This document shows, in pieces, positions 1 through 64,000 of a stretch of DNA of 64,000 nucleotides. The notes under the pieces were generated by a model. The model was not told where the DNA came from, did no database searches, and worked only from the letters and a program-made list of their open reading frames with translations. This DNA comes from Blasia pusilla (lineage: Eukaryota): assembly GCA_050084515.1 (NCBI GenBank), contig CM114271.1, positions 29,450,001 through 29,514,000 on the forward strand, written 5' to 3'. The position numbers were made by a program, and so were the translations under genes. Numbering within the stretch: the first letter of the stretch is position 1; the number at the start of each line of letters is the position of its first letter.

Positions 1-2800
1 CAGACCATAGTAGCCAACTCTCGCTCCAATCTGCTCAATCTCGGCGACCATAGGCGACTGTCAGTAGTGGTAGGGGTAGCCACCGAGGCTCTCCAACCAT
101 TGGTCCACCTCTACCACCCCTACCACCTCTAGCACCTCGGCCTCTCTGAGCTACTCCACCACGGCCACGGCCTGATCTCAACTCTGGATGAAGATCAAAG
201 CAACGCTCTCGAGGATGACCTAGTCTCCCTTAATGATCACACTGAGTTGGGGCCGACGAGGCCCATCCTCCAAAGTCCGTCTCCCATCCTCTTGGGGACA
301 AAACTTCCTAACATGATCACCTCCACATGTCCAACATGATCGCCCTGCTGCCGCAGGCAGCAAATGAAGGCAATGGTCTCTGCACAAATGTCCCTCTAGG
401 ACTTGATCGAGGTCGCGTGTACCCCACGACTCCCACCACTACTACCACCACCACTACTACGAGATTGTGAGGGTGGGGGCTGAACACTAGAAGTAGTAGT
501 TGTATCCCCTCTTGAATGCGGATGTCACCACTCTTTTCTTCACCATGTTAAGCTCAATCTTCTCAGATAGAGCAAACACATGGGTCAATGTGGGTGAATC
601 ATCACTCATAAGAGTAGCATCACGCACCCTACGGCGCAAATCTCTGTCCAAGATCCCATACTAAAATCGATCGCATGATCCTCGGTCACACCCTGGGTAA
701 TGAAATCAAGCGTCGCCGATACGAGTGTATATATGCCTCACAAAGACTCTCACCAGTCTTTCGGTCAAAGTCTGAAGATTCCTCAACTTCTCCGTCTTCA
801 CTCCTCGATAGTTCTTCTTCAACCTCTTGAAGAACTCGCAACTGGCTGAACGATGGTGGGGCACTAGTACCTCCACTAGTACCCCCACTAGTACCTCCAC
901 CGGTACCCCCACTGCTCGCACTGCACCACTCAACGTCGGGTCGGGTGGCATAGTAGGAGCACTACTACCAATACCACCATGGGTGATAGACACATAGCCT
1001 GGAGACCAATATTGTCTCCATGCCTCAATCTCAAACAACATGGTCCTTCCTAAACTCATGGTAATCATCCATGGTGGTCCTTCCAAGTCTTTGAAACAAC
1101 CCTTCCAAGCCAAGAAGGGTGTAAATAACGTATGCGTTCGCAACATGTGCATATCACACCACATATCAAACTCTTGCATGAAGTCCTCCAACTCAATGGT
1201 GCCCATGCACCGAGTATCGTCGTGGGCCCTTCATAGCCCCATATCCACCGTCCATGTCCCAAATCAATGGAGCCGCAACACTCGATAACAACGAGAAGAC
1301 TCGGTGTTTGGAACACCCTGGTCCTCCTCTTCATCAATCGTTGGAAGTGGAAAAGGTAGCCGATACCTAAATCCACTCGTGTGAAACCACCACCGCCCGC
1401 ACTACGTCCCCAACCAGACCACCCGACACTCTGTGATGACCAACGCCGATGCCGCACCACCACCAAATTACCCAAGTGACGTCGATGTCGCTCTACTATT
1501 GTAGCTCTACTAGCTATGGGTGTAGGCAATCTAACCTCTCATCACCACAAGAAGTCTCCCCACGTCTCATGGTCATCACTCCACCTCACTATCGAGTAGC
1601 ACACAGGAGTAACACTACTCGAAATCAGCGTCAACCCTAACAATGGGCGCAAGCAAGCAAAAGCACGATGGAGGGGATCCGGACATAGGAAGTCCAACGA
1701 CAACCCTCCAACCGCAAATGGAAATCAAGGTAACACAATCCACCAAACGTGGTGCCCCCCGAATCCACAAAACCCACCACACAATTTCTAACGCAATAGC
1801 TACTCCGCCATGGTCGATGACGTGCTAGTCGCAAAGACTGAAAATATCACTTGCATGGAGAGGGCACAAGATACTATGCGCTAGAGGTACATCAAAGAAA
1901 CCTGAGATGCATAAAGCGCCTAACACATCTCCGAACAACACCAAATGAGCTACAACATCAGACACTGGCATAGTTAAGAACTCAGATTAAGCGCCCCTCA
2001 GCAGAATAGCCCAAAGATGGGTGACCAGTTATGCAAAACTCAAATCCCAAATCCTGCAAAAATTGCCTCACGCCCAAGCAAGCTTGCTTGCTTGCTTGCT
2101 CCTTGCTCCTTACTCCGCCTCTCACGCCCACTCGCCCCGAGCTACCACGAGTTGCCTCGAAGCCTCAACATCCACGGCTGAGTACACAATCAGCCCTAAC
2201 CAGATCCTACTGATCTAAAATCAAAGCTACCATCGATCTACTCCAGTTCTTTGAGTGAAATCCGTGAAAGACCTACTGTCATAAAACACGTTTACAATCA
2301 CATACAATCGAGCCAAACCCACTCCACGATGGGAGAATCAGGTCGAAGCTTATGGAAACACCTAGCCAAGAGCTCTACTCACTACCAAGGCTAGCTCCCC
2401 AACGCACAGGCTCAACTCAAAGAAATCGACGTTCTTTGAGTGCACTCCACCTTATATCCTCCAACCTAAGAGCGGGCCCTACTGGGAAAGTCACGCCCAA
2501 CTGAGTAACCCCCAACCCTATGTATGGAACCGCATCTCTACCAATCCACTACAGTCCTACATAAGGAATGGCCTCTACTAGCACACCATACTCTACGACA
2601 TAATCCGTATGGTCATGACAATTTCCCTCACCATCCTCTCCACGTCTTCCAATAGAATGGATCACAACAATTGAGATGAGCCACTGCTCAACTTTGACTA
2701 AATCGGAACTTGAGTTCCAATTTCCTCTTGCACTTCACTGTCTCCTATGCCTCACCATGCCACGCTATAAAAGTCACCACCACACAATTGAACTTAGTGT
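1..2800 (-). mobile_element. 5' part (leader + degenerate gag) of a gypsy-type element related to the DNMT-carrying family; pol would lie left of the window
   Basis: ORF 706-1206 (GTIELEDFMQEFDMWCD...LEGPP...FFKRLKKNYRGVKTEKLRNLQ) matches the gag at 20965-21567 and 40842-41366 (GTIELHNFIAEFRSWCD...HLEGAPMDDYHEF). Zinc-knuckle remnants CWTCGGDHVRKFC and CDHxGRLGHPRERC lie at ~200-340. Right boundary approximate. Confidence 0.7.
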
Positions 2801-2824
2801 GGTATCACACTTAGTCACCCCAAG

Positions 2825-5539
2825 ACTTCTTTGAGGAGAACCTCGTACGCTTGTTCTTCTTGGTCAGCAAATATATGAGGATTTCATCAAACAACACCAC
2901 TACTCCCCTACCTAAAAATCTTGAAAGATAGTATTCATGAGACTCACGAATGTAGTTGGGGCGTTGGTCAGTTTGAATGGCATCACTAGGAACTCATAGG
3001 ATCTAAATCTTGTCCTCATCACGGTCTTATGTTCATCCTCTTTTGCATCTCAGATTTGGTAATACCCTTGCCTTAGGTTTATCTTGGTAAAATACTTGGA
3101 CCTTGCCACCTCATCAATCATTTCATCGGAGAAAGGCAACACATAATTGTTCTTGAGGGTATTTTTGTTCAACTCCCTATAATCCACGCACAAGCGCATA
3201 GACCCATCCATCTTTGAGATGAAAAGGGAAGGGAATCCAAATGCTGACTTACTCAAGAAAATGAACTTCCTTTCCTCCAATACTTTTATGTGCTCATACA
3301 AGAGTTTCCTTTCTTGGGGAATCATCCTTTACAGATTCCTCGTGATTGAGGGAGTTTTGGATTTGAGTTCAATCTTATGATCCACGCCTTGCTTAGGAGG
3401 CAACCCTTTTGGAAGTTCCTTGGTTAAGACATCCCCGAACCCTTCCAAGATTTTCCACACTCTAAGCGGAAGGTTTCCTTTTAGTTCCTCCTTTAGTGGT
3501 GCATCATCCAATTTTGACTACTCAACTTTCAACATGACTCCTCATCGTTGGAACCCACCCTTGAGATCCTTTTCCAATTGCTTGGCTAAAATCAATTGAG
3601 CAACGTGCTTTACTTCATTAATCCTCAAAATTTGAGAATGCAACTTTGCGCTCTGAATCTGAAGAATCCTCATGGCATTTCCATCACCAAGAGGAACCTC
3701 TAACATGCATTTGGCTGATCTAATCACTATGGGATGTCCACACAAAAACCTAAGTGAGAAAATCATATTTTTGTTGCCTAAGCTACATACTATAATATTT
3801 TCCCTAGTGCTAAACTCGGCTTCTAGTTTTTGAATCACCATCTTAATATTCAACATATGGGTTAAGGTGATTTGTGAGTGTTCGTCTGCATAGATCAAAA
3901 CTTGGGATTGCTCCATGTCGATTATAAACACTCCTGACCTCTCCATTGCCTTCGAATCTAGGAAGTTGTAGGTCGTCCCTTGTGTCAATTAAAGTAACCA
4001 CGGATTTTTCTTCCATTAGTACCTCAACTAGAAATTGGCACTCACTAGCATCCTTATGCAACTCCTTGGAAGGCTCATCACCTTCCCTTAGTCCTTGAAG
4101 GCTTTCGAGAAAATTCACTAAACGTCAAGGCGTTTCTCTCCCTTACTTAGTCAACGTCCTTGCGCTTGGTGATTTCTCTTGCTTGTTGCAACGGTGGTTT
4201 TGCCTTCCATTGATCCCTTTCACCTTGGGACACTCCCACTTGAAATGACTAGGATCATGGCACATATAATACCCTCTAGCGACGGGTTCACTCGAGATCA
4301 CTCCTTGCTTGGAACTCGGCAATTTTTGAGGTTTGAACCTTTTGGGTTCTAGCCCTAGATGCGGCCTTGTCTCTTTAGGTTTCCTCTTGTTTGCCCCAAC
4401 AAAAAGTGCCCTTAGCTTCATAACGAGGATCATCTTGTCTTGCTTCTCAAGACTCACATCACCCACCACTAGTTGAGTAGTCATGTCAATATATAGCCCC
4501 CTTTAGCTTCCCAAACTTGTTTGCCGGCGTAGCACTTTTCTCCCTCATTTTACAAGATAGTCCCCGTTCGTAACGAAGACCATATTTTAATCAAGCCTTC
4601 CAATTGAATTTTCCGCAACCGAATCCTAGCTTGAGTTACTTGATCTTGAGATGCCAAACATCTCCTCATTTCTTCAGTAATCATCCTCAATCCGGCTTTG
4701 TGGTGTTTTGGACCTTACAAAATTCTTGGTACCATGTGAGTGCACATGCATCTAATTTTAAAGAGGCCTCGACTCCCCATCTAGTTCTCGAACTTGATAA
4801 GTCCCAAAAATATGCTTTACCTTTGTCAGCCATTGATTGAGGCGCTTCATATCCATCTTGTCTCTATACAAGGATAACTTCTTCCTCACATCTCCCAATT
4901 GATACCTTGGGGAAAAGATTGAAGTTGAACTATATGCCTTCTTGGTCTCCCCAATCACATAGTCCATCTTGGCTTGGGGTAATTCCTTCAACACCTCAAA
5001 GATGATGTGTTGAACCTCATTGGAACTCGCGGGTGTTTGAACCCCCCTAACTTTCCTCCGAGCATCCTTCCTAACATTCTTCTTCACGGGTGATAACTCG
5101 TTGGGCTCATCCATTTGTGTGTCATCCCCAACGAGGTCTAGTTCCTCCAACAAAATGCCAAGAGTCTTGGGTAGAGAGTTTCAGTTGATCGGCCTTTTGT
5201 CCCCTAAACCCTTATCTTGCTCAGGTAACTCATTGAATTCACCTATATTCTTGAACTCTTGAGGGAGATTGGGCCAAATAGGCTCATTCTCCACATCCCT
5301 CAAACCTTACCCAATCCGGGGCAATTTGAGAGCCATAACCTTCTTCCTACCCCTTTGGGGATTGTCTCCATCTTTGGCTATGCCAATCGTTGCCACCAAA
5401 ATTTCCCATTAACCATGGCTTATTTGGTGACTTGCTCTGATACCACATTGTAGAGTCAATCCTCTACTTCCTCTAGCTTCACCTTGAAGCTTTCCCCACG
5501 TTGAGCTTTGCAAGTGGAAGACTTAGCATGAGTCCCAAA
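2825..5539 (-). mobile_element. Truncated conventional Ty3/gypsy LTR retrotransposon (partial 5' LTR, PBS, gag, protease, N-terminal RT)
   Basis: RT motifs KMDGSMRLCVDYRELNKNT...FTKINLRQGYYQI (3050-3325), decayed protease LID(T) near 3990, gag knuckle remnant MCHDPSHFKWECP (~4230-4270), Met PBS at 5434-5445 and LTR edge at 5449. Many stops and frameshifts. Confidence 0.85.
5434..5445 (-). other. tRNA-Met(i) primer binding site
   Basis: Plus strand gctctgatacca = TGGTATCAGAGC on minus, 3 nt from the LTR edge (tgtagag at 5449). Confidence 0.85.
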
Positions 5540-5920
5540 CACTAGAAGAAATCTTGGTTAATATGATTCTAATATATGACTAGGTCGAGTCATTCTTCAT
5601 GGTAAATGACTCATAGTGACTCATAAACAATAGAGTCATATAAACCAAGTCATTTACAAGAAATGACTCAGACTACCCAGAAGGGAAATGACTGACTCAT
5701 TACTTACTCAATCATTGATTTATGACTAGAATATCACACGTGAGGGCGTTGTCATAGTGCCACGTCGTCACATGACATGACAAGAATGTTTTTGTTTTGC
5801 CTCTTAGATTGACACATGTATGAAATGACTAAGTCATAAATCCACTTCACAAATCATCAAATGACATGGCATAGTGACTAGGATTTGAATACCCTATCAC
5901 ATATGACCACGTGTCACCAC
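5540..5920 (+). repeat. Left CACTA terminal inverted repeat / subterminal region
   Basis: Aligns by eye with the reverse complement of 48455-48818 (shared actaggtcgagtca, aaccaagtcatttacaagaaatgact, taggatttgaata). Confidence 0.85.
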
Positions 5921-8900
5921 ATATTATGGAGAATTTTAAATAAAATAACCATGAATTTTTGCATGTAATAATATCATCAAATCATTTTTTGGCACTTGGC
6001 TTTAATGACCGAGTCATTTAAGTTACTTATATTTGTGACTAAGTGAGTCATTATATATTAGTATATGTGTCATTTTACGCGACTGTAAGGGCCATGGATG
6101 TAGGAAAGGACTCGGCCACTCATATAGAATGACTTAGGTAATAATTCATTTTTATTTATTTGAAAGAATTAGTTGTGAGTAATTTTAAATTAGTGTAGTT
6201 GTTTACACGACTATGTCAATCATTGATAATTACGTCCGATCATGGCATGCTAATTTGAGTTCTTGCTTTGACTATTTTAGTCTTGTAGATGACTCCATGA
6301 GTTATTCTTTATCACTGCACCAAAAATAGTTTCTGACTACACAGAATAGTGTTGGCTTGGGTGGTTTATTGTTGAGTCATTGTCCATGTAACTTATGTAA
6401 GTCCCAGTTAGGGACTATTTCTTATTATTGAAGATTCATCTATCATCTTATCTAGTTGTTACTACCACCAAATACAAGATCTTTGTGTACCATAGTCACG
6501 TTTTGCAGAATATAAAAAAAAACAGCAAGAACAAATGAATGAATCCAATGTTTTACAAATTTTAAATCAAATACCATATGAGAATAGTTGTCAAATAGTT
6601 ACCACAAATATGAAAATAGTTACCGAATTTAATCACGCAAGGCATGCATAAAGAACTGACTATATAAACAATGAGCAAACCAAAACAGGATATAATTTTC
6701 AGAAATTCATATAGTTATTGGAAAAACAGAAGCACCATCCGTTTGGTGGGACAAAATCATAGCCATGTGGCACCTATGTTACCTGAGATATTGAAAATCA
6801 GGTGAGAAAATAAAGTTTATTATCCATTAATTGACAAGATAAACATGTAGTTACAGGTCTATGCAAGGGCCTACTAAAAGTATATCTTGTCAACCGAATA
6901 GCCAAACTATCACAAAATTGCTATACTTGGTGAGGTTAGCTATTGTTAGGCAACTAAATACAATGCCCCATTAGAGACATAGATTGGAGTTTCTGAATAC
7001 GCTCAACAACATGCACATTGTCTAGATAGATGTTGCCACATTAGTTGCAAAAAATCTTGAGCTCAGAATAGATGTCGTTGAGTCAATCCTGTAGAATGAT
7101 AATGTTTGAGTGACAAACTTCACTCAAGAACTTGAGTCTACGGAATTGGAGGGAAATGAAGTATAACAAATTAGATAGAAAGAAGAGCTCATCGTCGGTA
7201 CTAATACTCCTTCATACATATAGAGAGTCGAGAGTACCTACTATGAAGATAATCACTTGAGAAAAATGACTAAAAAGGCACGGTGGATGAGGTGGATTGA
7301 AATCTCGTGCAAATTTGTTCGTCTCCTCCTTGCATGAGCCAATCACAAGAACGAGAAATGTAATGTACAATGAGTAACAGAATTGATCTTTTTACATAAA
7401 TTTAATGAGTTCGATCCCCAAGAGGATCATTGTTTGGTGGAAAGAGAGATCAAAATTACAATTCTCTTATATTAAGTGTGTATGATTTAGATTCAATGTC
7501 TCATCAATATCTTCGGATATTTCTCAATACCGAGGTTTCTTTTCTCAATTCTCTCTAGTGGAGTTGACCGCACGCTCAGGTAGATTTCCTCTCGATATCA
7601 AGAAACCTCACAGAGACCTCAACATGACGCTGGCTTCTCCTAGAGACCTCAACATGAAGCTGGCTTCTCCTACTTTGGGAACTCAATCTGTCTCGGCAGG
7701 CTACTCTCTATCAAACAGATTTCCTACAACTCTGTTGATTATTCCATTGATGAGAAAGGTTTGCCTGATTCACTCTTCACTCTACAGACCCAAAAAAAAT
7801 ACTCAGACATAAGCATCGCACATCAGAATAAATGAATGATTGCTTTACTACTCCATCAAGAATGAGAAAGGTGCAAAGTGTTCTACAAGCTTGAGAGGGT
7901 ACTACTCCCTTGCTCGGACCATTCCTACAGCATGAGGACTTCGTAAGAGAATGATAATGATAGCTACTTGCATGTTTCTTAAATACTCTCTGAAGTAGGA
8001 GTGATCCAAAGATTTGAAGCGTTCTTGATGAAGTTGGTGTCTCTTCAAAATTTGTAACTACCTAGATCTATGGTGCTCTTCTCTTTTCCTAAGATCCCTA
8101 TGAATCCGCAGAACAAAATTGTCTTGACTACCTATCTGATACAAAGAGTTGCGCCTTTTCCTATTCTAAATGTTATAGCTATGTGTCGCTTGAAATCACT
8201 GTCAATCTTAGCTTGGCTTCGCTGCTAAGTCTGGACCTCTTTTGCTTCGCTTGAGGATAAAGTTCTTTCTCCTGATGTGAAGACGAAGTGCTTTATTCTT
8301 TGTTCTTGTTCCAAGGGCTTCGTTATTCGTGCTTTGTTCTTCGTGCTTCGTTCAAGAGCGAAGCACTTCATACACAACTTCTTAACAGAGCTTCGTTGTC
8401 TTTTCGAAGCTTCTTGCTGGGTCTTTAGACTTCGTTATTGTATTCTCCTCTCCTCTCAAGCAAATCCTTGATTTTCTATCTCTCTGCCTTGTCCTTGGAG
8501 CTTCGTGATTCACTTTAATCTTACTCATTCTTCTCCATAATAATATCAAAATCATAGTGTATATACAAGTCTTCTTTGAATATAAAGATGTAATTCTTCA
8601 AAAGTACAAAATTATGGGTATCACAAGAAACCATTAGGAATTTTTTAGGTAGGCCAGAACGCTTGCAAGTTGGAACATTTATGTTGTTATTGGCGTTGGA
8701 TCTAAGATTTTCTGAGCATATTTTCGCAAAACCTGATTCCAATAAAATCGTTCGTTTGCATTAACAAATCTCGTCATTATGATGAGTAGATAAAGCTTGC
8801 ATGAGTAGTAGCTCTTTGAGTTGAAATATTTTGAAAGATAGATGTCACCGCCTACTTGACTCCTAATGTGTGGTAATCTAGCTGATTTCAAGTCTCATAA

Positions 8901-9738
8901 GTTACAAATCACACAGCTCCATCGTTGGGACAATACAATGGGTGACAGTCAACGATAAAGTGACGAAGACATACGAGTTCTAATACATCCCAAATCCAAC
9001 AAAGAGAGGACTAAAATGTGATAAAATTGAGTGTCAAAATCAAGATCCATTGTGCAAATCTAGCAGTTAGAACTTTCTCACCGAGAACAGAGAACTGCGT
9101 TATTTCATTGCAACCAAGGGCGATCTAAGAACCTCTAATATGGAAACCAAATGTTGTTGTCACTGGAGTGTGCCAACTAGCAAAAAGTTCCCTGACTACC
9201 AACCAATTACCACCAATTACCAATGAAAACTGCAATGGTAGCCAATACTCTTAAAGTCCTCAATATGGCTCCAAATGAGCTGAAACGAAGGGGAAACCTG
9301 CTCTCTCAGGTTTCTTGGGGCCTCAACAGGTCATCCTTGACCTACTGAGCCTGTCCTCCACTACTCAAGAAGGTGCTCTACTACATCTCACCAATCTATC
9401 CTAAAAGACGTGACAACTGTCGTGCGCATTCACATCGCTACACAACATATATCGTTGTCACCGAACACACACACAAACATGCACGATCCCATGCTAACTC
9501 ATGGCATCCAAACGACGAGACAAGAAGTACTAAAATATCTCTAATCGCCCCCTTAGGTGGTGGTTAGGTCCCTCTAACTCCAGATAGCCATCTATCCCTA
9601 CCTACCATGACATACATCTCTCGGACACTAAGAGCAACAAAGGCCGGGTGCTCATGTGGCCCCATTGTTAGTCGCCTTCTTGTCATCCATGTCACAGAAA
9701 AAGTCGGAATCGAAACCAACCTAGTATCTCCTCTATGT

Positions 9739-11139
9739 TCATCTAGGACACATCCATCGTCCCCGAGGAACCCTAGTGAGAGGTGGCGTCAGACATGCCA
9801 TATGCCAACCTCTCGAATATCCATCACAGACTAGCATCGTGGCCGCACCACGGGCAGAACCACACAACATACAACGCAAGCGTGTAGGAACTACTGCTAA
9901 GCTCGGATCGATTGTACCATCAATGTTAGGAAGATGACATGGCGCACAATTATGCACATGGTCCTTCCATACCATACCATCACGTCCCTCTAGCAAGAGA
10001 ACACCGAATGAAACCTCTGGATAGCATGCACTCTCAGGATAGTGTGCCCTATAGTCACATCCAACATCATCGGTGCCGTCTGCTGCAAGTAAAAATAATT
10101 TTCCTGATGAAACCTCTGGATAGTTGGTCGATAACCACAACCCCGAATATTCGCATACCTCAACGTATCTCGATGCTGCGCAATCGCCAAGTTCTCGAAC
10201 GCCATGGGCATCACTCTCCGAAATAACTCAGCCCTCTAAGAACATGCTTGCATCCATACATATGGGTCATCAAGGTCTAGCACCTCACCAACATCTTGAC
10301 GAATGGCCGTAGGTAAATCTGGCTCTCGGCCATTAAGTATCAAGTACGGTGAAAAAGATGCTAAGGATGTCTGCCTGCTGAATCTGTATCCCATTGCCAA
10401 CCACGGCAACTGGAGGTCCCAATCTCCTAGGTGACCTCTCTGCAAGCCATACTTGCGTGAGCCCCTCTTCACCGTCTGCACAAATCTCTCCGCTAATCCA
10501 TCTGCCTCAGGATGACCTCGCGAAGTCGTGCGATGGTCGATCAGCGCCTTATCACACAAGGTCTAGAACTCACCGCGAAACTCAGTACCCTCGTCTGTCA
10601 GCACCTCAGCCAGTGCACCATAATGACTCAGCACTCTGTCAAGGAAGGCATAAGCTACTCCCTCACTCGCTTTGTCAGGCAATGCAACCAACTTGATCCA
10701 CTTTGAGAAGTACTCGACCATCACCAACACATAATGACTATGACGCTCCGTCAAAGGCAAAGGTCCATCTATACCCTAAGCCCATGATTGGTAATGGATG
10801 CAACTCTGGAGTCGGAGCATTGAACGATGCTTGGACCCGATCACACACCATGCACCTGGCAACAAGCTTCTGAACGTCAGTCTGCATGCCTCGCCACCAA
10901 TACTGAATCTGGAGCAAGTTGTACGTCCGCTTCACCCCAAAGTGACCCAACTCCTCCTGGGCATGCTGCACTAGTCGTGCTCTCTGCAAAGGACGCGGCA
11001 CTATGCCTACTCTACCATCCTCCCAAACCCTCAAAACATGTGTCCACTCCCAACGGAACCGTCCGGCCCGTTGTAGGATCCGATCTCCCTCTCTAGCACC
11101 CACGGTGCTCGCAACGCTGCAAGTACGAAGGTACTCCAA
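9739..11139 (-). pseudogene. Integrase (H2C2 zinc finger + DDE core) with C-terminal PHD finger, copy 1
   Basis: ELGHFGVKRTY...YWWRGM...CMVC; EVLTDEGTEF; HPEADGLAERFVQTVK; CMLC...VCDGYSRGWHMACLTPPLTRVPRGRWMCPR*. Broken by stops and frameshifts. Confidence 0.9.
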
Positions 11140-11163
11140 GACTACTCCATCATCATGAATATC

Positions 11164-12630
11164 TCAGCCACCTTTCGTCTCCTCACTGGCCTTGGGATCC
11201 AAGGACTCTCCACTAGACCTCGCCATCGAAGTCTCCACACTCTGGCTCTCCATAGCCAACATGCCTAAATAGGATGACAAGTGCCATCCTGGCACTAACT
11301 CCTCATCACTCTCTCCATGCCATCGAGCTCTAGTTGCATCTCGCTGTCTCACGCATGGGTTACGACTCAACCCATCTACATTCTGGTTGAGCGTCCCAAG
11401 TCTATGTACCACCTGAAAATCATACTCCTGCAACAAAAGAGCCCATCTTGCAAGCTTCCCTATAAGCTTGTCGGACTCCATCAACCACTTGAGTGGTTGA
11501 TGATCAATGATGATGGTAAAGAGGTTGCCAAATAAGTAACACCTGAAATGCACAACAGCCCACACTGCAGCCAAGCACTTACCCTCATATGAGCTGTACT
11601 TTGCCTCTGCAACGTTGTTCGAGCGGCTAGCGTAAGCCACCATGAAATCTCTACCCTCATCATCATGTTGGGTGAGCACCGCTCAAAGCCCCAACATGCT
11701 CTAATCTGTGTGCAAGTGGAAAGGACGCCCCCTGATCGGTCTCCTCAACATGGGCGCGGACGTCAACCTGTTCTTGAGCAACTGAAAATGCTCACTCGTG
11801 CTCATCCCTTGACGTACCGCCGATAGAAGTTCGCCAATCCCATGAATGCGCAAACACGGCTCACATCTGTAGGGCGTGGAATGCGTGAGATAGCCTCTAC
11901 CTTCGTCTACTAAACACCAAGGCCTCCTGGGTATATAGTATGACCCAAGTACTCAATCTGGTCGTAGAAGAACTTGCACTTGCCTGGATGTAGCTTCAGC
12001 TCATGTAATTGCAATCGTCAAAACACCTCCTCTAGATGTCACTCATGCTCCTCAAGCGTGGCGCTAAAGATTACGATGTCATCAATATAACACCTGGAAA
12101 AATCCAGACCAGCCAAGATCCTATCCATGATCCTCTGAAACTCAACCGGGGCGTTCTTTAACCCAAATGGTAAGAATCGCCACTAGTACAAACAATCCTT
12201 CCCGTGAGGATCGATGCCCTAAAATGCCGTCTTTTGCCTGTCCTCCAATTTGAATAGGCAATTGATGGTATCTAGCTTGCAAATCCAACGAACTCAAGAC
12301 CTTTGCGTGACCAATCACATCAAAGATCTTCTCAGGGATGGGCATGGCATACCTATCGGACTTTGTCTGCCGATTGATAGGTCAGTAATCCCCACACATC
12401 CGCCTATCTGTCCAATTGCCATGCACATCCTTCCTGGTGTGCATGACAGAGGCAGATGCATACTCTCCATGCGACATCTCCACTAGTCCTACTCCGACCA
12501 AGTCCTGGCTCCTACTCTGAATTAGAGCCCTTTCCATATCATTATACATGTAGGGTCGTCGGAAGATTGGCGTATCACTCGACAACTCAATGTGGATCCC
12601 CGGTCCTTTAAGCGTACCCAAATCCTCCAT
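11164..12630 (-). pseudogene. Reverse transcriptase and RNase H, copy 1
   Basis: PIFRRPY, RRMCGDY, SSLDLQARYHQL, YIDD (tcatcaatata at ~12080), VAYASR...YSSYEG...DHQPLKWL...KLARWALLLQEYDF...N..DGLSR. Confidence 0.9.
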
Positions 12631-12919
12631 GCTAAACGCAAATCAACTCCTATAACTCCTGAGGAACTGATGTATCCGGCGCCGCTCTCCTCCTGTCAAC
12701 TTAGGGCCCATATTTGGCTCCCAAGTCTCCATCGTGACTACGGTAGGACTCTCCAACGCGGGTATCGCTGGTTGCTATGTTGCAACCCCGTCTCGAACAA
12801 CAATACTTGGTCGCTCTCTTAGAGCCAACTGCAAATTGTGATCTCCTCCATGTGCAGTGCTCTAAACCACGCTTAATGTTGTGGCTATCTACTCCTGGCG
12901 TACCTGCGAAACATCCCAT

Positions 12920-13570
12920 TTCAGAATGGAATCCACTAACAAATGGGAGGGGCACTCGACTCTTGCATACGCCCTCCGTAACATCGCATGGGGCACCAAG
13001 TTGGTCCACCATAGACGTGGGCGATGGGCTCTAGAACCTACACTTGCTGCATCCAAGAACACTGCTGGGCCGATCCAGATACACACTTGATGAGCACTTG
13101 TCACCACTTGTGAACTGGAGTCTTCTAAGATTGGCATATTCTCCAGAATGTAGGCTGGAGAACCAGATTGGTGCTCTTGCAACTGCCGTAAGACCCTCAA
13201 CATCTCCCAAAACAACCAGGACCGAGTGTCAGCCAACTTGCTGCCTCGTCTAGCACTCGATTGACCGTGACATGGCCAACCAGAAATGACCAAATGAATG
13301 GTCCCTACGCGCTCTAAGTCCTGCGCCCCCAACAACCAAATATCCCTTGGTAGGGAACTCTAGTACCCCTGTACCGCGGACGTACACAATAAGTTTGGAA
13401 AACGTAGGCATAATTGCGCCACATGTTGTAGTGAGACGCGCCTCGCAACATCATCACTCCACATACATGTACTGTTGTACTCGCACTCATGCCTGCAAAA
13501 CAACAGCTAACCCCGTGCTAATCCCTCCAAAGAGATCTAACATTCGAATACCCTCCTCTGGGGTACACCA
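12920..13570 (-). pseudogene. DNMT3-like C5 cytosine methyltransferase domain inside pol, copy 1 (motifs IX/X deleted)
   Basis: IRMLDLFGGISTGL (motif I, ~13510-13550), LVISGWPCHG (motif IV), LFWEMLR, YILENM (motif VI), FLDAASVGSRAHRPRLWWTNL (motif VIII). Confidence 0.9.
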
Positions 13571-13913
13571 CACAATAGGTGTGGTATCAAAGGGTGTCAT
13601 CGTAGCCTAGCCTCCCTGCTACCTTGCGTTCCTGAGACCTGTCACGCACCGATGCAAATGCCTCGCTCCACGCGGTCTACACCTACTCATCTCCCAATCG
13701 TCGAAGCTCCTCAGTTGAGCCCCACAACGGCACCTCTCCTCCACAAAATGATGTGGCTACCATAACACTCCTCTCCATAGAAATGTCAGGAATGGGAGTA
13801 TCCTCTACATGGACATGTCCCTCAATCAAATCACTAGGCCAAGTGATGGCACTTCTAAATGCTGCTAAGGTCGCCATCTCTCCTGGTCGTTGCTCGATCA
13901 CTACACATGTGAA

Positions 13914-14280
13914 TCAAACGGGTAATGAGCTAAGGCGCCCATCACCTGATTGCCATCCTAGTCTGTAGGACGCTGACTCCTCCCAGTAATCCAAGGCAAA
14001 CCCCATCGAGTATAACACTGCTCCACCAACCAAGACGTTGTAGGGCTCTGCATCAGTCATTATCGCCTTGGCTCTCACCACGGACTCATCAGTAGGATGT
14101 CCCGGGAAAATCCTCGCCACGACCTTCTGTCGGGTGATATACTGTGTGGTACTCGCTCCACCCAAGGATGTCTGTATCCGGAATGGACAACGCTCCACAT
14201 CGGCTCTCGTCAAGCCCAATTCTTTGAATGACGCTTTCCCCAACATCAGGGGTTGTGCTCCTAAATCCAACAAGATGCGC
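13914..14280 (-). pseudogene. Retroviral-type aspartic protease, copy 1
   Basis: LLDLGAQPLM (variant D-x-G site) ... IQTSLGG ... YNVLVGGAVL; lies between gag and the DNMT domain. Confidence 0.7.
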
Positions 14281-14870
14281 TATGGACTAAACGCTCTACC
14301 TCCGGGACTCACCAACTAGAAGACCTCTCCTCGGTTATCCATCAACACAACACCAGGAGAAGCCATGGCACGCTCTATCGCTGGTCTCCGCCATCCTAGC
14401 AGCCGCATCCTGCCATGAATATGATATGGATGGCCCGAACATCCGCTCCAAGGGCAAGTCCGATCCATCACCTCTTCTGCAATCACCTCTAAACGTGATG
14501 CAGGAACTCCAACTCCACACTCACATAGCGTAGCGGCCAGCCAAAAAGCCTCGGCGGGCATACCCCCCAATGTCATAATATCGGAAGCAGAAAATATAGG
14601 AGCGCGGTACACAACGGTGGCCGCCCCCAAAAACGTGCTTGATACATGCCCCTCTTGAGCATCAAGAATAGGAGTCGTCGCACTTGCTTCTCCCATCGCC
14701 CTCCCTGCCTCCACACCAACAACATTACCAACTTTCTAGGAACTTTGATGAGGACCCATCGATGGGATCCTCATCGCTTTGGACAACATGAAATACTAAG
14801 GAAGCCTAGTCTATTTTCCGGCTTCTTCTCGCTGTGGATCCAACTCTACGGGTGCTCCACGCATCACAAC

Positions 14871-15756
14871 CGAGTTATACACACGAAGTTGTGAGAGATT
14901 TGAGTTTCTGCTCTTCTAGATTTGAAGATTTCAGATCTGAATTTTTCCGAGGCCATAACTTTTAGGTGGAGTGTCATGTAAAGCTGAGATTTGAAGAAAA
15001 CGTGGAGTATAAAAAGGTGCCCTAGCCCTCAAAATTTCAAACACAACAGAGTTATACACACGAAGTTGTGAGAGATTTGAGTTTTTGCTCTTCTAGATGT
15101 GAGGATTTCAGATCTGAATCTTGCCGAGGCCATAACTTTGAGGTGGAGTGTCATATGAAGCTTCAATTGGGAGAAAACGTGGAGTATAAAAAGATGCCCT
15201 AGCTCTAAAAATTGCAAATACAACCAAGTTATACACACGAAGTTGTGAAAGATTTGCGTTTCTACTCTTCTAGATTTGAGGATTTCAAATCTGAATCTTT
15301 CCGAGGCCATAACTTTGAGATGGAGTATCATCTAAAGCTGAGATTTAGAGGAAACTTGGAATATAAAAAGGTTCTCTAGCCCTAAAACTTTCAAGCACAA
15401 CCGAGTTATACACACGAAGTTGTGAGAGATTTGAGTTTCTGCTCTTTTAGATTTGAGGATTTCAAATCTGAATCTTTCCGAGGCCATAACTTTGAGATGG
15501 AGTGTCATATGAAGCTGAGATTTAAAGGAAACGTGGAGTATAAGAAGGTGCTTTAGCCCTAAAAATTTCAAGCACAACCAAGTTATACACACGGAGTTGT
15601 GAGAGATTTGAGTTTCTGCTCTTCTAGATTTGAGGATTTCAGATCTGAATCTTGCCGAGGCCATAACTTTGAGGTGGAGTCTCATATGAAGCTGAGATTT
15701 TGAGACAATGTGGAGTAGCTAGAGGCGTCTTAACCCTCAGAATGTCAAGTACAACC
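14871..15756 (+). repeat. Five tandem 177-bp monomers in the LINE 5' UTR
   Basis: Motif (g/a)agttatacacacg recurs at 14872, 15049, 15226, 15403 and 15580 (period 177); a diverged partial unit follows. Confidence 0.95.
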
Positions 15757-15831
15757 AACTTCTAGAGCAGAAGTTGTGTGGTGTTGGAGATTCAATTATA
15801 CTTTCTGGGATGTAGTGAAGTCGACTACAAG

Positions 15832-16587
15832 ATGACTACTCAAGACGAAATCTTGAATCTAGTGCAAGTGGTCTTGCATGAATTGAAAGAGCTTTGACAA
15901 GAATTCAAGGCACAAGCTTCTTAATTAAACCATGCACATATTCAAATCCGAGAGTTGAAGGCAACGCAAGAGGTTTTGAAGAAAGTGTTGAAAGATAGTT
16001 CTAGTGTGATGCTGGATCTTTCCAAATATGTTGCGGATGTTCAAGAGAAGGCATCATCCTTGGTGACTACTCCCAATAGTTCAGGATTGTATGAGGTTGT
16101 TGAAACTTTAGAAGTGAAAATGAAATCTTATGCTGAAGCTACAAAGGTTGCTCATATCTCTTTGTGTCAAGAGCAAGAGATAGAAAAAGAAAACCAATTT
16201 GCCCGTAGAAAGAATGTGAGAATCTCAGGTCTGCCGAAAACAGAGACCGAAGAGGTGAAGAGTGTTGTCACCAAGTTCTTGGTTGATACACTTCATGTTC
16301 ATAACCCGGACTTGGCTCAAGCTCTCCGTATTGGGAAAACGGGCACACAACCTCGTGCCATTCTAGTCAAGTTTGTTGATCAAATTCAACGTGATACTGC
16401 CATGGCTAACAAGGCCATTCTCAAAGGACGAAGGATATGGTTGGATCCTGATCTCACACCTCTACAAGTCGAAGCTAGGAGAAAGGAGCTTGCAAAGGTC
16501 AAAGAGGCTCAAGAAGCAGGTTTTATTGCTTATCTACGCGATGGTCGAGCAATTGTTACCCAGAGAAAAAGAGAGTTATCAACCTAG
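15832..16587 (+). pseudogene. LINE ORF1 (coiled coil + RRM-type)
   Basis: RRKNVRISGLP...ALRIGK...PRAILVKF...LKGRRIWLDPDLT is typical of LINE ORF1. ATG at 15832 is followed by two in-frame stops before the open part at 15955-16587. Confidence 0.8.
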
Positions 16588-16605
16588 CAATCCAAGAAGC
16601 TGAGA

Positions 16606-19600
16606 GTGTTGATGTGGAATATACGAGGCCTTTCAACAACAAAGTATGTGAGTGCTCTACCAATTTGGGGGATGGCGGATATTATCAATATTTTGGAGAC
16701 TTGGGAACATGAGATCAATACTATTGCAGATATGCAAGGGTTTACTTTGGTGGGATCGACATGGAATCAAAGAAGGCAACGGGCAGGAAGGGGTTATGGC
16801 GATATTGCTACTTTCATCAGGTCTCAATTTCTACCTCTCATACATCTAGAAGATCAAGATATTGAGGGCCAATATCATTGGCTACGTCTTGGTTTGGTTG
16901 GGGGATCTTATTGTTATCTGGCAGTTTGTTATTTTGCACCACTCTCCATGCCTATCTACTCAACACGCACTCACAATCGAAGTCAACCGTTCCATCGATT
17001 TATTGGGGATGTTCTCAAATATCAAAGCAGAGGTGAAGTCTTTCTAGTTGGAGATTTCAATGCTCGCATACGTACTGCTCAATTTACCCAATTCAGTAAT
17101 TCCTTGATTTCTCCTCTTCTCGAAGAATATGCGGATGGTTTGTGGTCTAGAATCTCTTAAAATCTTTCTACAAATCCTTTGACAAAGCATTTTTTAACCT
17201 TTGGAGCCACTTGTAATTTGAAAGTTCTTAATGGAACCTCTCATTTTCCCAACTCTCACTCCAATACGTGTTTCTCCTCTACCGGCGCTAGCACCATCGA
17301 TTATCTTGTGTCCTCACCCACAATAGCTCTCTTATCTCTACATTTGATATTCTAGAACCTCAGCCTGAATCAGATCATGCACCTCTTTTGTTTACACTCT
17401 CACTGTCAAAGGCAATTCCTCTCTCGACATGTCAATCTATTTTAGCTTCTCGCAAGTTTCGCTTAGATCTTGGTAAAACAGATCTTTATACGCTACATTT
17501 ACAAGAACTCTTGACTCGCATTGTATGGAGCCCGGATCCAAACACGGCAAGTATGCAACTAACCGAATTGCTAAAAAACAGTGCATCTAAGTTCTTTTCG
17601 CGCCACAGGGATAGAAGTGCTAGGAGGTTATCTTATAATGGGTGGTTTGACTCTCAATGCAAGCAAGCAAGGGCACGATCAGTTGATAAATCTTTGGATA
17701 TCCCAAGTCGGCTTATTATGACGAGCCTTTACAAATACTTGGTGAAATCTAAGAAACGAGCTTTCTTGCGGCGGAAACAAGAGTCCTTGAGTTTTGGAGA
17801 CGGTTAGTAGTACGGTCTTCAAAACCTATTCTTGATCCCAAGTCTTTGATATCTTTTGCCGAAAAGCTCTATTTCTTCCCCGATGCTACATCTATGCCAC
17901 GTTGTGAAGGAATACCTGGCTTATTCTCTGAAGGAGAGGTGATGACTCAACTAAGAAGATTGGCGAATGGTTAATGTGAGGATTTGGATGGTCTTTCTAT
18001 TGAACTTTTCAAGTGGGGAGGAGATTGTATTGGACCAATCCTCACCAAAGTATTGGGTGATGCTGCTATCTATGGTTTTCCTTCAACCTGGTCGCTACGG
18101 GAGATTGTTCCTATTCACAAATCAGGAAGGAAGGACTTGGTAACAAACTATCGCACTATCATGGTGGGTAGTGGTTTTGCCAAGTTGTTTGGGAAATTGG
18201 TGGAGTCGAAGTTGAGCACATGGACAGAGACTTTCCAAAAGAGAGCACGAGTCCAAGCTGGTTTTCGTCCAACATACAACACCATCGACCATATCTTGGC
18301 CTTGCGTGTTTTATGGGAGAAATCTAAGGGCAATGGAAAAGCTTTGTTTTTCGGCTTCATCGATTTCAAGAAAGCTTTTGATACTGTACCTCATAAGCTC
18401 TTATGGGAAAGGCTGCAAGCCATTGGAGTACCATCAAATCTCCTAGCAGCCGTGGCCACGTTATACCATTCCGTTCGGGCCAAGATCAAAGGTTCACAAA
18501 TTCAAGAGATCTTGAGTACCTTTGGAGTCATTCAAGGTTGCCCTCTCTCTCCTACACTTTTTGGAGTTTTCATAGATGATATCGAAAAGTGGTTGGAGGA
18601 ATGTGATAGTAAAGATGTCAAGCTTGGGGACTTTGTCATCAAAGCTCTATTGTATGCAGATGATATCATATTACTAGCACGTGATGGCATTAGTTTACAA
18701 AAGCACCTCGATACTTTGGCAAGATTTTGTACCCAGAATCAGATGGAGGTTAATATGGAGAAGTCTAAAGTCATTATAGTGGATACTAGATCCAAGTTCT
18801 CGTTCTTTTACAAAGGTTTACAATTAGAACAAGTGAAGAGTTACAAATATCTAGGCATCGATTTCTCTAATGACTATAGTTGGGCACTTTGCGTGCAAAA
18901 GAGAGTAGAAGCTGGTTACAAAGCTCTATATTCATTTTTAAACCGGTGTAGAAGAGCTCATCTTGTATCTTGGAGGCTTAGGAAATTCTTATTTAGGAGC
19001 ATAGTGTTGTCGGTGGTCTTATATGGGACCCAAGTTTGGGGCCCTAGTTGTAAGACGACAGGTTGGGAGTGCGTGGAGAGGGTGCAAAAGATCTTTCTAC
19101 AAGAAGAATTGGGTGTAAGAAACCAAACTCTGTATGCTATTCTTCTTGCGGAAACAGGTTGTCTTCCTCTAGAAGCTGAAGCTCTTTACTTGACCATCAC
19201 TTACATCGCAAGGGTGAGATCTCTTGATGTTTCTCGCCTCCCTCATCAAGCTTTGCGAGCCACACGTTCCATAGGGTGGATGGCGGATGTGGTGACTTGG
19301 TCTTCAAAGTGGAATGTGGCGGAACGCGATTGGGACTTGAAACCAATGACCCTCCGTGAGCATCTACAAAAGCAATTTCTCAACATCATTTGGAGCAGTC
19401 CGGGCACCAAAATAGAGTTTTATCAACTTCATGTTAATCCTATGCTTGTATATTGTGAACAAGGATACCTACTTGCGCGGATCTCCACGTTCTTACGACA
19501 TATTATCGCACGTCATAGAACTCGGTCTCATAGGCTAGGAATTGAGGAAGGACGATGGTTTAAAATTGATAGAAGTGAACGAATTTGTAGGTTATGTGAC

Positions 19601-19781
19601 GGAGAAAATATTGAGGATGAAGAGCATGTGTTTGTTACATGTCCAAGATATGAAGAGATTAGACTAGCTCATAAAATAGATGTGGAGAATTTCTATTCTT
19701 TACTATAGCTAGTGCCTTATGATTTAGGTTGTTATATTAGGGACGTCATTATTCATCGCTCAAGTGCTCTAGGCTGTAGCT
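16606..19781 (+). pseudogene. LINE ORF2 (AP endonuclease, RT, C-terminal CCHC)
   Basis: MWNIRGL, LETW, VGDFNAR, IDY, SDHAPL; NYRTI, QAGFR, FIDFKKAFD, QGCPLSPTLF, LLYADD, YKYLG; ERICRLC...EDEEHVFVTC. Several stops and frameshifts. Confidence 0.92.
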
Positions 19782-22700
19782 AGGAGAGAAGGTCTTAAGG
19801 ATCTTTTTCATGGTCAGTGAATGAATGACTTGAAATGTGTTTTTCAGCCTTTTGACCCTTTGGGTCCCACGGGCTTGATCTATTTACCATTTATCATTTA
19901 CAACTGCGGCGGCCTCCATCTGGGCAACCCCGCACATCCAACCAGGATCCTCCATATCTCTGGCTGCTCCATATGATGTCAATGCCACGGATCCGGCATT
20001 GGGTAACCTCAATGCCATAGCGGCAATCTGCTCCTGTAGCTACTGTATCTAAGCAACCATCCCAGCCTCACGTCCGGCGTCTCCCTCAACGCGTCTAAGT
20101 GGTGTTACTCTACCTCCTCCACGGGCAGCTCCACCACCCTATCAAGCAACTCCAGCTCCTCGTCCCCCAACGGGACCACCTGGTGCACGATCTCTAGGCC
20201 CACCCGGACTGGCTACTCGGTTTGGTGCCCTCTCTGGCCCTCGGTGCGGACATAACTCAGGATGTAAACTGAAACACCTGGCGCGTGTATGAACATACCT
20301 CTGACAATAGTCACACTAATAACCTCCTGGTGCAGCAGTATCTCCTCCTCCATGTTGAGGCACACGTCCATGACCTAGACGAGTGCAATCGCACTGATGA
20401 TGGGCTCCACCACATGACCAACAAGTAATAGTAGGCAGTTGCTACTTAGCTGTATATGAAGGCGCACGTCTCTATGGCACGGCCTCTCCATATCCTCCCT
20501 GATATCCACAGTCGACCTATCTCAGAGTCCAGATTGCTGCATAGGTGGTGCAGACAATCGCAACTGCTCTTGCCTTGAATACATGGTGGCTACGCTCTCC
20601 TCCGCCATGTTGCACTCAATGTTCTTGGCGGTCTTAAAAACATCTCTCAATGTAGGGGAGGTATTCATAAGAATCACCCCCTCCTGCACCCGTGTCCGCA
20701 CCGTCCGGTCCAGCATCGCGTACTATGACTGGATAGCCTGAGCCTCTATCACCCCCTGAGTGACGTTGATCAACCGGCGCAAGCAAGTGTAAGCCTCATG
20801 CAAACTCTTACCCGGGCGCCTTTGGAAGTCGTGGATGCTCCGCAACTTCTCCGCTTGTACCCCTTGGTAGCTCGCCCTCAACTCAACAAAGAACTCAACC
20901 ACAGGGTTAAACTTGGGACGAACCCGACTAGAAGGTACAACTGCTCCCGTGCCACTGACCCCTCCTAAAATGTCACTAGTGGAAGAGAAAGTAGCCTCTC
21001 CTGACTACTCCTCCTTATCTGGGAACGGCTCCATCCATGACATATAATGTGGGTCATAGTAGAGCCTCTACGCCTCGATCTCACATGCATATCTTTGAGA
21101 GAACTCATGGAAATCGTCCATGGGCGCCCCTCTAAATGCAGGAACATATCGTTCCATGCTGTAAACGGGTTGAACTCTCTAGAGTCCCTGGCCCGCTGGG
21201 AGTCGCACCAACTCCTAAACTCTGCTATGAAATTGTGCAACTCAATCGTACCTACTGCACCTGAAAACCTACGGGGTCTTCTACCCTGGTCGTCCATCTC
21301 GTACGCCCAACTGGTAGGACCACTCACAATGTGTGGCAATGTGCTCACAAACTTCTCTACATCCTTCCTCCTTGTCTGAAAATGACACAGAAGGAGGTCG
21401 AGATGGTCCCTCACGTGGAGATCCTCGGAACCTCGCGCCACTCCGCGTAAAACCTCCAAAGCTACTCTCGGGTTCATCACCTTGCCTCTCAAGGTCTCGA
21501 ACGGAAGTCGTGATGACCCTTGTGCCCCTCTCACCCGATCACTCTTGCCTCGCGAGTAATCCCTCAATCACTCATCCCAAATATATGACACTCGAACTAC
21601 ACTCTCCCTCCTTGAGGCGTGTAACAAGCGGCAACAAGCGGCGTAGTGCGGCAAATCGACGAGGCTATCATCTCATCGACAACCTACCCTCAACTCCGGA
21701 CATCCCACACAGGTCTATGTCCCCTAAACTACATACATAAATGATGCTCTCAGCATCCACATACCCAATATCCCCAAATAAACTACCCAAATCCCAGAAT
21801 CCCTCACACGTGAAGGGTAAAGGACCAAAATGGATAACCTGAACACATGTCGATATCGCACCTCAACAATTGCAAATCTCGACCCCAACTCGGTCATGGG
21901 GACAACTCCTTCAATCACCAAGTCAAACTCCTCCCGTGATGTTGCTCAAAACTTCTCGATAGACAGTGCGGTTCCTGCGGAATGGTGCGGCGTTGCACGC
22001 GGCACGGAACGGCTACGAACGACACGACCCCTCGATGGTGGGATGCGGCACTCAGTGGCATACCCTCCTCAATCAACAATAAACCGCCACTGTGCTCCAT
22101 AATGATGGTTCGGCTCCATGATCGAGACGGTCCGGTGCGGCCACAAGAGGCACGGCACGGCAATCAACGACGCGTTGCAGCTACGGGCGTCACGACACGG
22201 TACTCGATCATCGTCGAGCGGCTACCAATCACAACATAGCAGCATGAAATCACAACTCAAACACCATAACCGGAGGTCATCTACCATCATTGGTTCATGA
22301 AAAAACTACGATGATAGTGACGGCCAAAACAAAGTACATGGTGGCGACGCAAGTCAGAGAATCAACGAACGTCGTGGAAGACCATCCACTCCGTAACGGC
22401 AGAAATGGCAACCAAAGGGTGGACAACGGACGGTGGACCATGATGATGATGGTTGACCATTGATGATGACAATGATGGTGATGGTTGACCATTGACGGTG
22501 ACTATAACGGCGACGGCCGCCGGCGGCGTGGCGGCTGGTTTAGGGTTTGAACAATTTAACCCTAAAAATCGCCTAGCAATGGCAATTTTGCAAGAATCAC
22601 CTTAACTTTTTGTTAAAAATTCAAAATTGCACATTTTTTGTTGCACAGCGTGCACAACTTCACAATCTACGAAAAAATTAAAAAATATTTAGAATCAAAC

Positions 22701-23086
22701 ATTCCAGTAAAAATTGACAGGGACTATTGTAAAGCCCAATGTCTCTTTCTCCTATACAAAATTTGGCAGTGCTTCCACGCTGATTTCTCCCAACAAAAAT
22801 GTAAAACCTGTAAAAATACAAATCAGCAAGCTTCATGGTGCTCTTGAGAGAACCGGCATAGGGCAACCCGCCCCCATAATCAATCCCTATCAGAAATCAC
22901 GCAGCGCTTCCGTGCGCCACTCTTCCCCATGAAAAATCAACAAAAGCAAAGAACAATCAAAGCAGCCCTTGCTCCGGTGAGCACTCCCATGAGCCGCTGA
23001 ACAAGGAACATGGTCCCCAACCTACAAAAACAGCAAGTGACCAGCGAGCTCCCCCATCAAGCTCTCTCACTCTCTCATTCTCTTTT

Positions 23087-23531
23087 TGTAAAGTAAGATC
23101 CAATCTCTCTCTACACCATCTCACACCATAACTCTCAAAGTTGTGCACTCTCTCTCATGTCAAACCAAACCCACTCTCCTAGTGAGAGGCTTGGGTTACA
23201 CTCACAAGGCAATGGACCTTAGCTCCGCCGCCTTATGCCAAGAGGTTCAACAAAGAGAAAATGAGCTCTCAAGCTCTCTCTCCTTGAGGTATACCCCTCC
23301 CTTCTCCCAAGCTCTCTCCGTGGTAACCTATTCTCCCAAGTCACCTCCTTGGCTCTTGACCTGATGTAGGAGGTCAAGGGACACTTACCAAAAATAGTAA
23401 ACGAAGGGAAAACCTGCTCTCTCAGGTTTCCCGGGGCCTCAGCAAGTCATCCTCGACCTACTGAGCCTGTTCTCCCCTACTCACGAAGGCGCTCTACTAC
23501 ATCTCACCGATCTCTCCTAAAAGACGTGACA
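23087..23531 (-). repeat. 5' terminal repeat A of copy 1
   Basis: Homologous to 33510-34020, 9254-9415 and (inverted) 44254-44795; begins TGTCAC on minus. Confidence 0.9.
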
Positions 23532-23540
23532 CAAGTCCTC

Positions 23541-24420
23541 ATGGCATTTTCATTGTATCATGAAGTTAACTTTTTCTCCCACCATTGGATGGTGATGAAA
23601 CCTGGAATACACCAAGGCCTTAAATTTCTTGGACGGTTCAGATCTGCCAGTTAGCTCTCCGCGCTCAAACCAATCATGAAAGATTGGATTTAGGGTTTAG
23701 GATTTTTAATTCCATATGTGAGTGTTCATTTGAAGTTTTTTCTTTTTCCCTCTGTTTCTCGGTTAGGGTTTCCATCCAGGAGAAAGTTTCATGATTTTTG
23801 GGCCCCATGTGGAGGGTGGAGGGTACAAAAAGCGACACCAAGTAGGAGGAAGAGGGCGTTGAGTCTGATTGTTTCGAGTCGTAATGGCATTTTCATTGTA
23901 TCATGAAGTTAACTTTTTCTCCCACCATTGGATGATGATGAAACGTGGCACACACCAGCATCTTAAGGAGGAGGGAAGGAAATGATGGATCAAGAAGGAG
24001 GACGAGGACTTTGAGTGATTTCGTTCCCTGGCGTTGCATTATTTTCATGGTAACATAGTGGTTTCTTTTCTTTCCACAATTGGATGGGGATGAATATTTT
24101 TCCTAGCCTTTCTATTAGATTTCCCAAGAACTTTTACGGTTCAGATCTTCCATTGAAGCTCCCATGCTAATACCAAAAATCAAAAACCTTATTTAGAGTT
24201 TACGGTTTTAATTCCATATGTGAGTGGTCATTTGTAATTCTTTCTTTTGGCTTGTGTTCCTCAAGTTGGGTCGCCTCCCTGGGAAAATTTTCAAGATTTA
24301 AGGACTCATGGTTGAGGAGGAGAGGAGAAAATGATGGATCAAGAAGGACTTATAGTAGTCTTTTTCTTAGGCGTTGTGTCATTTTCAGCGTAACATGGTG
24401 GTAACTTTTTTTTCCACCAT
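23541..24420. repeat. Diverged internal duplications upstream of CACTA TnpD
   Basis: atggcattttcattgtatcatgaagttaac...cccaccattggatg at 23541 and 23885; ttccatatgtgagtg at ~23710 and ~24212; aaatgatggatcaagaagga twice. Confidence 0.7.
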
Positions 24421-24423
24421 TGT

Positions 24424-24564
<141 letters not shown>

Positions 24565-25870
24565 CCTCTCCCTCTCCCCTGGCGGGAGCGTGGATAAAAT
24601 TGTTACGTGACTCTAAGATAGGAACGTCCCAGATATTTGACGCCAGTCAGGTGAGTTTTAGTAGATCCCATTTCATACGGCAAGGAAGACCTTGGCAAGG
24701 AGCAAGTAGATTCCTCGACCTGGATGACTTACATTTCGGGAACTTCTTCTATCGAAATGTATGTCATTAATTATGCACTTTTCTTTATTTTTTACCCTGG
24801 CGGAATGCTTCCTTGCTTTCCATGTAGTAGAACTCTTTCTTTGTCAGAAAGCTGCTACAGTTATGTTTACTTTGCGATATGGAGGCTATCTATTTTTCAG
24901 TAGCATTTTCGAATGAATAATGAGCCATGGAAAAATATTAGTGTTGAAGTAACGAGATTTCCTCTAAGGCAACTAAAAAGATGGCTTTAGTTCCGGGGAA
25001 TGCTAAATCACCAATCGATCTAGAGTGCAACAAGGGAGTGCAGTAGTAATACGTGTTGCATGAGGCATGCTTCAAGGACATGGATTTCCTTCGACACATC
25101 TAAAGTTATCACATCCAAATAAAATAGATGTGAACTGTCTTTAGAGATCCTTTCAAACGTTTCCAAGACATGGATAAGTGTGTATTCTGAATTGATGACA
25201 TGCTAAAGGCATTGGAAATGAGAGCAATGTAGACGTTGATCGTGCGGGAGAGTTTAGAGGTGTACCGGTACGTGTTCGGAGGACAATTCTCAAGGAACAG
25301 CTACTTCTCAAGGCATCATGCCTTAAATATATACATATCGTGCCAACCATGGAATTGGTTGAATTTGGCTCAACTAGTGTTGTGTATCAGGTACAGGAGC
25401 AAAGGAAGACTCAAATATCACATAGGGGACCAAGACATTCACTCCTTGACCTACCAACTACTTACTTGTACGTCACTCTTCTCATTGTTCTCCTTGCGCC
25501 TTCATGTAGGTTAGACCCTTGCTTTAGTGGTTAATTTGATGTGAGTGTAAGGTGAAGTACTATGGTCACTCACAACAAATTAGCTTTATAGTTTTTTTGT
25601 CCAGATCTTCGCTCGAAAAATTTATTAGACCATGGCTATGATGAAATGTACATATCAAAGGATTAAGTCATTATCTAAAGTTGGGTGTGTTACATTTGTC
25701 ATTCAGGAATGTCCTTGGAAGCGTTGGACCACATCGGTGAGGATTGTTAGTGACGATTGAAATCTCTATCGAGATAAGTCCGAGATTAGGTATATGTGCC
25801 TTATCATACTTTTCTTGACTTCACGTGGGTGTGCATTCGTCTAAGATGATAGCTCGTCCAGCCATGGTTT

Positions 25871-28800
25871 ATGGAATTCATTATTGAGCCAAGATGTCAT
25901 GGTTTTGGATGTGTTTGGAATGTTTCAGTTCACAGTTTGCGGGAATTCACTTCCAATCCCCTTAGAATGGATTTGAACCACCCAGTTAGAGTAAAGGCAC
26001 ACGATTCCAAGTTGTGGCAGCGGGAAAGCACACGAGCTAGTGTACTGGGCTGTAAAAGATTGCGATGTCCGTGCAATGACTGTAAGGGTGGGTCTACGTT
26101 GTATATTGGCAAGGTAGAAGCACATTTAAGAAAACATGGACGCTCGGCACTTTGTCGAGTGCCGAATTCTAGGGATGGATGGGACTCTTCACATGAGGAG
26201 TGGCTTATGCATGATCTTGCTGAGAAAAGAAGCCAAGAGGATAAGACAATGGAGTCAGCCCCCACCTTCCATGTGGATGGAAGGGAGAGATCTTCCATGG
26301 CAGATATAGACAAGCACATTGACGTTCATAAAATGCTCAATGATATTTTCCAGAAATACGACCATACACACGAGGATGAAACTGAAGAGATGTCTCTCCC
26401 ATCTGATGAATTACCAGAACCGGGAATGTCAAACGGAGAACCACTATTCAATCATGGAGATGAATATGAGGAGCTTGCTGAAGCTTGCAAACCATTGTTC
26501 CCTCTAGCAAAAACATCAGTTTTGGCTTTCGTCATATTACTATTCAATATTCAAACCACCCATGGCATCCCAAATGTAGCTATTGACAAAGTTTTGAAAC
26601 TCCTTTGTAAGTTGGTCCTACAAACAGGGAACTTGGCGCCACCAAGTTATTATGTAGCAAAGAAACTCATTGGTGAACTAGGCTTAGGTTACAACAGTAT
26701 CCATGTGTGTCCGGCTGGATGTGTTTTATTCCAGGGTGATTTGGCTGAAGCTGAGATCTTTCCATTATGTGGGAAACCAAGGTTCCGGAAAGTGGGTAGA
26801 AAGTTGGTACCATGTAAGGCACTAAGGCATTTTCTTGTCATACCTCGGATGAGACATATGTTTAGATGCAGGACGTTGTCTGAATTATTAATCTGGGCCC
26901 CCTTGAATCAGAGCAAGGATGGCTTAGTAAGGCATACAGCTGATTGCAAGGCATGGCGCCACATGGACAACTTATATCCAAACTTTGCCGAGGAGAAGAG
27001 GAATTGCACGTTTGGGCTAGCTTTGGACGGAGTGAATCCATTTTCAGACAAGTCGAGTTCGTGGTCAACATGGCCCATGCTTCTTGTTAATTATAACTTG
27101 CCTCCCTGGCTCCAGAAAAAAAATTTCTTTGTGATGCTCTCTTTGATCATACCAGGAAAGGAGAGTGTAAATGGAGAAAACATAGACACATACTTGGTTC
27201 CTCTAGTAGAAGAGTTCCAGGAAATGTGGAAAGGGGTTCAATTTCATGACATTCACAAGGTAGGCGGAAGTTGGAACTTCATGTTCAGGGCTACCTTACT
27301 ATGGACGATAAATGATTACTTGGCATACGAAATTGTAGCTGGGCAGAGCCACGGTGGAAAACTAGGATATACTATATGCAGGCCTCAAGTGGATTTTTAT
27401 TTTTCAAAGTCTTGTGGCAAGCCCATATACGGTTGTCATTGTCGATATCTCCTATTGAGCCATCCATGGAGGACCCGTAGGTATGGATCTCATTTCAAAT
27501 GGGGTGCAGAACTTAGACCACGCGTGCCTAAACTACTTTTCGAAGAGGTTATTGGATGGGAAAATTAAAAACATACATATGATCAGAGTGGGGGTCGAGA
27601 AGGCGGCCCTACTGATCCCTATAAGAGAACTGGGGTGAAAAGGCTGAGTATACTATATTCGTTGCCTTACTGGCCAGTATCTTGCTTCCTCCTAAACCAG
27701 TTTCCTATTATTATCTATCTCCCCATGACTTGAACACTTCCCTTTTGAGGATTCAGAACTTGAAGGTGGCATCTGGATATTGTGGAGAACTCTCCAAGCA
27801 TGTGGTTAATCGAAAATTAGGCGATATGAAATCACATGATTATCATGTCTTCATTCAGCAAGTCCTTCCTTATTGCATTTGTGATCTTCTGAAGGACCAT
27901 GTGAGAATGGTGGTTATTAGATTATCCGGAATTTTTAGAATGGTGTGTACAAAGGTATATGATCCAGCTTTATTCGACAAACTCTTGGAAGAGAATGCCA
28001 TAACCCTTTGTCTCTTTGAAATGCCTTTCCCTCCATCTTTCTTCGACCTAATGACAAAATTTTTGATTCATGTTGTAGAAGAATTGGACATGTGTGGGCC
28101 AATAGCATGTCGGTGATTGTATCCAATGGAGCGGTATATGGGGTACATGAAGAAATATGTATGGTCTAAAGCTAGGCTAGAGGGGTGTATGGTAGAAGGG
28201 TATGTGAAGGATGAGGCATTAGGGTTTGTGACAGAGTATATGAAAGGGTTTGAAGACGTGCGGACGTGAGTGTGGGATGATGGGGAGGCAGAGGGGGTCG
28301 TTGGTGTGGAGCTAGAAGGTGCGGGCACTCCGGTTTGACTTTTGCAAGAAAGGATCAACTTAGCACATCATTATGTGTTGCATAATACAGAGGTCATGGT
28401 TGATTGGCAAAGGTAAAACTCTCCAATATATGCTTTTCAGGGTTATAGTTTTGTTAATTACGGTTCGGACTCTCAAAGTGTATATTATTTTGGTATTGAC
28501 ACATTAACTACAAAAGAATGTACTTATACCATTAATATTGTTATTGAACAGGAAATATCAGTCATGTTCGAGAGACATTCCTTTTGAAAAGTGGATTCGC
28601 CTTGCCATTACACAGGATGCAATTGACAACTCAAATGATCTTGATGCTCACCTACTATCATTAGCTATACCTCCTAATAGTGGGGCATTGTCATTCAAGA
28701 GTATGAAATCCTATGGAAACCACTACATGGTAGAAGGGCCAAGTGGTGTGACACCCTTCTCCACTTATGATAGGTGCAGTGTTTGTTGATGAAAAAAGTT

Positions 28801-29339
28801 CCAACCAGAATTGTTTATACTCGTATGTTGGGGTGTTGGTTGATATTCTCTTACTTGATTATGGGATTGTAGAACAACCCAAAATACTAATGCAAGGGCT
28901 GTGGGTTAAAGCAGATTGGGATTCGAGAGTAGGGTCCATGAAATTGGATAAGGAGGGTTTTCTGTTGGCCAACTTGAGGTCATGCAAGCCATTAGATCAC
29001 CAGCCATTTGTTTTCCCATCACAAGTGCAACAAGTGTTTTATGGAGATGCCGATGAGGGTGGAGGATAGAAAGTGGTAATGAGGAAGGAAGCTAGAGCTC
29101 GGAGAGTTTATTTTGATGACTTAGAGTCACTAGATGGAGCTTGTAATTCTTTTCCCACCTTCCATGGCACATGCATGGAACAAGGGAATCTACCAGATGC
29201 AAGTACCTTAGGAGCTAGAGCCCTAAGTGATGTAGAAATGGAAGTTGCTAGAATGGATGTGCAGCATGTGCCAATAATCTATAAATGCGATATGATAGAA
29301 GACGTTGATTTAGACTCTAATAACTCAGAATCAGATTAG
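25871..29339 (+). pseudogene. CACTA TnpD-type transposase (Transposase_21, DUF4218- and DUF4216-like regions)
   Basis: LRCPCNDC; IHVCPAGCVLF; LALDGVNPF...STWPMLLVNYNLPPW; MKSHDYHVFIQQVLP; FPPSFFD...HVVEE...GP; YPMERYMG; PFVFPSQVQQVFY. Probable intron 28413-28550. Stops and frameshifts present. Confidence 0.92.
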
Positions 29340-29532
29340 ATTAATTCATAGTTGTATCTTTGGTACTCACCATTGTGTTTTTTTTGGTATGATTCAAATA
29401 ATTAACTTTTTTACGAGGATGTAAGTGAATTCTGGTGTTGTTGGGCATAATGGATGAAATTATGTGGCAACAAGTAGAACTCTCAAATTTCCGTCAAGTT
29501 AGGTGTTATTCTTGCTAACTTGTCGTCTACAG

Positions 29533-32500
29533 AGAGAGGGAGGCGCTTGGAACGGTGCACTTGATATGATGGATGAGAACATGGAATCCAATCAGAGTTC
29601 ATCCTATGATGGTGTAGATAATTTTCAACAAAGTCCTTATCCATAGGAAGAAGAAAGGAATCGTAGAGTGAGAGAGAGAAAGGCCAAAGAAGCGGAGTTG
29701 TTTGGTGGGTTGAAGAATTGGTAAGTATGATCTTGGATAACCTTTATCTTTTGCTTTATTTGGTCAAGTGTATCATGTTCATGTAGTGGTTGTATATTAG
29801 GAAATATGACAGAATTTGTGTGATCATATTTTGAAGGTTTGTTGCTCCAAGGGTTGTGAAGGAGCGCAAGCCTTTGCCATTTTGGAATCCTTCTCTTCCA
29901 TAAAGACGTAGCTTACGGTTGGAGGAGAAGGCCACTAACCAAAGTGTAATCCCTGAGGAGACTCGAAAAGATTGTTCAGATAGTGATTCCAAAGACCCCT
30001 ATTATAATCCACTCCTTGAGATGGACTTCTTGGGGGCTGAAGAGGATGACGACTTGTGGCTGGAGGATGGGAGAGTACTTTCTCTTCACATCTTGTTGTT
30101 TTGTTACTCTCTTCAGATTTCAGAATTATTAATACTGTGTTAACTCACAATGAGATGTGTGTTTTGAATAGCCTCAAGCAAAGGAGCGTCCAGTCAAACC
30201 ATCCAAACAGGGAAGTGTACGAAATTCCACCGATACAAATGATTCGGTAATGTAATTGTAGACATGGAGGAATATTCAACTATCTCTATATGTATGATTG
30301 GTATGTAATAAACTGAGTGGTAGAAACATGTCATTATGAATTCACTAATCTTTATTCATCAAATGCTCTCTAGTTTAGTTTACTAACAAATTTACTTACA
30401 TGTGCAGCCCATGTACGGAACTCCATCACAACCCATAATGCCTTCGCAAGCATATCCCCATGGGCACAAAGCCAAATGCCATGGTGGGTACCTATGATGA
30501 TGCAATCACCGATGGGTTATGGAAGTCAATTTCAGCCACCATGGACCAATGGAGCTCAATCATCCATGACCATCCCATCCCCGTGGGTTAGGAGGCTTAC
30601 TTTTCTGCCCTGTCTTGTTTTGCACACGGGAATTCAATTAATTGGAAGTCTAACTAGCTAAGTGTATTTATTTTGTGTACACAAGGGAGATGGGCCATCC
30701 CAACCGCCGCCCCCAACACCGTTGGCACCTCTATTGACCAGTGGGAATACGGACTACCAATTATACCGTAGTAGGTCTCAATCTTGCGCAACACCAAGCC
30801 CATCAGTAAATTTGACCCCACAAGCAGGTGCATCTACAGGTAACTTCTCACTTGGTTATGAGTTTGCAAATTTATATTGAATAGGTTGTTGTATTCTTGC
30901 ACGCGATGACGTCAATTATAGAGTGATGAAAATGTGGTACTTTCCATACCTATGTTCATGTGGCTACTCAATTCTTAAATCTATGTTTTGGAAGTTATTA
31001 AAAATGATATGATATGATACGATACCGAATTCATGCCTAGAGAAATTGACTTTATAGTTTACATATTTCTAGATCATCTGATTTTTTATAGATGATGTGG
31101 TTTTTTTCAAAATTCTCAAAGTTTATCGATTATAGTTAGGGTAGAGTTCACCACACTTATGCTATTTGCTGATATATACTCCTCGATTGTTCATGATACA
31201 TATGACTTTTGAGAATTGACATAATGGTTCTTAGTTTCATGATTCTTGTTAAAGTGTTTGCTGAATTTTGAATGGTCTCTTTGATTTATGGCTATGTGGT
31301 AGTCTCCACATTCATATTGATTTGGCTATTGTATTCTAGAACCTAAGTTTCTAACCTTTAGAAATGATATGATGGTAGAATGAATCCACATTTGCTAGGC
31401 TTAATGGGAGAGTACAATTGTTCTAAATTACATGGTTGGTTGGATTATGAAAGGTGTGAAAGTGTTACTAGTATAAGTTGGTCTTATAGTTAATATAGTT
31501 TAACATAATTATGATTTGGTGAGTTTATAATTGTCGGCCCTATATTTTTTAATTCGGAGAATTGGGATGTTAGTATATTTGTAGGAGAACGGCAAAGTCA
31601 CACAAAGCGTGATTTGTGGACTCGTGATGTCTCCATTAGGAAGGAGCATAACTTAAAACCTAGATGTGAGCTCATGCCAAATGGTATTCCGTTGCTTAGA
31701 GTTCAAGGTTATGAGCCTTGGCTAAATGAATTGAAGGTATTGGTGATGAGGTACTTGGACTTATTATGCATTGAGATAAGTAAACAAAATTCTATCAACA
31801 TGGTTGTTGTTCAGGATCACATCCTTGAGGCATACACATATGTGGGTGCATCATCTCTTTCGCTTGATTTCATGAAGAAACAAATAGCACAACTATTGAA
31901 AACTGAGCGATCCAATATCAAGAACTATTGGACATTACATGGGGCTCATTGCACAGTCACGTGTCACCCTGATACCGATGAGGAGTCATGGAATCGATTA
32001 GTATATTATTGGCTCTCCGAGGAGGGCAAAATGAAGGCTGAAAAGATGGCTCGAGCAAAGGCCAAGGTCCAGACTTTAAATTTCTCCGACCGTGCAGGTT
32101 TAGATGGACTTGATGTAAGTTATCTTGGCATTCCCTAGTTTTCTTGCTAAAGTTACATAATGGTAGAAAACTTCCATTATTGCTTCATTTCCATATTTGC
32201 ATTGAACTCTTTCACATGCATGAATTTCATAATCTATGTATTTAAGGAGCATGTGCAGGTGCAACAATGTACCTCAAAGGAGTCCTTAGGCATGGGACTA
32301 GAATCTATGGAGAGAGATGAGTTGCCTAAATAACCACGTTTCACACAATTGAGTTCATCAGTAAATGTAAATGCATAACTCTTTTCTTACCCGTTGGCTT
32401 GACATGGCTTGTATTATGACCTTCATTTGATTGGGTCATGGAGTTAATATCATGGTTTTATCTGATTGTATAATTGCAAAACCATTGTTTTTTTGTACCT

Positions 32501-33381
32501 AATTGATTGTTGGATTATATATGCAGAGTGTGGAATCCATAGTCACTATTCAATTGGAAGAAGTGGAAAAGAAGTGGAGCGCAGATTTGGATGATGTGAA
32601 GTTGCAGATGGAACGGCAGAACAAAGCATAAAGTGTACTCATGGAAATGGTGTCCAAGCTTACTTCAAAGGATGTGTCTTTAACACCATACCATATTTCT
32701 AGTTCCCCGCCATCCAATTCTCAACCATATGCAACAAGGGATGAGAAGCTCACATCAAGTAGCCCATTCTCATTCTTCTGCCCTCGATTTTCAATGGTTA
32801 TAACTACTTGTCCTTTCCAGCATGAATATTTCAGAACTGACTTTCTTTGTTTTGAGTAACTTACAATCATTGCTGAACCTATACCAACGTTTGGAGCCGG
32901 ACAATTAGGGAAGAGGAAGATCTCCAAACAAAAAGAGGCCATGGCAACTATACAATCTGGTGGTAAGGAGTGAGTTTAGCTTCACTAGATGTAGGGTCTT
33001 CTAATATAATTACTTGTTGAAGTGAAGAATCTGGTTTTACAATTCATTTCTCAATACTTGGGTTATTTATAGAAGTGCCAGAACGGAGCAACAAAAGGAG
33101 AAGTTCCACAGAAAGTGCAGATGGTAATACTCGAATCACTCGTAAGTATGTCATCCTTCGCATCATGAATTTTTCTTTGGTGTATTTTTCAACCTATCCA
33201 CAAAAAAATACTCATTTCTTCCTACAATGTTCAATGGACTTTGGCGTGCATAATGTGTAGAAATCCTGAGTATGGACAACCAAGCCAAATCATCACTAGG
33301 CAAAAGTCTAGGCTACAGTCTGATGGTTTGAATGAGCAGGAAAGTGAAATCAGATCACGCTCGTCTAAGAAAATAACTAAG
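29533..33381 (+). pseudogene. CACTA ORF2 (TnpA/Ptta-like), multi-exon, 5' part
   Basis: Exon 31585-32114 encodes WNRLVYYWLSEEGKMKAEKMARAKAKV, typical of plant Ptta/EnSpm ORF2; many short GT-AG introns; directly downstream of TnpD. Confidence 0.65.
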
Positions 33382-34328
33382 GTAATTTGTCTCATCTATA
33401 ATGGCATCTTCTATTCAAGGGTCACCAAATACACACACAAACATGCACGATCCCATGCTAACTCATGGCGTCCAAACAACGAGACAAGAAGTACCAAAAT
33501 ATCTCCAATAAAATAAAATCCAATCTCTCTCACAACACCATAGTTCTCACATGTGTGCACTCTCACATGTCTCTCTCAATATCAAACCAAACCTACTCTC
33601 CTAATGAGAAGCTTGGGTTACACACACAAGGCAAGCAAGACCATAGCTCCGCCGCCTCATGCCAAGAGGTTCAACAAAGAGAAAATGAGCTCTCAAGCTC
33701 TCTCTCCTTGAGGTATACCCTCTCCCAAGCTCTCTCCATGATAACCTATGCTTCCAAGTCACCTCCTTGGCTCTTGACCTAATGTAGGAGATCAAGGGAT
33801 ACTTAAAAAAAATAGAAAGTCGATCATATACTCAAAATGGTACTTACCTAAAATAGTAAGTTCCTCAATATGGCTCCAAACGAGCCGAAACGAAGGGGAA
33901 ACGTGCTCTCTCAGGTTTCTCGGGGCCTCATCAAGGCATTCTTGACCTATTGAGCATGTCCTCCACTACTCATGAAGGCGCTCTACTAGATCTCACCGAT
34001 CTATCCTAAAAGACGTGACAGTTATTGCGCGCATACACATCGCTACACAACATACATCGTTGTCACCGAACACACACACAAACACGCACGATCCCATGCT
34101 AACTCATGGCATCCAAATAACGAGACAAGAAGTACCAAAATATCCAATCGCCCCCCTAGTTGGTGATTAGGTCCCTCTAACTCTGGATAGCCATCTATCC
34201 CTACCTACCATGATATACATCTCTCAGACGCTAAGAGCAAGAAGGTCAGGTGCTCATGTGGCCCCATCGTTAATCACCTTCTTGTCATCCATATCACAGA
34301 CATAAGTTAGAATTTATAACAACATACT

Positions 34329-34469
34329 CTATGTACATTTGGGACACATCCATCGTCCCTGAGGAACCCTAGTGAGAGGTGGCGTCAAACATGCCATATG
34401 CCATCCTCTTGAACACCCATCACAGACTTGCATAGTGGCTGCACCACGGGTGGAACCACACAACATACA
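34329..34469 (-). pseudogene. Intact C4HC3 PHD finger at the integrase C-terminus, copy 2
   Basis: CMLCGSTRGAATMQVCDGCSRGWHMACLTPPLTRVPQGRWMCPKC. Confidence 0.92.
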
Positions 34470-37400
34470 CCGCAATCCTGTAGGAACTACTACTAAGCTC
34501 AGATCAATTGTACCGTCAATGTTTGGAAGATGACATGGCGCACAGTTACGCACATGGTCCTTCCAAACCATACCATCGTGTCCCTCCAATAAGAGAACAC
34601 CCGATGGCAAAACCTCACGCACTCTCAAGATGGTGCGCCCTACAGTCACATCCAACGTCATGGGTGTCGTCTACTGCAAGTAGACATAGTCTCACTGATG
34701 AAACTTCTAGATAGTAGGTTGATAACCATCTCCCCGAATAGTCGCATACCTCAATATATCTCGATATTGCGCAATCGCCAAGTTCTCAAATGCCATGGGC
34801 ATCATTCTCTGAAACAACTTAGCCTTCTGAGAACATGCTCGCATCCATACATCAAGATCATCAAGGTTCAACACCTCACCAACATCTCGACAAATGGCCG
34901 TAGGTAAATCTGGCTCTCGGCCATAAAGCAACAAGTACGATAAGAAAGATGTTGAGGATGCCTGCTTGCTGAATCTGTATCTCATTGCCAACCAAGGCAA
35001 CTAAAGGTCCCAATCTCCTAGGTGATCTCTCTGGAAGCCATACTTGCATAGTCCTCTCTTCATCGTCTGCACAACCGGCTCTTCTAGTCCATCCGCCTCA
35101 GGATGATCTCGCGCAGTAGTGCGGTGGTCGATCAGTGCCTGATCACACAAGGCCTGAAACTCCCGCGGAACTCTGTACCCTGGTCTATCAACACCTCAGC
35201 TAGTGCGCCGTAATCACTCAACACTCAATCTAGGAAGGCATACGCTACTCCCTCATTCACTTTGTCATGCAATGCAACCAACTCTATCCACTTCGAGAAG
35301 TGCTTGACCATCACCAACACATAACGACTATGGCGCTCCGTCAAAGGCAAAGTTCCTACAAAATCCAAACTCCATCTATAACCTAAACCCATGATCAAAA
35401 GTGGATGCAACTGTGGAGTCAGAGCATTGAACGATGCTCGGACTCAATCACACGTTATGCATCAGGCAATAAATTGCTGAACGTCAGTCTGCATGCCTCG
35501 CCACCAATACTGAATCTTGAGCAAGTTGTACGTCCGCTTCACTCCAAAATGACCCAACTCCTCATGGGCATGACGCACCAAACGTGCTCTCTGCAAAGGA
35601 TAGGGCACTACACGCACTCTACCATCCTCCCACACTCGCAACACATATGTGCCATCCCACCGGAACCATCTGGCTCGTTGTAGGATTCGATCTCGCTCCT
35701 TACAAGCTTCTAGATCTAAGAACTCTCCATTAGACCTCACCATCAAAGTCTCAGCAATCTGGCTCTCCATAGCCAACAAGCCCAAATAGGCTGATGCATG
35801 CCATCTTGGCACCAACTCCTCATCACTCTCACCATGCCAATGAGCTCCAGTCGCATCTCGCTAACTTGGGCATGGATTATAGCTCAAACCATCTGCATCC
35901 TGGTTGAGCATCCCAGGTCTATGCACCACTTAGAAGTCATACTCTTGCAACAAAAGAGCCCACCTCGCAAGCTTCCCTGTAAGCTTTTCGGACTCCATCA
36001 ACCACTTAAGTGGCTGATGATCAGTAATGATGGTAAAGGGATTGCCGAATAGATAATATCTGAAATGTGCGACAGTCCACATTGCAGCGAAGCATTCACC
36101 CTCATACGAGCTATACTTTGCCTCTGCAGCATTGTTCAAGCGACTAGCGTAAGCCACCATGAACTTTCTACCATCATCGTCATGTTGGGTAAGCACGTCT
36201 CCAAGCCCCAACATGCTCCAATTGGTATGCAACTAGAAAGGACACCCCATGATCGGTCTCCTTAATATGGGCACGGACGTCAATCTATCTATGAGCATCT
36301 AAAATGCTCTCTCTTGCTCATCCTCCCAGTGTCATTCTTGATCCACCTTGGTCATCAAGGTTAGCGGCTTCCCAATCAAACTGAAACCCTTGACGTACCG
36401 TCGATATAAGTTTGCCAATCCCATGAATGCACGAACTCGACTCACATCTGTAGGGCGTGGAATGCGTGAAATAGCCTCTACCTTTGTTAGTTGCACACCC
36501 ACGCCCCCGTGGTATATTGTATGACCCAAGTACTCAATCTGGTCATAGAAGAACTTGCACTTGCCAGGATGGAGCATCATCCCATGTAACTTCAATTGTT
36601 GAAACACCTCCTCTAGATGTCGCTCATGCTCCTCAACCGTGGCGCTAAAGACTACGATGTCATCAATATAACACCTAGCAAAATCCAGACTTGCCAAGAT
36701 CCTATCCATGACCCTCTGAAACTCAGCCGAGGCATTCTTTAACCTGAATGGTAAGAACCGCCACTGGTACAAACAATCCTTCCCATGAGGATCGATGCCC
36801 CAAAATGTCATCTTCTACGTGTCCTCCAATCTGATAGGCAGCTGATGGTATCCGGCTTGCAAATCCAATGAACTGAAGACCTTTGCATGCCCAATTGCAT
36901 CAAAGATCTCCTCAGGGGTGGGCATGGCATACCCATCGAACTTTGTGTATCGATTGATAGGTCGGTAATCTCCACACATCCGCCTATCCGTCTAGTTGCC
37001 ATGCACATCCTTCTTGGCGGGCATGACAGTGGCAAATGCATACTCTCCATGCAAAATCTCCACTAGTCCTGCTCCAACCAAGTCTTGGCTCCTAATCTGA
37101 ATCAGAGCCCTCTCCATGTCACTATACCTGTAGGATTTTCAGGAGATCGGCGTATCACTCGACAACTCAATGCGGATCCCTGGACCCTTCATCATACCCA
37201 AATCATGCATACTAAATGCAAAACAACTCCTATAACTCCTAAGGAACTGGTGTATCCGATGCCGCTCTCCTCCTATCAACTTAGGGCCCATATCTGGCTC
37301 CCAAGTCTCCATCGTGACTACGGTAGGACTCTCCGACGCGGATGTCGGTGGTTGCTGTGGTGCAACCCCATCTCGGACAATAGAACCCTCATCTCCACGT

Positions 37401-37589
37401 GCAGTACCTGGAACCACGCTCGATGTTGTCGCTATCATCTCCTGGGGTACCTGCAAAACATCCCACGAAGTCCAAGAGTATCTCTCTCGATCGCCGCTTG
37501 TGTGTCGATCTCCTCGGGTCTCGCCCCCAGCCACTGCCTCAACCGTCTCAGTAGGCATCGAGCTCACCAACGTTCTTTTGTGATTAGTC

Positions 37590-38583
37590 GCATCCTCAAA
37601 CGACGTTGCTCACCTACTCCTAAGCTAAAAATCCATGTCAAAAAGTTTAGGTCCATCGCCTGACCCAAGACATGACGTCGTGATGCCTCCGATAGTGATG
37701 GTAGTGCCGTCACTCCTATGGGGAATCCCATCGCTCCCTCTCGCTCATCGGCGTTGGGCTCCACCAACCCCTGTACCTGGTCATCCCAAACCAAGCCAGG
37801 TTTGGCCTCCTTGAATGCATAGGAAGCTAGAAAAACTCACCAATGTGGGAAAGGTTGCTCATGGCATGCCAATCCTATTGACCATGGTCAACGGCGGTCG
37901 ATCATCGTGCCACATTGCTTGTGATCGACGGCCCGGATCCAATATAGAAACCACCAATAAATCGGAGGGACGCTCCACTCTCGCATAAGCCCTCCATAAA
38001 ACCTCATGTGGTATGAAGTTGTTCCACCAAAGAAGCGGGCGGTGTGCTCTAGAACCTACACTCGCAGCATCTAAAAATACTACCATGCGCGCACTTGATG
38101 TGCACTCGTCATCCTACGGGACCTCGAATCGCCCAAAATCAGCACATTGTCCAAAATGTATGTTGGAGAATGAGGTCGATGCTCATGTAAATGTCGCAAG
38201 ATCCGCATCATCTCCCAAAATAACCTAGACCGAGTGTTAGCTAACCCGCTACCTTGTCCAGCACTCGATTGGCCCTGGCGCGGCCAACCAGAAATGGCCA
38301 AGTCTATGGTCCCTACCCGCTCCAAGTCCTGCGCCCCCAACAATGAAATGTCCCTTGGTAGGGAACTTTGGTAACCCTCAATGGTGGATGCAAACAACAA
38401 GTTAAGAAAACATAGGCGGAATAGCACCACATGGTGAAGTGAAGCACACCTTGTAATATCATCAATCTCCACATATAGGTACTGCTGCACGCGCACTCTA
38501 GCGTGCAAAACAGCAGCTAACCTAGTATTGATCCCTCCAAAGAGATCCAACACCCGAATACCCTCCTCTGAGATGCACCACAC
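37590..38583 (-). pseudogene. DNMT3-like C5 cytosine methyltransferase domain inside pol, copy 2 (all motif regions present, frameshifted)
   Basis: IRVLDLFGGINT (I), YLYVEID (II), PRDI (III), DLAISGWPRQG (IV, C>R), SRLFWEMMR, YILDNV (VI), FLDAASVGSRAHRPLLWWNN (VIII), EREGAMGFPIGVT...SEASRRHVLGQAMD (IX/X). Confidence 0.92.
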
Positions 38584-41500
38584 AGTCGGTATGGTGTCAA
38601 AAGGGTCATGGTAGCACTCCTTCCTACGTGGGGTTCCTTTGACCCGTCACACTCAAGTGCAAACATCTCGCTCCACGCGGTCTGCACATGCTCTGTGGCT
38701 AAGCGTCAAAGCTCCTCAATCAAGCCCTAAAGCAGCACCTCTCCTCCACGGACTGATGCGGCTACCATGACACTCCTCTCCATAGAAATGTCAAGAATAG
38801 GAGTATCCTCTGTATGGACATGTCCCTCAATCAAATCACTAGGCCAAGTGACGGCATTGCTAAATGCTGCTAAGGTCGCCATCTCTCCTGGCCGTCGCTA
38901 GATTACTACACCTGTGAATTGAACAGGTAATGAGCTAAGGCGCCCATCACTTGACTGCCATCCTGGTCTGTAGAACGTTGACTCCTCACAATAATCCAGG
39001 GAAAATCCCATCGGATATAACACTGCTCCACCAACCAAGACATCATAGGACTCTGCATCAATCACTATCGCCTTGGCTTGCACCACGGACTCATTTGTAG
39101 GACGTCTCGGGCAAATCCTCACCACGACCTCCTGTCGGGTGATATACTATATGGTACTCGATCCACCCAAGGATATCTATATTTGGATGGACAACGCTCC
39201 ACATCGGCTCTTGTCAAGCCCAATCCTCTGAATGACGCTTTCCCCAACATCAGGGGTTGCGGCTTCTAAATCCAACAAGGCGCGTTGCGTACTAAAAGCT
39301 CTACCTCCAAGACTCACCAACTGGAAGACCTCTTCCCGGTTATCCAACAACACAACACCAAGAGAAGTCATGGCATGCGCTATCACGGATCTAGCGGGCA
39401 TCTCCGCCATCCTAGGTATCGTAGCGTGCCATGAATCTGACGTGGACGGCCCGAGCATCTGCTCAAAGGGCAGGTCCATCACCTTCTCTGCAATCACCTC
39501 TGAACGTGATGCAAGAACTCCAACTCCATGCTCACATAGTGTAGCGGCCACTTGAAAAGCCTCGGTGGGCTCACCTCCCAACATCATAACATCGGAAGTA
39601 GAAAATAAAGGACTGCGGTATACAACGATGGTCGCCCCCAACAACGTGCTTGACACATGCCCCTCCTGAATCAGCAATAAGAGTCGTCGCACTCACTTCT
39701 CCCATCGCCCTCCGTGCCTGCACACCAACAACATCACCAACTCTCCAAGAACTCTGATCAGGACCCATCAATCGGGTCCTCATCGCCTCGAACAACATGA
39801 AAGACTAAGGAAGCCTGGTCTGTTTCCTATTTTTCCCTCGTTGTGGATCCAACTCTACGGCTGCTCCATACGTCACAACTGCGGCAGCCTCCATCTGGGC
39901 AACCCTGCACATCCAACCAGGATCCTCCATATCTCTAGTTGCTCCATATGATATCGATGCCACAAATCCGTCATCGGGTAACCTCAATGCCATAGCGGCA
40001 ATCTGCACTTGTAGGCGTTGTATCTGAACAGCCATCTCAGCCTCATGCCCGGCGTCTCCCTCGACGCGTCTAGGTGGTAGGACTCTACTTCCTCCACAGG
40101 CGGCTCCATCACCCTATCAGGCAACTCCAGCTCCTCGTCCTCCAACGGGACCAACTGGTGCACGATCTCTAGGCCCACCCGCACTGGCTTCTTGCCTTGG
40201 TGCCCTCTCTAGCCCTCGTTCCGGACGTAACTCAAGGTGTAAATAGAAACACCTGGCGCGTGTATGACCATACCTCTGACAGTAGTCACACTGATAACCT
40301 CGTGGTGTAGCACCATCTCCTCCTCCATATCGAGGCACACGTCCATGACCTTGACCAGTGCAATCATGCTGATGATGGGCTCCACCACATGACCAACAAA
40401 TACTCATAGGTGGATGCTGCTAAGCCGCATATGAAGGCGCAGGTCTCTATGGCACAGCCTCTTGGTATCCTCCCTAAGCTCGTGGTGCCATAGTCGACCT
40501 ATCTCGGAATCCACGTTGCTGCACTCGTGGTGTAGACAATCGTGACTGCTCTTGCCAAGAACCCATGGTGGCTACGCTCTCCTCTGCCATGTTGCGCTCA
40601 ATGTTCTCAGTGGTCCTAAAAACATCTCTCAACGTAGGGGAGATGTTCATAAGAAGCACCCCTCCCGCACATGTGTCCACAGGGTCCGATCTAGCATCGC
40701 ATACCATGACTGGATAGCCTAAGCCTCTATCACCCTGAGTGACGTTGATCAACCGGCGCAAGCGAGTGTAAGCCTCATGCAAACTCTCACCCGGCGCCTG
40801 TGGAAGTCGTGGATGCTCCGCAACTTCTCCGCCTGTACCCCCTAATAGCTCACCCTCAACTCACCGAAGATCTCAACCATGCGGTTGAACCTGGGACGAA
40901 CCCGACTAAACGGTGCAACTGCTCTAGTGTGAATGACCCCTCCTAAAACATCACTAGTGGAAGAGGAAGTAGCCTCTTGTGACTCCTCCTCCTCATCTGG
41001 GAACGGATTTGTCCATGACACATAGTGTGGGTCATAGTAGAGTCGCCATGCCTCAATCTCCTGGGCATATCTGTGGGAGAACTCATGGTAATCGTCCATG
41101 GGCGCCCCCTCTAAATGTTGGAACAAACTGTTCTATGCTGCAAACGGGTTGAACTCTCTAGAGTTCCTAGCCCAATGTGAGTCACACCAACTCCTAAACT
41201 CCGCAATGAAGTTGTGTAGCTCTATAGTGTTTACAGCACCTGAAAACCTACGCAGTCCTCTACTCTGGTCGTCCATCTCGTACGCCCAAGTGGTAGGACC
41301 ACTCAATGTATACGGTGGATCACTAAAACATTCCTCTACACGCTCCCCCTCATCTGAAGACGACACAGAAGGAGATCGAGGTGGTCTCTCACGCGGAGGC
41401 CCTCAAAACCTTGCACCACTCTAGGTAAACCCTCCAGAGCTACTCTCAGGTCCATTACCTCGCCTCTCAAAATCCCGAAAGGATGCAGTGATGACCCTTG

Positions 41501-42160
41501 TGCCCCTCTCTCACAATCACTCTCAACCTCACGTGTAATCACTTGATCACTCAATCTAACATGCGGCACTTAATCTACACTCTCTTACTGAGACGTATAT
41601 TGTGCGGCAACAAGCGACGTGGTGTGGCAATCGCCTACCATCCTATTATCTCATCGACAAGACATACCCTCAACTCTGGACATCCCACACAGGTCTATGT
41701 CCCCTAAACCCATACATCAATGATGCTCTAAGCATATGCACCAAACCCAATATCCCCAAATAACTGCCCAATACCCGTAATTCCCTCACACGTGCAGGGT
41801 AAGAGACTAGAATGGGTAACTTGACAATAATGTCGATATCGCTCCTCAAAAATTGTAATCTCGACCCGAACTCAATCGTGATGGAAACTCCTCCAATCAG
41901 CAAGTCGTACTCCTCTCGTATTGACGTTGCTCAAACCTCTTCGATGTGCGGTGTAGGTCCAGCAGTATGGTGCAGCACAGAATGGCTAGAAATGGCACGG
42001 CACTCAGGAATGGGATGTGGCACTCAGCGGCTTCAATCAGAAATTCACACACTCTTCTCCTTAGTGAAGGAGCGGCTCCACGATCGAGACGATGCGGTAT
42101 CGTGTCGAGAGTCTTTCTTCGAGCAAGGGCGGGCCTTCTAGCTGCAGTAGATGCGGTCGA

Positions 42161-43285
42161 TGCAAGGTGAACTCTCTAACAAGTTCTCCTTTTTCAATAC
42201 AAAATTATGATGTACACTCTCCATTCTCTCACGACAAGTATCACAAATGGAAGTGTCGAGGCGATCACTTCTTCGTAACATCGGACCCCGAAATTCCTAA
42301 CTATAAAATCCCTATAAACTATTTTACGCTTGTACACGAGGAAGATAGCACAACTAGTGTTAAACCCTACTTGAGTAGGCCTATTGACATCCATGGATCG
42401 CTATATAAGGACATACAAAGTACAATCCCATGTCCTTCCATATGTGACGATAGGAAGAATCACCGGAGTTGGAGATTGCATGACCTGGTTCATGAACGCC
42501 TCCCCAAAGTGATAAACTAAATAATGAGTGAACCAGTGCCTATCTACAAAGAGCACCTTGACATGGTAAGGATTGAGGAAAGGAAAGTCGGGCACAGCTT
42601 GTGCTCCACCCCTATCCATGCTTGACAGACATTCTCTACTCTCCTCAAGAATGGGTTTTGGTGGAGTTATTCTCCCAAGAGGGATAATCCACTCTCATTG
42701 GGAAAGTAACAAGCCAAAACATCCACTATTTTAGTATGATTAAACTCCTCTACGGTGACAAATCTCTCATCCCCACACACACACACCACACTCTAGAAAC
42801 CTCTCGAAGAATAGACCATGGTCAAGTTACTCTCCCAAGAGGGGTGATCCACTCTCATTGGAAGAGCAAGCAATCCCAAAGCCATACACTCAAGAGAGAC
42901 ACGAGAGACTCAAGATGTGGAATAGAAGGTGATGAACCCTTGAAGGTCCCTCCTCTTTATATACTCACAAGGGATCCACGAGAGTACGAAATAGAGCTTA
43001 TCTTATCTTGTGCTACATGGCTTCCTCTCAAGGCTTAGCCAATAACATTTTGACACAAGTAGATTTCCTCTTATCTCTTCCAAAATATCCTCTTTTATCC
43101 ACTTGATATTTTCCAAATTACCCCAGCTAACCTAGCCACCAACCAAGACTACTTTTGCTTTTCATTAAAGCAACTACTTTACTTTTATAAAGTTATCTTT
43201 TATTAATTACCTCCTTTTCTAAAGTTGGGCCCGCACTTAATACTAATGAAACTCTATCTAACACTTAATGACGAAGGAATTTACA
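42161..43285 (-). mobile_element. Probable solo LTR of an unrelated family inserted in the leader of copy 2
   Basis: About 1.1 kb absent from copy 1; ends TGCAA...TTACA; TATA-like gagtatataaagagg on minus (~42952-42966); internal ~37-bp duplication. No TSD found. Confidence 0.5.
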
Positions 43286-44253
43286 TACTGATTGATTTTA
43301 CTATACGACAGCGGTGCGGCCATGAGCGGCACGACGCGGAAATCGGTAGCACGTTGCAGCTACGAGCGTGACGACACGGTACTCGATCGTCGTCGTCGAG
43401 TGGCTATCAATCACAACATAGTAGCATGAAATAAAAACTCAAACGCCATAACCCGAGGTCATCTGCCATCATTGGTTAATGACAAAACTGCGATGACGGT
43501 GGCAGCCAAAACAAAGTACGTGGTGGCGACGCAAGTCAGAGAATCATTGGTCGTCGTGGAAGACCCTCCACTCCGTAATGGCGGAAATGGAAACCAAAGG
43601 GTGGAAAACGGCCGAACGCGGCTCTGAGCAGAGCTAGGTAGCGGAAGCAGCCGAAGGCGAACGGCGGACGGTGGGAATCTGGTATGTGTACTATCCCTAA
43701 GTGTGACCCACCTATCGCACAAATTCATCATCTCTTTCTCATGGCTTAAGGTCTTATTCTGAGAACCTTCACCATGTAAAGTGTGGGAGTATGGGCTCAT
43801 TACTTCAAGCACATAAGCACTTGAATCCCTCCTCCTACAGCACCATGAATTTTCTCTCCCTCTACATCCTAGGAATAAGTTTTCTATGCACCCTTAATCC
43901 CTTCTTCGTCCAATGGAGTACATGCAAGGCTATCATCACCACCAACTTTCTGTGCAACCTCATCTAGAGTATTATTATATGTACATGAATTTGAAAGTTT
44001 CATATCTAACCCGATTTTTGGCTCATCTTCCACATGTGGAATTGTAGGAAACTTCCACCAATCATCATCAACGATAGAATCATATATTCCTACCTTATCC
44101 ACATGTTCTTGACTAAAAGTGGATCTTCTCTTCAAGCACCATAACTGCCACTCTACACTATCTAGTAACTCACCACTTGTCTCACATCGACCTTCACTGG
44201 AAAGAAGTGCTTCTAGATCAGCTCGGCTCCCTTGTGGTTCACATGATCATACG

Positions 44254-45520
44254 TGTCACGTCTTTTAGGATAGATCGGTGAGATCTAGTATAGCGCCTTC
44301 GTGAGAAGTGGAGGACAAGCTCAGTAGGTTAAGGATGACCTGCTGAGGCCTGAGCAGGTTTCCCCTTTGTTTCGGCTCATTTGGAGCCATATTGAGGAAC
44401 TTACTATTTTAGGTAAGTACCATTATGAGTATATGATCGACTTTATATTTTTAGTAAGTGGCCCTTGACCTCCTACATTAGGTCAAGAGCCAAGGAGGTG
44501 ACTTATGGAGAGATCTATCCTAAAAGACGTGACTTATGGTGACTTATGGAGGAGCATAGGTTACTATGGAGAGAGCTTGGGAGAGGGGAAGGGTATACCT
44601 CAAGGAGTGAGAGCTCATTCTATCTTTGTTAAACCTCTTGGCATGAGGCGGCGGAGCTATGGTCCCTTTCCTTGTGTGTAACCCAAGCCTCTCATTAATT
44701 AGGAGAGTGGGTTTGGTTTGACATTGAGAGAGACATGTGAGAGTGCACACATGTGAGAACTATGGTGTTGTGAGAGAGATTGGATCTTATTTTACAAAGA
44801 GAGAATGAGTGAGTGAGAGAGCTTCATGGGGGAGCTCGCTGGTTGCTTGATGTTTGGTGTAGGTTGGGGGACGGTGTTCACCACTTTATGGCTCATGGGG
44901 GTGCTCACCGGAGCAAGAGCCATGCGAGTTTGCTGTTTTGCTTTGCTGATTTTTTGTACGGGAGAGAGGCACGCGGAAGGGCTGCCCAATTTTCTAAAGG
45001 AATTGAGTATGGGGGTAGATTGCTCCATGCCAGTGCTCTCGGGAGCACTATGTAGCTTGCTGATTTGTGTTCTCATAGGTTTTAGATTTTTGTTGGGAGA
45101 AATCAGCGCGGAAGCGCTGTCAAATTTTGTGTAGGAGAAAGAGACGTTGGGCTTTACAACAGTCCCCATTAGTTTTTATTGGAATATTTGATTCAAAATA
45201 TAATATTTTTTGACGTAACTGTAGATCGTGAAGCTATGCACGCTGTGCAATAGACAGTGTGCAATTTGGAGTTACGAGCAAAAATATATGGTCAATCTTG
45301 CAAAACTGCCATTGCTAGGTGATTTTTAGGGTTAAATCGTTCAAACCCTAAACCAGCCGCCACGCCGGCGGCGGTCATCGCCGTCATAGTCACCGTCAAT
45401 GGTCAACCGTCACCATCAATAGTTAATCGTCACCGTCAATAGTCAATCATCATCATTAACGGTCAACTATCACCATCAACGGTCTGCCGTTACCATCAAC
45501 GGTCAACCGTCACCGTCAAC
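44254..45520 (+). mobile_element. 5' end (repeat A + leader) of the DNMT retroelement, inverted relative to copy 2
   Basis: Starts TGTCACGTCTTTTAGG; colinear with the reverse complement of 23531-22440; ends in the 20-bp tandem array where copy 2 breaks off. Confidence 0.9.
45391..45520 (+). repeat. 6.5 x 20-bp tandem repeat (caccgtcaatggtcaaccgt) in the retroelement leader
   Basis: Visible directly; a more CpG-decayed version is at ~22430-22505 in copy 1. Confidence 0.85.
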
Positions 45521-47640
45521 GTGAGTGAATCTGAACAAGATGAAGAGGAGGAAGAGTTACCAAATCTTTACGAAGATATGCGAAAGCAACGAATATTGGC
45601 GATCAAGGCTTGTGAAGCAGCCATCTTTGGTAGTACTGATCGTATGTTACATGTACAGTGAGCGTGACTAGTGGGATTTATAGAACACTTGTGACCGTGA
45701 ATGCTAGTAAGCTTTACTTGTAATGTTGTATACATGGTCATTGACTTGTTTCACTATCTTTTGAAGTGTATCAAATACACTAGGCTCTGGTTGGAGAAAG
45801 AGACATACTTCTCTACCCTAAACCCTAAACCCTAACTCCTAAACCCTTTTGCTTACAGGAGATAAAGTCTACATCTCCTTCAAAGAGTGTCATACACTCT
45901 AGAGATTGCACGCTAGTTTCGTTTGGAGGAAATTAGATTGGCGTATTGTCTTCTGATAAGGAGGAGGATTATGATAGACATGAGGAAGATGAACCTTATC
46001 ATGATCACTTACGCAAGCCATGGGTAATCTTCAACCTCTTTTATTCTCAGATGGTGTTGCACTTATGCAAGTGGTGACTTTGTCTGGATAGAGTATAGAG
46101 CCATTGCCATGAAAGAAAATATTCCTTATCTTGATTCTCTTTTGAATATTGCAAAATCCTCCCAAACGCATAAACGGAGGCTATGAAAGAGAAACTTCTC
46201 CCGATGTGCGTCGACGTTAGAATACGGCTTGAGAGGGTAGAGAGAGAGAGAGAAGGGAAATACAGATTGAGCTTTTTACCCATAGGTTGGACTCCATCAT
46301 TAGGACTTGGAGTTATGCTAGGGATGGACATGATCGCCTTGCACTAGGAGGTAGTTCAGATCCTCCTCTATAAGAAGATGGGTGTGGATCCCTTTGATAG
46401 GGATCCGCTTGATCATGTTCAACACCCTAAGTTTAGTGATAGTATAATTAGAACTATTGTAAAAAGTTGAGCAGCAAATACAAAACAAAAGAATACATCA
46501 AACTTGACTATTTCACGTCTCTTCGAGTCAAATATTCTCTAAATCAGAAAAGAAATACTTACAAATGGCACACACGGTTGTTGTGAGGATACACTACTAC
46601 CAGTCCATTGTTATTGTTTTTGTTGTGCATAAGGCCATGAACCATATCCTCGAGGCGGGGGTGTAGCAAAGATTGCATGTGGACAAAGTCCGTGTCCGTG
46701 GACATCTCTATGTCCATGGACTTATGTCCGTCCTATGGAAGGACTTGTCTGTATGGGCCCCACCTTTCCCTTCGTTCTTACTACCCTTACTTGCCTTCGT
46801 GTTCCATACTCCCCCATTTCTTCTTCCTTCCACCTCCACCTCCACTCCCTCCTCCCTCATTGCTCCTCTCATCCTTGCCTTACCTTCCATCATGGACTAA
46901 AAGTGTGGGTCCCACCTCTTGGAACCCATGTCTGTGGACATGTCCAGACTTGTCCGTCCATGTCCGTCCTAAGGAAGGACTTGTCCATTTTTGTGCAACC
47001 ATGGGTGCAAGCGAAAACCACCAACCTAAAGTGGGATTCCATTGCATTTCGGTAGATGGCCATGCCTCACTAGAAGATGGTGGTAAGAGTGTGATTTAAA
47101 AGTCATGAACACCAAGAAGCAAAGGATAAATATTAAAGCTTTCTCGAATTTGCAAGTAAAGTTTATGTGTTCTTTGTGGATATGCAATAACATTATACAT
47201 GAATGTGTGTTTCCATTCTCATTTTTTAGTACCCAACCAGGTGATCGAGGCTTGTGGGCTTTTCAAGGAAGTTACCAATAGATGGATAGAGCTTCACCAA
47301 GGTAGTGAATGTGGTTATAATAGTTAATCAACTATTGTAATATTATTATGTTAAGTTAGCATTTAATCAATTGTTTTGAATTGGTATGTGTGTGGTTGCG
47401 CTGGGGAGATGAAGTACATCTTCCGCAACCAAAGCTCAGCAGAAATATATTGGATCATGGAGTAGTCTCAGGCTTGAGTGGCCGATACAAGTTCTATGGG
47501 AAGGATATCGGTCTGAGTTTGGTGAAGGTGGACCTAAAAGATACAACGCAACCTGATTACCAACTATGGGAACCAAACACAATGGATGAACATGCCCAAC
47601 TCCCACTGAGCGACGTGATGGGGACCTCTATCATTTGACC
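45521..47640 (+). pseudogene. CACTA ORF2 (TnpA-like), 3' exons
   Basis: Acidic exon SESEQDEEEEELPNLYEDMRKQRI; last exon GVVSGLSGRYKFYGKDIGLSLVKVDL...LWEPN...LSDVMGTSII* resembles the EnSpm TnpA C-terminal domain; lies 1.2 kb from the right TIR. Confidence 0.55.
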
Positions 47641-48454
47641 AGAGTTAAATTTTAAAAAGCTTTCTCATTAGAAACTCTGATTTTGATAACTTTCACAACT
47701 TTGGAGATGGCATAAAGACTTTTTCAAGCCATTATTTTACCTTATATGCAGTGTTTCCATTCAATCTCTATTTTGCTATTTTTCATGTTGAAGAGATTGT
47801 GACTCTTATCTATAAGGACTCCTCAGGTTATGGTTGTATTGTACACAGGGTAGTTATGCATGTACACATCCTTCATCTGCAACATTGTGATTATGATTAC
47901 TACATCTTGAACATCTCACTCACTTGTTATTGTTTGGGAGATTTTAGAGACAACAATGCATCCTGAACATCTCACTCGCTTGCTCTTGTTTGGGAAATTT
48001 TAGAAACAACAAAGACTAATAATATCAGAGCGCACTCTTCTGCAAAAAGAAAGTTTTAATGTTCTCATGAAAACAAAATAACTCACGATAATTGTAGTGT
48101 GACCCTTAAAAATAACTGACATAGTCATTTATATGACTAAGCCAGTCTAGATAATAACCAAATCAATCATTGTATATGACTCATCGAGTCCTTAATGTAG
48201 CTATTGTAGTGAGAACAGTACCAATGTAGTCATTTAAATGACTCAACCACTTAGTACATGACTCGTATAGTTATTTTGAATGACTCACTAAGTTGGAATC
48301 ATAGCATTCTATTACCCGATGAATCATAGAATATGACTCATATAGTTAATGATTATGACACATTAATTTCCAGCACATGTCACAATGACTACAGACATTC
48401 CATTTACACGTGTCGTTGTATGATTGCATGATGAAAATGTTATTTCTAGTGTTG

Positions 48455-48818
48455 TGTCACATGGCTGCATGTGATTTGTTATTCAAATCCTACTCAACAT
48501 GCCATATGATTACATGATATGGCAAGTGTAGTTATAACTGAGTCATTTACGACACATGTCGTTCATTGGTGAAAATAATATCATCCTCATGCCATCTCAT
48601 ACGCGGATGTGGCATAGTGACGTGGCACTTACATGTGGTATATTAGTCATACATCAATGACTAGAGCCATTTACCGATTGGATAGCTCCAGTCATTTCTT
48701 GTAAATGACTTGGTTAATATGACTCTAACGGTCAAGAGTCATTCTTAGTCATTTACCACGAAAAGTGACTCGACCTAGTAATTTGTTGGAGTCATAAAAA
48801 CCAAGATTTCCTCTAGTG
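48455..48818 (-). repeat. Right CACTA terminal inverted repeat / subterminal region
   Basis: Ends in ...ctctagtg; imperfect inverted match to 5540-5920. Confidence 0.85.
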
Positions 48819-50112
48819 AGAGGACGATGAGGAGGTGAAAGGTGACTGACATATTCACGAGGATGGAGTGGTCTTGGATTACCTGCATACTGGCATTGTT
48901 GTAAGCATAGTGGGTGCTAGAGAGCGCGATCGGATCCTACAATAAGCCAGACGATTTTGGTGGGAGGGGACACATGTATTACGAGTTTGGCAAGATGGTA
49001 GAGTACGTGTAGTGCCTCATCCTTTGTAGAGAGCACGTTTGGTGTAGCATGCCCACGAGGAGTTGGGTCATTTTGGAGTGAAGCGGACATACAGCTTGCT
49101 GTAGATACAATTTTGGTGGCGATACATGCAGACTAACGTTCAACCGTTTGTTACAAGGTGCATGGTATCTGATCAGGTCCGGGAATCATTCAATGCTCTG
49201 ACTCCAAAATTGCATCCACTACCGATCATGAGTTTAGGTTATAGATGGAGTTTGGACTTTGCAAGACTTTTACCTTTGACGGAGCGCCATAGTCGTTACG
49301 TGTTGGTGATGGTCGAGCACTTCTCAAAGTGGATAGAGTTGATTGCATTGCCTAACAAAATGAGTGAGGGAGTAATATATGCCTTTCTAGATCGAGTGTT
49401 GAGTCATTATGACATACCAGCAGAGGTTTTGATTAACTAGGGTACATAGTTTCGCAGACAGTTGTAAGCCTTGTGTGATCAGATGCTGATTGACCAGGGC
49501 ACCAATTCGTGAGATCATCCTGAGGCGGATGGACTAGCGGAGAGGGTTATGTAGACGATGAAGAGAGGATTACACAACTATAGCTTGCAAAGAGGTCACC
49601 TAGGAGATCGGGACCTCCAATTGCCGTGGTTGGCGATGGGATACACATTCAACAAGCAGACATCCTTAGTGTCTTTCTCATCGTACTTGCTGCTTTATGG
49701 CCGAGAGCCAAATTTACCTGCATTCTTTTGTCGAGATGATGATGTATAGATGCGAGGATGTTCTCAGAGGGCTAAGTTGTTTCGGAGAGTGATGCCCATG
49801 GCGTTTGAGAACTTGGCGATTGCGCAACATCGGGATGTTGTGCAATTGTCATGTATGCGACTATTCGGGAAGGTGGTTATCAACCGACTATCTCGATGTT
49901 TAATCAGGGAGACTATATCTACTTGCAGCAAATAACACCCACGACATTGGATGTGATTACCGTGGAGAGAGTGTGAGAACTCGTTCTCTCTTTGTTGAAC
50001 CTCTTGCAATGAGGCCGCGGAGCTATGGTCCTCCTTGCCTTGTGTGTGTAACCCAAACCTCTCATTTGGAGAGTCGGCTTGGTTTGACATGAAAGAGAGT
50101 AGGCTTGGTTTG
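48819..50112 (+). mobile_element. Fragment of a third copy of the DNMT/PHD retroelement family (integrase + part of repeat A)
   Basis: MQTNVQPFVTRCMVSDQV...RWSLDFARLLPLTERHSRYVLVMVEHFSKWIEL closely matches copies 1 and 2; 49962-50112 matches repeat A. PHD region deleted. Confidence 0.88.
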
Positions 50113-51789
50113 ATCCGACTCCAGATCTGGAGTCGGATCAACATCGCAACACGGAGCATCACAGCACGGAACATAGCGCACCATAGCAAACTGGAGATTC
50201 AACGTGGAAATCATGTCCTTTTGAAAAAGTAAACGCAAGAAAATTTCAAAATTGAAATTCAATGTGCCATCACCATGGTGCTTCCAACATGGGATCAAGC
50301 CATCCCCATGTCATGCCACCCGACGGATATCAAGTGTGCGGATATCCGCCAAGGACCCTCCGTCATTCCCACCGGCCTAATGACGAATTCACGGCCGCCT
50401 AGTGGGCGATCCCCACCCAGCCCGGAGAACCCCGAGTTACAATCAATACGTCACCTTCTCACAATATTGTCCCAAGAGCCATTGCAGCATTTTGAACACT
50501 TGAAATAATGTCGAAGCGTCCAAACAATAAATCAATCTAGTTCTCATTTTACACCACATCAACATGCTTGGACATGTGGAGATTGTGGCGGATCATTGTG
50601 GATAGAGGATGATTCTTGGATGACCTGGTAAAACTTACACTTGTGGGTGAAGAAACGGATATGTCCGGTTAAGTTTAGGGGGATCGGAGAGAGTGACACC
50701 CTCTGAACTAATTTTTAGATCCAGGAATCACTGAAATTTACGAGGATGGGGTTACGTGGTGCAGCCATGTTGGTCGGTGGGATCGAAATGCTCCTCGGCC
50801 CAGTCTTCAAACACAAACCCAGATGTCTAGGAGCTTTAGCGAAGCCTGCTCTGTCAAATATTCGGGTGCGTTCTCATGCCTTACAACAGATACAGAGTCT
50901 ACAGTATTGTCCGCTTGTTGAAGGTCTAGGGAGTATGTAAGTTGTCATTGTTTTGTGATATTCTGGTGAGTTTCTCTCCCCACGTCAATCGCGCATTCAT
51001 GCTTTTCCTTGTTTTTGTGATACCGAGTTTACAATGACTGCAACCCAGTCCTAGGTAGTGAGTTCTAGTGAGTCTGAGAATTACTCTGTGGTAGGTCTTC
51101 GAGTTTTCAGAATCCACAGGTAGTGGGTGTTCATATTCCCATCATTTGTGACTACATCCCATTGTCCTATAGTTGAGATTCGATTGGGCAAGCCGGGGAA
51201 CTAAATGTGTGTGAGACAGGGGTCGGAGAATGTTGCAATTCAGGTCAGAGACTGCATTTTAGGAGGCTTTGTCGATTTAGGGCTGAGTTGAATGAAGAAA
51301 AGAAAGCGTGTCGAATGACTTGATTAGGGACCCTTGCTCCTCTGAAGGGGGACAATGCTGATCAGCTGGTTGAAGCAGATAACTTTATAAGCTCAGCTCA
51401 AGTCATGTGTGACCTGAATCTTTTAATTTCATGAATAGGCTACAGTCGATTTCGAATGGTGATTGGGTCCTGGGCTCTGCCTGTTTACGCACTGTTAGTT
51501 TTGTATCTGATCACGTGGAACGAAAATGTGGTGCACATGAAGTGTGTAGTCCGCACTGCGTAATGTTCATGCATACAATTCCCATGACTGGAACTGGCCA
51601 ATCTGCCTGCGAGAAGTGTTTGCCCTGGCTAGACCTAAACGAGCGTCATGGGTTTGTGGAAAACAGGCGCAGGCAAAAATAGGACAGAGCAGATCATCAG
51701 TAGCCCGTATAGTGTACGGGTGCAACCGTGACTCTGTCAGGAGGATTTCTTGCTCCGCAACTGCGAAAGAGGTTTCTCCAAACCAGTCC

Positions 51790-52428
51790 ATGGCTACTCA
51801 AATGACAGTTGTAGAGCACGTTGTCCTTTTCAAAGTTAAGGACGATGTTCCTGAGGAAAAGTTTGAGGAAGTCATGAAAGCCCTGAGGGGCTTGAAAGAC
51901 ATGGACGTCGTGATTGACCTTAGTGCTGGCAAAGTGCTACAGATTTTGGGTGGTAATTACACCCACGCTCTACATTCGCGTTATCACAACAGGGATGACC
52001 TGGCTGTGTACTCTAAGGATCCCACACATCTGGCGATTGTGAAGAATTTGCTACCCTTAGTTGATGACTTACTGGCAGCGGACTGGGAATGTCAACCAGT
52101 AGGGACGCCCATCGATGGAGGGCATGGGGCAGCACGAATTGCTCTTATCAAACTTGCGGATAGTATCACAGATATTGAGAGTACAGAAGTTTTCACTCTC
52201 CTGTCTGGATTGAAGGAGAAATTCCCATTTATTAGACAAGTGAGTTCAGGTACGAACTTCTCTCCAGGTCGAGCTCAAGGTATCAACGTGGGCTTTTTGG
52301 CCCTGTTCAACAATATTGAAGAGCTTGAGCAGTTAAATGGCAATTCTGAACTCCACTCTATACTGCAAAAAAGCAAAGTTGCTCCAGTTCTGGACAAGTT
52401 CATTATTGTGGACATTGGGACCAAGTAG
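51790..52428 (+). CDS. Stress-responsive A/B barrel (double Dabb domain) protein; may have an N-terminal extension
   Basis: VVEHVVLFKVK...LSAG...YTHALHSRY...DLAVYSKDPTH...LLAADW, then a second domain with QVSSGTNFSPGRAQG..GFLALF. Single uninterrupted frame, open upstream to 51550; first in-frame ATG at 51790. Confidence 0.9.
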   Translation: MATQMTVVEHVVLFKVKDDVPEEKFEEVMKALRGLKDMDVVIDLSAGKVLQILGGNYTHALHSRYHNRDDLAVYSKDPTHLAIVKNLLPLVDDLLAADWECQPVGTPIDGGHGAARIALIKLADSITDIESTEVFTLLSGLKEKFPFIRQVSSGTNFSPGRAQGINVGFLALFNNIEELEQLNGNSELHSILQKSKVAPVLDKFIIVDIGTK

Positions 52429-54439
52429 AAGTAGTCCCAATGCAACCGAAGGGAGGATCTTGGATTCTAGAGGCACATCCCTCTACACGGATGTCATTGT
52501 GTATTTGTTAGATTTCTGGGAAGTTTGTGTTGATGATTTGTGGAGGTTTGTCCACGAACACCGAAGTATCAAACGTAAAAGTGCAAGACAAATAGATGCA
52601 AGCTTAAGCTGTAAAGCTGCTCAAGCTAGGCTTATTATCCTCACGAGATTGTATACTCAATAATCAGTTGCCTTGGTGTAGTGGCATCTGTCTATTGGAT
52701 CGGCTTCGTGAAACTATGCATGTACTGTCTACAAGATCTGATCATTATCCTGGGATCTGAATATTTGATAGTGAAATGGTGTTCCCGAGAATATTCTTGG
52801 AACGATTTGCTCTGCATGCACGTTCTGGTCAGTATGCCTCATATAAAAATTGGTGAGCACTTGAGTGTTGGTTTTATTTTAGCTCGAGAATCCTCTAATG
52901 TGGGTGGACATCATTTCTGCCAAGAGCTGACACTGAAAAATAGAACACAGTTCTCACCCTCATATCTATTGGACAAAGCTATGAGCAGCTCCTTCATATA
53001 TAGAGTAGACCATTTGCGATTTGTGCGGTTCAGGCTAGTTCTCATGAGGTCCTTTGGTCACTTAAGTCATTTTTCCAAATCATCTAGAAACATACAGCTC
53101 AGAGTTTGATGTTGTCCCATACTGAGCCTCATTTGCATGACTTTTTTGTAGACACCGTCCAAGATCTAAAGAAAGTAGATGTGTGTATGTGCAGACAACA
53201 CCTCAGGGTGTTCAACTGCCGGAGCCATCTCTGGTTTAACTGAATATTATGTGGCCATGTCTGTTACTGATTATTGCCACTGAAGTATTTCTTTCAACGA
53301 GGCTGAAATCAATCGTGGCCCAGAATTGGCCGCATCCTCAAGCAAATGACCACTAGTGAACTACTACATGTCACTGACAAAGTGAATCTGGTAAATGCAG
53401 TTCTAAATTTGAATTTGTGTGATGTGTGTTTGTTTCAAAGGTTTTTTTGCTTGGTCCCATGGATCTTAGCGAGTTGAGCCTGAATCTTAGCAAAGCGAGT
53501 GGAGGATACAGTTCTCTTTGAGCATGAACCTTTGCTTGCCCCATCTGATAATCTCGTCAGTGATCTTCTAGCTGAATCTGACGTCAATTATCTCTTTGGG
53601 ACCTTTAATGTCATTAGGCGGGGCAAGAAAGGAGAGATTATTATATGTCTACTTTCCCACATGTACCACATGGAGGACTTAGATGCCTCTTTGAGTCCTG
53701 ATGTATGGGTGATGGCTTCTCCCACCGGACCACATGGTTTCTGATTTTTTCTCCATGGGGTTAGAGCTCAGCTCCAAATTTGGCTTGTAATGTGATATTC
53801 AACTCTTGCTCACGAATTATAGCGGAGTTCTTCTACAGTTCTCAAGAGAAAGCAGAACATGGAGACAGATAGGCTCCTTGCACAGGTGAATAAGGCCGCT
53901 CAAAGCTCGTCCGTGGAGCAGAGCGGCTGTCCCTGTAAGAATGAATTGTGGCCGTGAGAGGAAACGGCAAGCCACATTTGCTTCCTGTTAGTCACTCTTG
54001 GCAGTAGCCATGAGTACTTGTGCTTGTACCTTGCGGCCAAATTTTGTATCCCTCTTTTAGTCATTACGACCGAGCTTTGAGCGGCTCCAGTAGTCTTACT
54101 GAAGATTCCCCTTTGTGATGGTAATTGACAAACGCCAACGGACAACCCAGACTTCACTCTGCCGACCGAGGACATGTAAACCACCTATACTAACGATGAA
54201 CTAAAAATAAACCAGCAATGGGGCCATAAAGATCCGAAGCCACCGGCAACCATGGAAAAACCGGCCTTGAGGCAATGAGGCCAGCCAAGGAAAGGCACCA
54301 GGGTAACTGCATTCCGTTCTAGCACAGGACCTACGGTTTCACCACCACACATGATTTATCTCCATTCCGATTGGTTCTACCCGACATGGGCCAATACTTT
54401 GTAGTAACATAACCAGTGCAGGACAGAGGGCACCCTCGA

Positions 54440-55510
54440 ATGGGGGATAATCCTACGAGAGCGGAATTCGCTTGTCATGTAGTCCATTTGATCGACTTCA
54501 AGAGCATATCTCCGAAGCTTTGCATCAAATCAACTTTTCCAACATTTTCTCCAAGGCATCTTCCGACGCTAATGGAGCTCGTCTACGTTCATGTGCGGGT
54601 ATCGCAGCAGGGGTGTGACTTATTGCAAATCCTCTTATTTTTCTATTTCGTCTTCCTCGAAGAATATTCTCGACAGCTTTGCGGTTACGTCTTGGACTTC
54701 CCCATCCTTCTCTCTTAGGTGTGCCGAATTGTATATGTGGGGATCCCATTGATGCGAGGGGTATTCATATTCTCTGATGTGCATATGGTGGAGAACGAAT
54801 GGCCACACATGATGTCATTAGAGAGGCGGTAGCATCGGTGGCTCGTACTGCAGGATACACCGTTGGGCAAGAGCAACTCCATGTCCTACCTTAAACCACA
54901 CAAGCAACCTCTCGTCGGAGAGTGGATCTTGTTATGTCTCGAGGTGGATTCGGACACTAGGTGATGTCTTTGGTTCTTTGATCCAACACGTTCTGACTTG
55001 GTGTGTCGAGCTGCACATACCAAAGGTTTGGCGGCCGAAGCTACAGCAAGAATCAAGGAGTTAAGTTATCTGTGAGACATGCGACAGATGGATTTATTCC
55101 TTTTGCAGTGGAAGTATTCGGTCATTTACATGTGTTTTTTGATATTTTCCTGAAAACATATGCTCACCACTCCCTCGAGAATCATCACCTTGCCCCTTCC
55201 CGTAGTCCTTCTCTCTCGGTAGTTACTACTTATTTTCGGCAATGCACCTGAGTGGCCTTACGACGTGCACAAGCCTTGGCATTGATACGTCATGCGGAGG
55301 TGGTGTGGAGTCGCTCGCCTCGTCGTCCATTCACGTCTGACCAACCACTCGTGTTCTTGTCAGATTTATTTCAGACTATCAATCGTGTACCTCGTTGAGC
55401 CGGTGTTTGCGTTGGCTTGTTGCCATTTTCTTTTTGCATTCTTGTATGCATTTTTTATTCCTCTTTTGATTTGTTATTACCTTTCTTTGTCCTCTTATTT
55501 TATAATAAAA
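54440..55510 (+). mobile_element. 5'-truncated CRE-like non-LTR retrotransposon (restriction-like endonuclease C-terminus), degenerate
   Basis: Manual translation: ARLRSCAGIAAGV*LIANP...FSTALRLRLG...CICGDPIDARGIHIL*CAYGGERMATHDVIRE...RRVDL...D...K...FIPFAVEVFG, followed by a T-rich 3' UTR and aataaaa. Confidence 0.8.
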
Positions 55511-58180
55511 TGGATATATAGACTTTCTCCTTTCTAATCTCGTTTATGCCCCTATGACCAATTCATGCCTTGGTGTTTGTTTCCTTCTTAGACCAATCGG
55601 CCGTCCTATGGTGTGCCCATAGAGGGCCTAGACTAGTGTGTGCAGAAGGGGCCAGTCAAAGTTGGCTGACCACCCGAATATGTCGTCTCTGCTACCCACT
55701 CCACCCGGTCGTATCGTGATTCGTGACATACCCCTAACGCAAGTGCGTGTAGGCAGAGATTTCCATCCACTCGAATCCATCTGTCTCATGGGTTCCCTAG
55801 TCCAAGTGGGTGCTTGCTAAGTTTAGAACACGGAGAGCGGGCCCCGAGCTCAGTCCCGAAAAGTGCGCTCCAAGGCGAGTTTGTTGTTCGGTGGCCCCCT
55901 TAGGCCAAACAATCCGAGGAATTTGTATTTTTCTAGTGTTACTTTGCATGAGGGCCCCATCAAAGAAAACACCTGGAGGGAAGTATGGGTGCATGTAGCT
56001 ACTTTGAATCGGATGGAGCCTAAGCATTTTAGTTTTTAAAAGTAATTTCGTCTCACCTTCGAGATGTAAAGCTGTTGCTTTGAGGCAATTCGGCTGTCTT
56101 GTTTTGTCGTAATGGGTCTTACTTCGATCAAATTTTTTAGATGTCAGCTGATTCGAAATTGGCTGACTTCCAAATTCGAAGTTTTATTACGCATTTTACC
56201 GTAAAATGGGTGCCAACTTCCATACGGCAATTGGTATGTAGTATTGTTGTGATGAGATGGCGAGGAAAAGAAGAGAGATAAAAGCTGGATTCGTCGGGAC
56301 CGTTGTTCGTTGGGACAGTTATTTTTTGGGGAATGAGCAGTTTGTCCAATCCATGAAATCGATGGACTACATACGGGAGAGACGTCCTGTTTTATCCCAA
56401 TCCGTAAAACTGATACATTTACTCGAAATGGATAAGCTTGTCCGCTCCTATGATTTCTTACTAGGAGCGGACAAGCTTAGCAAGAAATCATAGGAGCTTA
56501 CTGGGATTTTGCGCTCCGTGATGATTGTCAGGTGAGATGAATTCTGTACTTCAACCTGGATTCCCGTCTCGGACATTCATCCCTGGACGGGAAGACGAAC
56601 GAAGAAAGTTCGACTGAGAAGGGTAGAGCTAGTGCGGGCACTTTCCGGCAAAAAGCCTTGGCGTAGCCAAGAAACCCAGTTAGCTGGCCGCAATGTAGGG
56701 ACGCATCAGCCTGGGATCAGAACGTCCGTTCGCGGGCTTTTGGTGGATCCTCACATCCCTTTCGATTCTGGTTTTGTTTTCTCGCGGGTAGGTCAGGTAG
56801 ATAGATCATGCAAGGCCAACCTCATGTCATTCTCTTTGATCAGGCATACAAACGTGCGATTTTCTTCTCTCAAGGTCCACTAGACCAAGACTTCGGCAGG
56901 AGTCCGTGAAACTTTCGTTCGTAATGGTCTCACACCAGGACCTCGTCTTTGAAGGACCAGCGAAAGTAAGGACTTGGGAAATTAGCTTGGGAGCTATTTA
57001 CTTTCGTGCACGTCGGCCACACACCCGCCGTTAGGGCCCACTCCCAGGGCGACCCCACTGCCGACTAGCATCGGCGGCAGTTCTTTTCAGCCAAAGGGTG
57101 TCTACTTAGGCAATTGCAATAAAATGACTTCGTCTTTGAAATTTTCCATCATGTGACACAGGTTCTCAAGGGCGGGGGGACGGCGAACTGTTACTGCGAA
57201 TCCGATTAACAAAAGATTTGGAAAGGGAGCCTTGCGATGGAGATCTATCTCCACTGACAGTCTCTAACTTCCGCTGCGAGACCAGAATTGCGCGTAGGAA
57301 TGGACGCTTACGGACTCGGAGTATGCCTCACTCTTTCCCACAGAATCCTGTCCTTCCACCCCTAACACAGCCTAGCCTAGTCTATCCTATCAACCCTACT
57401 GTACTTATTCGTGGATGGTTTCCACAAGAAACTGCGAAAGGAACCTCTGTGGGACTCACAGTGTTCGTCAAATGCCAGGAAGCTTCAACGTGTGCTCGTG
57501 TCTCACCATTAGAACTGTTGGGACGTGCAGAAGTGAAAAATTCTTCACGGTGGAGGGTAAAGCGCATCGCCATCTACTCCGTATGTGATCATACAACATC
57601 AATCCCGAGCACTAGGATCTGCCGTGGAAGACAAAATTTAGAACAGACAAGTAAAACAATTAATATATAAATGTATATCAAAATTTTCAAGCTCTGCTAC
57701 ATAAATTATATCTTTCACAGTTCATCAAGTCGATGAACTTTGTGAACATTTTTATGGTAGCAACCCCAACTTTTACGTGTACTGATATTTTGATATGTAC
57801 ACGTAAAAGAACTGAATTGTTCATCTTTATACTGCTTTCTGCCTTGTGAAATTGTAAGGCGTAGACTAGGAATGCTATTGCTAGTATAAGTCGTGTACTG
57901 GATTGTCGCTCAGCCCCAAAGAGAATCGCTCTCATGTTTGTTTGACTGACTCCTCTAGCTCCCTCTCGCCAAGCACCGGATCATCGTCATCGCTGGGAAA
58001 CAACGATATCACTCTATCTGACTAACGTTGTACCTTACTAGGAAATCTCGTTACGGATGGAGCCCCACCTCTCCTCTCATCTTTTCAGTTTAGTAATATT
58101 TGAAAGAAGAAAGGGAATGATGAATGTTGTCGCAAGAAGTGAAGCTAGTGAAGGATGACACGACTTGACGAAGGCTGTCA

Positions 58181-61045
58181 TCACAACATGGTACAGATTG
58201 GAACGGTCCTTGCTTGGATGAGAGAGCTTGAGCGAGAGAGCGGCTTTGTGTCATGCTCGAAATTTGCGAGTTTCTGCTTCGTTCCCTTCTCGATATCTGC
58301 CACCAAGTCTACCTGAACATCGGAAGCGGAATCCAGGATATACCAGATGGGCACAAGTACAAGGGTAGAAGCCAAAAGTGGAATGGGCCCGAAAATCCAC
58401 AAAAGCAAAGGTATAGATACATAAAATGCCCTGGTACCAATGGTGTGGAAATTGGCTGCCCTCTCTAGCACGTCAGCCACGTAATCTGGTGTGAAGTGCC
58501 CTGGGGGAGGAACATTGATGATGAAGTTGACGTGATTAGTGTACCTCACAGCTTGCACATAGCAAAGGAAGGCAGTTAGGAAGCCAGATAAAAGAATCAT
58601 GTACTTGATTGCCAGAGATGTAGTACTCTGTGTTCCAAGAACGGATGAATGGATTCGGTTCTTCACGTCATACGAACTTGCTAGGAAGGCTGCCACCGCT
58701 GAGCTCAAAAGAATGGCAGTCGTCGCCAATAAAGTTGATCCCATTATGCTGTTCCGCAACGTCTGCACTGCCAATATATTCTTCTTGTCATTATCCTGCT
58801 CACATTACAATCATAACACAGGTCAGATGTCATAAACTACCAGTAGCCCCATAACAACAGTTATAGTGGCATATTATTCTGAATCTAAACGTTGAATCTC
58901 CAAACTGTTTTTGAATCATGCACATTAGAACAACCTGAACTTTCTGTCTCAAATACATCCTAGGGATTAAGAAATATTTTGTATCCACCTGCTGAATATG
59001 GAGGATCAATCCACTCGTATTTAATTCATAAAACGACTTGCCAGGGATTTTGGTTGACACCACTCTATATAGCCAAAAAAAACCTCACATTCTTGAGCAA
59101 TGACCCATCACTAAGAAAGGGGGACGATCACGCTATTCATCTGTAACGATTCCTCCGAGCGAGACCGACGTATCTTACTCTCGCCCAATAGCTGAAATAT
59201 TTATGGACATAATCTCTCAATCTTCCTCAACAGTTAACCCATAATCCAACCTTTGCGTACCGGTGGGAAGTATGTCTTGTAGACTCCCAAGTTTTTTGTG
59301 ACCAATTTCTGAACATGAGCTCCAATTTACTAGGAAAGATGCTTCCAAGTACTTTTCCGTCAAGATATATCTAGCAGCCAGGGCACCTTTCGCTTCCTAG
59401 AGGATGTTCGAGAGAAGATGGACCAGGATATTTTTACTAATCTGTCGAAAGGATACGAGCAACAAAACTAAAAAAATCCGTATGAGAAAGAAAGAATGAA
59501 TTGTGGGACTCGAAAGACTCCCTAGGACAATGAGAGTTCCACAGAACAGAGTTTTAGTGCAGAGCTTCAAGGTCTCGACCAAGATTCTATTTACAACACA
59601 ATCTACCCGCATAACGACTTCGAAAACACATAGCAGTGCAGGAGCTAGCTGTGTGAAGTGGACTTAAGACATCGAGCTTAACGGAACCTCTGAAGATAGT
59701 AGCATAGCGACTCGATGTAGATTGGTGCTCTTTCTGCCGTAAGCTTCTCGCGACTGAGAGAGCCAGAGAGAGATGTTCTCATCCAGTAGAATCATACAAT
59801 CATGTAATATACATAAGATTCTATAATAAACCTAAGGGATTATTATAGAATCTTATATATTTCTAATAAAAACTCCATCCACCCTCTAATTAAGATTGTG
59901 AATGATACCAAATTATATACACATTCATATTTCAAAAAAAATTACGTTTTGGAAGGCTAAATTACAAAATTTGAGCTTCGTAAGACTGTACTCATTAAGT
60001 AGTGCCTGTCGTAGACCCAGCGCCCTGGTTGGACGGTGCTCGAGACTGGGATGGGTGTAGAAGGTACCATATGAGAGGAGGGAGACACTCTCTGTGAGTG
60101 CTGACCAAACAACGTGTTGGTGCGGAGCTTCCAAGTGTCAACCAAGAAACTCTTCACCACAACATTACTTACCAGTGCAGCAGCTTTGGGCAATGAATCA
60201 AGGCTACTGAACAATTCTGAGCTTAGCATATGAGAGAGGGAGAGAGAGAGATATTATGAGTAATATCTCTCTCTCTCTCTCAGGGTGTCGTACCCGCACC
60301 CTGGTTCGACGGTGCTCTGAGAAGGGTGCGGAGAGAGGGAGCGAAGAAGACGGTACCAGACGAGAGGAGGGACTCTCATACAGTGCGAGTGCTGACCATG
60401 CTGACTGTTGTTGCGCAGCTTTCAGGTATCAACCAAAAAGCTCTTCACAACACCATCTAAGTTACCTGATTGGGATCCCCAAATTGACTACCAATCAGTG
60501 AAGAAGGTTTGGGGAGAGAATCTATGCTAATGAACGTGATGAACAGCTTTCAGCATAGGATGTTTCTGTGTTGTGGATTTCACACAGGTGAACAAGTAGT
60601 GAATGGAGGTTTTACCCCAATCATGACACAAGTATCTTCCCCGTCCTCAACCTGGAAATTGAGAGAAGAATTCCCAGAAAACCGTTATGTGGCGCTCGTC
60701 GTTGCGACGGTAAAAGTGAGGCGGAAAGAAACTGTACTCATCAAATACAGCCTCTCTCTCCGTCCCACTACTACGGTGGGCGCCCCGCGGGGGGAGGGTG
60801 GAAGAGGACAGACAGACAGCGTTTGAAAATGTAAAAACGAGAAAATTTGAAACTTAAATGTTGGACCTCTCACTTACTTGCATAATCGATCGTACCCAAG
60901 CCCTCCTGCCGCGGTTGTTGATGCCCATAACCGTACTCGTCGGATTTCTTGTGAAGCGGATATAGAGATGGACGTTGTAGATGATGATAAGACTAAACGC
61001 TATTGGTGCCATGATGAGATCCAGATAATCCTCCTTCCACACCAT
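58181..61045 (-). CDS. DUF599-family membrane protein, 2 exons (61045-60878, 58795-58181), 260 aa
   Basis: Exon 1 MVWKEDYLDLIMAP...PTSTVMGIN..GRRAWVRSIMQ|GTAAGT; acceptor CAG|DNDKKNILAVQTLRNSIMGSTLLATTAI...GTRAFYVSIPLLLWIFGPIP. Phase-0 intron of 2082 bp keeps the frame. Confidence 0.92.
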
Positions 61046-62934
61046 TATCTCCGCTGAAATAGTTCACTTACTGAAGCCCTTCTCGAGTCTCCAACAAAAT
61101 CGTCGCCCAAGTCGGTCGTCAAACGAGAGTATTGTTAGTTGCAATCAGACTTCCTCAGGAAAAACAAATTGCAATTTTTTCGCAAGGAACAACCCTGTAT
61201 AGACTCGGAGGCCCACAAGTCGACAGAAGATTGATGTGTCAAATTAAGAATCTTGCTCTCTATCTCACGCTGTTTCCTCCTATTCCTCTCAAAATTCTCC
61301 ACCTGCTGAGTCCGCGAGAAACTGCTCTAGAAGTGGAATGGGAGCTACGTTGAGTCAAGCAGAAGAGCGAATCCTTAGCGGGACCCGGGAGTGGAGTAGT
61401 TGAGTGGTGCCAGCAAGGGCTGTCAGAGAGCAATTCTCGTGGCTGGACTGGACAAGGTGGAGCGAGGTGGAAGATAATATGCCCCGAGAATGTGCTAGAT
61501 GGAGAAATTGGGGCGTCTTTATAATCAAACGACGGGCAGAATGAGATTTTTGCCGACTTTGTTACTTCCAATAAAAGGCGATAGGCGTGACTGCAAATCC
61601 AGCAGCAGCAATCTAATGTTGGGCTGGAGTCCACATATGCCTCCCAACCGAAGCGTGGCAGTTGCAGCATCCAGGAGCCCGCAGCATCTTTGTTATTGTT
61701 TGTCTCAAGTGCTGGGCCTCAAACAATCGCCGCTGGTAGAACCCACCACGTGTCAAGTTACATTAATGTTTGGAAGTTTGGGAGTCCACTCAATGTCTGT
61801 CCGGGTCAAAGCACCGGTCATTTGAGGTGTTGGACTGTGGGTTTTGCATGTTCATATTTTGCATGTAGTGCCAGCGCAAAGTCGCCTTAAATCAGGAGAA
61901 ATTTCCCCGTTCGAGATGTTAGGCAGGCATCCATGGATATCCCTTTTTTCCCAACCCTCACGAAATGTCTCAGTACGCGGATCCAAAAGTTCATGCTTCT
62001 GTTATCCCCCCTATCACAAAATCCGGGCCTCGCTGCGCGATATTGTAAGGGCTCAATAATGCTCGTGTTATTCCATAAGCTCACACAGAGTGTTACGGGC
62101 GTCTGAATTTGTCAGGAAATCCTTTCGCCCTGCCATCCAGAGTCCAATTTTCGTTTCCGCACGGTTTGCCCGACGGCTATGGTGTACATTTTATTAGTAT
62201 GAATATATGCAAGTTTGTTTTGCTCAACAGAATTGTAACCGACCGACAATTGTTCGGAGCTGTGGATCTCGCTGGTCGGATACCAGATACGGTCAACTGC
62301 CCTGGTTCCACAAAGGACTTTTGTTTTCGGGTTTTGGAGAAGATGACAAAAAATACTTTATTAAAGACCGGGAAACACGACTCAGGCCGAGGGATACCCG
62401 GAAGACGCTACCACTTATCATACGGTATTGTTGTGATCAGTGATCTCCTTTAATCTCCGGAGGACCAGAATCCTCATCGAGCTGGTGGTCAGCTAGTTGT
62501 GAGATTCTCTTCGCAATCATGATGACGAGAATTCACGCTGGGTCTGAGTAGGAAAGCTCTATTTAGAGTATTCAAGCTTAGGTGTATTCTGGCTCTCTTT
62601 AGAGCTGGGCAGGTCCGTGTTTGGAAGCTCTCTTGTTCTCCGGTAGACGGTAGACCTGCCTCGACTGATAAGCTGATCCGTTAGCGCTGAAACCCGTTAG
62701 ACCCTTACGAGAACGCAACGCAGTACAAGTGCAGCCATAAAGGACGTTTCCGACAATCATTTTTGCAGGGCCCATACTGAATGAAATACGTTAAACAGAC
62801 TTAACCCTCTGGCTATCCATGAAGAACGTACTTTAAGTCCTGCGGAAGAATCTTTTATTTCTTTCTCCTATTTCAAATCACTGGCATCCATTGATCTAAT
62901 GTTAAAATATATAACTGATTAGAAATGCTCAATC

Positions 62935-64000
62935 AAGGGGCAAAATGAGGCTATTCTCCGTGACCATTTAAGAGGTTTCTTCCACTAAAAAAAACTCACC
63001 ATGAGTCCATCTTAGTCCTGATTCTCCTTGGCCTTTTTTTCGCAAGTGTGTCATTCTACGTCCTAATGCTTGACTCACATGAGCATTATTTAACCTCCCA
63101 TCAAATGTCCCTACTTTCTAATTATAAAAACCTCAGTATGGAGACAAAATGAGATGATTCTTCATGAGTAAACAGGCCGTTCATTCAAAAAACTAATCAC
63201 ACATCGGGTCCACATTAGTGGTGATTTTCGCTGGCCTCATTCACCAAGTGTTTCATTTCTCGTCCTAATGCTCGACACATATGAGCATTCTTCCGCCTCT
63301 TACTCACTTGGGAGAAAGTTACCTGGCTCTGTTTTCCGATTAGAATCCTCTACATGGTTATGAAGACAAAAATGCGGGATCCTTCGTGATTAGACATTCT
63401 GTTGACCTAAACAAACGTGACGACCTTGGGTCCACATTAGTGCAGTTTTCGTTGGTCATATTGGCTTAGTGTATCCTATGTACGTCCTTATGTTCGACAC
63501 ACATGACTTTACTTCAACCTCCTGATCAGTTGGGAGAAAGTCAGGTGTGACGGTCTCTAGTTTCTTTCCTAATTACAAACGCATGATTACGGAGACAAAA
63601 TGTGGCGACTCACCGTGATTAAACAGACCAGTGGCTTAAAATAAAGTAATTAACTCGGGTCCGCATCATTCCTCATTGTCGTTGGCCTTGTTCACCACGT
63701 GTATTGTTTTCACGTCCTCACGCTTGACACATATGAGGCTCCGAGCCTGCTTCAACCTCCGGCTCACTTGGGAGAAAGTCATGTGTGACCGTCTCTATTT
63801 TCTGATTACAAATGCATGATTATGAAGACAAAATGGGGGTGATTCCCAGAGATTCAACTGACTGTTCAGTTAAAAAATTAATGAGTTAGATTCCACGTTA
63901 GTTGTGATTTGTGTTGACCTTCTCCATCGAGTGTATTTTTCCTACGTCCTCATGTTTGACACATACGACCATTGCTCAACCTGATGCTCCACTAGATGAA
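62935..64000. repeat. Diverged tandem repeat, at least 5 units of ~200-232 bp, running off the window
   Basis: cgtcctNaYgYtYgac anchor at 63059, 63261, 63483, 63713 and 63945; ttgggagaaagt and gacaaaatg also recur. Confidence 0.85.

Follow-up and report, generated by a model that had tools for sequence, protein, structure and literature searches.

The window, a 64,000-nucleotide stretch of Blasia pusilla DNA, contains two long copies and one fragment of a retrotransposon whose Pol region includes a C5 cytosine DNMT. The features of copy 1, including the DNMT remnant to which an earlier note on this DNA had drawn attention, are as follows.

9257..23531, minus strand: copy 1 of the Gypsy-DNMT element (self-blastn against copy 2, 81-85% identity; MAFFT, 83.6% identity over 5,556 aligned columns with 25 gaps)
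23089..23531, minus strand: A1 repeat (5' LTR-like), beginning TGTCACGTC (repeat mapping)
14871..19899, plus strand: LINE inserted in copy 1 (Pfam Exo_endo_phos and RVT_1)
13656..14861, minus strand: pre-protease and aspartic protease region (LLDLGAQPLMLGK; tblastn and frameshift-aware alignment to P0008 and P0012)
12919..13612, minus strand: DNMT remnant, motifs I to VIII (tblastn to residues 328-559 of P0008, Pfam PF00145, codon coordinates)
13540-13511, minus strand: motif I, LDLFGGISTG (three-frame translation and codon coordinates, as for the next three)
13287-13264, minus strand: motif IV, ISGWPCHG (PC)
13152-13132, minus strand: motif VI, YILENMP (ENM)
13035-13000, minus strand: motif VIII, SRAHRPRLWWTN
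12919..12926, minus strand: junction of an in-frame 471-bp deletion (one 471-column gap in the alignment)
9736..12750, minus strand: linker, RT, RNase H, integrase and C-terminal PHD finger (alignment to residues 57-1081 of P0028; Pfam RT_RNaseH, Integrase_H2C2 and PHD)
9457..9545, minus strand: B1 repeat (93-95.5% identity to the copy 2 B repeats)
9257..9415, minus strand: A2 repeat, truncated after ~160 bp (91% identity to copy 1 A1 and copy 2 A2)

Copy 1 is split by the LINE, and its 3' A repeat is truncated. At the 5' end of the LINE, a 177-bp unit is repeated 4.8 times in tandem (identified with TRF). The LINE also contains ORF1, an APE endonuclease and an RT, and shows a 5-bp target duplication, ACAAC, when read against the uninterrupted copy 2.

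C5 cytosine DNMTs possess a colinear series of motifs, namely I (FxGxG), IV (PC), VI (ENV), VIII, IX and X, and in plant DRM the motif order is permuted. The earlier note had recognized LDLFGGISTG, ISGWPCHG, YILENM and RAHRPRLWWTN in copy 1, and all four are indeed found on the minus strand inside 12920-13570. A 156-aa ORF (12889-13359, minus strand) matches Pfam PF00145 with an E-value of 7.8e-6 and 26 bits (cut-off 22), and since it also matches 17 database proteins, with a best E-value of 6.9e-53, the DNMT match is not due to chance. Besides the 471-bp deletion, the lesions of the remnant are an insertion of 4 nt near 13611, a frameshift at 13456 and two stops (13487 and 13360). Its catalytic Pro-Cys is kept, as had been claimed, with TGT as the Cys codon; this retention does not make the copy 1 DNMT functional. 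The region encompassing RT to the PHD finger (9736..12750) contains 14 stops and four frameshifts in the alignment to P0028. In the protease-DNMT region of copy 1, two of the nine stops listed, at 13619 and 13607, are frame-placement artefacts, and seven are genuine.

Copy 2 and the copy 3 fragment lie further along the window.

33421..43614, minus strand: copy 2 of the element (self-blastn, alignment with copy 1)
37579..38643, minus strand: copy 2 DNMT, motifs I to X in order (tblastn to residues 321-678 of P0008, Pfam PF00145)
37467..37937, minus strand: copy 2 segment missing from copy 1 (target-recognition part, motifs IX/X, start of the DNMT-RT linker)
34062..34144, minus strand: B1 repeat (94% identity to B2)
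33509..34020, minus strand: A2 repeat (3' LTR-like; repeat mapping)
33421..33503, minus strand: B2 repeat, completing the coding-B-A-B layout (repeat mapping)
44254..50100, plus strand: copy 3 fragment, in the opposite orientation (A repeat with 5' region at 44254-45456; integrase part with A piece at 48823-50100)

The 5' end of copy 2 is missing, and 1.2 kb of its sequence, at 42098-43312, have no counterpart in copy 1. Its DNMT ORF scores 27.5 bits against PF00145 (cut-off 22). The catalytic Cys is gone, the codon being CGC in place of the TGT of copy 1, so that the motif reads GWPRQG (Cys to Arg), and motif VI is LDNV (ENV to DNV). Its lesions comprise a 1-nt deletion near 38605, a frameshift at 38081, a stop at 37859, and frameshifts at 37828 and 37577. 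With their stops and frameshifts, both DNMTs in the window are dead, and neither copy can make an active enzyme. No DNMT region was found in the copy 3 fragment, which is uninformative on this domain.

Frameshift-aware alignments to relatives gave the same domain order in both copies, gag(CCHC)-protease-DNMT-RT-RNase H-integrase-PHD finger, and minus-strand ORFs match PF00145, RVT_1, RT_RNaseH, Integrase_H2C2 and PHD in Pfam. The Pol order of protease, RT, RNase H and integrase, with a gag zinc knuckle upstream (the gag CCHC part of P0012 matches 20315-20238 and 40290-39760), is that of a Ty3/gypsy element. In each copy the DNMT is located between the protease and the RT, and the earlier observation of a common position in pol is therefore correct. 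Direct terminal repeats are present: copy 1 has the A repeat at either end, and copy 2 has it at the 3' end. The repeat layout, A-coding-B-A-B, is DIRS-like, the complete B-A-B end being known from copy 2 only; no B repeat follows A1 in copy 1. Such extra B repeats are atypical for a Ty3/gypsy LTR element. The target-site duplication of copies 1 and 2 is unreadable, because each copy lacks one terminus.

The designation of the domain as DNMT3-like rests on the ranking of PDB matches for the intact relative P0008, in which DNMT3A (E 3.6e-11) is followed by DNMT3B, DRM (1.2e-6) and M.HaeIII (4.5e-5); DNMT1 is absent among the 37 PDB sequences at E ≤0.01 with this query. Animal DNMT3A and DNMT3B (PDB 6brr, 6u8w and others) are the best solved-structure matches, over ~185 residues that span motifs I to VIII, but motifs IX/X align only weakly with them. 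Alignments to relatives and to DNMT3A show that the motif order here is colinear from I to X, and not permuted. PF00145 was matched by 10 of the 11 relatives scanned; Pfam gave only PF00145 in relatives, and no PWWP or ADD domain was found. Unlike the animal proteins, the window DNMT is embedded in a retrotransposon polyprotein.

The earlier note had proposed that the DNMT be compared with RT and integrase for dN/dS. Between copies 1 and 2, the NG86 value for the DNMT is 0.22 (211 codons; bootstrap 0.14-0.32) alongside 0.27 for RT and 0.29 for integrase, with 0.23 for RNase H and 0.21 for the PHD finger; the DNMT value is method-dependent, YN00 giving 0.42. DNMT differences are distributed 39/25/83 over the three codon positions. 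Both dN (0.163) and dS (0.75) of the DNMT are above those of RT (0.085 and 0.315), which is not fully explained. Copy 1 keeps 61, and copy 2 keeps 54, of the 69 residues that are invariant in at least nine of ten relatives. Together, these comparisons indicate that the DNMT has been kept under purifying selection in the family. A dN/dS of 1.29 obtained for the pre-protease region was discarded, as it is probably inflated by poor guide-protein alignment in a weakly conserved stretch.

These values also bear on the relationship between the two copies, which are on the same strand and 24 kb apart. They could have arisen by segmental duplication of one dead insertion with its surroundings, and would then not be independent; this would agree with the A and B repeat pieces, which are short and show about the same identity between the copies (91-95.5%) as inside one (91-94%). 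However, all enzymatic domains have a dN/dS well under 1, which would not be expected had the copies diverged wholly after one dead insertion. Shared flanks or lesions, which the earlier note had named as the outcome that would imply duplication, were looked for and not seen: within 1.5 kb on each side of copies 1 and 2, the best match is only 16 bp (E 0.079), no stop codon is common to both at the same codon (~21 stops each), and every frame-breaking indel differs between them. Genuine stops number seven in copy 1 and six in copy 2 for the protease-DNMT region, and 14 and 15 respectively in pol. In the linker between protease and DNMT, a 4-nt insertion is private to copy 1 and a 1-nt deletion is private to copy 2, and the LINE with its own target duplication is present in copy 1 only. 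A segmental duplication is therefore highly improbable, and the two insertions are shown to be independent. A shared frameshift in the protease-DNMT linker (guide residues 319/320) was considered as well, and ruled out by nucleotide alignment and inspection of all three frames.

Genomic reads (WGS run X16, ~1% of the run; 121,273 reads at at least 80% likeness) were used to survey the whole family. Expressed as bin means with both read directions summed, the depth is ~1,840x for the DNMT, 2,080x for the protease and 3,190x for RT-integrase. The DNMT depth is thus ~58% of that of RT-integrase, which may reflect higher divergence, 5'-truncated copies, or related families that lack the DNMT. In this genome the family is high-copy, with about 2,000 copy-equivalents. 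Reads without the copy 2 indels account for 795 of 1,137 at 39186, 645 of 1,599 at 37831 and 900 of 1,482 at 39669. The earlier note had described the DNMT as a family feature, and this is upheld, because its read coverage is comparable to that of the neighbouring protease region, and by relatives with a DNMT at the same Pol position. General similarity to DNMT3 is the only point in favour of regarding the DNMT-like stretch as a piece of a host DNMT3, or as an assembly chimera. Against this, both copies carry the DNMT at the same position, read depth is thousands-fold and continuous from protease through DNMT to RT, and gene models of Marchantia, Calypogeia, Sphagnum and Closterium join a DNMT to protease and/or RT; the probability of such an origin is practically negligible.

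The earlier note had also reported that copy 1 lacks roughly 470 bp, comprising motifs IX/X and the linker. The alignment gives the exact figure, with a single gap of 471 bp, a multiple of three, that places copy 1 position 12920 against copy 2 37467-37937; this copy 2 segment encodes EREGAMGFP (motif IX) and GQAMDLN (motif X). The deletion removes exactly 157 codons and so keeps the frame, and in copy 2 the short repeats TGGAT and TGGGAT flank the segment concerned, a pattern that template switching in the course of reverse transcription would produce. The deletion could thus be older than the insertion; a sub-lineage whose DNMT lacked IX/X would then have kept transposing, and the DNMT would be dispensable for transposition. 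However, one deletion length in three preserves the frame by chance, and reads cover the segment that copy 1 lacks no less deeply (1,770-2,430x) than the remainder of the DNMT (1,256-2,030x). In addition, the deletion junction is absent among the 15 read joints listed, of 61 in total. An origin of the deletion before insertion is therefore unlikely.

The reading that I favor, and hold to be very probable, is that the locus is a pseudogenised DNMT3-like C5 DNMT domain, belonging to a high-copy Ty3/gypsy family of which two old copies were inserted here separately; the domain was once part of the active element and then decayed. In the proposed sequence of events, the DNMT would have been part of an active element, copied by retrotransposition and under purifying selection. 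After insertion, each copy would have decayed neutrally, through transition-rich substitutions creating stops and through small indels, and copy 1 would have been damaged additionally by the 471-bp in-frame deletion. The earlier proposal of spread by retrotransposition, with decay following insertion, is supported by the private lesions and the dN/dS of 0.22, leaving aside the timing of the deletion.

In active copies, the DNMT may methylate cytosines de novo, from within Pol, on the element's new or nearby DNA, and the PHD finger may read histone tails to guide integration. A de novo methylation role has been proposed for retrotransposon DNMTs by de Mendoza et al. (2018; PMC5890265). The domain of KnitGypsy-Dnmt3, from Klebsormidium nitens, which is the only relative of this kind to have been tested, gave no methylation in yeast, a result that the authors called inconclusive. 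This would be in agreement with a conserved family domain that is non-catalytic and that might bind DNA or SAM, contribute to the structure of Pol, or be a decoy for host silencing. However, the catalytic Cys is kept in all 12 aligned sequences with the DNMT between protease and RT (PR-DNMT-RT rows) and in all 76 with the DNMT between RNase H and integrase (RH-DNMT-IN rows), and PC, ENV and RAHRxRLWWTN are kept in 10 of 10 aligned close relatives; ENx and an FGG-like motif I are mostly kept across both sets of rows. Because such conservation is hard to explain otherwise, catalysis is favored, and a non-catalytic domain seems quite unlikely.

An element-borne cytosine methyltransferase inverts the usual picture, in which the host silences the transposon. 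The retrotransposons known to carry one rest so far on few lineages, namely Symbiodinium and Klebsormidium, with recent reports in Cymbomonas and Euglena. The window copies themselves are dead and have no function. The window shows the Gypsy-DNMT3 type as a transcribed family of very high copy number, in a genome whose closest named relatives are bryophytes. In each of three RNA runs, ~5,300 reads match the family, and first mates are ~10 to 50 times commoner on the plus strand than on the minus strand. Since only two reads per run are at least 99% alike, this RNA derives from other family members. The family is thus transcribed with a strong strand bias, the sense direction being presumed from the usual library convention. 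Given this copy number and transcription, element DNMTs could contribute to the host methylation landscape. The family is workable material for asking what an element DNMT does, and Marchantia polymorpha models share its architecture.

The DNMT of KnitGypsy-Dnmt3 lies within the Pol ORF of an LTR element of Gypsy type (de Mendoza et al., 2018, Nat Commun 9:1341; PMC5890265). The likeness to the window element, as drawn from this published description, extends to a DNMT3-related, non-rearranged DNMT in a Gypsy Pol ORF, a streptophyte host, and DIRS-like repeats, in which A1 and A2 enclose the ORFs and the 3' A2 has a B repeat on either side. The Ka/Ks reported there for the DNMT is <0.2, compared with 0.22 here between two decayed copies. 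The hosts differ, the named relatives here being liverworts, Sphagnum and Closterium, and no Klebsormidium protein was found among the named matches in the protein searches. The main text of that report names neither Marchantia, Sphagnum, moss nor liverwort; Physcomitrella is the only bryophyte in its survey table. In the passages searched, one paper speaks only of "streptophytes", and one preprint names only "streptophytes (Gypsy-DNMT3)". The window element belongs to a known kind, Gypsy-DNMT3, and comes from a host group for which this kind has apparently not been reported.

SymbioDIRS-Dnmt3 and SymbioLINE-Dnmt of Symbiodinium likewise carry a C5 DNMT in a retrotransposon Pol, but their backbones are DIRS (with a tyrosine recombinase) and LINE, and their hosts are dinoflagellates (PMC5890265). 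According to the same paper, domains of SymbioDIRS-Dnmt3 have de novo CG methylation activity in yeast, and these DNMT acquisitions are regarded by the authors as independent.

A closely related DNMT, of a sister lineage, was found in RT-RNase H-DNMT-IN-PHD polyproteins, including "pol" of Scenedesmus sp. PABB004 (P0253) and many metagenome proteins, with profile E-values of ~1e-47 to 1e-73 among the 150 matches listed. These polyproteins share the Gypsy RT/RNase H/integrase set and a C-terminal PHD finger with the window element, but the DNMT is located between RNase H and integrase, and not between protease and RT. The position between RNase H and integrase occurs in Scenedesmus and in numerous environmental sequences, and that between protease and RT in streptophytes (Closterium, liverworts, Sphagnum and this genome); in the Marchantia models P0023 and P0030, PF00145 occurs together with RT. 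In the DNMT tree, the window copies pair (support 100) and nest (support 100) in a clade of seven gene models, five of which are from the liverworts Marchantia or Calypogeia. The window copies and all 12 PR-DNMT-RT rows fall on one side of a branch with support 98, and all 76 RH-DNMT-IN rows on the other; the two Pol positions track the DNMT phylogeny exactly. The wider search suggests that elements of the Gypsy-DNMT3 type are common among green plants and that the domain has been inserted at two different points. It is conceivable, with somewhat less than an even chance, that the window element belongs to a green-plant-wide PHD-integrase Gypsy lineage that has carried a DNMT3-like domain since before the chlorophyte/streptophyte split. 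Neither bryophyte DNMT-carrying retrotransposons nor the two-position split was found in the openly accessible literature searched. The two groups of rows also differ at motif IV, which is EC rather than PC in 44 of the 76 RH-DNMT-IN rows.

The window is eukaryotic and rich in transposable elements, and its self-comparison revealed one element present in two long copies on the minus strand, as well as a fragment:

9257-23531, minus strand: copy 1, interrupted at 14871-19899
33421-43614, minus strand: copy 2
44254-45456 and 48823-50100, plus strand: copy 3, a fragment

Intact relatives were used as guides for a frameshift-aware protein-to-DNA alignment of both copies. The two have the same domain order, namely pre-protease, aspartic protease (PR), DNA methyltransferase (DNMT), linker, reverse transcriptase (RT), RNase H (RH), integrase (IN) and a C-terminal PHD finger, with a gag part bearing a zinc knuckle upstream, and the zinc-binding and core parts of the integrase both present. 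RVT_1, RT_RNaseH, Integrase_H2C2 and PHD are backed by Pfam. Two types of repeat, A (∼0.45-0.5 kb) and B (83-89 bp), were located:

23531-23089, minus strand: A repeat at the 5' end of copy 1, starting TGTCACGTC
9545-9457, minus strand: B repeat directly before the 3' A of copy 1
9415-9257, minus strand: 3' A repeat of copy 1, truncated, after the coding part
34144-34062, minus strand: B repeat directly before the 3' A of copy 2
34020-33509, minus strand: 3' A repeat of copy 2, after the coding part
33503-33421, minus strand: second B repeat of copy 2, directly after its 3' A

Repeat mapping of the copies found no B repeat after the 5' A, and the arrangement is an unusual one, A1-coding-B1-A2-B2. 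In de Mendoza et al. (2018; PMC5890265), an LTR Gypsy element of Klebsormidium nitens carries Dnmt3-type DNMTs in the Pol ORF, and its repeats have a structure "the same as that of a DIRS retrotransposon"; in the DIRS layout, according to the authors' peer-review reply, the ORFs lie between A1 and A2, and the 3' A2 lies between two B repeats. The repeat arrangement of the window element is exactly the same. Copy 2 is without a 5' A repeat of its own. The sense strand of the element is much richer in G than in C (1,746 against 1,128 in copy 1, 9150-14875; 1,938 against 1,241 in copy 2, 33350-39885), and the GC skew of the plus strand is ∼-0.2 wherever the DNMT-carrying family occurs in the window.

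The DNMT motifs that the earlier note had quoted for copy 1 are all present in the three minus-strand frames of 12700-13700, with these codon coordinates:

13540-13511, minus strand: motif I, LDLFGGISTG
13287-13264, minus strand: motif IV, ISGWPCHG
13152-13132, minus strand: motif VI, YILENMP
13035-13000, minus strand: motif VIII, SRAHRPRLWWTN

The catalytic Pro-Cys is kept in copy 1 as claimed (ISGWPCHG, Cys codon TGT), while in copy 2 the Cys codon is altered to CGC, and motif VI reads DNV instead of ENV. The ORF at 12889-13359 (minus strand) of copy 1 is above the Pfam cut-off for PF00145, as is the homologous ORF of copy 2, and has 17 protein matches (best E 6.9e-53). When the copies are aligned globally over their 3' 5.6 kb (5,556 aligned columns, 83.6% identity, 25 gaps), the ∼470 bp reported missing from copy 1 falls in a single 471-bp gap, facing 37467-37937 of copy 2. 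There, this piece encodes the region following motif VIII, EREGAMGFP (motif IX), GQAMDLN (motif X) and the start of the RT linker, and is bordered by TGGAT and TGGGAT. The gap length is divisible by three, and the reading frame of copy 1 is continuous across the junction.

The earlier note regarded copy 1 as an independent copy, to be doubted if the two had common flanks or most inactivating lesions in common; neither was seen, and independence is supported. When 1.5 kb on each side of both copies was compared, the best match was 16 bp long (E 0.079). Only copy 1 contains a LINE, which has a 5-bp target duplication of its own (ACAAC). In the pol part, copy 1 has 14 stops and four frameshifts, and copy 2 has 15 stops and one frameshift (guide coordinates), with no codon lesioned in both. 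Similarly, the PR-DNMT part contains seven genuine stops in copy 1 and six in copy 2, none of them common. A candidate common frameshift at guide residue 319/320 was rejected on inspection, as each copy has a different private indel there: in copy 2 the upstream frame continues to ATMT, followed by a 1-nt deletion near 38605, and in copy 1 a 4-nt insertion near 13611 disrupts the frame. Stops at 13619 and 13607 of copy 1 are frame-placement artefacts. Differences between the copies are rich in transitions (625, with 284 transversions), and CpG observed/expected is 0.69.

In the LINE (14871-19899, plus strand), a 177-bp tandem repeat is present in 4.8 copies at the 5' end; its ORF1 has no Pfam match, and its APE endonuclease and RT lie in long open frames. 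An additional 1.2 kb (42098-43312) separates the 5' region from gag in copy 2 only, and its ORFs lack Pfam matches; either copy 2 gained this stretch by insertion or copy 1 lost it by deletion.

I calculated dN/dS between the two copies by the Nei-Gojobori method, excluding stops and frameshift-adjacent codons.

Table. dN/dS between copy 1 and copy 2
DNMT motifs I-VIII: 0.22 (211 codons; bootstrap 0.14-0.32; YN00, 0.42)
RT: 0.27
RNase H: 0.23
Integrase: 0.29
PHD: 0.21
Protease: 0.65
PR-DNMT linker: 0.58
Stretch before protease: 1.29 (poor alignment; value discounted)

The comparison proposed in the earlier note, of the DNMT with RT and integrase, thus gives 0.22 against 0.27 and 0.29. DNMT differences fall at codon positions 1, 2 and 3 in the proportion 39/25/83, and among the 69 residues invariant in at least nine of ten relatives, copy 1 retains 61 and copy 2 retains 54. 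Two changes at invariant residues are common to both copies, and were therefore probably already present in the active ancestor. Within a copy, the short A and B pieces diverge by 6-9%, and between copies the divergence is comparable; the dN of RT (0.085) is similar in size to this divergence, taken as neutral decay since insertion. The remaining synonymous divergence would then have built up in active, selected lineages, as these small samples suggest. Tests stronger than the one originally proposed support the view that the DNMT spread by retrotransposition and decayed only after insertion.

Named matches to the DNMT ORF come from Sphagnum troendelagicum and Calypogeia fissa (57-66% identity), and those to the RT ORF from Calypogeia (77%) and Marchantia polymorpha models; among the Marchantia models, P0023 and P0030 combine PF00145 with RT. 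A profile of ten relatives retrieved 120 proteins, the named ones solely from Marchantia, Calypogeia and Sphagnum; PC, ENV and RAHRxRLWWTN are kept in all ten aligned relatives. The best solved-structure match of P0008, an intact relative, is DNMT3A (E 3.6e-11). A second profile, of eight DNMT-only relatives, was searched against 1.84 billion representatives, and matched 300 proteins at E ≤1e-30 and 3,537 at ≤0.001. Using small profiles of my own, I surveyed DNMT position in 158 proteins, the best 150 of these 3,537 matches plus eight relatives from earlier searches: the DNMT lies after RNase H and/or before integrase in 76, before RT in eight, and stands alone in 74. Pfam agrees for 22 long matches (18 of RH-DNMT-IN type, two with DNMT before RT, two with DNMT only), 13 of which have a PHD finger.

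For a DNMT tree, rows with fewer than 270 DNMT residues were removed (23 of 158), leaving 137 rows with the window copies; six gene models from the earlier searches that end before RT and show a protease preceding the DNMT (three from Marchantia or Calypogeia and three without a name) were hand-labelled PR-DNMT-RT. The tree has a branch of support 98, with all 12 PR-DNMT-RT rows, 22 of the DNMT-alone rows and the two window copies on one side, and all 76 RH-DNMT-IN rows and another 25 DNMT-alone rows on the other. The window copies form a pair at support 100, and nest, also at 100, among seven gene models, five from the liverworts Marchantia or Calypogeia and two unnamed. Names recovered for representatives place Closterium species and bryophytes on the PR-DNMT-RT side, and a Scenedesmus sp. 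PABB004 'pol' on the other. The tree divides exactly by position in Gypsy Pol (PR-DNMT-RT and RT-RNaseH-DNMT-IN-PHD, 12 against 76 rows; related database proteins P0185-P0334). Motif IV is EC, not the canonical PC, in 44/76 RH-DNMT-IN and 4/12 PR-DNMT-RT proteins; the catalytic Cys is always kept in both.

Both window copies are dead, and the element that they represent is a member of an already known kind. De Mendoza et al. (2018; PMC5890265) give Ka/Ks below 0.2 for the Klebsormidium nitens Gypsy DNMTs, and describe a yeast assay where SymbioDIRS-Dnmt3 produced de novo CG methylation and the Klebsormidium domain did not, a result its authors called inconclusive. Physcomitrella is the only bryophyte in their survey table, and later texts refer to 'streptophytes (Gypsy-DNMT3)'. 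In the part of the literature covered, no publication was found naming bryophyte copies or two alternative Pol positions, and as far as searched this kind of element is apparently undescribed in the host group.

Other elements were identified in the window. A CACTA-type DNA transposon gene (25853-28116, plus strand) contains an open frame of 571 aa that matches Transposase_21/tnp2 (E 9.9e-54), with DUF4218 after it. Copy 3 (44254-50100, plus strand) is heavily deleted and lies head to head with copy 2; the DNA between its remnants is 72% similar to 5540-5921. Another decayed LTR-type element (1-6000, minus strand) shares the negative GC skew of the DNMT-carrying family; it matches a gag zinc knuckle at 247-149 and, weakly, RT at 3409-2924, and no DNMT match was found in it.

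The window copies belong to a family of very high abundance that continues to be transcribed. Raw reads of one genomic and three RNA runs, from one organism, were mapped to 34300-39900 at ≥80% likeness; ∼1% of the genomic run was sampled, and 121,273 reads mapped, most <90% alike and 43 ≥99% alike.

Table. Genomic depth (bin means, both read directions summed)
RT-IN-PHD: mean ∼3,190x
Protease region: mean ∼2,080x
DNMT: mean ∼1,840x
471-bp part absent from copy 1: 1,770-2,430x

With the 43 near-identical reads taken as ∼1.15x single-copy depth, the family can be roughly estimated at ∼2,000 copy-equivalents. Private indels of copy 2 are missing from many reads (795/1,137 at 39186, 677/1,852 at 39261, 645/1,599 at 37831 and 900/1,482 at 39669). 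The 15 joints listed, of 61, do not include the deletion junction of copy 1, which may still occur rarely in other copies.

Each RNA run gave ∼5,300 mapped reads, with plus-strand first mates in large excess; by the usual library convention, the family RNA is minus-strand, that is, sense. Only two reads per run are ≥99% alike, so the transcripts come from other family members. RNA depth is lower over the DNMT (∼25-64) than over the integrase (∼100-280). A joint from 36118 to 37195, skipping 1,076 bases with CAGTG between the sides, occurs in 14, 24 and 11 reads of the RNA runs (X19-X21); the 1% DNA sample has no such read. Its ends do not fit an intron, and it most likely represents a family member that is transcribed and has an internal deletion in the linker and RT.

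Follow-up and report, generated by a model that had tools for sequence, protein, structure and literature searches.

Split direct repeats are treated as a mark of tyrosine-recombinase retrotransposons, and the locus described here raises the question of how an element with a gypsy-type DDE integrase comes to carry them. The window (the whole stretch of Blasia DNA that was analysed, 64 kb long) contains an element whose right end had been read, in the original prediction, as a B repeat, a 40-bp spacer, an A repeat and a second B, with A only at the left end. That observation was partly confirmed, and the interpretation attached to it (a tRNA-independent priming or strand-transfer scheme coupled to a DDE integrase) was supported and right in substance.

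Three copies of one Ty3/gypsy-like family

Self-comparison of the window displayed three diverged copies of one element, about 80-91% identical. They are old, broken copies of a single Ty3/gypsy-like retrotransposon family, with abundant stops in all three (ORF list) and both ends preserved in none of them. Copy 1 extends on the (-) strand from 23531 down to about 9254, and harbors at about 14865-19900 (+) a LINE-like insertion with endonuclease and reverse transcriptase (RT) ORFs, which opens with a 177-bp tandem array and is foreign to the element. Copy 2 runs from about 43611 down to 33421 (-), and copy 3 starts at 44254 (+) and is recognisable as far as about 50100. No further A, B or leader pieces were detected beyond these three copies by a sensitive BLAST search within the window.

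Collinearity between copies 2 and 1 ended at 43611, so that copy 2 has no visible 5' end. The A repeat at 44254-44794 matched A2 of copy 2 in inverted orientation only, which assigns the 5' end at 44254 to copy 3 rather than to copy 2. The two 5' ends originally described at 23531 and 44254 do carry A followed by leader without B, but the second of them had been given to the wrong copy. The missing target-site duplication (TSD) reported for copy 2, from the pair tcaag and cgtat, was for this reason a comparison between the ends of two different copies.

Coding region and integrase

The domain order of the family is gag, protease, C5-DNA-methyltransferase, RT, RNase H, DDE integrase and PHD finger. 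In copy 2, the degraded polyprotein (Pfam matches and ORF list) occupies 34329-40419 (-) and encompasses, all on the same strand, a zinc-knuckle piece (40117-40419), a protease-like piece (38898-39146), the C5 DNA methyltransferase (38080-38646), RT (36332-36814), RNase H (35930-36232), the integrase H2C2 domain (35462-35860) and the PHD finger (34329-34670). Copy 3 retained an integrase fragment (48828-49956, (+)) with a Pfam rve match. RVT_1, RT_RNaseH, Integrase_H2C2 and rve were matched in the window as well as in the related locus L038, and the methyltransferase was located upstream of RT in the ORF fragments of the window (Pfam). Matches to the methyltransferase model PF00145 had E values of 2.6e-6 in copy 2, 7.8e-6 in copy 1, 1.5e-13 in the protein P0001 and 2e-9 in L038.

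In L038, the PF00145 match and RT were found within one ORF, and methyltransferase-RT-RNase H, H2C2 and rve-PHD lay in one frame with a few stops between them. The D,D35E motif was intact in L038, P0019 and P0029, and the integrase core of L038 matched the Ty3 Gag-Pol chain 7q5b (E 2.6e-10) and also the PFV integrase. The assignment to a gypsy-like element with a DDE integrase, first made from the window alone, is thus borne out by the Pfam matches for RT, RNase H, Integrase_H2C2, rve and PHD and by the intact motif in relatives.

The methyltransferase ORF of copy 2 was 56% identical to P0001, an intact protein of 782 aa that reaches from the end of gag through the protease and methyltransferase. 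Among 50%-identity representatives, P0001 had 4175 relatives at E <=1e-3 and 202 at E <=1e-30. The long ones were gypsy polyproteins in which the methyltransferase either preceded RT or stood between RNase H and integrase, and one of them displayed a PHD finger. That the family possesses its own cytosine methyltransferase together with a PHD finger is of interest for the handling of host chromatin by transposons.

Repeat arrangement at the ends of the window copies

The order B1, 40 bp, A2, B2 at the right end of copy 2 was reproduced by self-comparison from 34147 down to 33421 (-). Read in element orientation, this end opens with a polypurine-tract-like region (34148-34190, (-)) that finishes in GGGGGG (34156-34151), 3 nt before B1. 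The claim that no polypurine tract precedes A2 held, but the tract had been overlooked in its place before B1. B1 and its tail cover 34021-34147 (-), with B1 itself at about 34147-34061 and the 40 bp at 34060-34021, the final bases of the tail being a degraded ACGACA plus 2 nt. A2 (33509-34020, (-)) starts with TGTCAC and includes a TATA-like box (33717-33713, (-)) and a segment complementary to the leader start (33690-33675, (-)). B2 (33421-33508, (-)) begins right after the A2 end, is 94% identical to B1 over 83 bp (E 3e-29) and stops about 40 bp short of the end of B; it is followed downstream by unrelated DNA belonging to a different repeat family.

Copy 1 showed the same B1, 40 bp, A2 series, as had been claimed, from 9545 down to 9254. 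Its 3' end (9254-9545, (-)) comprises B1 (9545-9457) with a tail ending in ACGACA (9423-9418, (-)), then GT (9417-9416), then an A2 that starts with TGTCAC and is cut off after about 160 bp (9415-9254, (-)). At the other end, A1 of copy 1 (23089-23531, (-)) has its left terminus at 23531, with no B on either side, and A1 of copy 3 (44254-44794, (+)) begins after an unrelated flank; copy 3 also retains an A fragment at 49965-50100 (+). The left ends of copies 1 and 3 share A to its last base and then a common leader without B, and the TGTCAC start proposed for A was seen after unrelated flanks at both 23531 and 44254.

Genomic and RNA reads across the repeats

Raw reads from one genomic run and two RNA runs, as well as one contig set, were aligned to positions 33150-34550 at a likeness of at least 80%, with 36727 reads in the genomic pile-up. 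Summed genomic depth was 35-58 in the flank, 2400-3100 in the internal part, 3800-5800 in A, 4350-5700 in B1 and 1077-1950 in B2, falling across B2 from about 2000 to about 110. Around the A-to-B junction, depth was about 2047 at 33517 and 1316 at 33470, far above the values of the flank. Diverse sequence preceded the start of A (34020) in 1457 genomic reads, which places the left terminus of other copies at this position. A total of 2080 genomic reads diverged from the window at 34029, where they displayed ACGACA and then diverse AT-rich flank, so that the right terminus corresponds to the end of the 40-bp stretch, i.e., to the tail of B. About 2600 reads passed from this tail into A2 (2612 covered 34028, 2558 of them with the base found in copy 1).

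These junctions identify the 40 bp as the B tail, running into diverse flanks in other copies, where a spacer had been supposed; they also indicate that B2 of copy 2 is truncated and that the A-to-B junction is not specific to this locus. GTGAC(A), originally taken as the end of B, is not the true terminus, the tail having been lost from that B2. The remark that B2 occurs in one copy is correct for the window but does not extend to the genome, in whose reads the A-to-B junction is abundant. Reads over the flank nearly all differed from the window (29 of 30 at 33159), showing that the flank is another repeat. Coverage of the locus itself appears to be about onefold or lower, pointing to a very large genome in which the family has thousands of copies.

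RNA reads were strand-specific, sense to the element, and covered the 3' UTR, B1 and A2. Their coverage faded over the final portion of A, before the A2/B2 junction, and over B2, and a few RNA molecules ended just inside B2 (at 33503 and 33467). No rise in RNA depth was found in the presumed R region in the two RNA runs over 33150-34550.

Split repeats in related loci

An alignment of 12 relatives, run against metagenome contigs, yielded 80 related loci, which were then compared with themselves and scanned for the junction motif; many of these contigs end before the 3' end of the element, and the classification covers part of the set. The series B1-nn-A2-B2, where nn stands for two nucleotides, was present in 13 of the 80 loci, corresponding to 10 distinct ones after merging sites seen in several samples, and A1 was also present in eight distinct loci (L031, L038, L039, L051, L056, L063, L068 and L070). 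Together with the read pile-up, these loci establish the A1...B1-A2-B2 order as the architecture of the family, as originally proposed; a normal copy, once integrated, reads A1 - leader - genes - polypurine tract - B1 - 2 nt - A2 - B2. The window family shared 71-78% DNA identity with the L001, L031 and L033 families over the RT-integrase and G-run regions.

Left ends starting with A after unrelated DNA amounted to 17 distinct cases (the eight complete loci, six further ones belonging to the L001 family, L078 and two in the window). None of the 17 displayed B at the left end, and none of the eight complete loci had the mirror form (A-B-nn-A ... B). In relatives, A started with TGTCATG (TGACATG in one locus, and TATCATG for A2 in two loci), and B ended with CACGACA or close to it. 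A G-run was present in all loci read, adjoining B1 directly or after 4 nt; the same run immediately preceded B1 in seven related loci, and family-wide B1 starts 0-4 nt past this polypurine tract.

The gap between B1 and A2 was exactly 2 nt in 16 junctions (15 loci and window copy 1), with GC in 7, AC in 4, GT in 4 and TC in 1. A2 abutted B2 without extra bases, the last base common to A1 and A2 being followed by the first base of B1, and the junction varied by 0-2 nt among copies; in two loci it lacked an AT that both A1 and B1 possess. One rearranged locus, L010, had 11 nt of the primer site and 5 nt adjoining the G-run at its A2/B2 junction, a single case. Separately, an A fragment of L010 that had seemed to start exactly after the self-primer segment was dropped from consideration, the sequence there being a complex rearrangement. 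Identity between A1 and A2 ranged from 84 to 92% and between B1 and B2 from 86 to 95.5%; the pairs rose and fell together, as expected if both were identical at insertion. In L078, which would point to young copies, A1 and A2 were 100% identical over 127 nt.

The window by itself, with all its copies old and damaged and a single B2, could also be explained by an ordinary gypsy element with identical A+B long terminal repeats (LTRs), the split pattern arising from rearrangement, from nested or tandem insertion or from misassembly. This explanation is very improbable, as the same order and the 2-nt junction recur in 10 distinct loci of other assemblies, A stands alone at 17 distinct left ends, the A-to-B junction is read at a genomic depth of about 2000, and pairs of repeats 84-95% identical are not assembly duplicates; TSDs, moreover, flank the whole split-repeat unit (see below). 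Two identical LTRs were not found, the left end carrying A only and the right end B-nn-A-B. Neither of the outcomes that would have overturned the original prediction was observed, whether copies with identical A+B LTRs together with a primer-binding site and a polypurine tract, or a B2 unique to this locus.

Five loci (L005, L033, L052, L054 and L059) displayed A...B only and stopped at the end of B1 without A2-B2. The automatic screen had listed L059 among the full split-repeat copies, a false call due to low-complexity repeats. The five may have been integrated directly in this form, without a deletion. L052 and L039 occupy one site, with flanks 96% identical and the same duplication CCAA, and judged from these shared features at least L052 derives from a full copy whose B1 and B2 recombined.

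Target-site duplications and termini

The integrated unit starts with TGTCA and ends with GACA, and thus has TG...CA ends. Perfect 4-bp TSDs flanked the whole unit in six of the eight complete loci (L031, AAGG; L038, GGTC; L039, CCAA; L056, AACC; L068, AAAG; L070, ATAA), while L063 had a TSD with one mismatch and L051 had none. Two A...B-only loci at other sites were also flanked by a perfect 4-bp TSD (L033, TACA; L059, AATT). Duplications of 4-6 bp had been suggested as a check in other copies, and they were found at the lower end of that range. On sequence grounds, the 4-bp TSDs are the mark of insertion by a DDE integrase in these relatives.

The elements otherwise known to have this repeat order encode a tyrosine recombinase (PMC4157794, in the portions available), and such a recombinase, overlooked or acting in trans, might integrate the element and leave the DDE integrase as a relic. 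We give this reading almost no credence: it is contradicted by the 4-bp TSDs and the TG...CA ends, the D,D35E motif is conserved in relatives, and a tyrosine recombinase (PF00589, Phage_integrase), which the original prediction had proposed to search for, had no Pfam match among the 20 window ORFs scanned or among 18 L038 ORFs of at least 80 aa.

Priming signals

As originally noted, no tRNA-type TGG site follows A1; this applied to the leader start in the window and in relatives alike. tRNA genes that could serve as comparison for the primer site were found neither in the window nor in 25 loci. The first 12-16 nt after A1 were the reverse complement of a segment within A, located 120-180 nt before the end of A. 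In the window, the putative primer-binding sites are the first 15 nt after A1 in copy 1 (23074-23088, (-)), where self-priming would take place, and 44795-44809 (+), directly after A1, in copy 3.

Complementarity between leader start and A segment reached 16 of 16 positions in L031, 14 of 16 in L063 and 13 of 16 in L051, while L038 paired at 12 of 12 positions from the first base, with 15 bp in the fold. For the window, values were 14 of 16 in copy 3 and 13 of 16 in copy 1, the latter becoming 14 of 15 with position 33683 as in most genomic reads. Weaker members of the L038 group (L039, L056, L068 and L070) paired at 9-12 of 16 positions. As a control, 100 other leader 16-mers per locus averaged 9.1-9.6, with maxima of 12-14. 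In L001, the sole mismatch was a G-T position. What is conserved across the three families (the L038 group, the L031/L001 group and the window family) is the pairing and not the sequence, as the paired sequences differ from one to the other.

In the L038 group, a TATAAAAGG box preceded the segment by about 32 nt, and weaker TATA-like motifs were found 26-29 nt upstream in the L031/L001 group and in the window family. The predicted RNA, from segment to site, folded as a panhandle in L038 (-35.2 kcal/mol, z -4.6) and in L031 (-57.8 kcal/mol, z -2.9); the GC-rich relative L078, in which the end of A is undefined, gave no clear panhandle candidate. The complementarity between leader start and A looks like Tf1-type self-priming, for which the self-primer is 11 nt in Tf1. 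Its recurrence in three diverged families supports the tRNA-independent priming that had been suspected from the window.

A possible route to the integrated form

The reading that we favor, with a probability judged slightly better than even, is that the integrated copy is a rotated version of the reverse-transcription product, in which the cDNA ends are joined and the integrase opens an internal site. Transcription would begin at the segment in A that is able to pair with the start of the leader. The minus strand would be self-primed as in Tf1, with the RNA 5' end pairing just after A1, and the plus strand would be primed at the G-run just before B1. Because the primer sites lie after A1 and before B1, the unit duplicated by the reverse transcriptase would be B-nn-A rather than A-B, and the expected linear cDNA would be B-nn-A - leader ... 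G-run - B-nn-A.

Joining of the two blunt cDNA ends, A-end to B-start, would create the A2/B2 junction, and opening of the joined cDNA within the leader-side repeat, where B meets A, would yield A - leader ... G-run - B-nn-A - B. At that site, the integrase would recognise its two ends abutted in the near-palindrome GACA-nn-TGTC (a 10-bp palindrome when nn is GC), and cleavage behind each CA would produce the usual two processed ends. The route may pass through a two-LTR circle, or cutting and integration may come first and host end-joining later. The A2/B2 junction and B2 would be remade in every cycle, with B1-nn-A2 as the inherited template for both termini, and the small A2/B2 differences among copies would fit a junction remade at each insertion. 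We infer the cDNA forms and the transcript ends of this scheme from the arrangement of signals.

A bolder claim is that the DDE integrase bypasses the ends made by the reverse transcriptase and cuts an internal back-to-back site on cDNA joined by the host, so that the two-LTR circle would be productive; we advance it tentatively, as a possibility with rather more doubt than belief. Several points weigh on the rotated scheme. RNA depth stays level in the presumed R region, the L010 junction is a single case in a rearranged locus, and the A...B-only loci may be products of direct integration. A circle with two such sites predicts about half mirror forms and none was seen in the eight complete loci, so that an extra assumption is needed; conjecturally, the leader-side repeat might become double-stranded first, which could explain the absent form. 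The complementarity in the window copies (13-14 of 16) is imperfect, and control 16-mers reach 12-14, which also counts against the scheme.

A PAT/Ngaro-like alternative is that reverse transcription alone yields a linear A...B-A-B cDNA, with template switches copying both termini from the internal B1-A2, and that the integrase uses the free ends of this molecule with neither joining nor internal cut. The same repeat order defines PAT, Ngaro and VIPER (PMC4157794, available portions), the single orientation of the extra A-B in all eight complete loci is more easily explained by directional copying, and the few RNA molecules ending inside B2 would agree with it. By reasoning rather than computation, however, and given the observed positions of the priming sites (right after A1 and right before B1), no series of template switches was found that puts B after A at the right end. 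The A2/B2 junction, moreover, brings together exactly the two primer-defined ends, that of L010 carries primer-site bases as expected of end-joined cDNA, and no role would be left for the 2 nt that separate B1 from A2. We regard this alternative as unlikely, though worth keeping in mind. Concatemeric or read-around reverse transcription was also considered as the source of the A/B junction and rejected by reasoning, as it would yield A-leader and never A-B.

Comparison with known systems

Split repeats combined with gypsy domains have a published precedent in one 2018 figure legend, for a charophyte alga. KnitGypsy-Dnmt3 from Klebsormidium nitens (de Mendoza et al. 2018, PMC5890265, in part) is a gypsy polyprotein with a C5 DNA methyltransferase inside Pol, and the legend of Fig. 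4c presents its repeats as DIRS-like (A - coding - B-A-B) and its domains as typical of Gypsy. Both traits, the methyltransferase in a gypsy Pol and the A - coding - B-A-B order, are found in the present family, as far as the published description allows a comparison. The host differs, the Blasia family residing in a very large genome in thousands of copies. The main-text portions available of PMC5890265 make no mention of TSDs, primer site, polypurine tract or replication scheme for KnitGypsy-Dnmt3. In its accessible part, a 2026 preprint refers in passing to "streptophytes (Gypsy-DNMT3)", and the searchable literature joining split direct repeats with gypsy offered no title on split repeats in integrase elements. 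Within that literature, the 4-bp TSDs, the back-to-back integrase site, the G-run before B1, the self-priming signal and the model of a rotated product appear to be new.

PAT, Ngaro and VIPER are defined by split direct repeats in the order A1 ... B1-A2-B2, whose internal pair lies 3' of the genes, according to the portions available of PMC4157794. The present family shares this order, but those elements encode a tyrosine recombinase, whereas gypsy-type RT, RNase H and DDE integrase are encoded here. To our knowledge, PAT, Ngaro and VIPER elements make no target-site duplication, in contrast with the 4-bp TSDs and TG...CA ends of this family. Split repeats are here joined with all the hallmarks of DDE integration, i.e., TG...CA ends, 4-bp TSDs and an intact D,D35E motif. 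We know of no split-direct-repeat element whose replication has been worked out. Regeneration of the repeats becomes testable with ordinary tools in this family, which is abundant and transcribed in the organism of the window.

The Tf1/sushi group and the plant Tcn1 clade are self-priming Ty3/gypsy elements (PMC6317226, available portions). Likewise, no tRNA-type site was found here, and the site beside the repeat can pair with the element's own RNA at its presumed 5' end. Those elements, as described there, differ in having two identical LTRs and a chromodomain, where the present family has split repeats and a PHD finger.

Abutted transposon ends are used by DDE enzymes at the circle junctions of IS3 and IS30, and the retroviral two-LTR junction is cut by integrase in vitro, the two-LTR circle being a dead end for retroviruses. 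By analogy with these junctions, the ends that lie back to back in this family, a few bases apart, may be a substrate for its integrase.

With canonical Ty3/gypsy elements, the family shares the gag-PR-RT-RH-IN order, D,D35E, TG...CA, the 4-bp TSD and the polypurine tract. It differs from them in that the repeats would be rotated, the B-nn-A unit produced by reverse transcription being offset from the integration ends. The priming signals fix where the ends made by the reverse transcriptase would be expected relative to those used by the integrase, and the offset equals the length of B. If the bolder claim of an internal cut is true, split direct repeats, those of tyrosine-recombinase elements included, would be a signature of integration from inside a repeat.

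Methyltransferase domain in the window copies and their relatives

The methyltransferase regions of the two minus-strand copies of the gypsy-type family (38080-38646 in copy 2 and 12889-13359 in copy 1, minus strand) still displayed recognisable methyltransferase motifs, with PRQ at the catalytic Pro-Cys motif of copy 2. Motifs PCQ and ENV were both present in P0001, an intact relative of 782 amino acids. The methyltransferase was located between RNase H and the integrase in some relatives, as in the polyprotein P0029, while it preceded the reverse transcriptase (RT) elsewhere; the domain was therefore relocated or gained more than once inside this group.

Insertions, flanking repeats and rearranged loci

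Copy 1 harbored a plus-strand LINE-like element (14865-19900), whose first part (14865-15872) consisted of five 177-bp units in tandem and which contained endonuclease and RT ORFs (16588-17160 and 17975-19708). Immediately outside copy 1, a 6-bp unit was repeated in tandem (24426-24576). The flank of copy 2 (33150-33420) was also a repeat, with a genomic depth of 35-58 in the read pile-up and fixed-position differences from the window in nearly all genomic reads, and the RNA reads on this flank and those on the element had opposite orientations.

Two related loci from metagenome contigs contained inversions (L041, 9600-17276; L010, 4900-5820). Their breakpoints fell at A or B, the split direct repeats of the element, which suggests that they arose by recombination between inverted copies. 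In some related families (L059, L066, L075), the start of A carried several TTTAGGG-like motifs of the plant telomere type.

A possible expressed subfamily

Most RNA reads diverging from the window at 34148 and 34183 carried one consensus (agreement of 0.95-0.98 in the pile-up). The start of B in this consensus was similar to that of the L001 and L031 families, suggesting a single expressed subfamily that is closer to these metagenome copies than to those of the window.

Follow-up and report, generated by a model that had tools for sequence, protein, structure and literature searches.

Why should the integrase of a retrotransposon end in a PHD finger, and what might that finger do in an element that also encodes a DNA methyltransferase? 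The question is raised by a 64,000 nt stretch of the Blasia pusilla genome (GCA_050084515.1, contig CM114271.1, positions 29,450,001 to 29,514,000 of the forward strand; hereafter the window). A sequence-only reading of this stretch had described a perfect C4HC3 PHD finger at the end of a polyprotein, together with a decayed twin, and had proposed that the finger takes the place of the chromodomain of chromoviruses, that it resembles PHD fingers that read unmodified histone H3 tails, and that it may direct integration, and perhaps methylation, to chromatin unmethylated at H3K4.

The PHD finger

The finger is encoded on the minus strand at 34335–34469, from the codon of the first Cys (34467–34469) to that of the last (34335–34337). 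A single Thr and a TAG stop codon (34329–34331) follow, the interval 34329..34469 comprising exactly the PHD, this Thr and the stop. The stop-to-stop frame (34329..34670, minus strand) translates to 113 aa and contains the ligand spacing C-x2-C-x11-C-x2-C-x4-H-x2-C-x14-C-x2-C. Pfam profile PF00628 is matched over its full length (positions 1–47 of 47) with an E value of 2e-10 and a score of 41 bits (cutoff 24), which is far above chance. The AF2 model is mediocre overall (mean pLDDT 61.7) and has a pLDDT of 70–84 across the PHD; Foldseek aligns the PHD model with solved PHD fingers at an rmsd of 0.7–1.6 Å over 45–49 residues (probability 1.00). Ligand pattern, profile score and fold thus agree in placing the finger in PF00628, as had been described.

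The finger forms the extreme C terminus of the pol readthrough product, about 20 residues past the SH3-like module of the integrase. Directly N-terminal to it is an H-x3-C-x2-C-H motif (DHVRNCAPCH), which is near-invariant in an alignment of the family. The decayed twin is also present, at 9739–9873 on the minus strand (PF00628, E 5.3e-8); on translation, its fourth Cys is replaced by Tyr and its last Cys by a stop codon, with the loss of two zinc ligands.

The element and its copies

Both fingers belong to copies of one element, referred to here as copy B (34335–34469) and copy A (9739–9873), which are 81–85% alike. These are decayed Ty3/gypsy LTR elements with the order Gag-PR-DNMT3-like, UAG, RT-RNaseH-IN-PHD; the PR-RT-RNaseH-IN order, the zinc knuckles of Gag and the direct LTRs establish the Ty3/gypsy assignment.

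Copy B is read on the minus strand throughout. The Gag and aspartic protease region (38664..41400) is delimited by ORF translations and by tblastn with residues 21–476 of the relative P0054, and its Gag has two CCHC-type knuckles in the frame 40117–40419. There follows the DNMT3-like C5 cytosine methyltransferase domain (37750..38646; PF00145, E 2.6e-6 at 38080–38646, and tblastn). Next come the reverse transcriptase (36332–36991; Pfam RVT_1, E 2e-20), RNase H (35930–36232; Pfam RT_RNaseH, E 1.2e-32) and the integrase (34470..35860). The last consists of an H2C2 zinc domain in the frame 35462–35860, a DDE core at 35225–35443 and an SH3-like/GPY-F-type C-terminal module; it is interrupted by stop codons and one frame change, and Pfam matches (Integrase_H2C2, E 6.6e-14; rve, E 6.5e-4), tblastn with P0035 and alignment agree on it. 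Beyond the PHD lie a 3' untranslated stretch (34021–34328) and a 3' LTR fragment (33509..34020), which begins TGTCACG at 34020 and has 84–89% identity to the LTR of copy A by blastn. PF00145 therefore stands upstream of IN-PHD on the same strand, and the reported pairing of a reader-type and a writer-type domain in one retroelement holds.

Copy A (9257..23531, minus strand) was delimited from repeat families, blastn and Pfam. It has a 5' LTR of about 1.09 kb (22443–23531) and a 3' LTR fragment (9257–9415) in direct orientation, the LTRs beginning TGTCACG. Its coding region (9739–14870 and 19900–22432) is split by a LINE-type insertion (14871–19899), whose ORFs match RVT_1 and Exo_endo_phos in Pfam. 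A third, heavily deleted copy, copy C, lies on the plus strand (44254..50100; blastn, tblastn) and retains a 5' LTR (44254–45456), an integrase fragment (48828–49959) and an LTR fragment (49965–50100); its PHD-coding segment is deleted. A DIRS-like inverted-repeat structure around copy B was considered and is not favoured, the inverted block 44254–45456 being explained as the 5' LTR of the head-to-head copy C and the LTRs of copy A being direct. No terminal repeats were found on the metagenome contigs of intact relatives.

A tblastn of intact relatives against copy B reveals 26 in-frame stop codons and no fewer than three frame changes. The copies in the window are dead and have no present activity; the intactness of the PHD in copy B is therefore not evidence of selection on this copy, and this small target has survived by its size.

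The DNMT3-like methyltransferase and the ORF1/ORF2 stop

Measured against the intact P0054, the methyltransferase of copy B is also decayed (PCQ to PRQ, ENV to DNV, plus in-frame stops). The best PDB matches of P0054 are the catalytic domains of DNMT3A, 3B and 3C (E 3e-9), and the element's domain is classed by homology as DNMT3-like. PF00145 is matched by relatives as well as by copy B. P0054 was also used to search for relatives of this domain, the decayed sequence from the window giving one long relative only as query.

In copy A, Gag-PR-DNMT and RT-RH-IN-PHD are separated by an in-frame UAG in the context TAG CAA CCA (12769..12777, minus strand). The equivalent site in copy B (37344..37357, minus strand) reads CAG CAA CCA, against TAG CAA CCN in copy A and the relatives. 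The intact relatives L051 and L045 have ORF1 (PR and DNMT) and ORF2 (RT-RH-IN-PHD) in the same frame with a single UAG between them, and a UAG/UAA-CAR context is found at the junction in 21 of the 37 metagenome loci with a match to the start of ORF2. The active ancestor thus encoded Gag-PR-DNMT3-like, a UAG stop and RT-RNaseH-IN-PHD in one frame. In this architecture some 1,100 residues, with the UAG, RT, RNase H and IN, separate the DNMT from the PHD downstream of it.

Distribution in the green lineage

Named members of the family occur in Marchantia, Calypogeia, Sphagnum, Haematococcus and Scenedesmus. Across this large clade, from green algae to liverworts, the predicted PHD is close to universal and mostly stands alongside a DNMT. 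A complete C4HC3 pattern is found in 114 of 121 evaluable proteins in one homologue set and in all 14 of a DNMT-seeded set, and PF00628 is listed in 43 of 51 close relatives. Co-occurrence of the two domains, which had been suggested as a check, is borne out: DNMT and PHD lie within a single predicted protein in 84/177 relatives, and DNMT is present in 50/54 evaluable proteins spanning the RH-IN-PHD region and in 26/30 metagenome loci where the PHD is preceded by RT. The commonest architecture, with 52 full examples, is RT-RH-DNMT-IN-SH3-PHD, in which the DNMT immediately precedes the integrase. A PHD without DNMT is seen in P0091 and P0099. In P0243 and P0180, which do have a DNMT, the SH3-like module is not followed by a PHD, so the finger can be dispensed with.

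Over 35 metagenome loci, pooled dN/dS comes to 0.46 in the PHD, against 0.64 in the SH3-like part and 0.75 in the linker, a modest signal from non-independent pairs that is diluted by dead copies. All 35 gapless loci were included; a version restricted to loci with an intact PHD was discarded as circular.

In two of the 177 relatives (P0249 and P0195), a chromodomain follows the PHD in tandem. The ten nearest relatives having neither PHD nor DNMT, which are chimeric gypsy models with Tf2-type SH3/Integrase_p58_C, contain no chromodomain at E <= 1e-5, and for this reason no direction of change between PHD and chromodomain can be read from them. The C-terminal tail found in relatives matches nothing in Pfam (even at E <= 1) or among PDB sequences (E <= 10), and gives only weak Atlas leads (0.86–0.87); a search for a remnant of it within the window was negative (best E 4). 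Separately, several Marchantia proteins annotated as 'PHD-type domain' resemble integrase C-terminal fragments of this Gypsy-DNMT3 family.

Likeness to readers of the unmodified H3 tail

Among the best 60 of 90 phmmer matches in the PDB are CHD4, PHF12, KDM5B PHD1, KDM5A PHD1, KAT6A, DPF3, ATXR5, PHF21A and AIRE; KDM5B PHD1 aligns with the window PHD without gaps over 45 aa (E 8e-13). The top Foldseek matches among the 50 listed are the PHDs of BAZ2A/B, DPF3b, UHRF1, ATXR5, MOZ/MORF, BHC80, KDM5B PHD1 and AIRE, and many of the matched entries are complexes with unmodified H3. Fingers of the ING, BPTF, TAF3 or PHF8 type appear neither among the best 60 of the 90 sequence matches nor among the 50 fold matches listed. 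By sequence and predicted fold, then, the finger comes closest, among solved structures, to PHDs that bind the N terminus of unmodified H3.

In the complex of KDM5B PHD1 with H3K4me0, D328 binds R2, W351 lines the A1 site, D308 contacts K4 and E321 contacts T3; an acidic residue bonds or salt-bridges unmethylated K4 in KDM5B (D308) and in BHC80 (E488/D489) (PMC4225485). These contact residues were mapped onto 164 PHDs of the family. The equivalent of the R2-binding Asp, in the CD.C motif, is found in 152/164 (D84 in the window) and that of W351, in G.W.CP.C, in 155/164 (W107 in the window). The hydrophobic beta-strand M/L/L is likewise retained in the window and the family; apart from the zinc ligands, no positions of the family are conserved better than the Asp, the Trp and this strand.

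The acidic positions have fared differently in the lineage of the window, where the equivalents of D308 and E321 are Thr/Gly and Ala. Three residues before Cys1, Asp or Glu is found in 79/164 family PHDs and Gly in the window (T-G-L-R before Cys1), and the C2–C3 loop is TRGAA in the window lineage versus an acidic PDDE in the wider family. In readers of H3K4me3, the cage Trp sits two residues before the zinc-binding His; 146/164 family PHDs have Gly there. The finger accordingly sits, as far as homology can tell, with the readers of unmodified H3 in its relatives, in having no aromatic cage and in keeping the Asp and Trp, and the acidic K4-contact residue of that subgroup is absent from the window copy. 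Discrimination of K4me0 may have been lost or altered in this lineage. The resemblance originally drawn to unmodified-H3 readers is thus sustained for the nearest relatives and the predicted A1 and R2 contacts; since the acidic K4 and T3 contacts are replaced, specificity of the window copy for H3K4me0 is less secure.

Possible role of the PHD finger

The favoured proposal, held with even confidence, is that the PHD serves a Gypsy-DNMT3-type integrase as a C-terminal module for chromatin tethering, docking on the H3 tail. Readthrough of the UAG would yield the long polyprotein, from which the protease would free IN-PHD. Within the intasome, the PHD would then dock on the H3 tails of target nucleosomes, the conserved Trp forming the A1 pocket, the Asp of CD.C contacting R2, and the M-L-L/V strand pairing with the H3 peptide by beta-augmentation. 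Integration would be biased to chromatin lacking a K4-trimethylated H3 N terminus, that is, away from active promoters, in a role analogous to that of the chromodomain in chromoviruses. The DNMT3-like enzyme, made with Gag in excess, would act apart from the PHD without being steered in cis. It has been proposed to act on cDNA or on the new insertion (de Mendoza et al., 2018; PMC5890265).

A different function for the PHD seems rather unlikely, though it has some points in its favour. The PHD might not read histones at all and might be a zinc-stabilized module for binding protein or nucleic acid, involved in integrase multimerization, a host factor, or contacts with cDNA or RNA. The window lineage is without the acidic K4/T3 positions and has a basic or small loop, the upstream DHVRNCAPCH motif hints at a larger zinc-containing C-terminal unit of the integrase, and PHDs with non-histone ligands exist, the UHRF1 PHD–PAF15 complex (6iiw) being among the fold matches. 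Against this, the residues that would hold A1 and R2 are those the family conserves best after the zinc ligands, and the closest solved relatives, among the best 60 of 90 sequence matches and the 50 fold matches listed, all bind the H3 N terminus. The same lists, which are free of ING, BPTF, TAF3 and PHF8-type fingers, and the near-invariant Gly at the position of the cage Trp make it very improbable that the finger reads H3K4me3 or another methyl-lysine or modified mark and so targets integration to marked chromatin, even if the acidic loss leaves the K4 site of the window lineage undefined and cnidarian retrotransposons have PHDs orthologous to PYGO, described as an H3K4me reader (10.1101/2021.11.30.470311).

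The remaining alternative concerns the methyltransferase. As an ADD domain does, the PHD could bind H3K4me0 and recruit or activate the DNMT3-like enzyme, the element or its surroundings being methylated only in unmarked chromatin. By the counts given above, DNMT and PHD are much more often together than apart, and in the RT-RH-DNMT-IN-SH3-PHD architecture the DNMT adjoins the integrase and could remain fused to IN-PHD. In the window, however, the readthrough polyprotein, which the protease would process, has the DNMT at one end, before the stop codon in Gag-PR-DNMT, and the PHD at the other, behind RT, RNase H and IN; after processing they would be separate proteins in unequal amounts, and each also occurs without the other. 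Direct steering of the DNMT by the PHD, as originally envisaged, is for this reason quite improbable. A broader scheme is unlikely as well. Here an ancient and widespread clade would carry an epigenetic toolkit: a DNMT3 writer, an H3-reading PHD and, in most chlorophyte-type members, a beta-barrel and an N6-adenine-methyltransferase-like domain unseen by Pfam. A contiguous DNMT-IN-PHD-barrel-MTase could act as one reader-guided integrase/methylase, inserting into H3K4-unmethylated chromatin and marking the new copy at once, and the streptophyte branch of the window would have been pared down to DNMT3 and PHD. If true, this would be a transposon-borne counterpart of the logic of animal ADD-DNMT3.

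Significance

Retrotransposons carrying a DNMT are a recent and actively studied discovery. The element type found here is already published; what is new is the near-universal presence of a predicted PHD in a large green-lineage Gypsy-DNMT3 clade, usually with DNMT, and the published family, known from one charophyte, now takes in liverworts, mosses and chlorophytes as well. If gypsy elements bearing DNMT3 nearly always carry a histone-tail reader on their integrase, they would offer a tractable system for studying the choice of chromatin at insertion and also for asking whether a transposon determines its own methylation state. In Marchantia, genetics and chromatin maps are at hand, and the family seems to be present in many copies.

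Comparison with known systems

The ADD domain of animal DNMT3 is a Cys-rich, PHD-like reader of H3K4me0. The element in the window resembles ADD-DNMT3 in that a single genetic unit encodes both a PHD-type finger and a DNMT3-type catalytic domain, but the animal reader adjoins the catalytic domain, whereas here a stop codon and the whole of RT, RNase H and IN stand between the two. The GATA-like half of ADD was not found in the element, where Pfam matches the finger with PF00628 only, and this is not a fusion in which the reader is directly N-terminal to the enzyme in one polypeptide. With the PHDs of KDM5A/B (PHD1), BHC80/PHF21A, AIRE (PHD1), BAZ2A/B, DPF3b/MOZ (PHD2), UHRF1 and ATXR5, the window PHD shares the CD.C Asp, the G.W.CP.C Trp, the hydrophobic beta-strand and CL.PPL..VP; the acidic residue described as salt-bridging K4 in unmodified-H3 readers (PMC4225485) is missing from the window lineage.

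In chromoviruses, the SH3-like/GPY-F module of the integrase is likewise followed immediately by a histone-reader-type domain that closes the protein and has a presumed role in tethering to the integration site; in MAGGY, the chromodomain is described as targeting to H3K9me (bioRxiv 10.1101/2021.11.30.470311). The domain in that position is a chromodomain there and a PHD in the window, where Pfam finds no chromodomain in the C-terminal frame, which stops one residue past the PHD. The equivalence of position that had been claimed is thus upheld. The claim of replacement is not: two relatives carry the PHD and then a chromodomain in tandem, and the PHD is best regarded, from its distribution in homologues, as an addition rather than a proven replacement.

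The PHD recurs as an accessory domain of transposable elements, as in REM1 and CR1 (PMC6673714, PMC8557442) and in TE-PHD fusions (10.1101/2021.11.30.470311). EpiLTRs and DAM-LTRs resemble the present family as retrotransposons that pair a DNA methyltransferase with a chromatin-reader domain, but EpiLTRs are described as combining a chromodomain with DAM and a DNMT4-related DNMT, where the window element has PHD and DNMT3 (bioRxiv 10.64898/2026.05.21.726589). In the passages of that preprint covered here, the streptophyte Gypsy-DNMT3 is given as a previously known case with no mention of a PHD.

Among the closest known systems is that case, KnitGypsy-Dnmt3 of Klebsormidium nitens, in which a DNMT3-type methyltransferase lies inside the coding region of a Ty3/gypsy element (de Mendoza et al., 2018; PMC5890265). 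The term PHD does not occur in the text or three supplementary files of that paper, the drawing in its Fig. 4c being outside this search. The K. nitens elements are drawn there with DIRS-like repeats (A-coding-B-A-B), whereas copy A has ordinary direct LTRs. The K. nitens protein KFL_009030040 (P0255), retrieved as a homologue with P0054 residues 500–782 as query (E 1.9e-37), has the order PR-DNMT-RT-RH-IN-SH3-like module, which is that of the window element; its record ends about 60 residues short of the PHD site. With a DNMT3-type methyltransferase likewise inside the coding region of a Ty3/gypsy element, the window element is assigned by homology to the published Gypsy-DNMT3 type, which was described from Klebsormidium and reaches here to bryophytes and chlorophytes.

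The PHD finger and the element that carries it

In copy B of the element (33509-43614, minus strand), a stop-to-stop frame at 34329-34670 (-) translates to 113 residues, and its C-terminus is CMLCGSTRGAATMQVCDGCSRGWHMACLTPPLTRVPQGRWMCPKC, followed by Thr and TAG. This finger is a complete C4HC3 with ligand spacing 2-11-2-4-2-14-2, and it matches PF00628 (PHD) over the whole profile (Pfam; E 2e-10, 41 bits against a cutoff of 24). The sequence-only reading had called a perfect PHD at 34329-34469 and a decayed twin at 9739-9873, and both calls were correct. The twin, on the minus strand of copy A, is also a PHD by Pfam (E 5.3e-8), with Tyr for the fourth Cys and a stop in place of the last. Approximately 25 residues upstream of the PHD (window approximately 34530-34560, minus strand), an H-x3-C-x2-C-H motif (DHVRNCAPCH), nearly invariant in the alignment of relatives, closes the integrase SH3-like module (SH3) and may be a further zinc site.

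Pfam places an integrase (IN) core with an H2C2 zinc domain, RNase H (RH) and RT upstream of the PHD on the same strand, together with a C5 DNA methylase domain (DNMT) at 38080-38646; farther upstream, copy B has a protease (PR) region and a Gag that contains two zinc knuckles. Identity between copies A and B is 81-85%, and in both the LTR start, TGTCACG, lies approximately 310 bases past the PHD stop. Copy A (9257-23531, minus strand) has a 1.09-kb 5' LTR (22443-23531) and a 3' LTR fragment in direct orientation. It is interrupted by a LINE-type insertion (14871-19899) with endonuclease and RT ORFs (14865-15872 and 15925-19708, plus strand; Pfam), at the 5' side of which is a 177-bp tandem repeat in five copies. 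Copy C (44254-50100, plus strand) is deleted and lacks the PHD segment. Where the intact relatives P0054 and P0035 align to copy B, it has 26 in-frame stops and three or more frame changes, and its DNMT motifs are damaged relative to P0054 (PRQ for PCQ, DNV for ENV). The window copies are dead; copy B kept its PHD intact by chance, as a small target. The neighbourhood is plant-like, by a CACTA-type transposase (Transposase_21 and DUF4218; 25853-28116, plus strand) and two apparent host genes, encoding a Dabb stress-responsive barrel (51550-52428, plus strand) and a DUF599 protein (58181-58804, minus strand), all from Pfam.

Relatives and domain architectures

A search with the 113-residue frame recovered 51 longer proteins (46-79% identity), with Marchantia polymorpha, Calypogeia fissa and Sphagnum fallax as named sources. 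Of these, 43 have a precomputed PF00628 and 30 a strict C4HC3; the protein ends 1-14 residues past the PHD in 28 of these 30, and the other two extend 43 and 51 residues. From an exhaustive search with P0016, an RH-IN-PHD relative, the best 150 representatives at 50% identity were taken. Nearly all align through the PHD and, by pattern, 119/150 have a full PHD, 80/150 a DNMT and 64/150 both; Haematococcus lacustris and Scenedesmus sp. are named members of the clusters. The DNMT of P0054 served as a further seed and, because the query was not a PHD, the PHD frequency in this set is unbiased: 31 long proteins were found, 22 with an integrase core, and PF00628 is listed for 17 of the 22. The search also found Klebsormidium nitens KFL_009030040, which has the domain order of the window element; its partial model ends approximately 60 residues short of the PHD site.

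Domain mapping of 177 relatives reveals two architectures, the dominant RT-RH-DNMT-IN-SH3-PHD (52 full examples) and that of the window, PR-DNMT-RT-RH-IN-SH3-PHD. The PHD is present in 141 relatives, 84 of the 177 have DNMT and PHD within one protein, and DNMT is found in 50 of the 54 proteins that can be judged; two of the 54 have none even with 879 or more residues upstream of RT. The other two, the PHD-bearing P0127 and P0142, carry 550-620 extra residues between RNase H and integrase in which no DNMT signal was detected; this insert may be a degenerate methyltransferase-like domain. DNMT without PHD occurs in P0243 and P0180. At the DNA level, 36 of 80 metagenome loci extend 5 kb or more upstream of the PHD; RT is kept in 30 of the 36, and DNMT in 26 of those 30. 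Co-occurrence across relatives, which the sequence-only reading had put forward as a check on its pairing of PHD and DNMT, is therefore strong in both proteins and loci, and not obligatory.

In P0249 (residues 1426-1544; Pfam E 4e-12) and P0195, a chromodomain lies approximately 25 residues past the PHD, which shows that both readers fit in tandem on one integrase end. Five annotated M. polymorpha 'PHD-type domain' proteins of 216-222 aa (P0003, P0005, P0012, P0024 and P0028) share a start at one internal integrase Met (MGYRF/MEYRF) and terminate past the PHD. The sixth annotated model, P0022, is longer (612 aa) and corresponds to a deleted copy of this element. Loci L001 and L003 contain the PHD and an uninterrupted match to integrase, without RT or DNMT upstream. 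These loci and the five short proteins could be annotated element remnants or an IN-C-terminus-PHD derivative.

More than 100 residues follow the PHD in 117 of the 141 PHD-bearing relatives, and a tail of approximately 355 residues is conserved in 80 proteins (e.g. P0245 residues 1627-1981). Pfam gives no match to it at E <= 1, the PDB none by sequence, and sequence search found nothing comparable in the window. The predicted fold (pLDDT 88.5) comprises a small beta-barrel and a Rossmann domain, the latter best matched by N6-adenine DNA methyltransferases (BpuSI, M.BseCI, M.TaqI, type I M subunits) and METTL5; DP(F/W)xGxG and SP(P/W)F motifs are conserved in roughly half of the 24 members aligned. 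The tail may be a second, unrecognised methyltransferase-like domain in DNMT3 and PHD gypsy elements.

Constraint on the finger and likeness to H3 readers

A full C4HC3 is present in 114 of 121 evaluable sequences among the best 150 P0016 matches and in 14/14 of those found with the DNMT seed; each of the seven exceptions is a visibly damaged or variant PHD. For all 35 gapless metagenome loci taken together, unfiltered for intactness and with non-independent pairs, pooled dN/dS is 0.46 for the PHD, 0.58 for the PHD minus its eight ligands, 0.75 for the linker before it and 0.64 for the SH3-like part, a signal diluted because many of the copies are dead. By these values, constraint on the finger is no weaker than that on the integrase C-terminal module.

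Leading solved matches by sequence, among the best 60 of 90, are the CHD4 PHDs, PHF12, KDM5B PHD1 (45 residues, gapless, E 8e-13), KDM5A PHD1, Lid, KAT6A/B, DPF2/3, ATXR5, PHF21A (BHC80), AIRE, BAZ2A/B and UHRF1. An AF2 model (pLDDT 70-84 over the finger, 61.7 overall) superposes at 0.7-1.6 A rmsd on BAZ2A/B, DPF3b, UHRF1, ATXR5, MOZ/MORF, BHC80, KDM5B PHD1 and AIRE, and the titles of many matched entries name a complex with unmodified H3.

In KDM5B PHD1, H3K4me0 is contacted by D328 (R2), D308 (K4), E321 (T3), W351 and the strand L324-L326 (PMC4225485), and these positions were mapped onto column counts of 164 family PHDs. The R2-binding column is Asp in 152/164 (D84 in the window) and the W351 column Trp in 155/164 (W107); the pairing strand reads M/L/L across the family, with M-Q-V in the window. 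A Gly is nearly invariant (146/164) two residues before the zinc-binding His, the position of the cage Trp in K4me3 readers. Acidic residues at these contacts are frequent in the wider family: Asp/Glu at -3 in 79/164 and Glu at the E321 column in 56/164, in a P-D-D-E loop. The window's lineage, with T-G-L-R before Cys1 and a TRGAA loop, has no acidic equivalent of D308 or E321. Binding of the H3 N-terminus is therefore plausible for the whole family, judged from sequence and model; K4me0 discrimination looks likely in the majority and is uncertain in the window's branch. The likeness to unmodified-H3 readers that the sequence-only reading had proposed thus holds for the nearest solved PHDs, D84 and W107, but not for the K4 and T3 contacts.

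Expression layout and proposed role of the PHD

In two intact metagenome relatives, L051 (ORF1 976-5085, ORF2 5086-8229) and the likewise arranged L045, Gag-PR-DNMT and RT-RH-IN-PHD lie in one frame with a single UAG between them, in the contexts UAG CAG UUA and UAG CAA UCA (L051 5083-5091 and L045 4661-4669). Among 37 loci matched at the ORF2 start, TAG/TAA then CAA/CAG occurs at the junction in 21, of which 19 are CAACCC or CAACCT. Copy A retains TAG CAA CCA (12769-12777, minus strand), and copy B has CAG in place of TAG (37344-37357, minus strand). ORF1-type proteins P0232-P0237 have consistent C-termini (ASSSN in four, APSTN in one, PSFSD in one), and ORF2-type proteins begin MPA. UAG-CAR-YYA is a leaky-stop motif of plant viruses, which the UAG-CAA/CAG junction resembles.

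With such a layout, DNMT would be produced together with Gag, in excess, and RT-RH-IN-PHD by readthrough only, so that writer and reader would sit at the two ends of a precursor cut by the protease. This layout bears on the sequence-only proposal that the PHD might steer the DNMT much as the ADD domain does in animal DNMT3. The PHD, its pairing with DNMT and its resemblance to H3 readers all stand, but the stop-separated ends weigh against steering in cis, and ADD-like coupling is distinctly unlikely for the window's architecture. The most likely role of the PHD, given about an even chance from sequence and model, would be as an H3-tail tether for integration.

Comparison with known elements

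PHDs are known from transposable elements in general: TE-PHD fusions have been surveyed (10.1101/2021.11.30.470311), REM1 and CR1 are cited as PHD-bearing (PMC6673714, PMC8557442), and a figure legend lists a PHD for Chlamydomonas Gypsy-7a (PMC9940879). Gypsy elements with DNMT3 have been published from K. nitens (PMC5890265), and the word PHD is absent from the text and three supplementary files of that article. A 2026 preprint gives 'streptophytes (Gypsy-DNMT3)' as known and describes 'EpiLTRs', other elements uniting chromodomain, DAM and DNMT; its science text contains no PHD (bioRxiv 10.64898/2026.05.21.726589). The literature searched contained no report of a PHD in gypsy elements that carry DNMT3. 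The window element belongs to the known Gypsy-DNMT3 kind; within that literature, the nearly constant PHD at its integrase end and the reach of Gypsy-DNMT3 from chlorophytes to liverworts appear to be new.

Follow-up and report, generated by a model that had tools for sequence, protein, structure and literature searches.

A DNMT3-type methyltransferase in the polyprotein of a Ty3/Gypsy-type retrotransposon family of the liverwort Blasia pusilla

Results

The window, that is, the whole stretch of 64,000 nucleotides analysed here, contains two old copies, both inactivated, together with two fragments of one Ty3/Gypsy-type retrotransposon family. The family has one gag-pol frame comprising gag, protease (PR), a DNMT3-type C5-methyltransferase (DNMT), reverse transcriptase (RT), RNase H (RH), integrase (INT) and a C-terminal PHD finger, and the element is bounded by split direct repeats, arranged as A1...B1-A2-B2. 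The parts were mapped as follows.

164..1209, minus strand: fourth family fragment, gag only (tblastn of P0152 residues 16-384)
9254..23532, minus strand: copy 1 as a whole
A1 ~23087-23532, B1 9457-9545 and A2 9254-9415 (truncated), minus strand: copy 1 repeats
12889..13600, minus strand: DNMT3-like domain of copy 1, limited to motifs I-VIII (Pfam, tblastn, PDB matches, blastn gap)
14870-19899: interruption that splits the body of copy 1, a LINE and a 177-bp tandem array
~33.4-45.4 kb, minus strand: copy 2 as a whole
33421..33503, minus strand: copy 2 repeat B2, the 3' terminus, shorter than B1 (alignment, read depth)
33509..34020, minus strand: copy 2 repeat A2, LTR-like, begins TGTCACG (blastn, sequence, clipped reads)
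34029..34144, minus strand: copy 2 repeat B1, internal, just upstream of A2 (alignment, clipped reads)
34335..34469, minus strand: copy 2 PHD finger, C-terminal end of pol, in ORF 34329-34670 (Pfam PHD, 41 bits)
35120..37264, minus strand: copy 2 RT, RNase H and integrase with H2C2 zinc domain and core (Pfam; tblastn of P0036 residues 1330-2058)
37579..38604, minus strand: copy 2 DNMT3-like C5-methyltransferase domain, motifs I-X (Pfam, translation, tblastn of P0036 and P0152)
38664..39638, minus strand: copy 2 protease region, adjoining the DNMT domain on its upstream side (P0152 residues 561-876 in tblastn)
39760..41402, minus strand: copy 2 gag, zinc knuckles included (P0152 residues 1-538 in tblastn; ORFs)
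44253..45418, plus strand: 5' untranslated part of copy 2 with its repeat A1 (matches copy 1 23532-22473 in inverted orientation)
48922..50100, plus strand: third family fragment, the C-terminal part of the integrase fused directly to part of repeat A (blastn, tblastn of P0036, RNA joints)

The Ty3/Gypsy set of zinc-knuckle gag, PR, RT, RNase H and H2C2 integrase was recognised in the window by Pfam and tblastn, with RVT_1, RT_RNaseH and Integrase_H2C2 matched in both copies. The Pfam scan gave no match for the window ORFs of the protease region; the equivalent region of relatives P0010 and P0287 matches aspartyl-protease families. Copies 1 and 2 are 77-87% identical, and in each of them tblastn of the relatives P0036 and P0152 returns the order PR, DNMT, RT, in agreement with an earlier note on this DNA that had placed a methyltransferase at the same position of pol in two copies, between protease and RT. 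The third fragment (48922..50100) is without the PHD region, and RNA joints 34637 -> 49960 match it. The CpG observed/expected ratio is 0.68-0.74 in the element and 0.41-0.74 in the flanks, an uninformative comparison; Rfam and tRNA scans returned no matches.

In both copies the PHD finger (PF00628) lies at the C-terminal side of the integrase, and its best PDB matches are CHD4, PHF12 and KDM5A/B PHD1, with BHC80, AIRE and ATXR5 also found. For the most part, the PHD fingers of these proteins recognise H3K4 in its unmodified state, by which host DNMT3 is gated via its ADD domain. Chromoviruses, too, bear a chromatin reader on the integrase C-terminus, but theirs is a chromodomain and the one found here is a PHD finger.

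In minus-strand translation, the DNMT domain of copy 2 reads IRVLDLFGGI, YVEID, DLAISGWPRQG, LFWE, YILDNV, DAASVGSRAHRPLLWW, EREGAMGFPIGVT and SRRHVLGQAM, and that of copy 1 reads LVISGWPCHG, LFWE, YILENM and DAASVGSRAHRPRLWWTN, so that all motifs quoted earlier are recovered. The uninterrupted relative P0152 maps the domain by tblastn to 38604-37579 in copy 2 and to 13600-12889 in copy 1; the former span encloses the interval 37590-38583 first reported. The description of the methyltransferase as complete stands only insofar as copy 2 holds every motif. The copy 2 domain falls into three frame segments (38604-38119, 38074-37835 and 37824-37615; two frameshifts), with PC changed to PR, ENV changed to DNV and the catalytic cysteine lost, and copy 1 is disrupted by one frameshift and two in-frame stops and is without the C-terminal third holding motifs IX and X (copy 2 37380-37944 is unmatched in copy 1 by blastn). 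The lesions are complementary, as had been pointed out: PC and EN(M) survive in copy 1, NV and motifs IX/X in copy 2. An active C5-methyltransferase combines the Cys of PC and the Glu of ENV in an uninterrupted domain. Neither copy does so and both are pseudogenes; the catalytic residues are present in relative P0152 and in the L009 ORF.

The assignment to the DNMT3 type draws on sequence and on modelled fold. The profile PF00145, proposed earlier as a check on the domain, is matched above its curated cut-off of 22 bits in both copies (27.5 bits, copy 2 ORF 38080-38646; 26.0 bits, copy 1 ORF 12889-13359). The best PDB sequence matches are DNMT3A for the copy 2 ORF and DNMT3C/B/A for the copy 1 ORF, the E values of the window ORFs being 2e-4 and 2e-3 for DNMT3A/B/C compared to 0.3-0.5 for DRM2 and M.HhaI; relative P0001 finds DNMT3A/B/C as best matches with E 3e-9. 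Motifs I, II, IV, VI, VIII, IX and X follow one another in unpermuted order (tblastn of P0152), and plant DRM2, which the window domain resembles weakly, is defined by a permutation that this domain does not have. The fold search used the AlphaFold model of the L009 ORF, a natural uninterrupted relative, instead of the window copies. With a mean block pLDDT of at least 90 for most of residues 131-467, the model retrieved only DNMT3A/B/C chains among its best 50 matches, at a target TM of 0.78-0.82 against catalytic-domain DNMT3 chains. The evidence thus supports the inserted domain as DNMT3-like in sequence and, by way of the relative's model, in predicted fold, consistent with the DNMT3-like, non-DRM motif order claimed beforehand. 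Host DNMT3A/3B share with it the motif I-X order of the catalytic domain and provide the best sequence and fold matches, but they carry PWWP/ADD readers, whereas the window domain sits in a polyprotein between PR and RT. Pfam detected no PWWP or ADD, and no intron-like structure was seen, in the ORFs scanned around the domain, which therefore does not present itself as a stand-alone DNMT3 gene. An ESM Atlas search returned PF00145-type clusters from bacteria and viruses.

Relatives of the domain comprise 573 representative proteins at E<=1e-3, and 43 of 58 examined proteins of at least 600 aa have Gypsy PR, RT, RH or INT beside the DNMT. Continuous ORFs span gag-PR-DNMT in P0152, which keeps PCQ, ENV, RxR and the motif IX and X signatures, and gag-PR-DNMT-RT-RH-INT in P0036 and P0161. 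The closest relatives, P0152/P0001 and a set of metagenome loci, are 45-56% identical to the copy 2 ORF, and in the DNMT tree P0152 groups as sister of the two window copies (support 99). All ten long metagenome loci have the order GAG-PR-DNMT-RT-RH-INT, seven of them with a PHD, and four (L009, L012, L022, L078) have PR, DNMT and RT in one frame. That relatives carry the domain in frame with PR and RT answers the concern, raised earlier, that it might lie out of frame with pol, although this continuity is seen only in the relatives (P0152, P0036 and the four loci just named). The metagenome loci resemble the window family in the order GAG-PR-DNMT-RT-RH-INT-PHD and in the A1...B1-A2-B2 arrangement, with B of 115-116 bp; the layout is complete in three of the ten long loci (L009, L024, L078). 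They differ in that some retain an uninterrupted DNMT ORF, which the window copies do not. Such an ORF occurs in only four loci (of L001-L080), most relatives being broken. Motif retention is 72/80 for LFGG, 61/79 for LENVP and 56/66 for MGFP; the count for motif IV is biased, because motif IV belonged to the search pattern.

Polyproteins P0287-P0290 of Closterium spp. (Zygnematophyceae), named 'unnamed protein product' at NCBI, have the DNMT between PR and RT as here, the order in P0288 being CCHC-PR-DNMT-RT-RH-INT, and they fall into a clade of the DNMT tree made up mostly of rows of the PR-DNMT-RT type (13/17). They differ from the window family by an identity of 32-37% to the window ORF, and no PHD finger is among the Pfam matches of P0287-P0290. 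No paper describing the Closterium DNMT polyproteins was found in the literature.

Selection on the domain, which the earlier note had suggested examining, was assessed by dN/dS computed between copy 1 and copy 2. The value for the DNMT is 0.20 (CI 0.13-0.31, 204 codons), indicating purifying selection, compared to 0.25 for RT-RH-INT and 0.22 for the PHD finger; wrong-frame controls for the DNMT gave 0.79 and 1.75, and its differences fall on codon positions 1/2/3 as 33/22/76. The DNMT domain was constrained during the divergence of the two lineages, comparably to RT. For the family at large, genomic and RNA reads were aligned to the window at a likeness of at least 80%. DNA depth was 1912 and 1864 in two DNMT bins, 2914-3184 in the RT/INT bins and 0.8-12 (median 3.2) in seven low-copy bins, the DNMT bins exceeding single-copy DNA several hundredfold. 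In order of magnitude, this amounts to several hundred copies including the DNMT domain, a rough figure because 121,333 of 208,382 DNA reads align only partly and other Gypsy families may cross-map. The read depth of the DNMT region is ~0.6 of the RT depth across the family, which speaks against most members lacking the domain.

These results bear on a different explanation of the domain, namely a one-off passive capture or an assembly chimera that would have left a host DNMT3 pseudogene or an unrelated fragment inside a Gypsy element. Frame continuity with pol is hidden inside the window by the frameshifts in both copies, which plays into this explanation, but it conflicts with the shared position in two copies of such limited identity, with the domain's read depth and dN/dS, with the continuous ORFs in P0152, P0036 and P0161, with the same order in the Closterium and metagenome elements, and with the finding of neither host reader domains nor intron-like structure nearby. 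We consider it refuted.

The ends of the element are formed by two kinds of direct repeat. B1 matches B2 (33421-33503) as an 83-bp direct repeat with 94% identity, clipped reads with varied sequence, which mark the termini, number 1956 at 34029 and 1054 at 34020, and DNA depth is ~1190 at 33470 compared to ~50 at 33126-33358. The A repeats within a copy are 87-91% alike. Plain LTRs were ruled out, since the 3' A repeat is followed by the 83-bp B repeat, for which the reads indicate a high copy number and which relatives also have. DIRS1-like inverted terminal repeats were suggested for copy 2 by its inverted ends at 33509-34020 and 44794-44254. We rejected them because 44253-45418 is an inverted equivalent of copy 1 23532-22473, is separated from the copy 2 body by ~640 bp of low-copy DNA (low-copy bin 43673-44339) and has RNA reads from the strand opposite to that body. 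From its inverted and detached state it follows that the 5' end of copy 2 is rearranged; the direct arrangement is seen in copy 1. Circles, considered from the joints 33503 -> 34143 and 34144 -> 44794, were ruled out on the ground that A/B repeat copies cross-map. The A1...B1-A2-B2 terminal layout has been described for tyrosine-recombinase elements of the PAT/Ngaro type, which share the split direct repeats with this element but have a tyrosine recombinase in place of its DDE-type integrase (H2C2 and core). Nor was the tyrosine recombinase of the DIRS order found: Integrase_H2C2 and the integrase core match instead, and the ORF scan, which covered part of the 5' region ORFs, returned no recombinase family.

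Transcription of the family is predominantly sense. Stranded RNA from three runs gave 40-59 sense versus 1-6 antisense in the DNMT bins and a sense:antisense ratio of ~10-40:1 along the whole element, the strand rule having been verified with a host gene on the plus strand and with the family fragment in plus orientation. Few RNA reads are near-identical to copy 2 (18-25 of 8396-9364 aligned per run at a likeness of at least 99%), and the RNA therefore derives from other copies. An RNA-only joint, 36118 -> 37195, skips 1076 nt of RT in 11-24 reads per run; a canonical intron was ruled out in view of the ends TG..CA with five other letters between, and the joint, read as a deleted copy, shows that deleted family copies are transcribed. 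Sense transcription does not prove mobility.

It is a serious possibility, though one we lean against, that the family is extinct here, with a DNMT once functional, all copies now relics, no methyltransferase activity at present, and the RNA arising by read-through or by weak transcription of copies that are silenced or carry deletions. All four family members in the window, copies and fragments alike, are broken, no intact copy of the host's family having been seen there, the A repeats within a copy have diverged to the extent given above, 150,442 of 208,382 DNA reads are less than 90% like copy 2, joint 36118 -> 37195 reveals transcription of deleted copies, and most metagenome relatives are broken, four loci having an uninterrupted DNMT ORF. 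Against extinction, the strong sense bias along the whole element argues for element-driven transcription, four sampled copies of several hundred say little on the youngest, and the age of other copies cannot be read from how closely they resemble copy 2.

Discussion

Based on the evidence obtained in this study, the family is almost certainly a Gypsy element with its own DNMT3-type methyltransferase and a liverwort member of the KnitGypsy-Dnmt3 kind. The host is a land plant on the evidence of one gene, the flanking DUF599 gene, whose product groups inside the liverwort clade (SH-aLRT 100). KnitGypsy-Dnmt3 of Klebsormidium nitens is described, in the available text of de Mendoza et al. 2018 (PMC5890265), as having LTR/Gypsy domains with an unpermuted Dnmt3-type domain inside Pol, DIRS-like repeats together with Gypsy domains (figure legend) and a domain Ka/Ks <0.2. 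Likened by this published description, the window family shares the Gypsy domain set, the unpermuted Dnmt3 inside pol, the DIRS-like repeats, purifying selection on the domain (0.20 here) and a streptophyte host. It differs in that the K. nitens element belongs to a charophyte alga with, as stated there, comparatively few Gypsy-Dnmt3 copies, whereas the liverwort has an order of hundreds. SymbioDIRS-Dnmt3 of Symbiodinium likewise is a retrotransposon-borne Dnmt3, but has a DIRS backbone, a tyrosine recombinase and a dinoflagellate host; the same text reports its de novo CG methylation in yeast and treats it as an independent acquisition (PMC5890265). The mention in the earlier note of retrotransposon DNMTs in dinoflagellates and charophytes is borne out by these accounts, which, as far as the text goes, represent the documented range: dinoflagellates and one charophyte alga. 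The literature yielded no land-plant report of a retrotransposon-borne DNMT, so the surmise that no land-plant family had been well described agrees with the search, and the placement of the host in liverworts makes the present family new, a land-plant member of an element kind described so far from algae.

How the enzyme would serve the element is a more tentative matter, and the mechanism as a whole falls somewhat short of an even chance in our judgement. In active copies, the methyltransferase would be made as part of Gag-Pol and freed by the protease, alone or attached to RT. It may then mark newly made cDNA or a fresh insertion at CG, with the proposed effect that new copies arrive bearing a host-like mark, and integration would be directed by the integrase's PHD finger towards chromatin whose H3K4 is unmodified. 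Catalysis of methyl transfer has been demonstrated for no Gypsy-Dnmt3 so far, according to the text available (PMC5890265). With identity and mechanism blended into one judgement, the proposed account is probably the best explanation of the locus.

Rather unlikely is an action of the methyltransferase elsewhere than on the element's own cDNA, be it on host chromatin to which the PHD finger would guide it, in trans or at the insertion site and its surroundings, on RNA, or as non-catalytic DNA binding. A constrained PHD finger (dN/dS 0.22), with CHD4, PHF12 and KDM5A/B PHD1 as its best solved relatives, would suit such a role, as would the inactivity of the Klebsormidium domain on DNA in yeast, where no methylation was detectable and the result is called inconclusive by the authors in the text available (PMC5890265). 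However, the position beside RT suits action on cDNA, and the retention of catalytic residues in P0152 and across 80 metagenome loci speaks against a purely structural role. Self-methylation of cDNA is itself an inference.

A wider scenario, which we hold to be improbable as a whole, would have a Gypsy-Dnmt3-PHD lineage with split repeats pass from streptophyte algae into land plants and still be live in liverworts, its polyprotein joining an H3K4me0-type PHD reader on the integrase to a DNMT3 writer that targets the element's cDNA or the sites of its insertion. If true, it would amount to a transposon-borne copy of host DNMT3 logic (ADD and catalytic domain), present in hundreds of copies and able to shape the host methylome. 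A transcribed liverwort family with the domain selected as strongly as RT moves the phenomenon into land plants, where related model liverworts allow genetic work on the DNMT3, DRM, CMT and MET1 pathways. The question of why a transposon carries the enzyme that normally silences it is thereby made testable, candidate answers being cDNA self-methylation, mimicry of gene-body methylation and targeting to H3K4-unmethylated chromatin.

Lastly, our study has relevance for transposon classification, in the PHD finger and split direct repeats of an integrase-bearing element and in the DNMT architectures of environmental sequence, where two distinct ones, PR-DNMT-RT and RH-DNMT-INT, are abundant.

Identity and integrity of the methyltransferase domain

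The earlier note's finding, a DNMT3-like methyltransferase domain (DNMT) in normal motif order within the pol region of a Ty3/Gypsy-type element, is real and was correctly read. In the profile comparison that the note had proposed, both decayed copies score above the curated cut-off of 22 bits for C-5 cytosine DNA methylase (PF00145; 27.5 and 26.0 bits). When all PDB chains were searched by phmmer with the copy 2 ORF, the copy 1 ORF and the relative protein P0001, the best matches were DNMT3A, 3B and 3C (E 2e-4, 2e-3 and 3e-9, respectively); DRM2 and M.HhaI reached E 0.3-0.5 at best with the window ORFs, and DNMT1 chains were absent from the matches. An AlphaFold model, built on the natural uninterrupted ORF of a metagenome relative (L009:9608-11008) and having a mean block pLDDT of at least 90 across most of residues 131-467, retrieved in Foldseek exclusively DNMT3A/B/C chains among the best 50 matches listed, led by 6u8p_A (E 1.4e-17, target TM 0.80).

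Domain limits were taken from tblastn with P0152, an uninterrupted metagenome relative of 1280 aa whose gag, PR and DNMT share a single frame. The domain of either copy lies immediately downstream of the protease region and upstream of RT, and the motifs run I (FGG), II, IV, VI, VIII, IX, X. Copy 2 has them all, spread over three frame segments, and reads PR in place of PC and DNV in place of ENV. Copy 1 retains PC, EN(M) and the RAHRPRLWW block; it is broken by one frameshift and two in-frame stops and has lost the stretch of motifs IX and X. The translations and tblastn thus bear out the motif list, the position and the complementary lesions noted from the sequence alone. Neither copy is able to encode an enzyme. 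The lesion at 37831, near the second frameshift of copy 2, is not family-wide, since two-fifths of the family DNA reads (643 of 1597) have one base inserted or deleted there relative to copy 2.

Element copies in the window

Copies, domains, terminal repeats and fragments of the element family (window positions)
164-1209: fourth family fragment, gag
9254-23532, minus: copy 1 (alignment to copy 2)
13600-12889, minus: DNMT domain of copy 1 (tblastn with P0152)
14870-19899: interruption of copy 1 by a LINE and a 177-bp tandem array (LINE with its array at 14865-19708), between gag and protease
about 33421-43611, minus: copy 2, with rearranged 5' end at 44253-45418 (alignment, reads)
33421-33503: B2, 83 bp, downstream of A2, 94% identity to B1
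33509-34020: A2, 512-bp repeat
within 34029-34144: B1, upstream of A2
38604-37579, minus: DNMT domain of copy 2 (tblastn with P0152)
48922-50100, plus: third family fragment, integrase end and repeat

The two copies are 77-91% identical in DNA. Stop-to-stop ORFs and Pfam show in each of them RT, RNase H, the zinc domain of integrase and, at the C-terminus, a PHD finger. The LINE in copy 1, preceded by five 177-bp tandem units, encodes an endonuclease/exonuclease/phosphatase domain and a 577-aa RT ORF. A segment of ~1.2-1.4 kb in copy 2 (41945-43312) is missing from copy 1 and skipped by 78 DNA reads (42093 to 43311). RNA starts are sharp at 43099 and 43121, and reads break at 43235; the segment is probably a further repeat insertion that is transcribed in its own right. 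A short tandem array (24426-24576, period 6 bp, 97% regular) adjoins the 5' end of copy 1, and a weak RT match at 2921-3328 on the minus strand (31% to P0036, an uninterrupted gag-PR-DNMT-RT-RH-INT relative) probably comes from a different Gypsy family.

Selection on the domain

Codons of copies 1 and 2 were compared in frames taken from protein matches, gap and stop codons being excluded.

dN/dS between copies 1 and 2 (95% bootstrap interval; codons)
DNMT: 0.20 (0.13-0.31; 204)
RT-RNase H-integrase: 0.25 (0.20-0.34; 663)
PHD region: 0.22 (0.10-0.42; 111)
Protease segment: 0.74 (0.52-1.11; 308)
Gag linker: 0.92 (0.62-1.46; 327)

The low DNMT ratio, together with the excess of differences at third codon positions (33/22/76 at positions 1/2/3), shows that the lineages leading to both copies held the methyltransferase under purifying selection of the same strength as on RT; this is the selection check suggested alongside the original observation. 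Frames shifted by one or two bases gave 0.79 and 1.75. The value agrees with the Ka/Ks below 0.2 given for the Klebsormidium elements by de Mendoza et al. (PMC5890265).

Family size and transcription

Reads from one genomic and three stranded RNA runs were aligned to 33001-53000 at 80% likeness, DNA depth being summed over both mate classes. All four runs share the coded species label of the datasets that best match this DNA. Depth was 1912 and 1864 in the two DNMT bins, 2914-3184 in the RT/integrase bins, 2045-2120 in the protease/gag bins and 0.8-12 (median 3.2) in seven low-copy bins. DNMT depth is thus ~0.6 of RT depth and points to several hundred genome equivalents with the domain, a rough figure, as over half of the reads fit partially. 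First-mate RNA depth over the DNMT bins was 40-59 on the plus and 1-6 on the minus strand; the bias is reversed over the host gene on the plus strand (51.5-52.4 kb) and over the fragment in plus orientation (48.3-50.3 kb), so the element RNA is sense. Just 18-25 RNA reads per run are at least 99% alike to copy 2, and the transcripts therefore derive from other copies. An RNA-only joint (36118-37195) leaves out 1076 nt of RT and has five extra letters at the junction; it occurs in 11-24 reads in each of the three runs and in none of the DNA reads sampled. The joint is no canonical intron and is probably a transcribed deletion derivative.

Relatives and precedent

HMMER, run exhaustively over 1.84 billion representative proteins, gave 573 relatives at E<=1e-3. 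Among those retrieved, the DNMT is accompanied by PR, RT, RNase H or integrase of Gypsy type in 43 of the 58 with at least 600 aa. Two architectures occur: PR-DNMT-RT-RH-INT, that of the window element, and RT-RH-DNMT-INT. The latter, known here from metagenome relatives (P0034, P0054, P0066, P0080 and others), is well separated and in some cases, such as P0034, includes a PHD finger. A DNMT tree of 65 rows gathers the RH-DNMT-INT type into a single supported clade (32 rows); copies 1 and 2 are paired at 99 support and joined by P0152 at 99. The Closterium proteins fall within a clade mostly of PR-DNMT-RT type (13 of 17 rows), and one of them, P0288, has the order of the window element (CCHC-PR-DNMT-RT-RH-INT). 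Organism-named relatives comprise only 11 Closterium proteins and one weak Chlamydomonas eustigma match, besides one EukProt entry. In two metagenome relatives, P0041 and P0047, the C5 methylase is accompanied by a Dam-type adenine methylase (P0041 has an RT in addition), as described in a 2026 preprint about adenine methyltransferases of retrotransposons.

A scan found 137 related stretches in JGI metagenome contigs, from which 80 loci (45-56% identity) were retained. All 10 long loci read GAG-PR-DNMT-RT-RH-INT as far as each extends, with a PHD finger in seven and PR, DNMT and RT in a single frame in four; the DNMT ORF is uninterrupted in four loci of the set. Motif retention was 72/80 for LFGG, 61/79 for LENVP, 56/66 for MGFP and 36/64 for LGQA, with a stop at the Q codon in 14 more; the motif IV Cys (79/80) is biased, having been in the search pattern.

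Full-text searches of the main text of openly available papers found no description of a land-plant or Closterium Gypsy-DNMT3; Klebsormidium was the sole streptophyte case met there and in passages of PMC12344493, bioRxiv 10.64898/2026.05.21.726589, PMC11982613 and PMC9033089, which cite or touch on the subject. The element is a land-plant addition to the already known Gypsy-Dnmt3 kind. Its family is large and transcribed, and is represented in the window by dead copies. Its features of interest are the PHD finger and the occurrence of split direct repeats in an element that has an integrase.

Terminal repeats

Copy 2 gave the first impression of inverted terminal repeats, a reading rejected because 44253-45418 is the inverted counterpart of the copy 1 5' end (23532-22473). 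Low-copy DNA (~640 bp) sets this part off from the copy 2 body, and its RNA comes from the opposite strand. The 5' repeat and untranslated region of copy 2 (43612-45418) are inverted relative to the body, most simply by one inversion taking in the upstream flank; copy 1 displays the native direct arrangement. A plain LTR at the 3' end was likewise rejected, the 83-bp B unit flanking A2 on both sides. Read data are in accord with B2 being part of the element: depth is ~1190 at 33470 and drops to ~50 at 33126-33358. Reads clipped with varied sequence number 1054 at 34020 (outer start of A) and 1956 at 34029 (B unit end). The complete A1...B1-A2-B2 layout recurs in three metagenome loci, L009 (5910-6246 and 14544-15113), L024 and L078, where A measures 320-337 bp and B 115-116 bp; in L012 and L070, A1 and A2 are visible before the locus ends. 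Split direct repeats are otherwise linked to tyrosine-recombinase elements; here a Gypsy element with a DDE integrase has them in place of plain LTRs. The layout fits KnitGypsy-Dnmt3 of Klebsormidium nitens, to which the Fig. 4c legend ascribes DIRS-like repeats and Gypsy-like domains (PMC5890265).

Proposed mechanism

The best solved relatives of the PHD finger are those of CHD4, PHF12, KDM5A/B PHD1, KAT6A, DPF3, ATXR5, BHC80, AIRE and UHRF1, which are mostly readers of unmodified H3K4; by this analogy, the finger may direct integration, or methylation, to chromatin with unmodified H3K4. Beside the anatomy, selection and transcription documented here, we infer a mechanism in which an active copy would have the methyltransferase translated as part of Gag-Pol, then freed by the adjoining protease or retained on RT, so as to methylate nascent cDNA or the new insertion. 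We hold this scenario to be possible rather than probable. Methylation of these targets was proposed for such elements by de Mendoza et al. In their yeast assay, methylation by the Klebsormidium domain on its own was undetectable, which counts against any strong claim of activity; the authors draw no conclusion from this result, since DNMT3B failed as well (PMC5890265).

Host context

The land-plant host is supported by one gene, a DUF599 membrane-protein ORF (58181-58804, minus) that nests in liverworts. Every one of its best named relatives comes from a liverwort (Marchantia, Riccia and Calypogeia, 61-72% identity), Selaginella reaching 56-57% and the top-ranked angiosperm matches 45-47%; a quick tree of 31 rows places it inside the liverwort clade (SH-aLRT 100), in the Marchantia and Riccia group. 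A second host gene (51550-52428, plus) encodes a two-domain stress-responsive A/B-barrel (Dabb) protein with weak RNA support, and both genes are situated in low-copy DNA. On the plus strand at 25853-27568, an uninterrupted ORF of 571 aa carries Transposase_21, a transposase domain of CACTA type.
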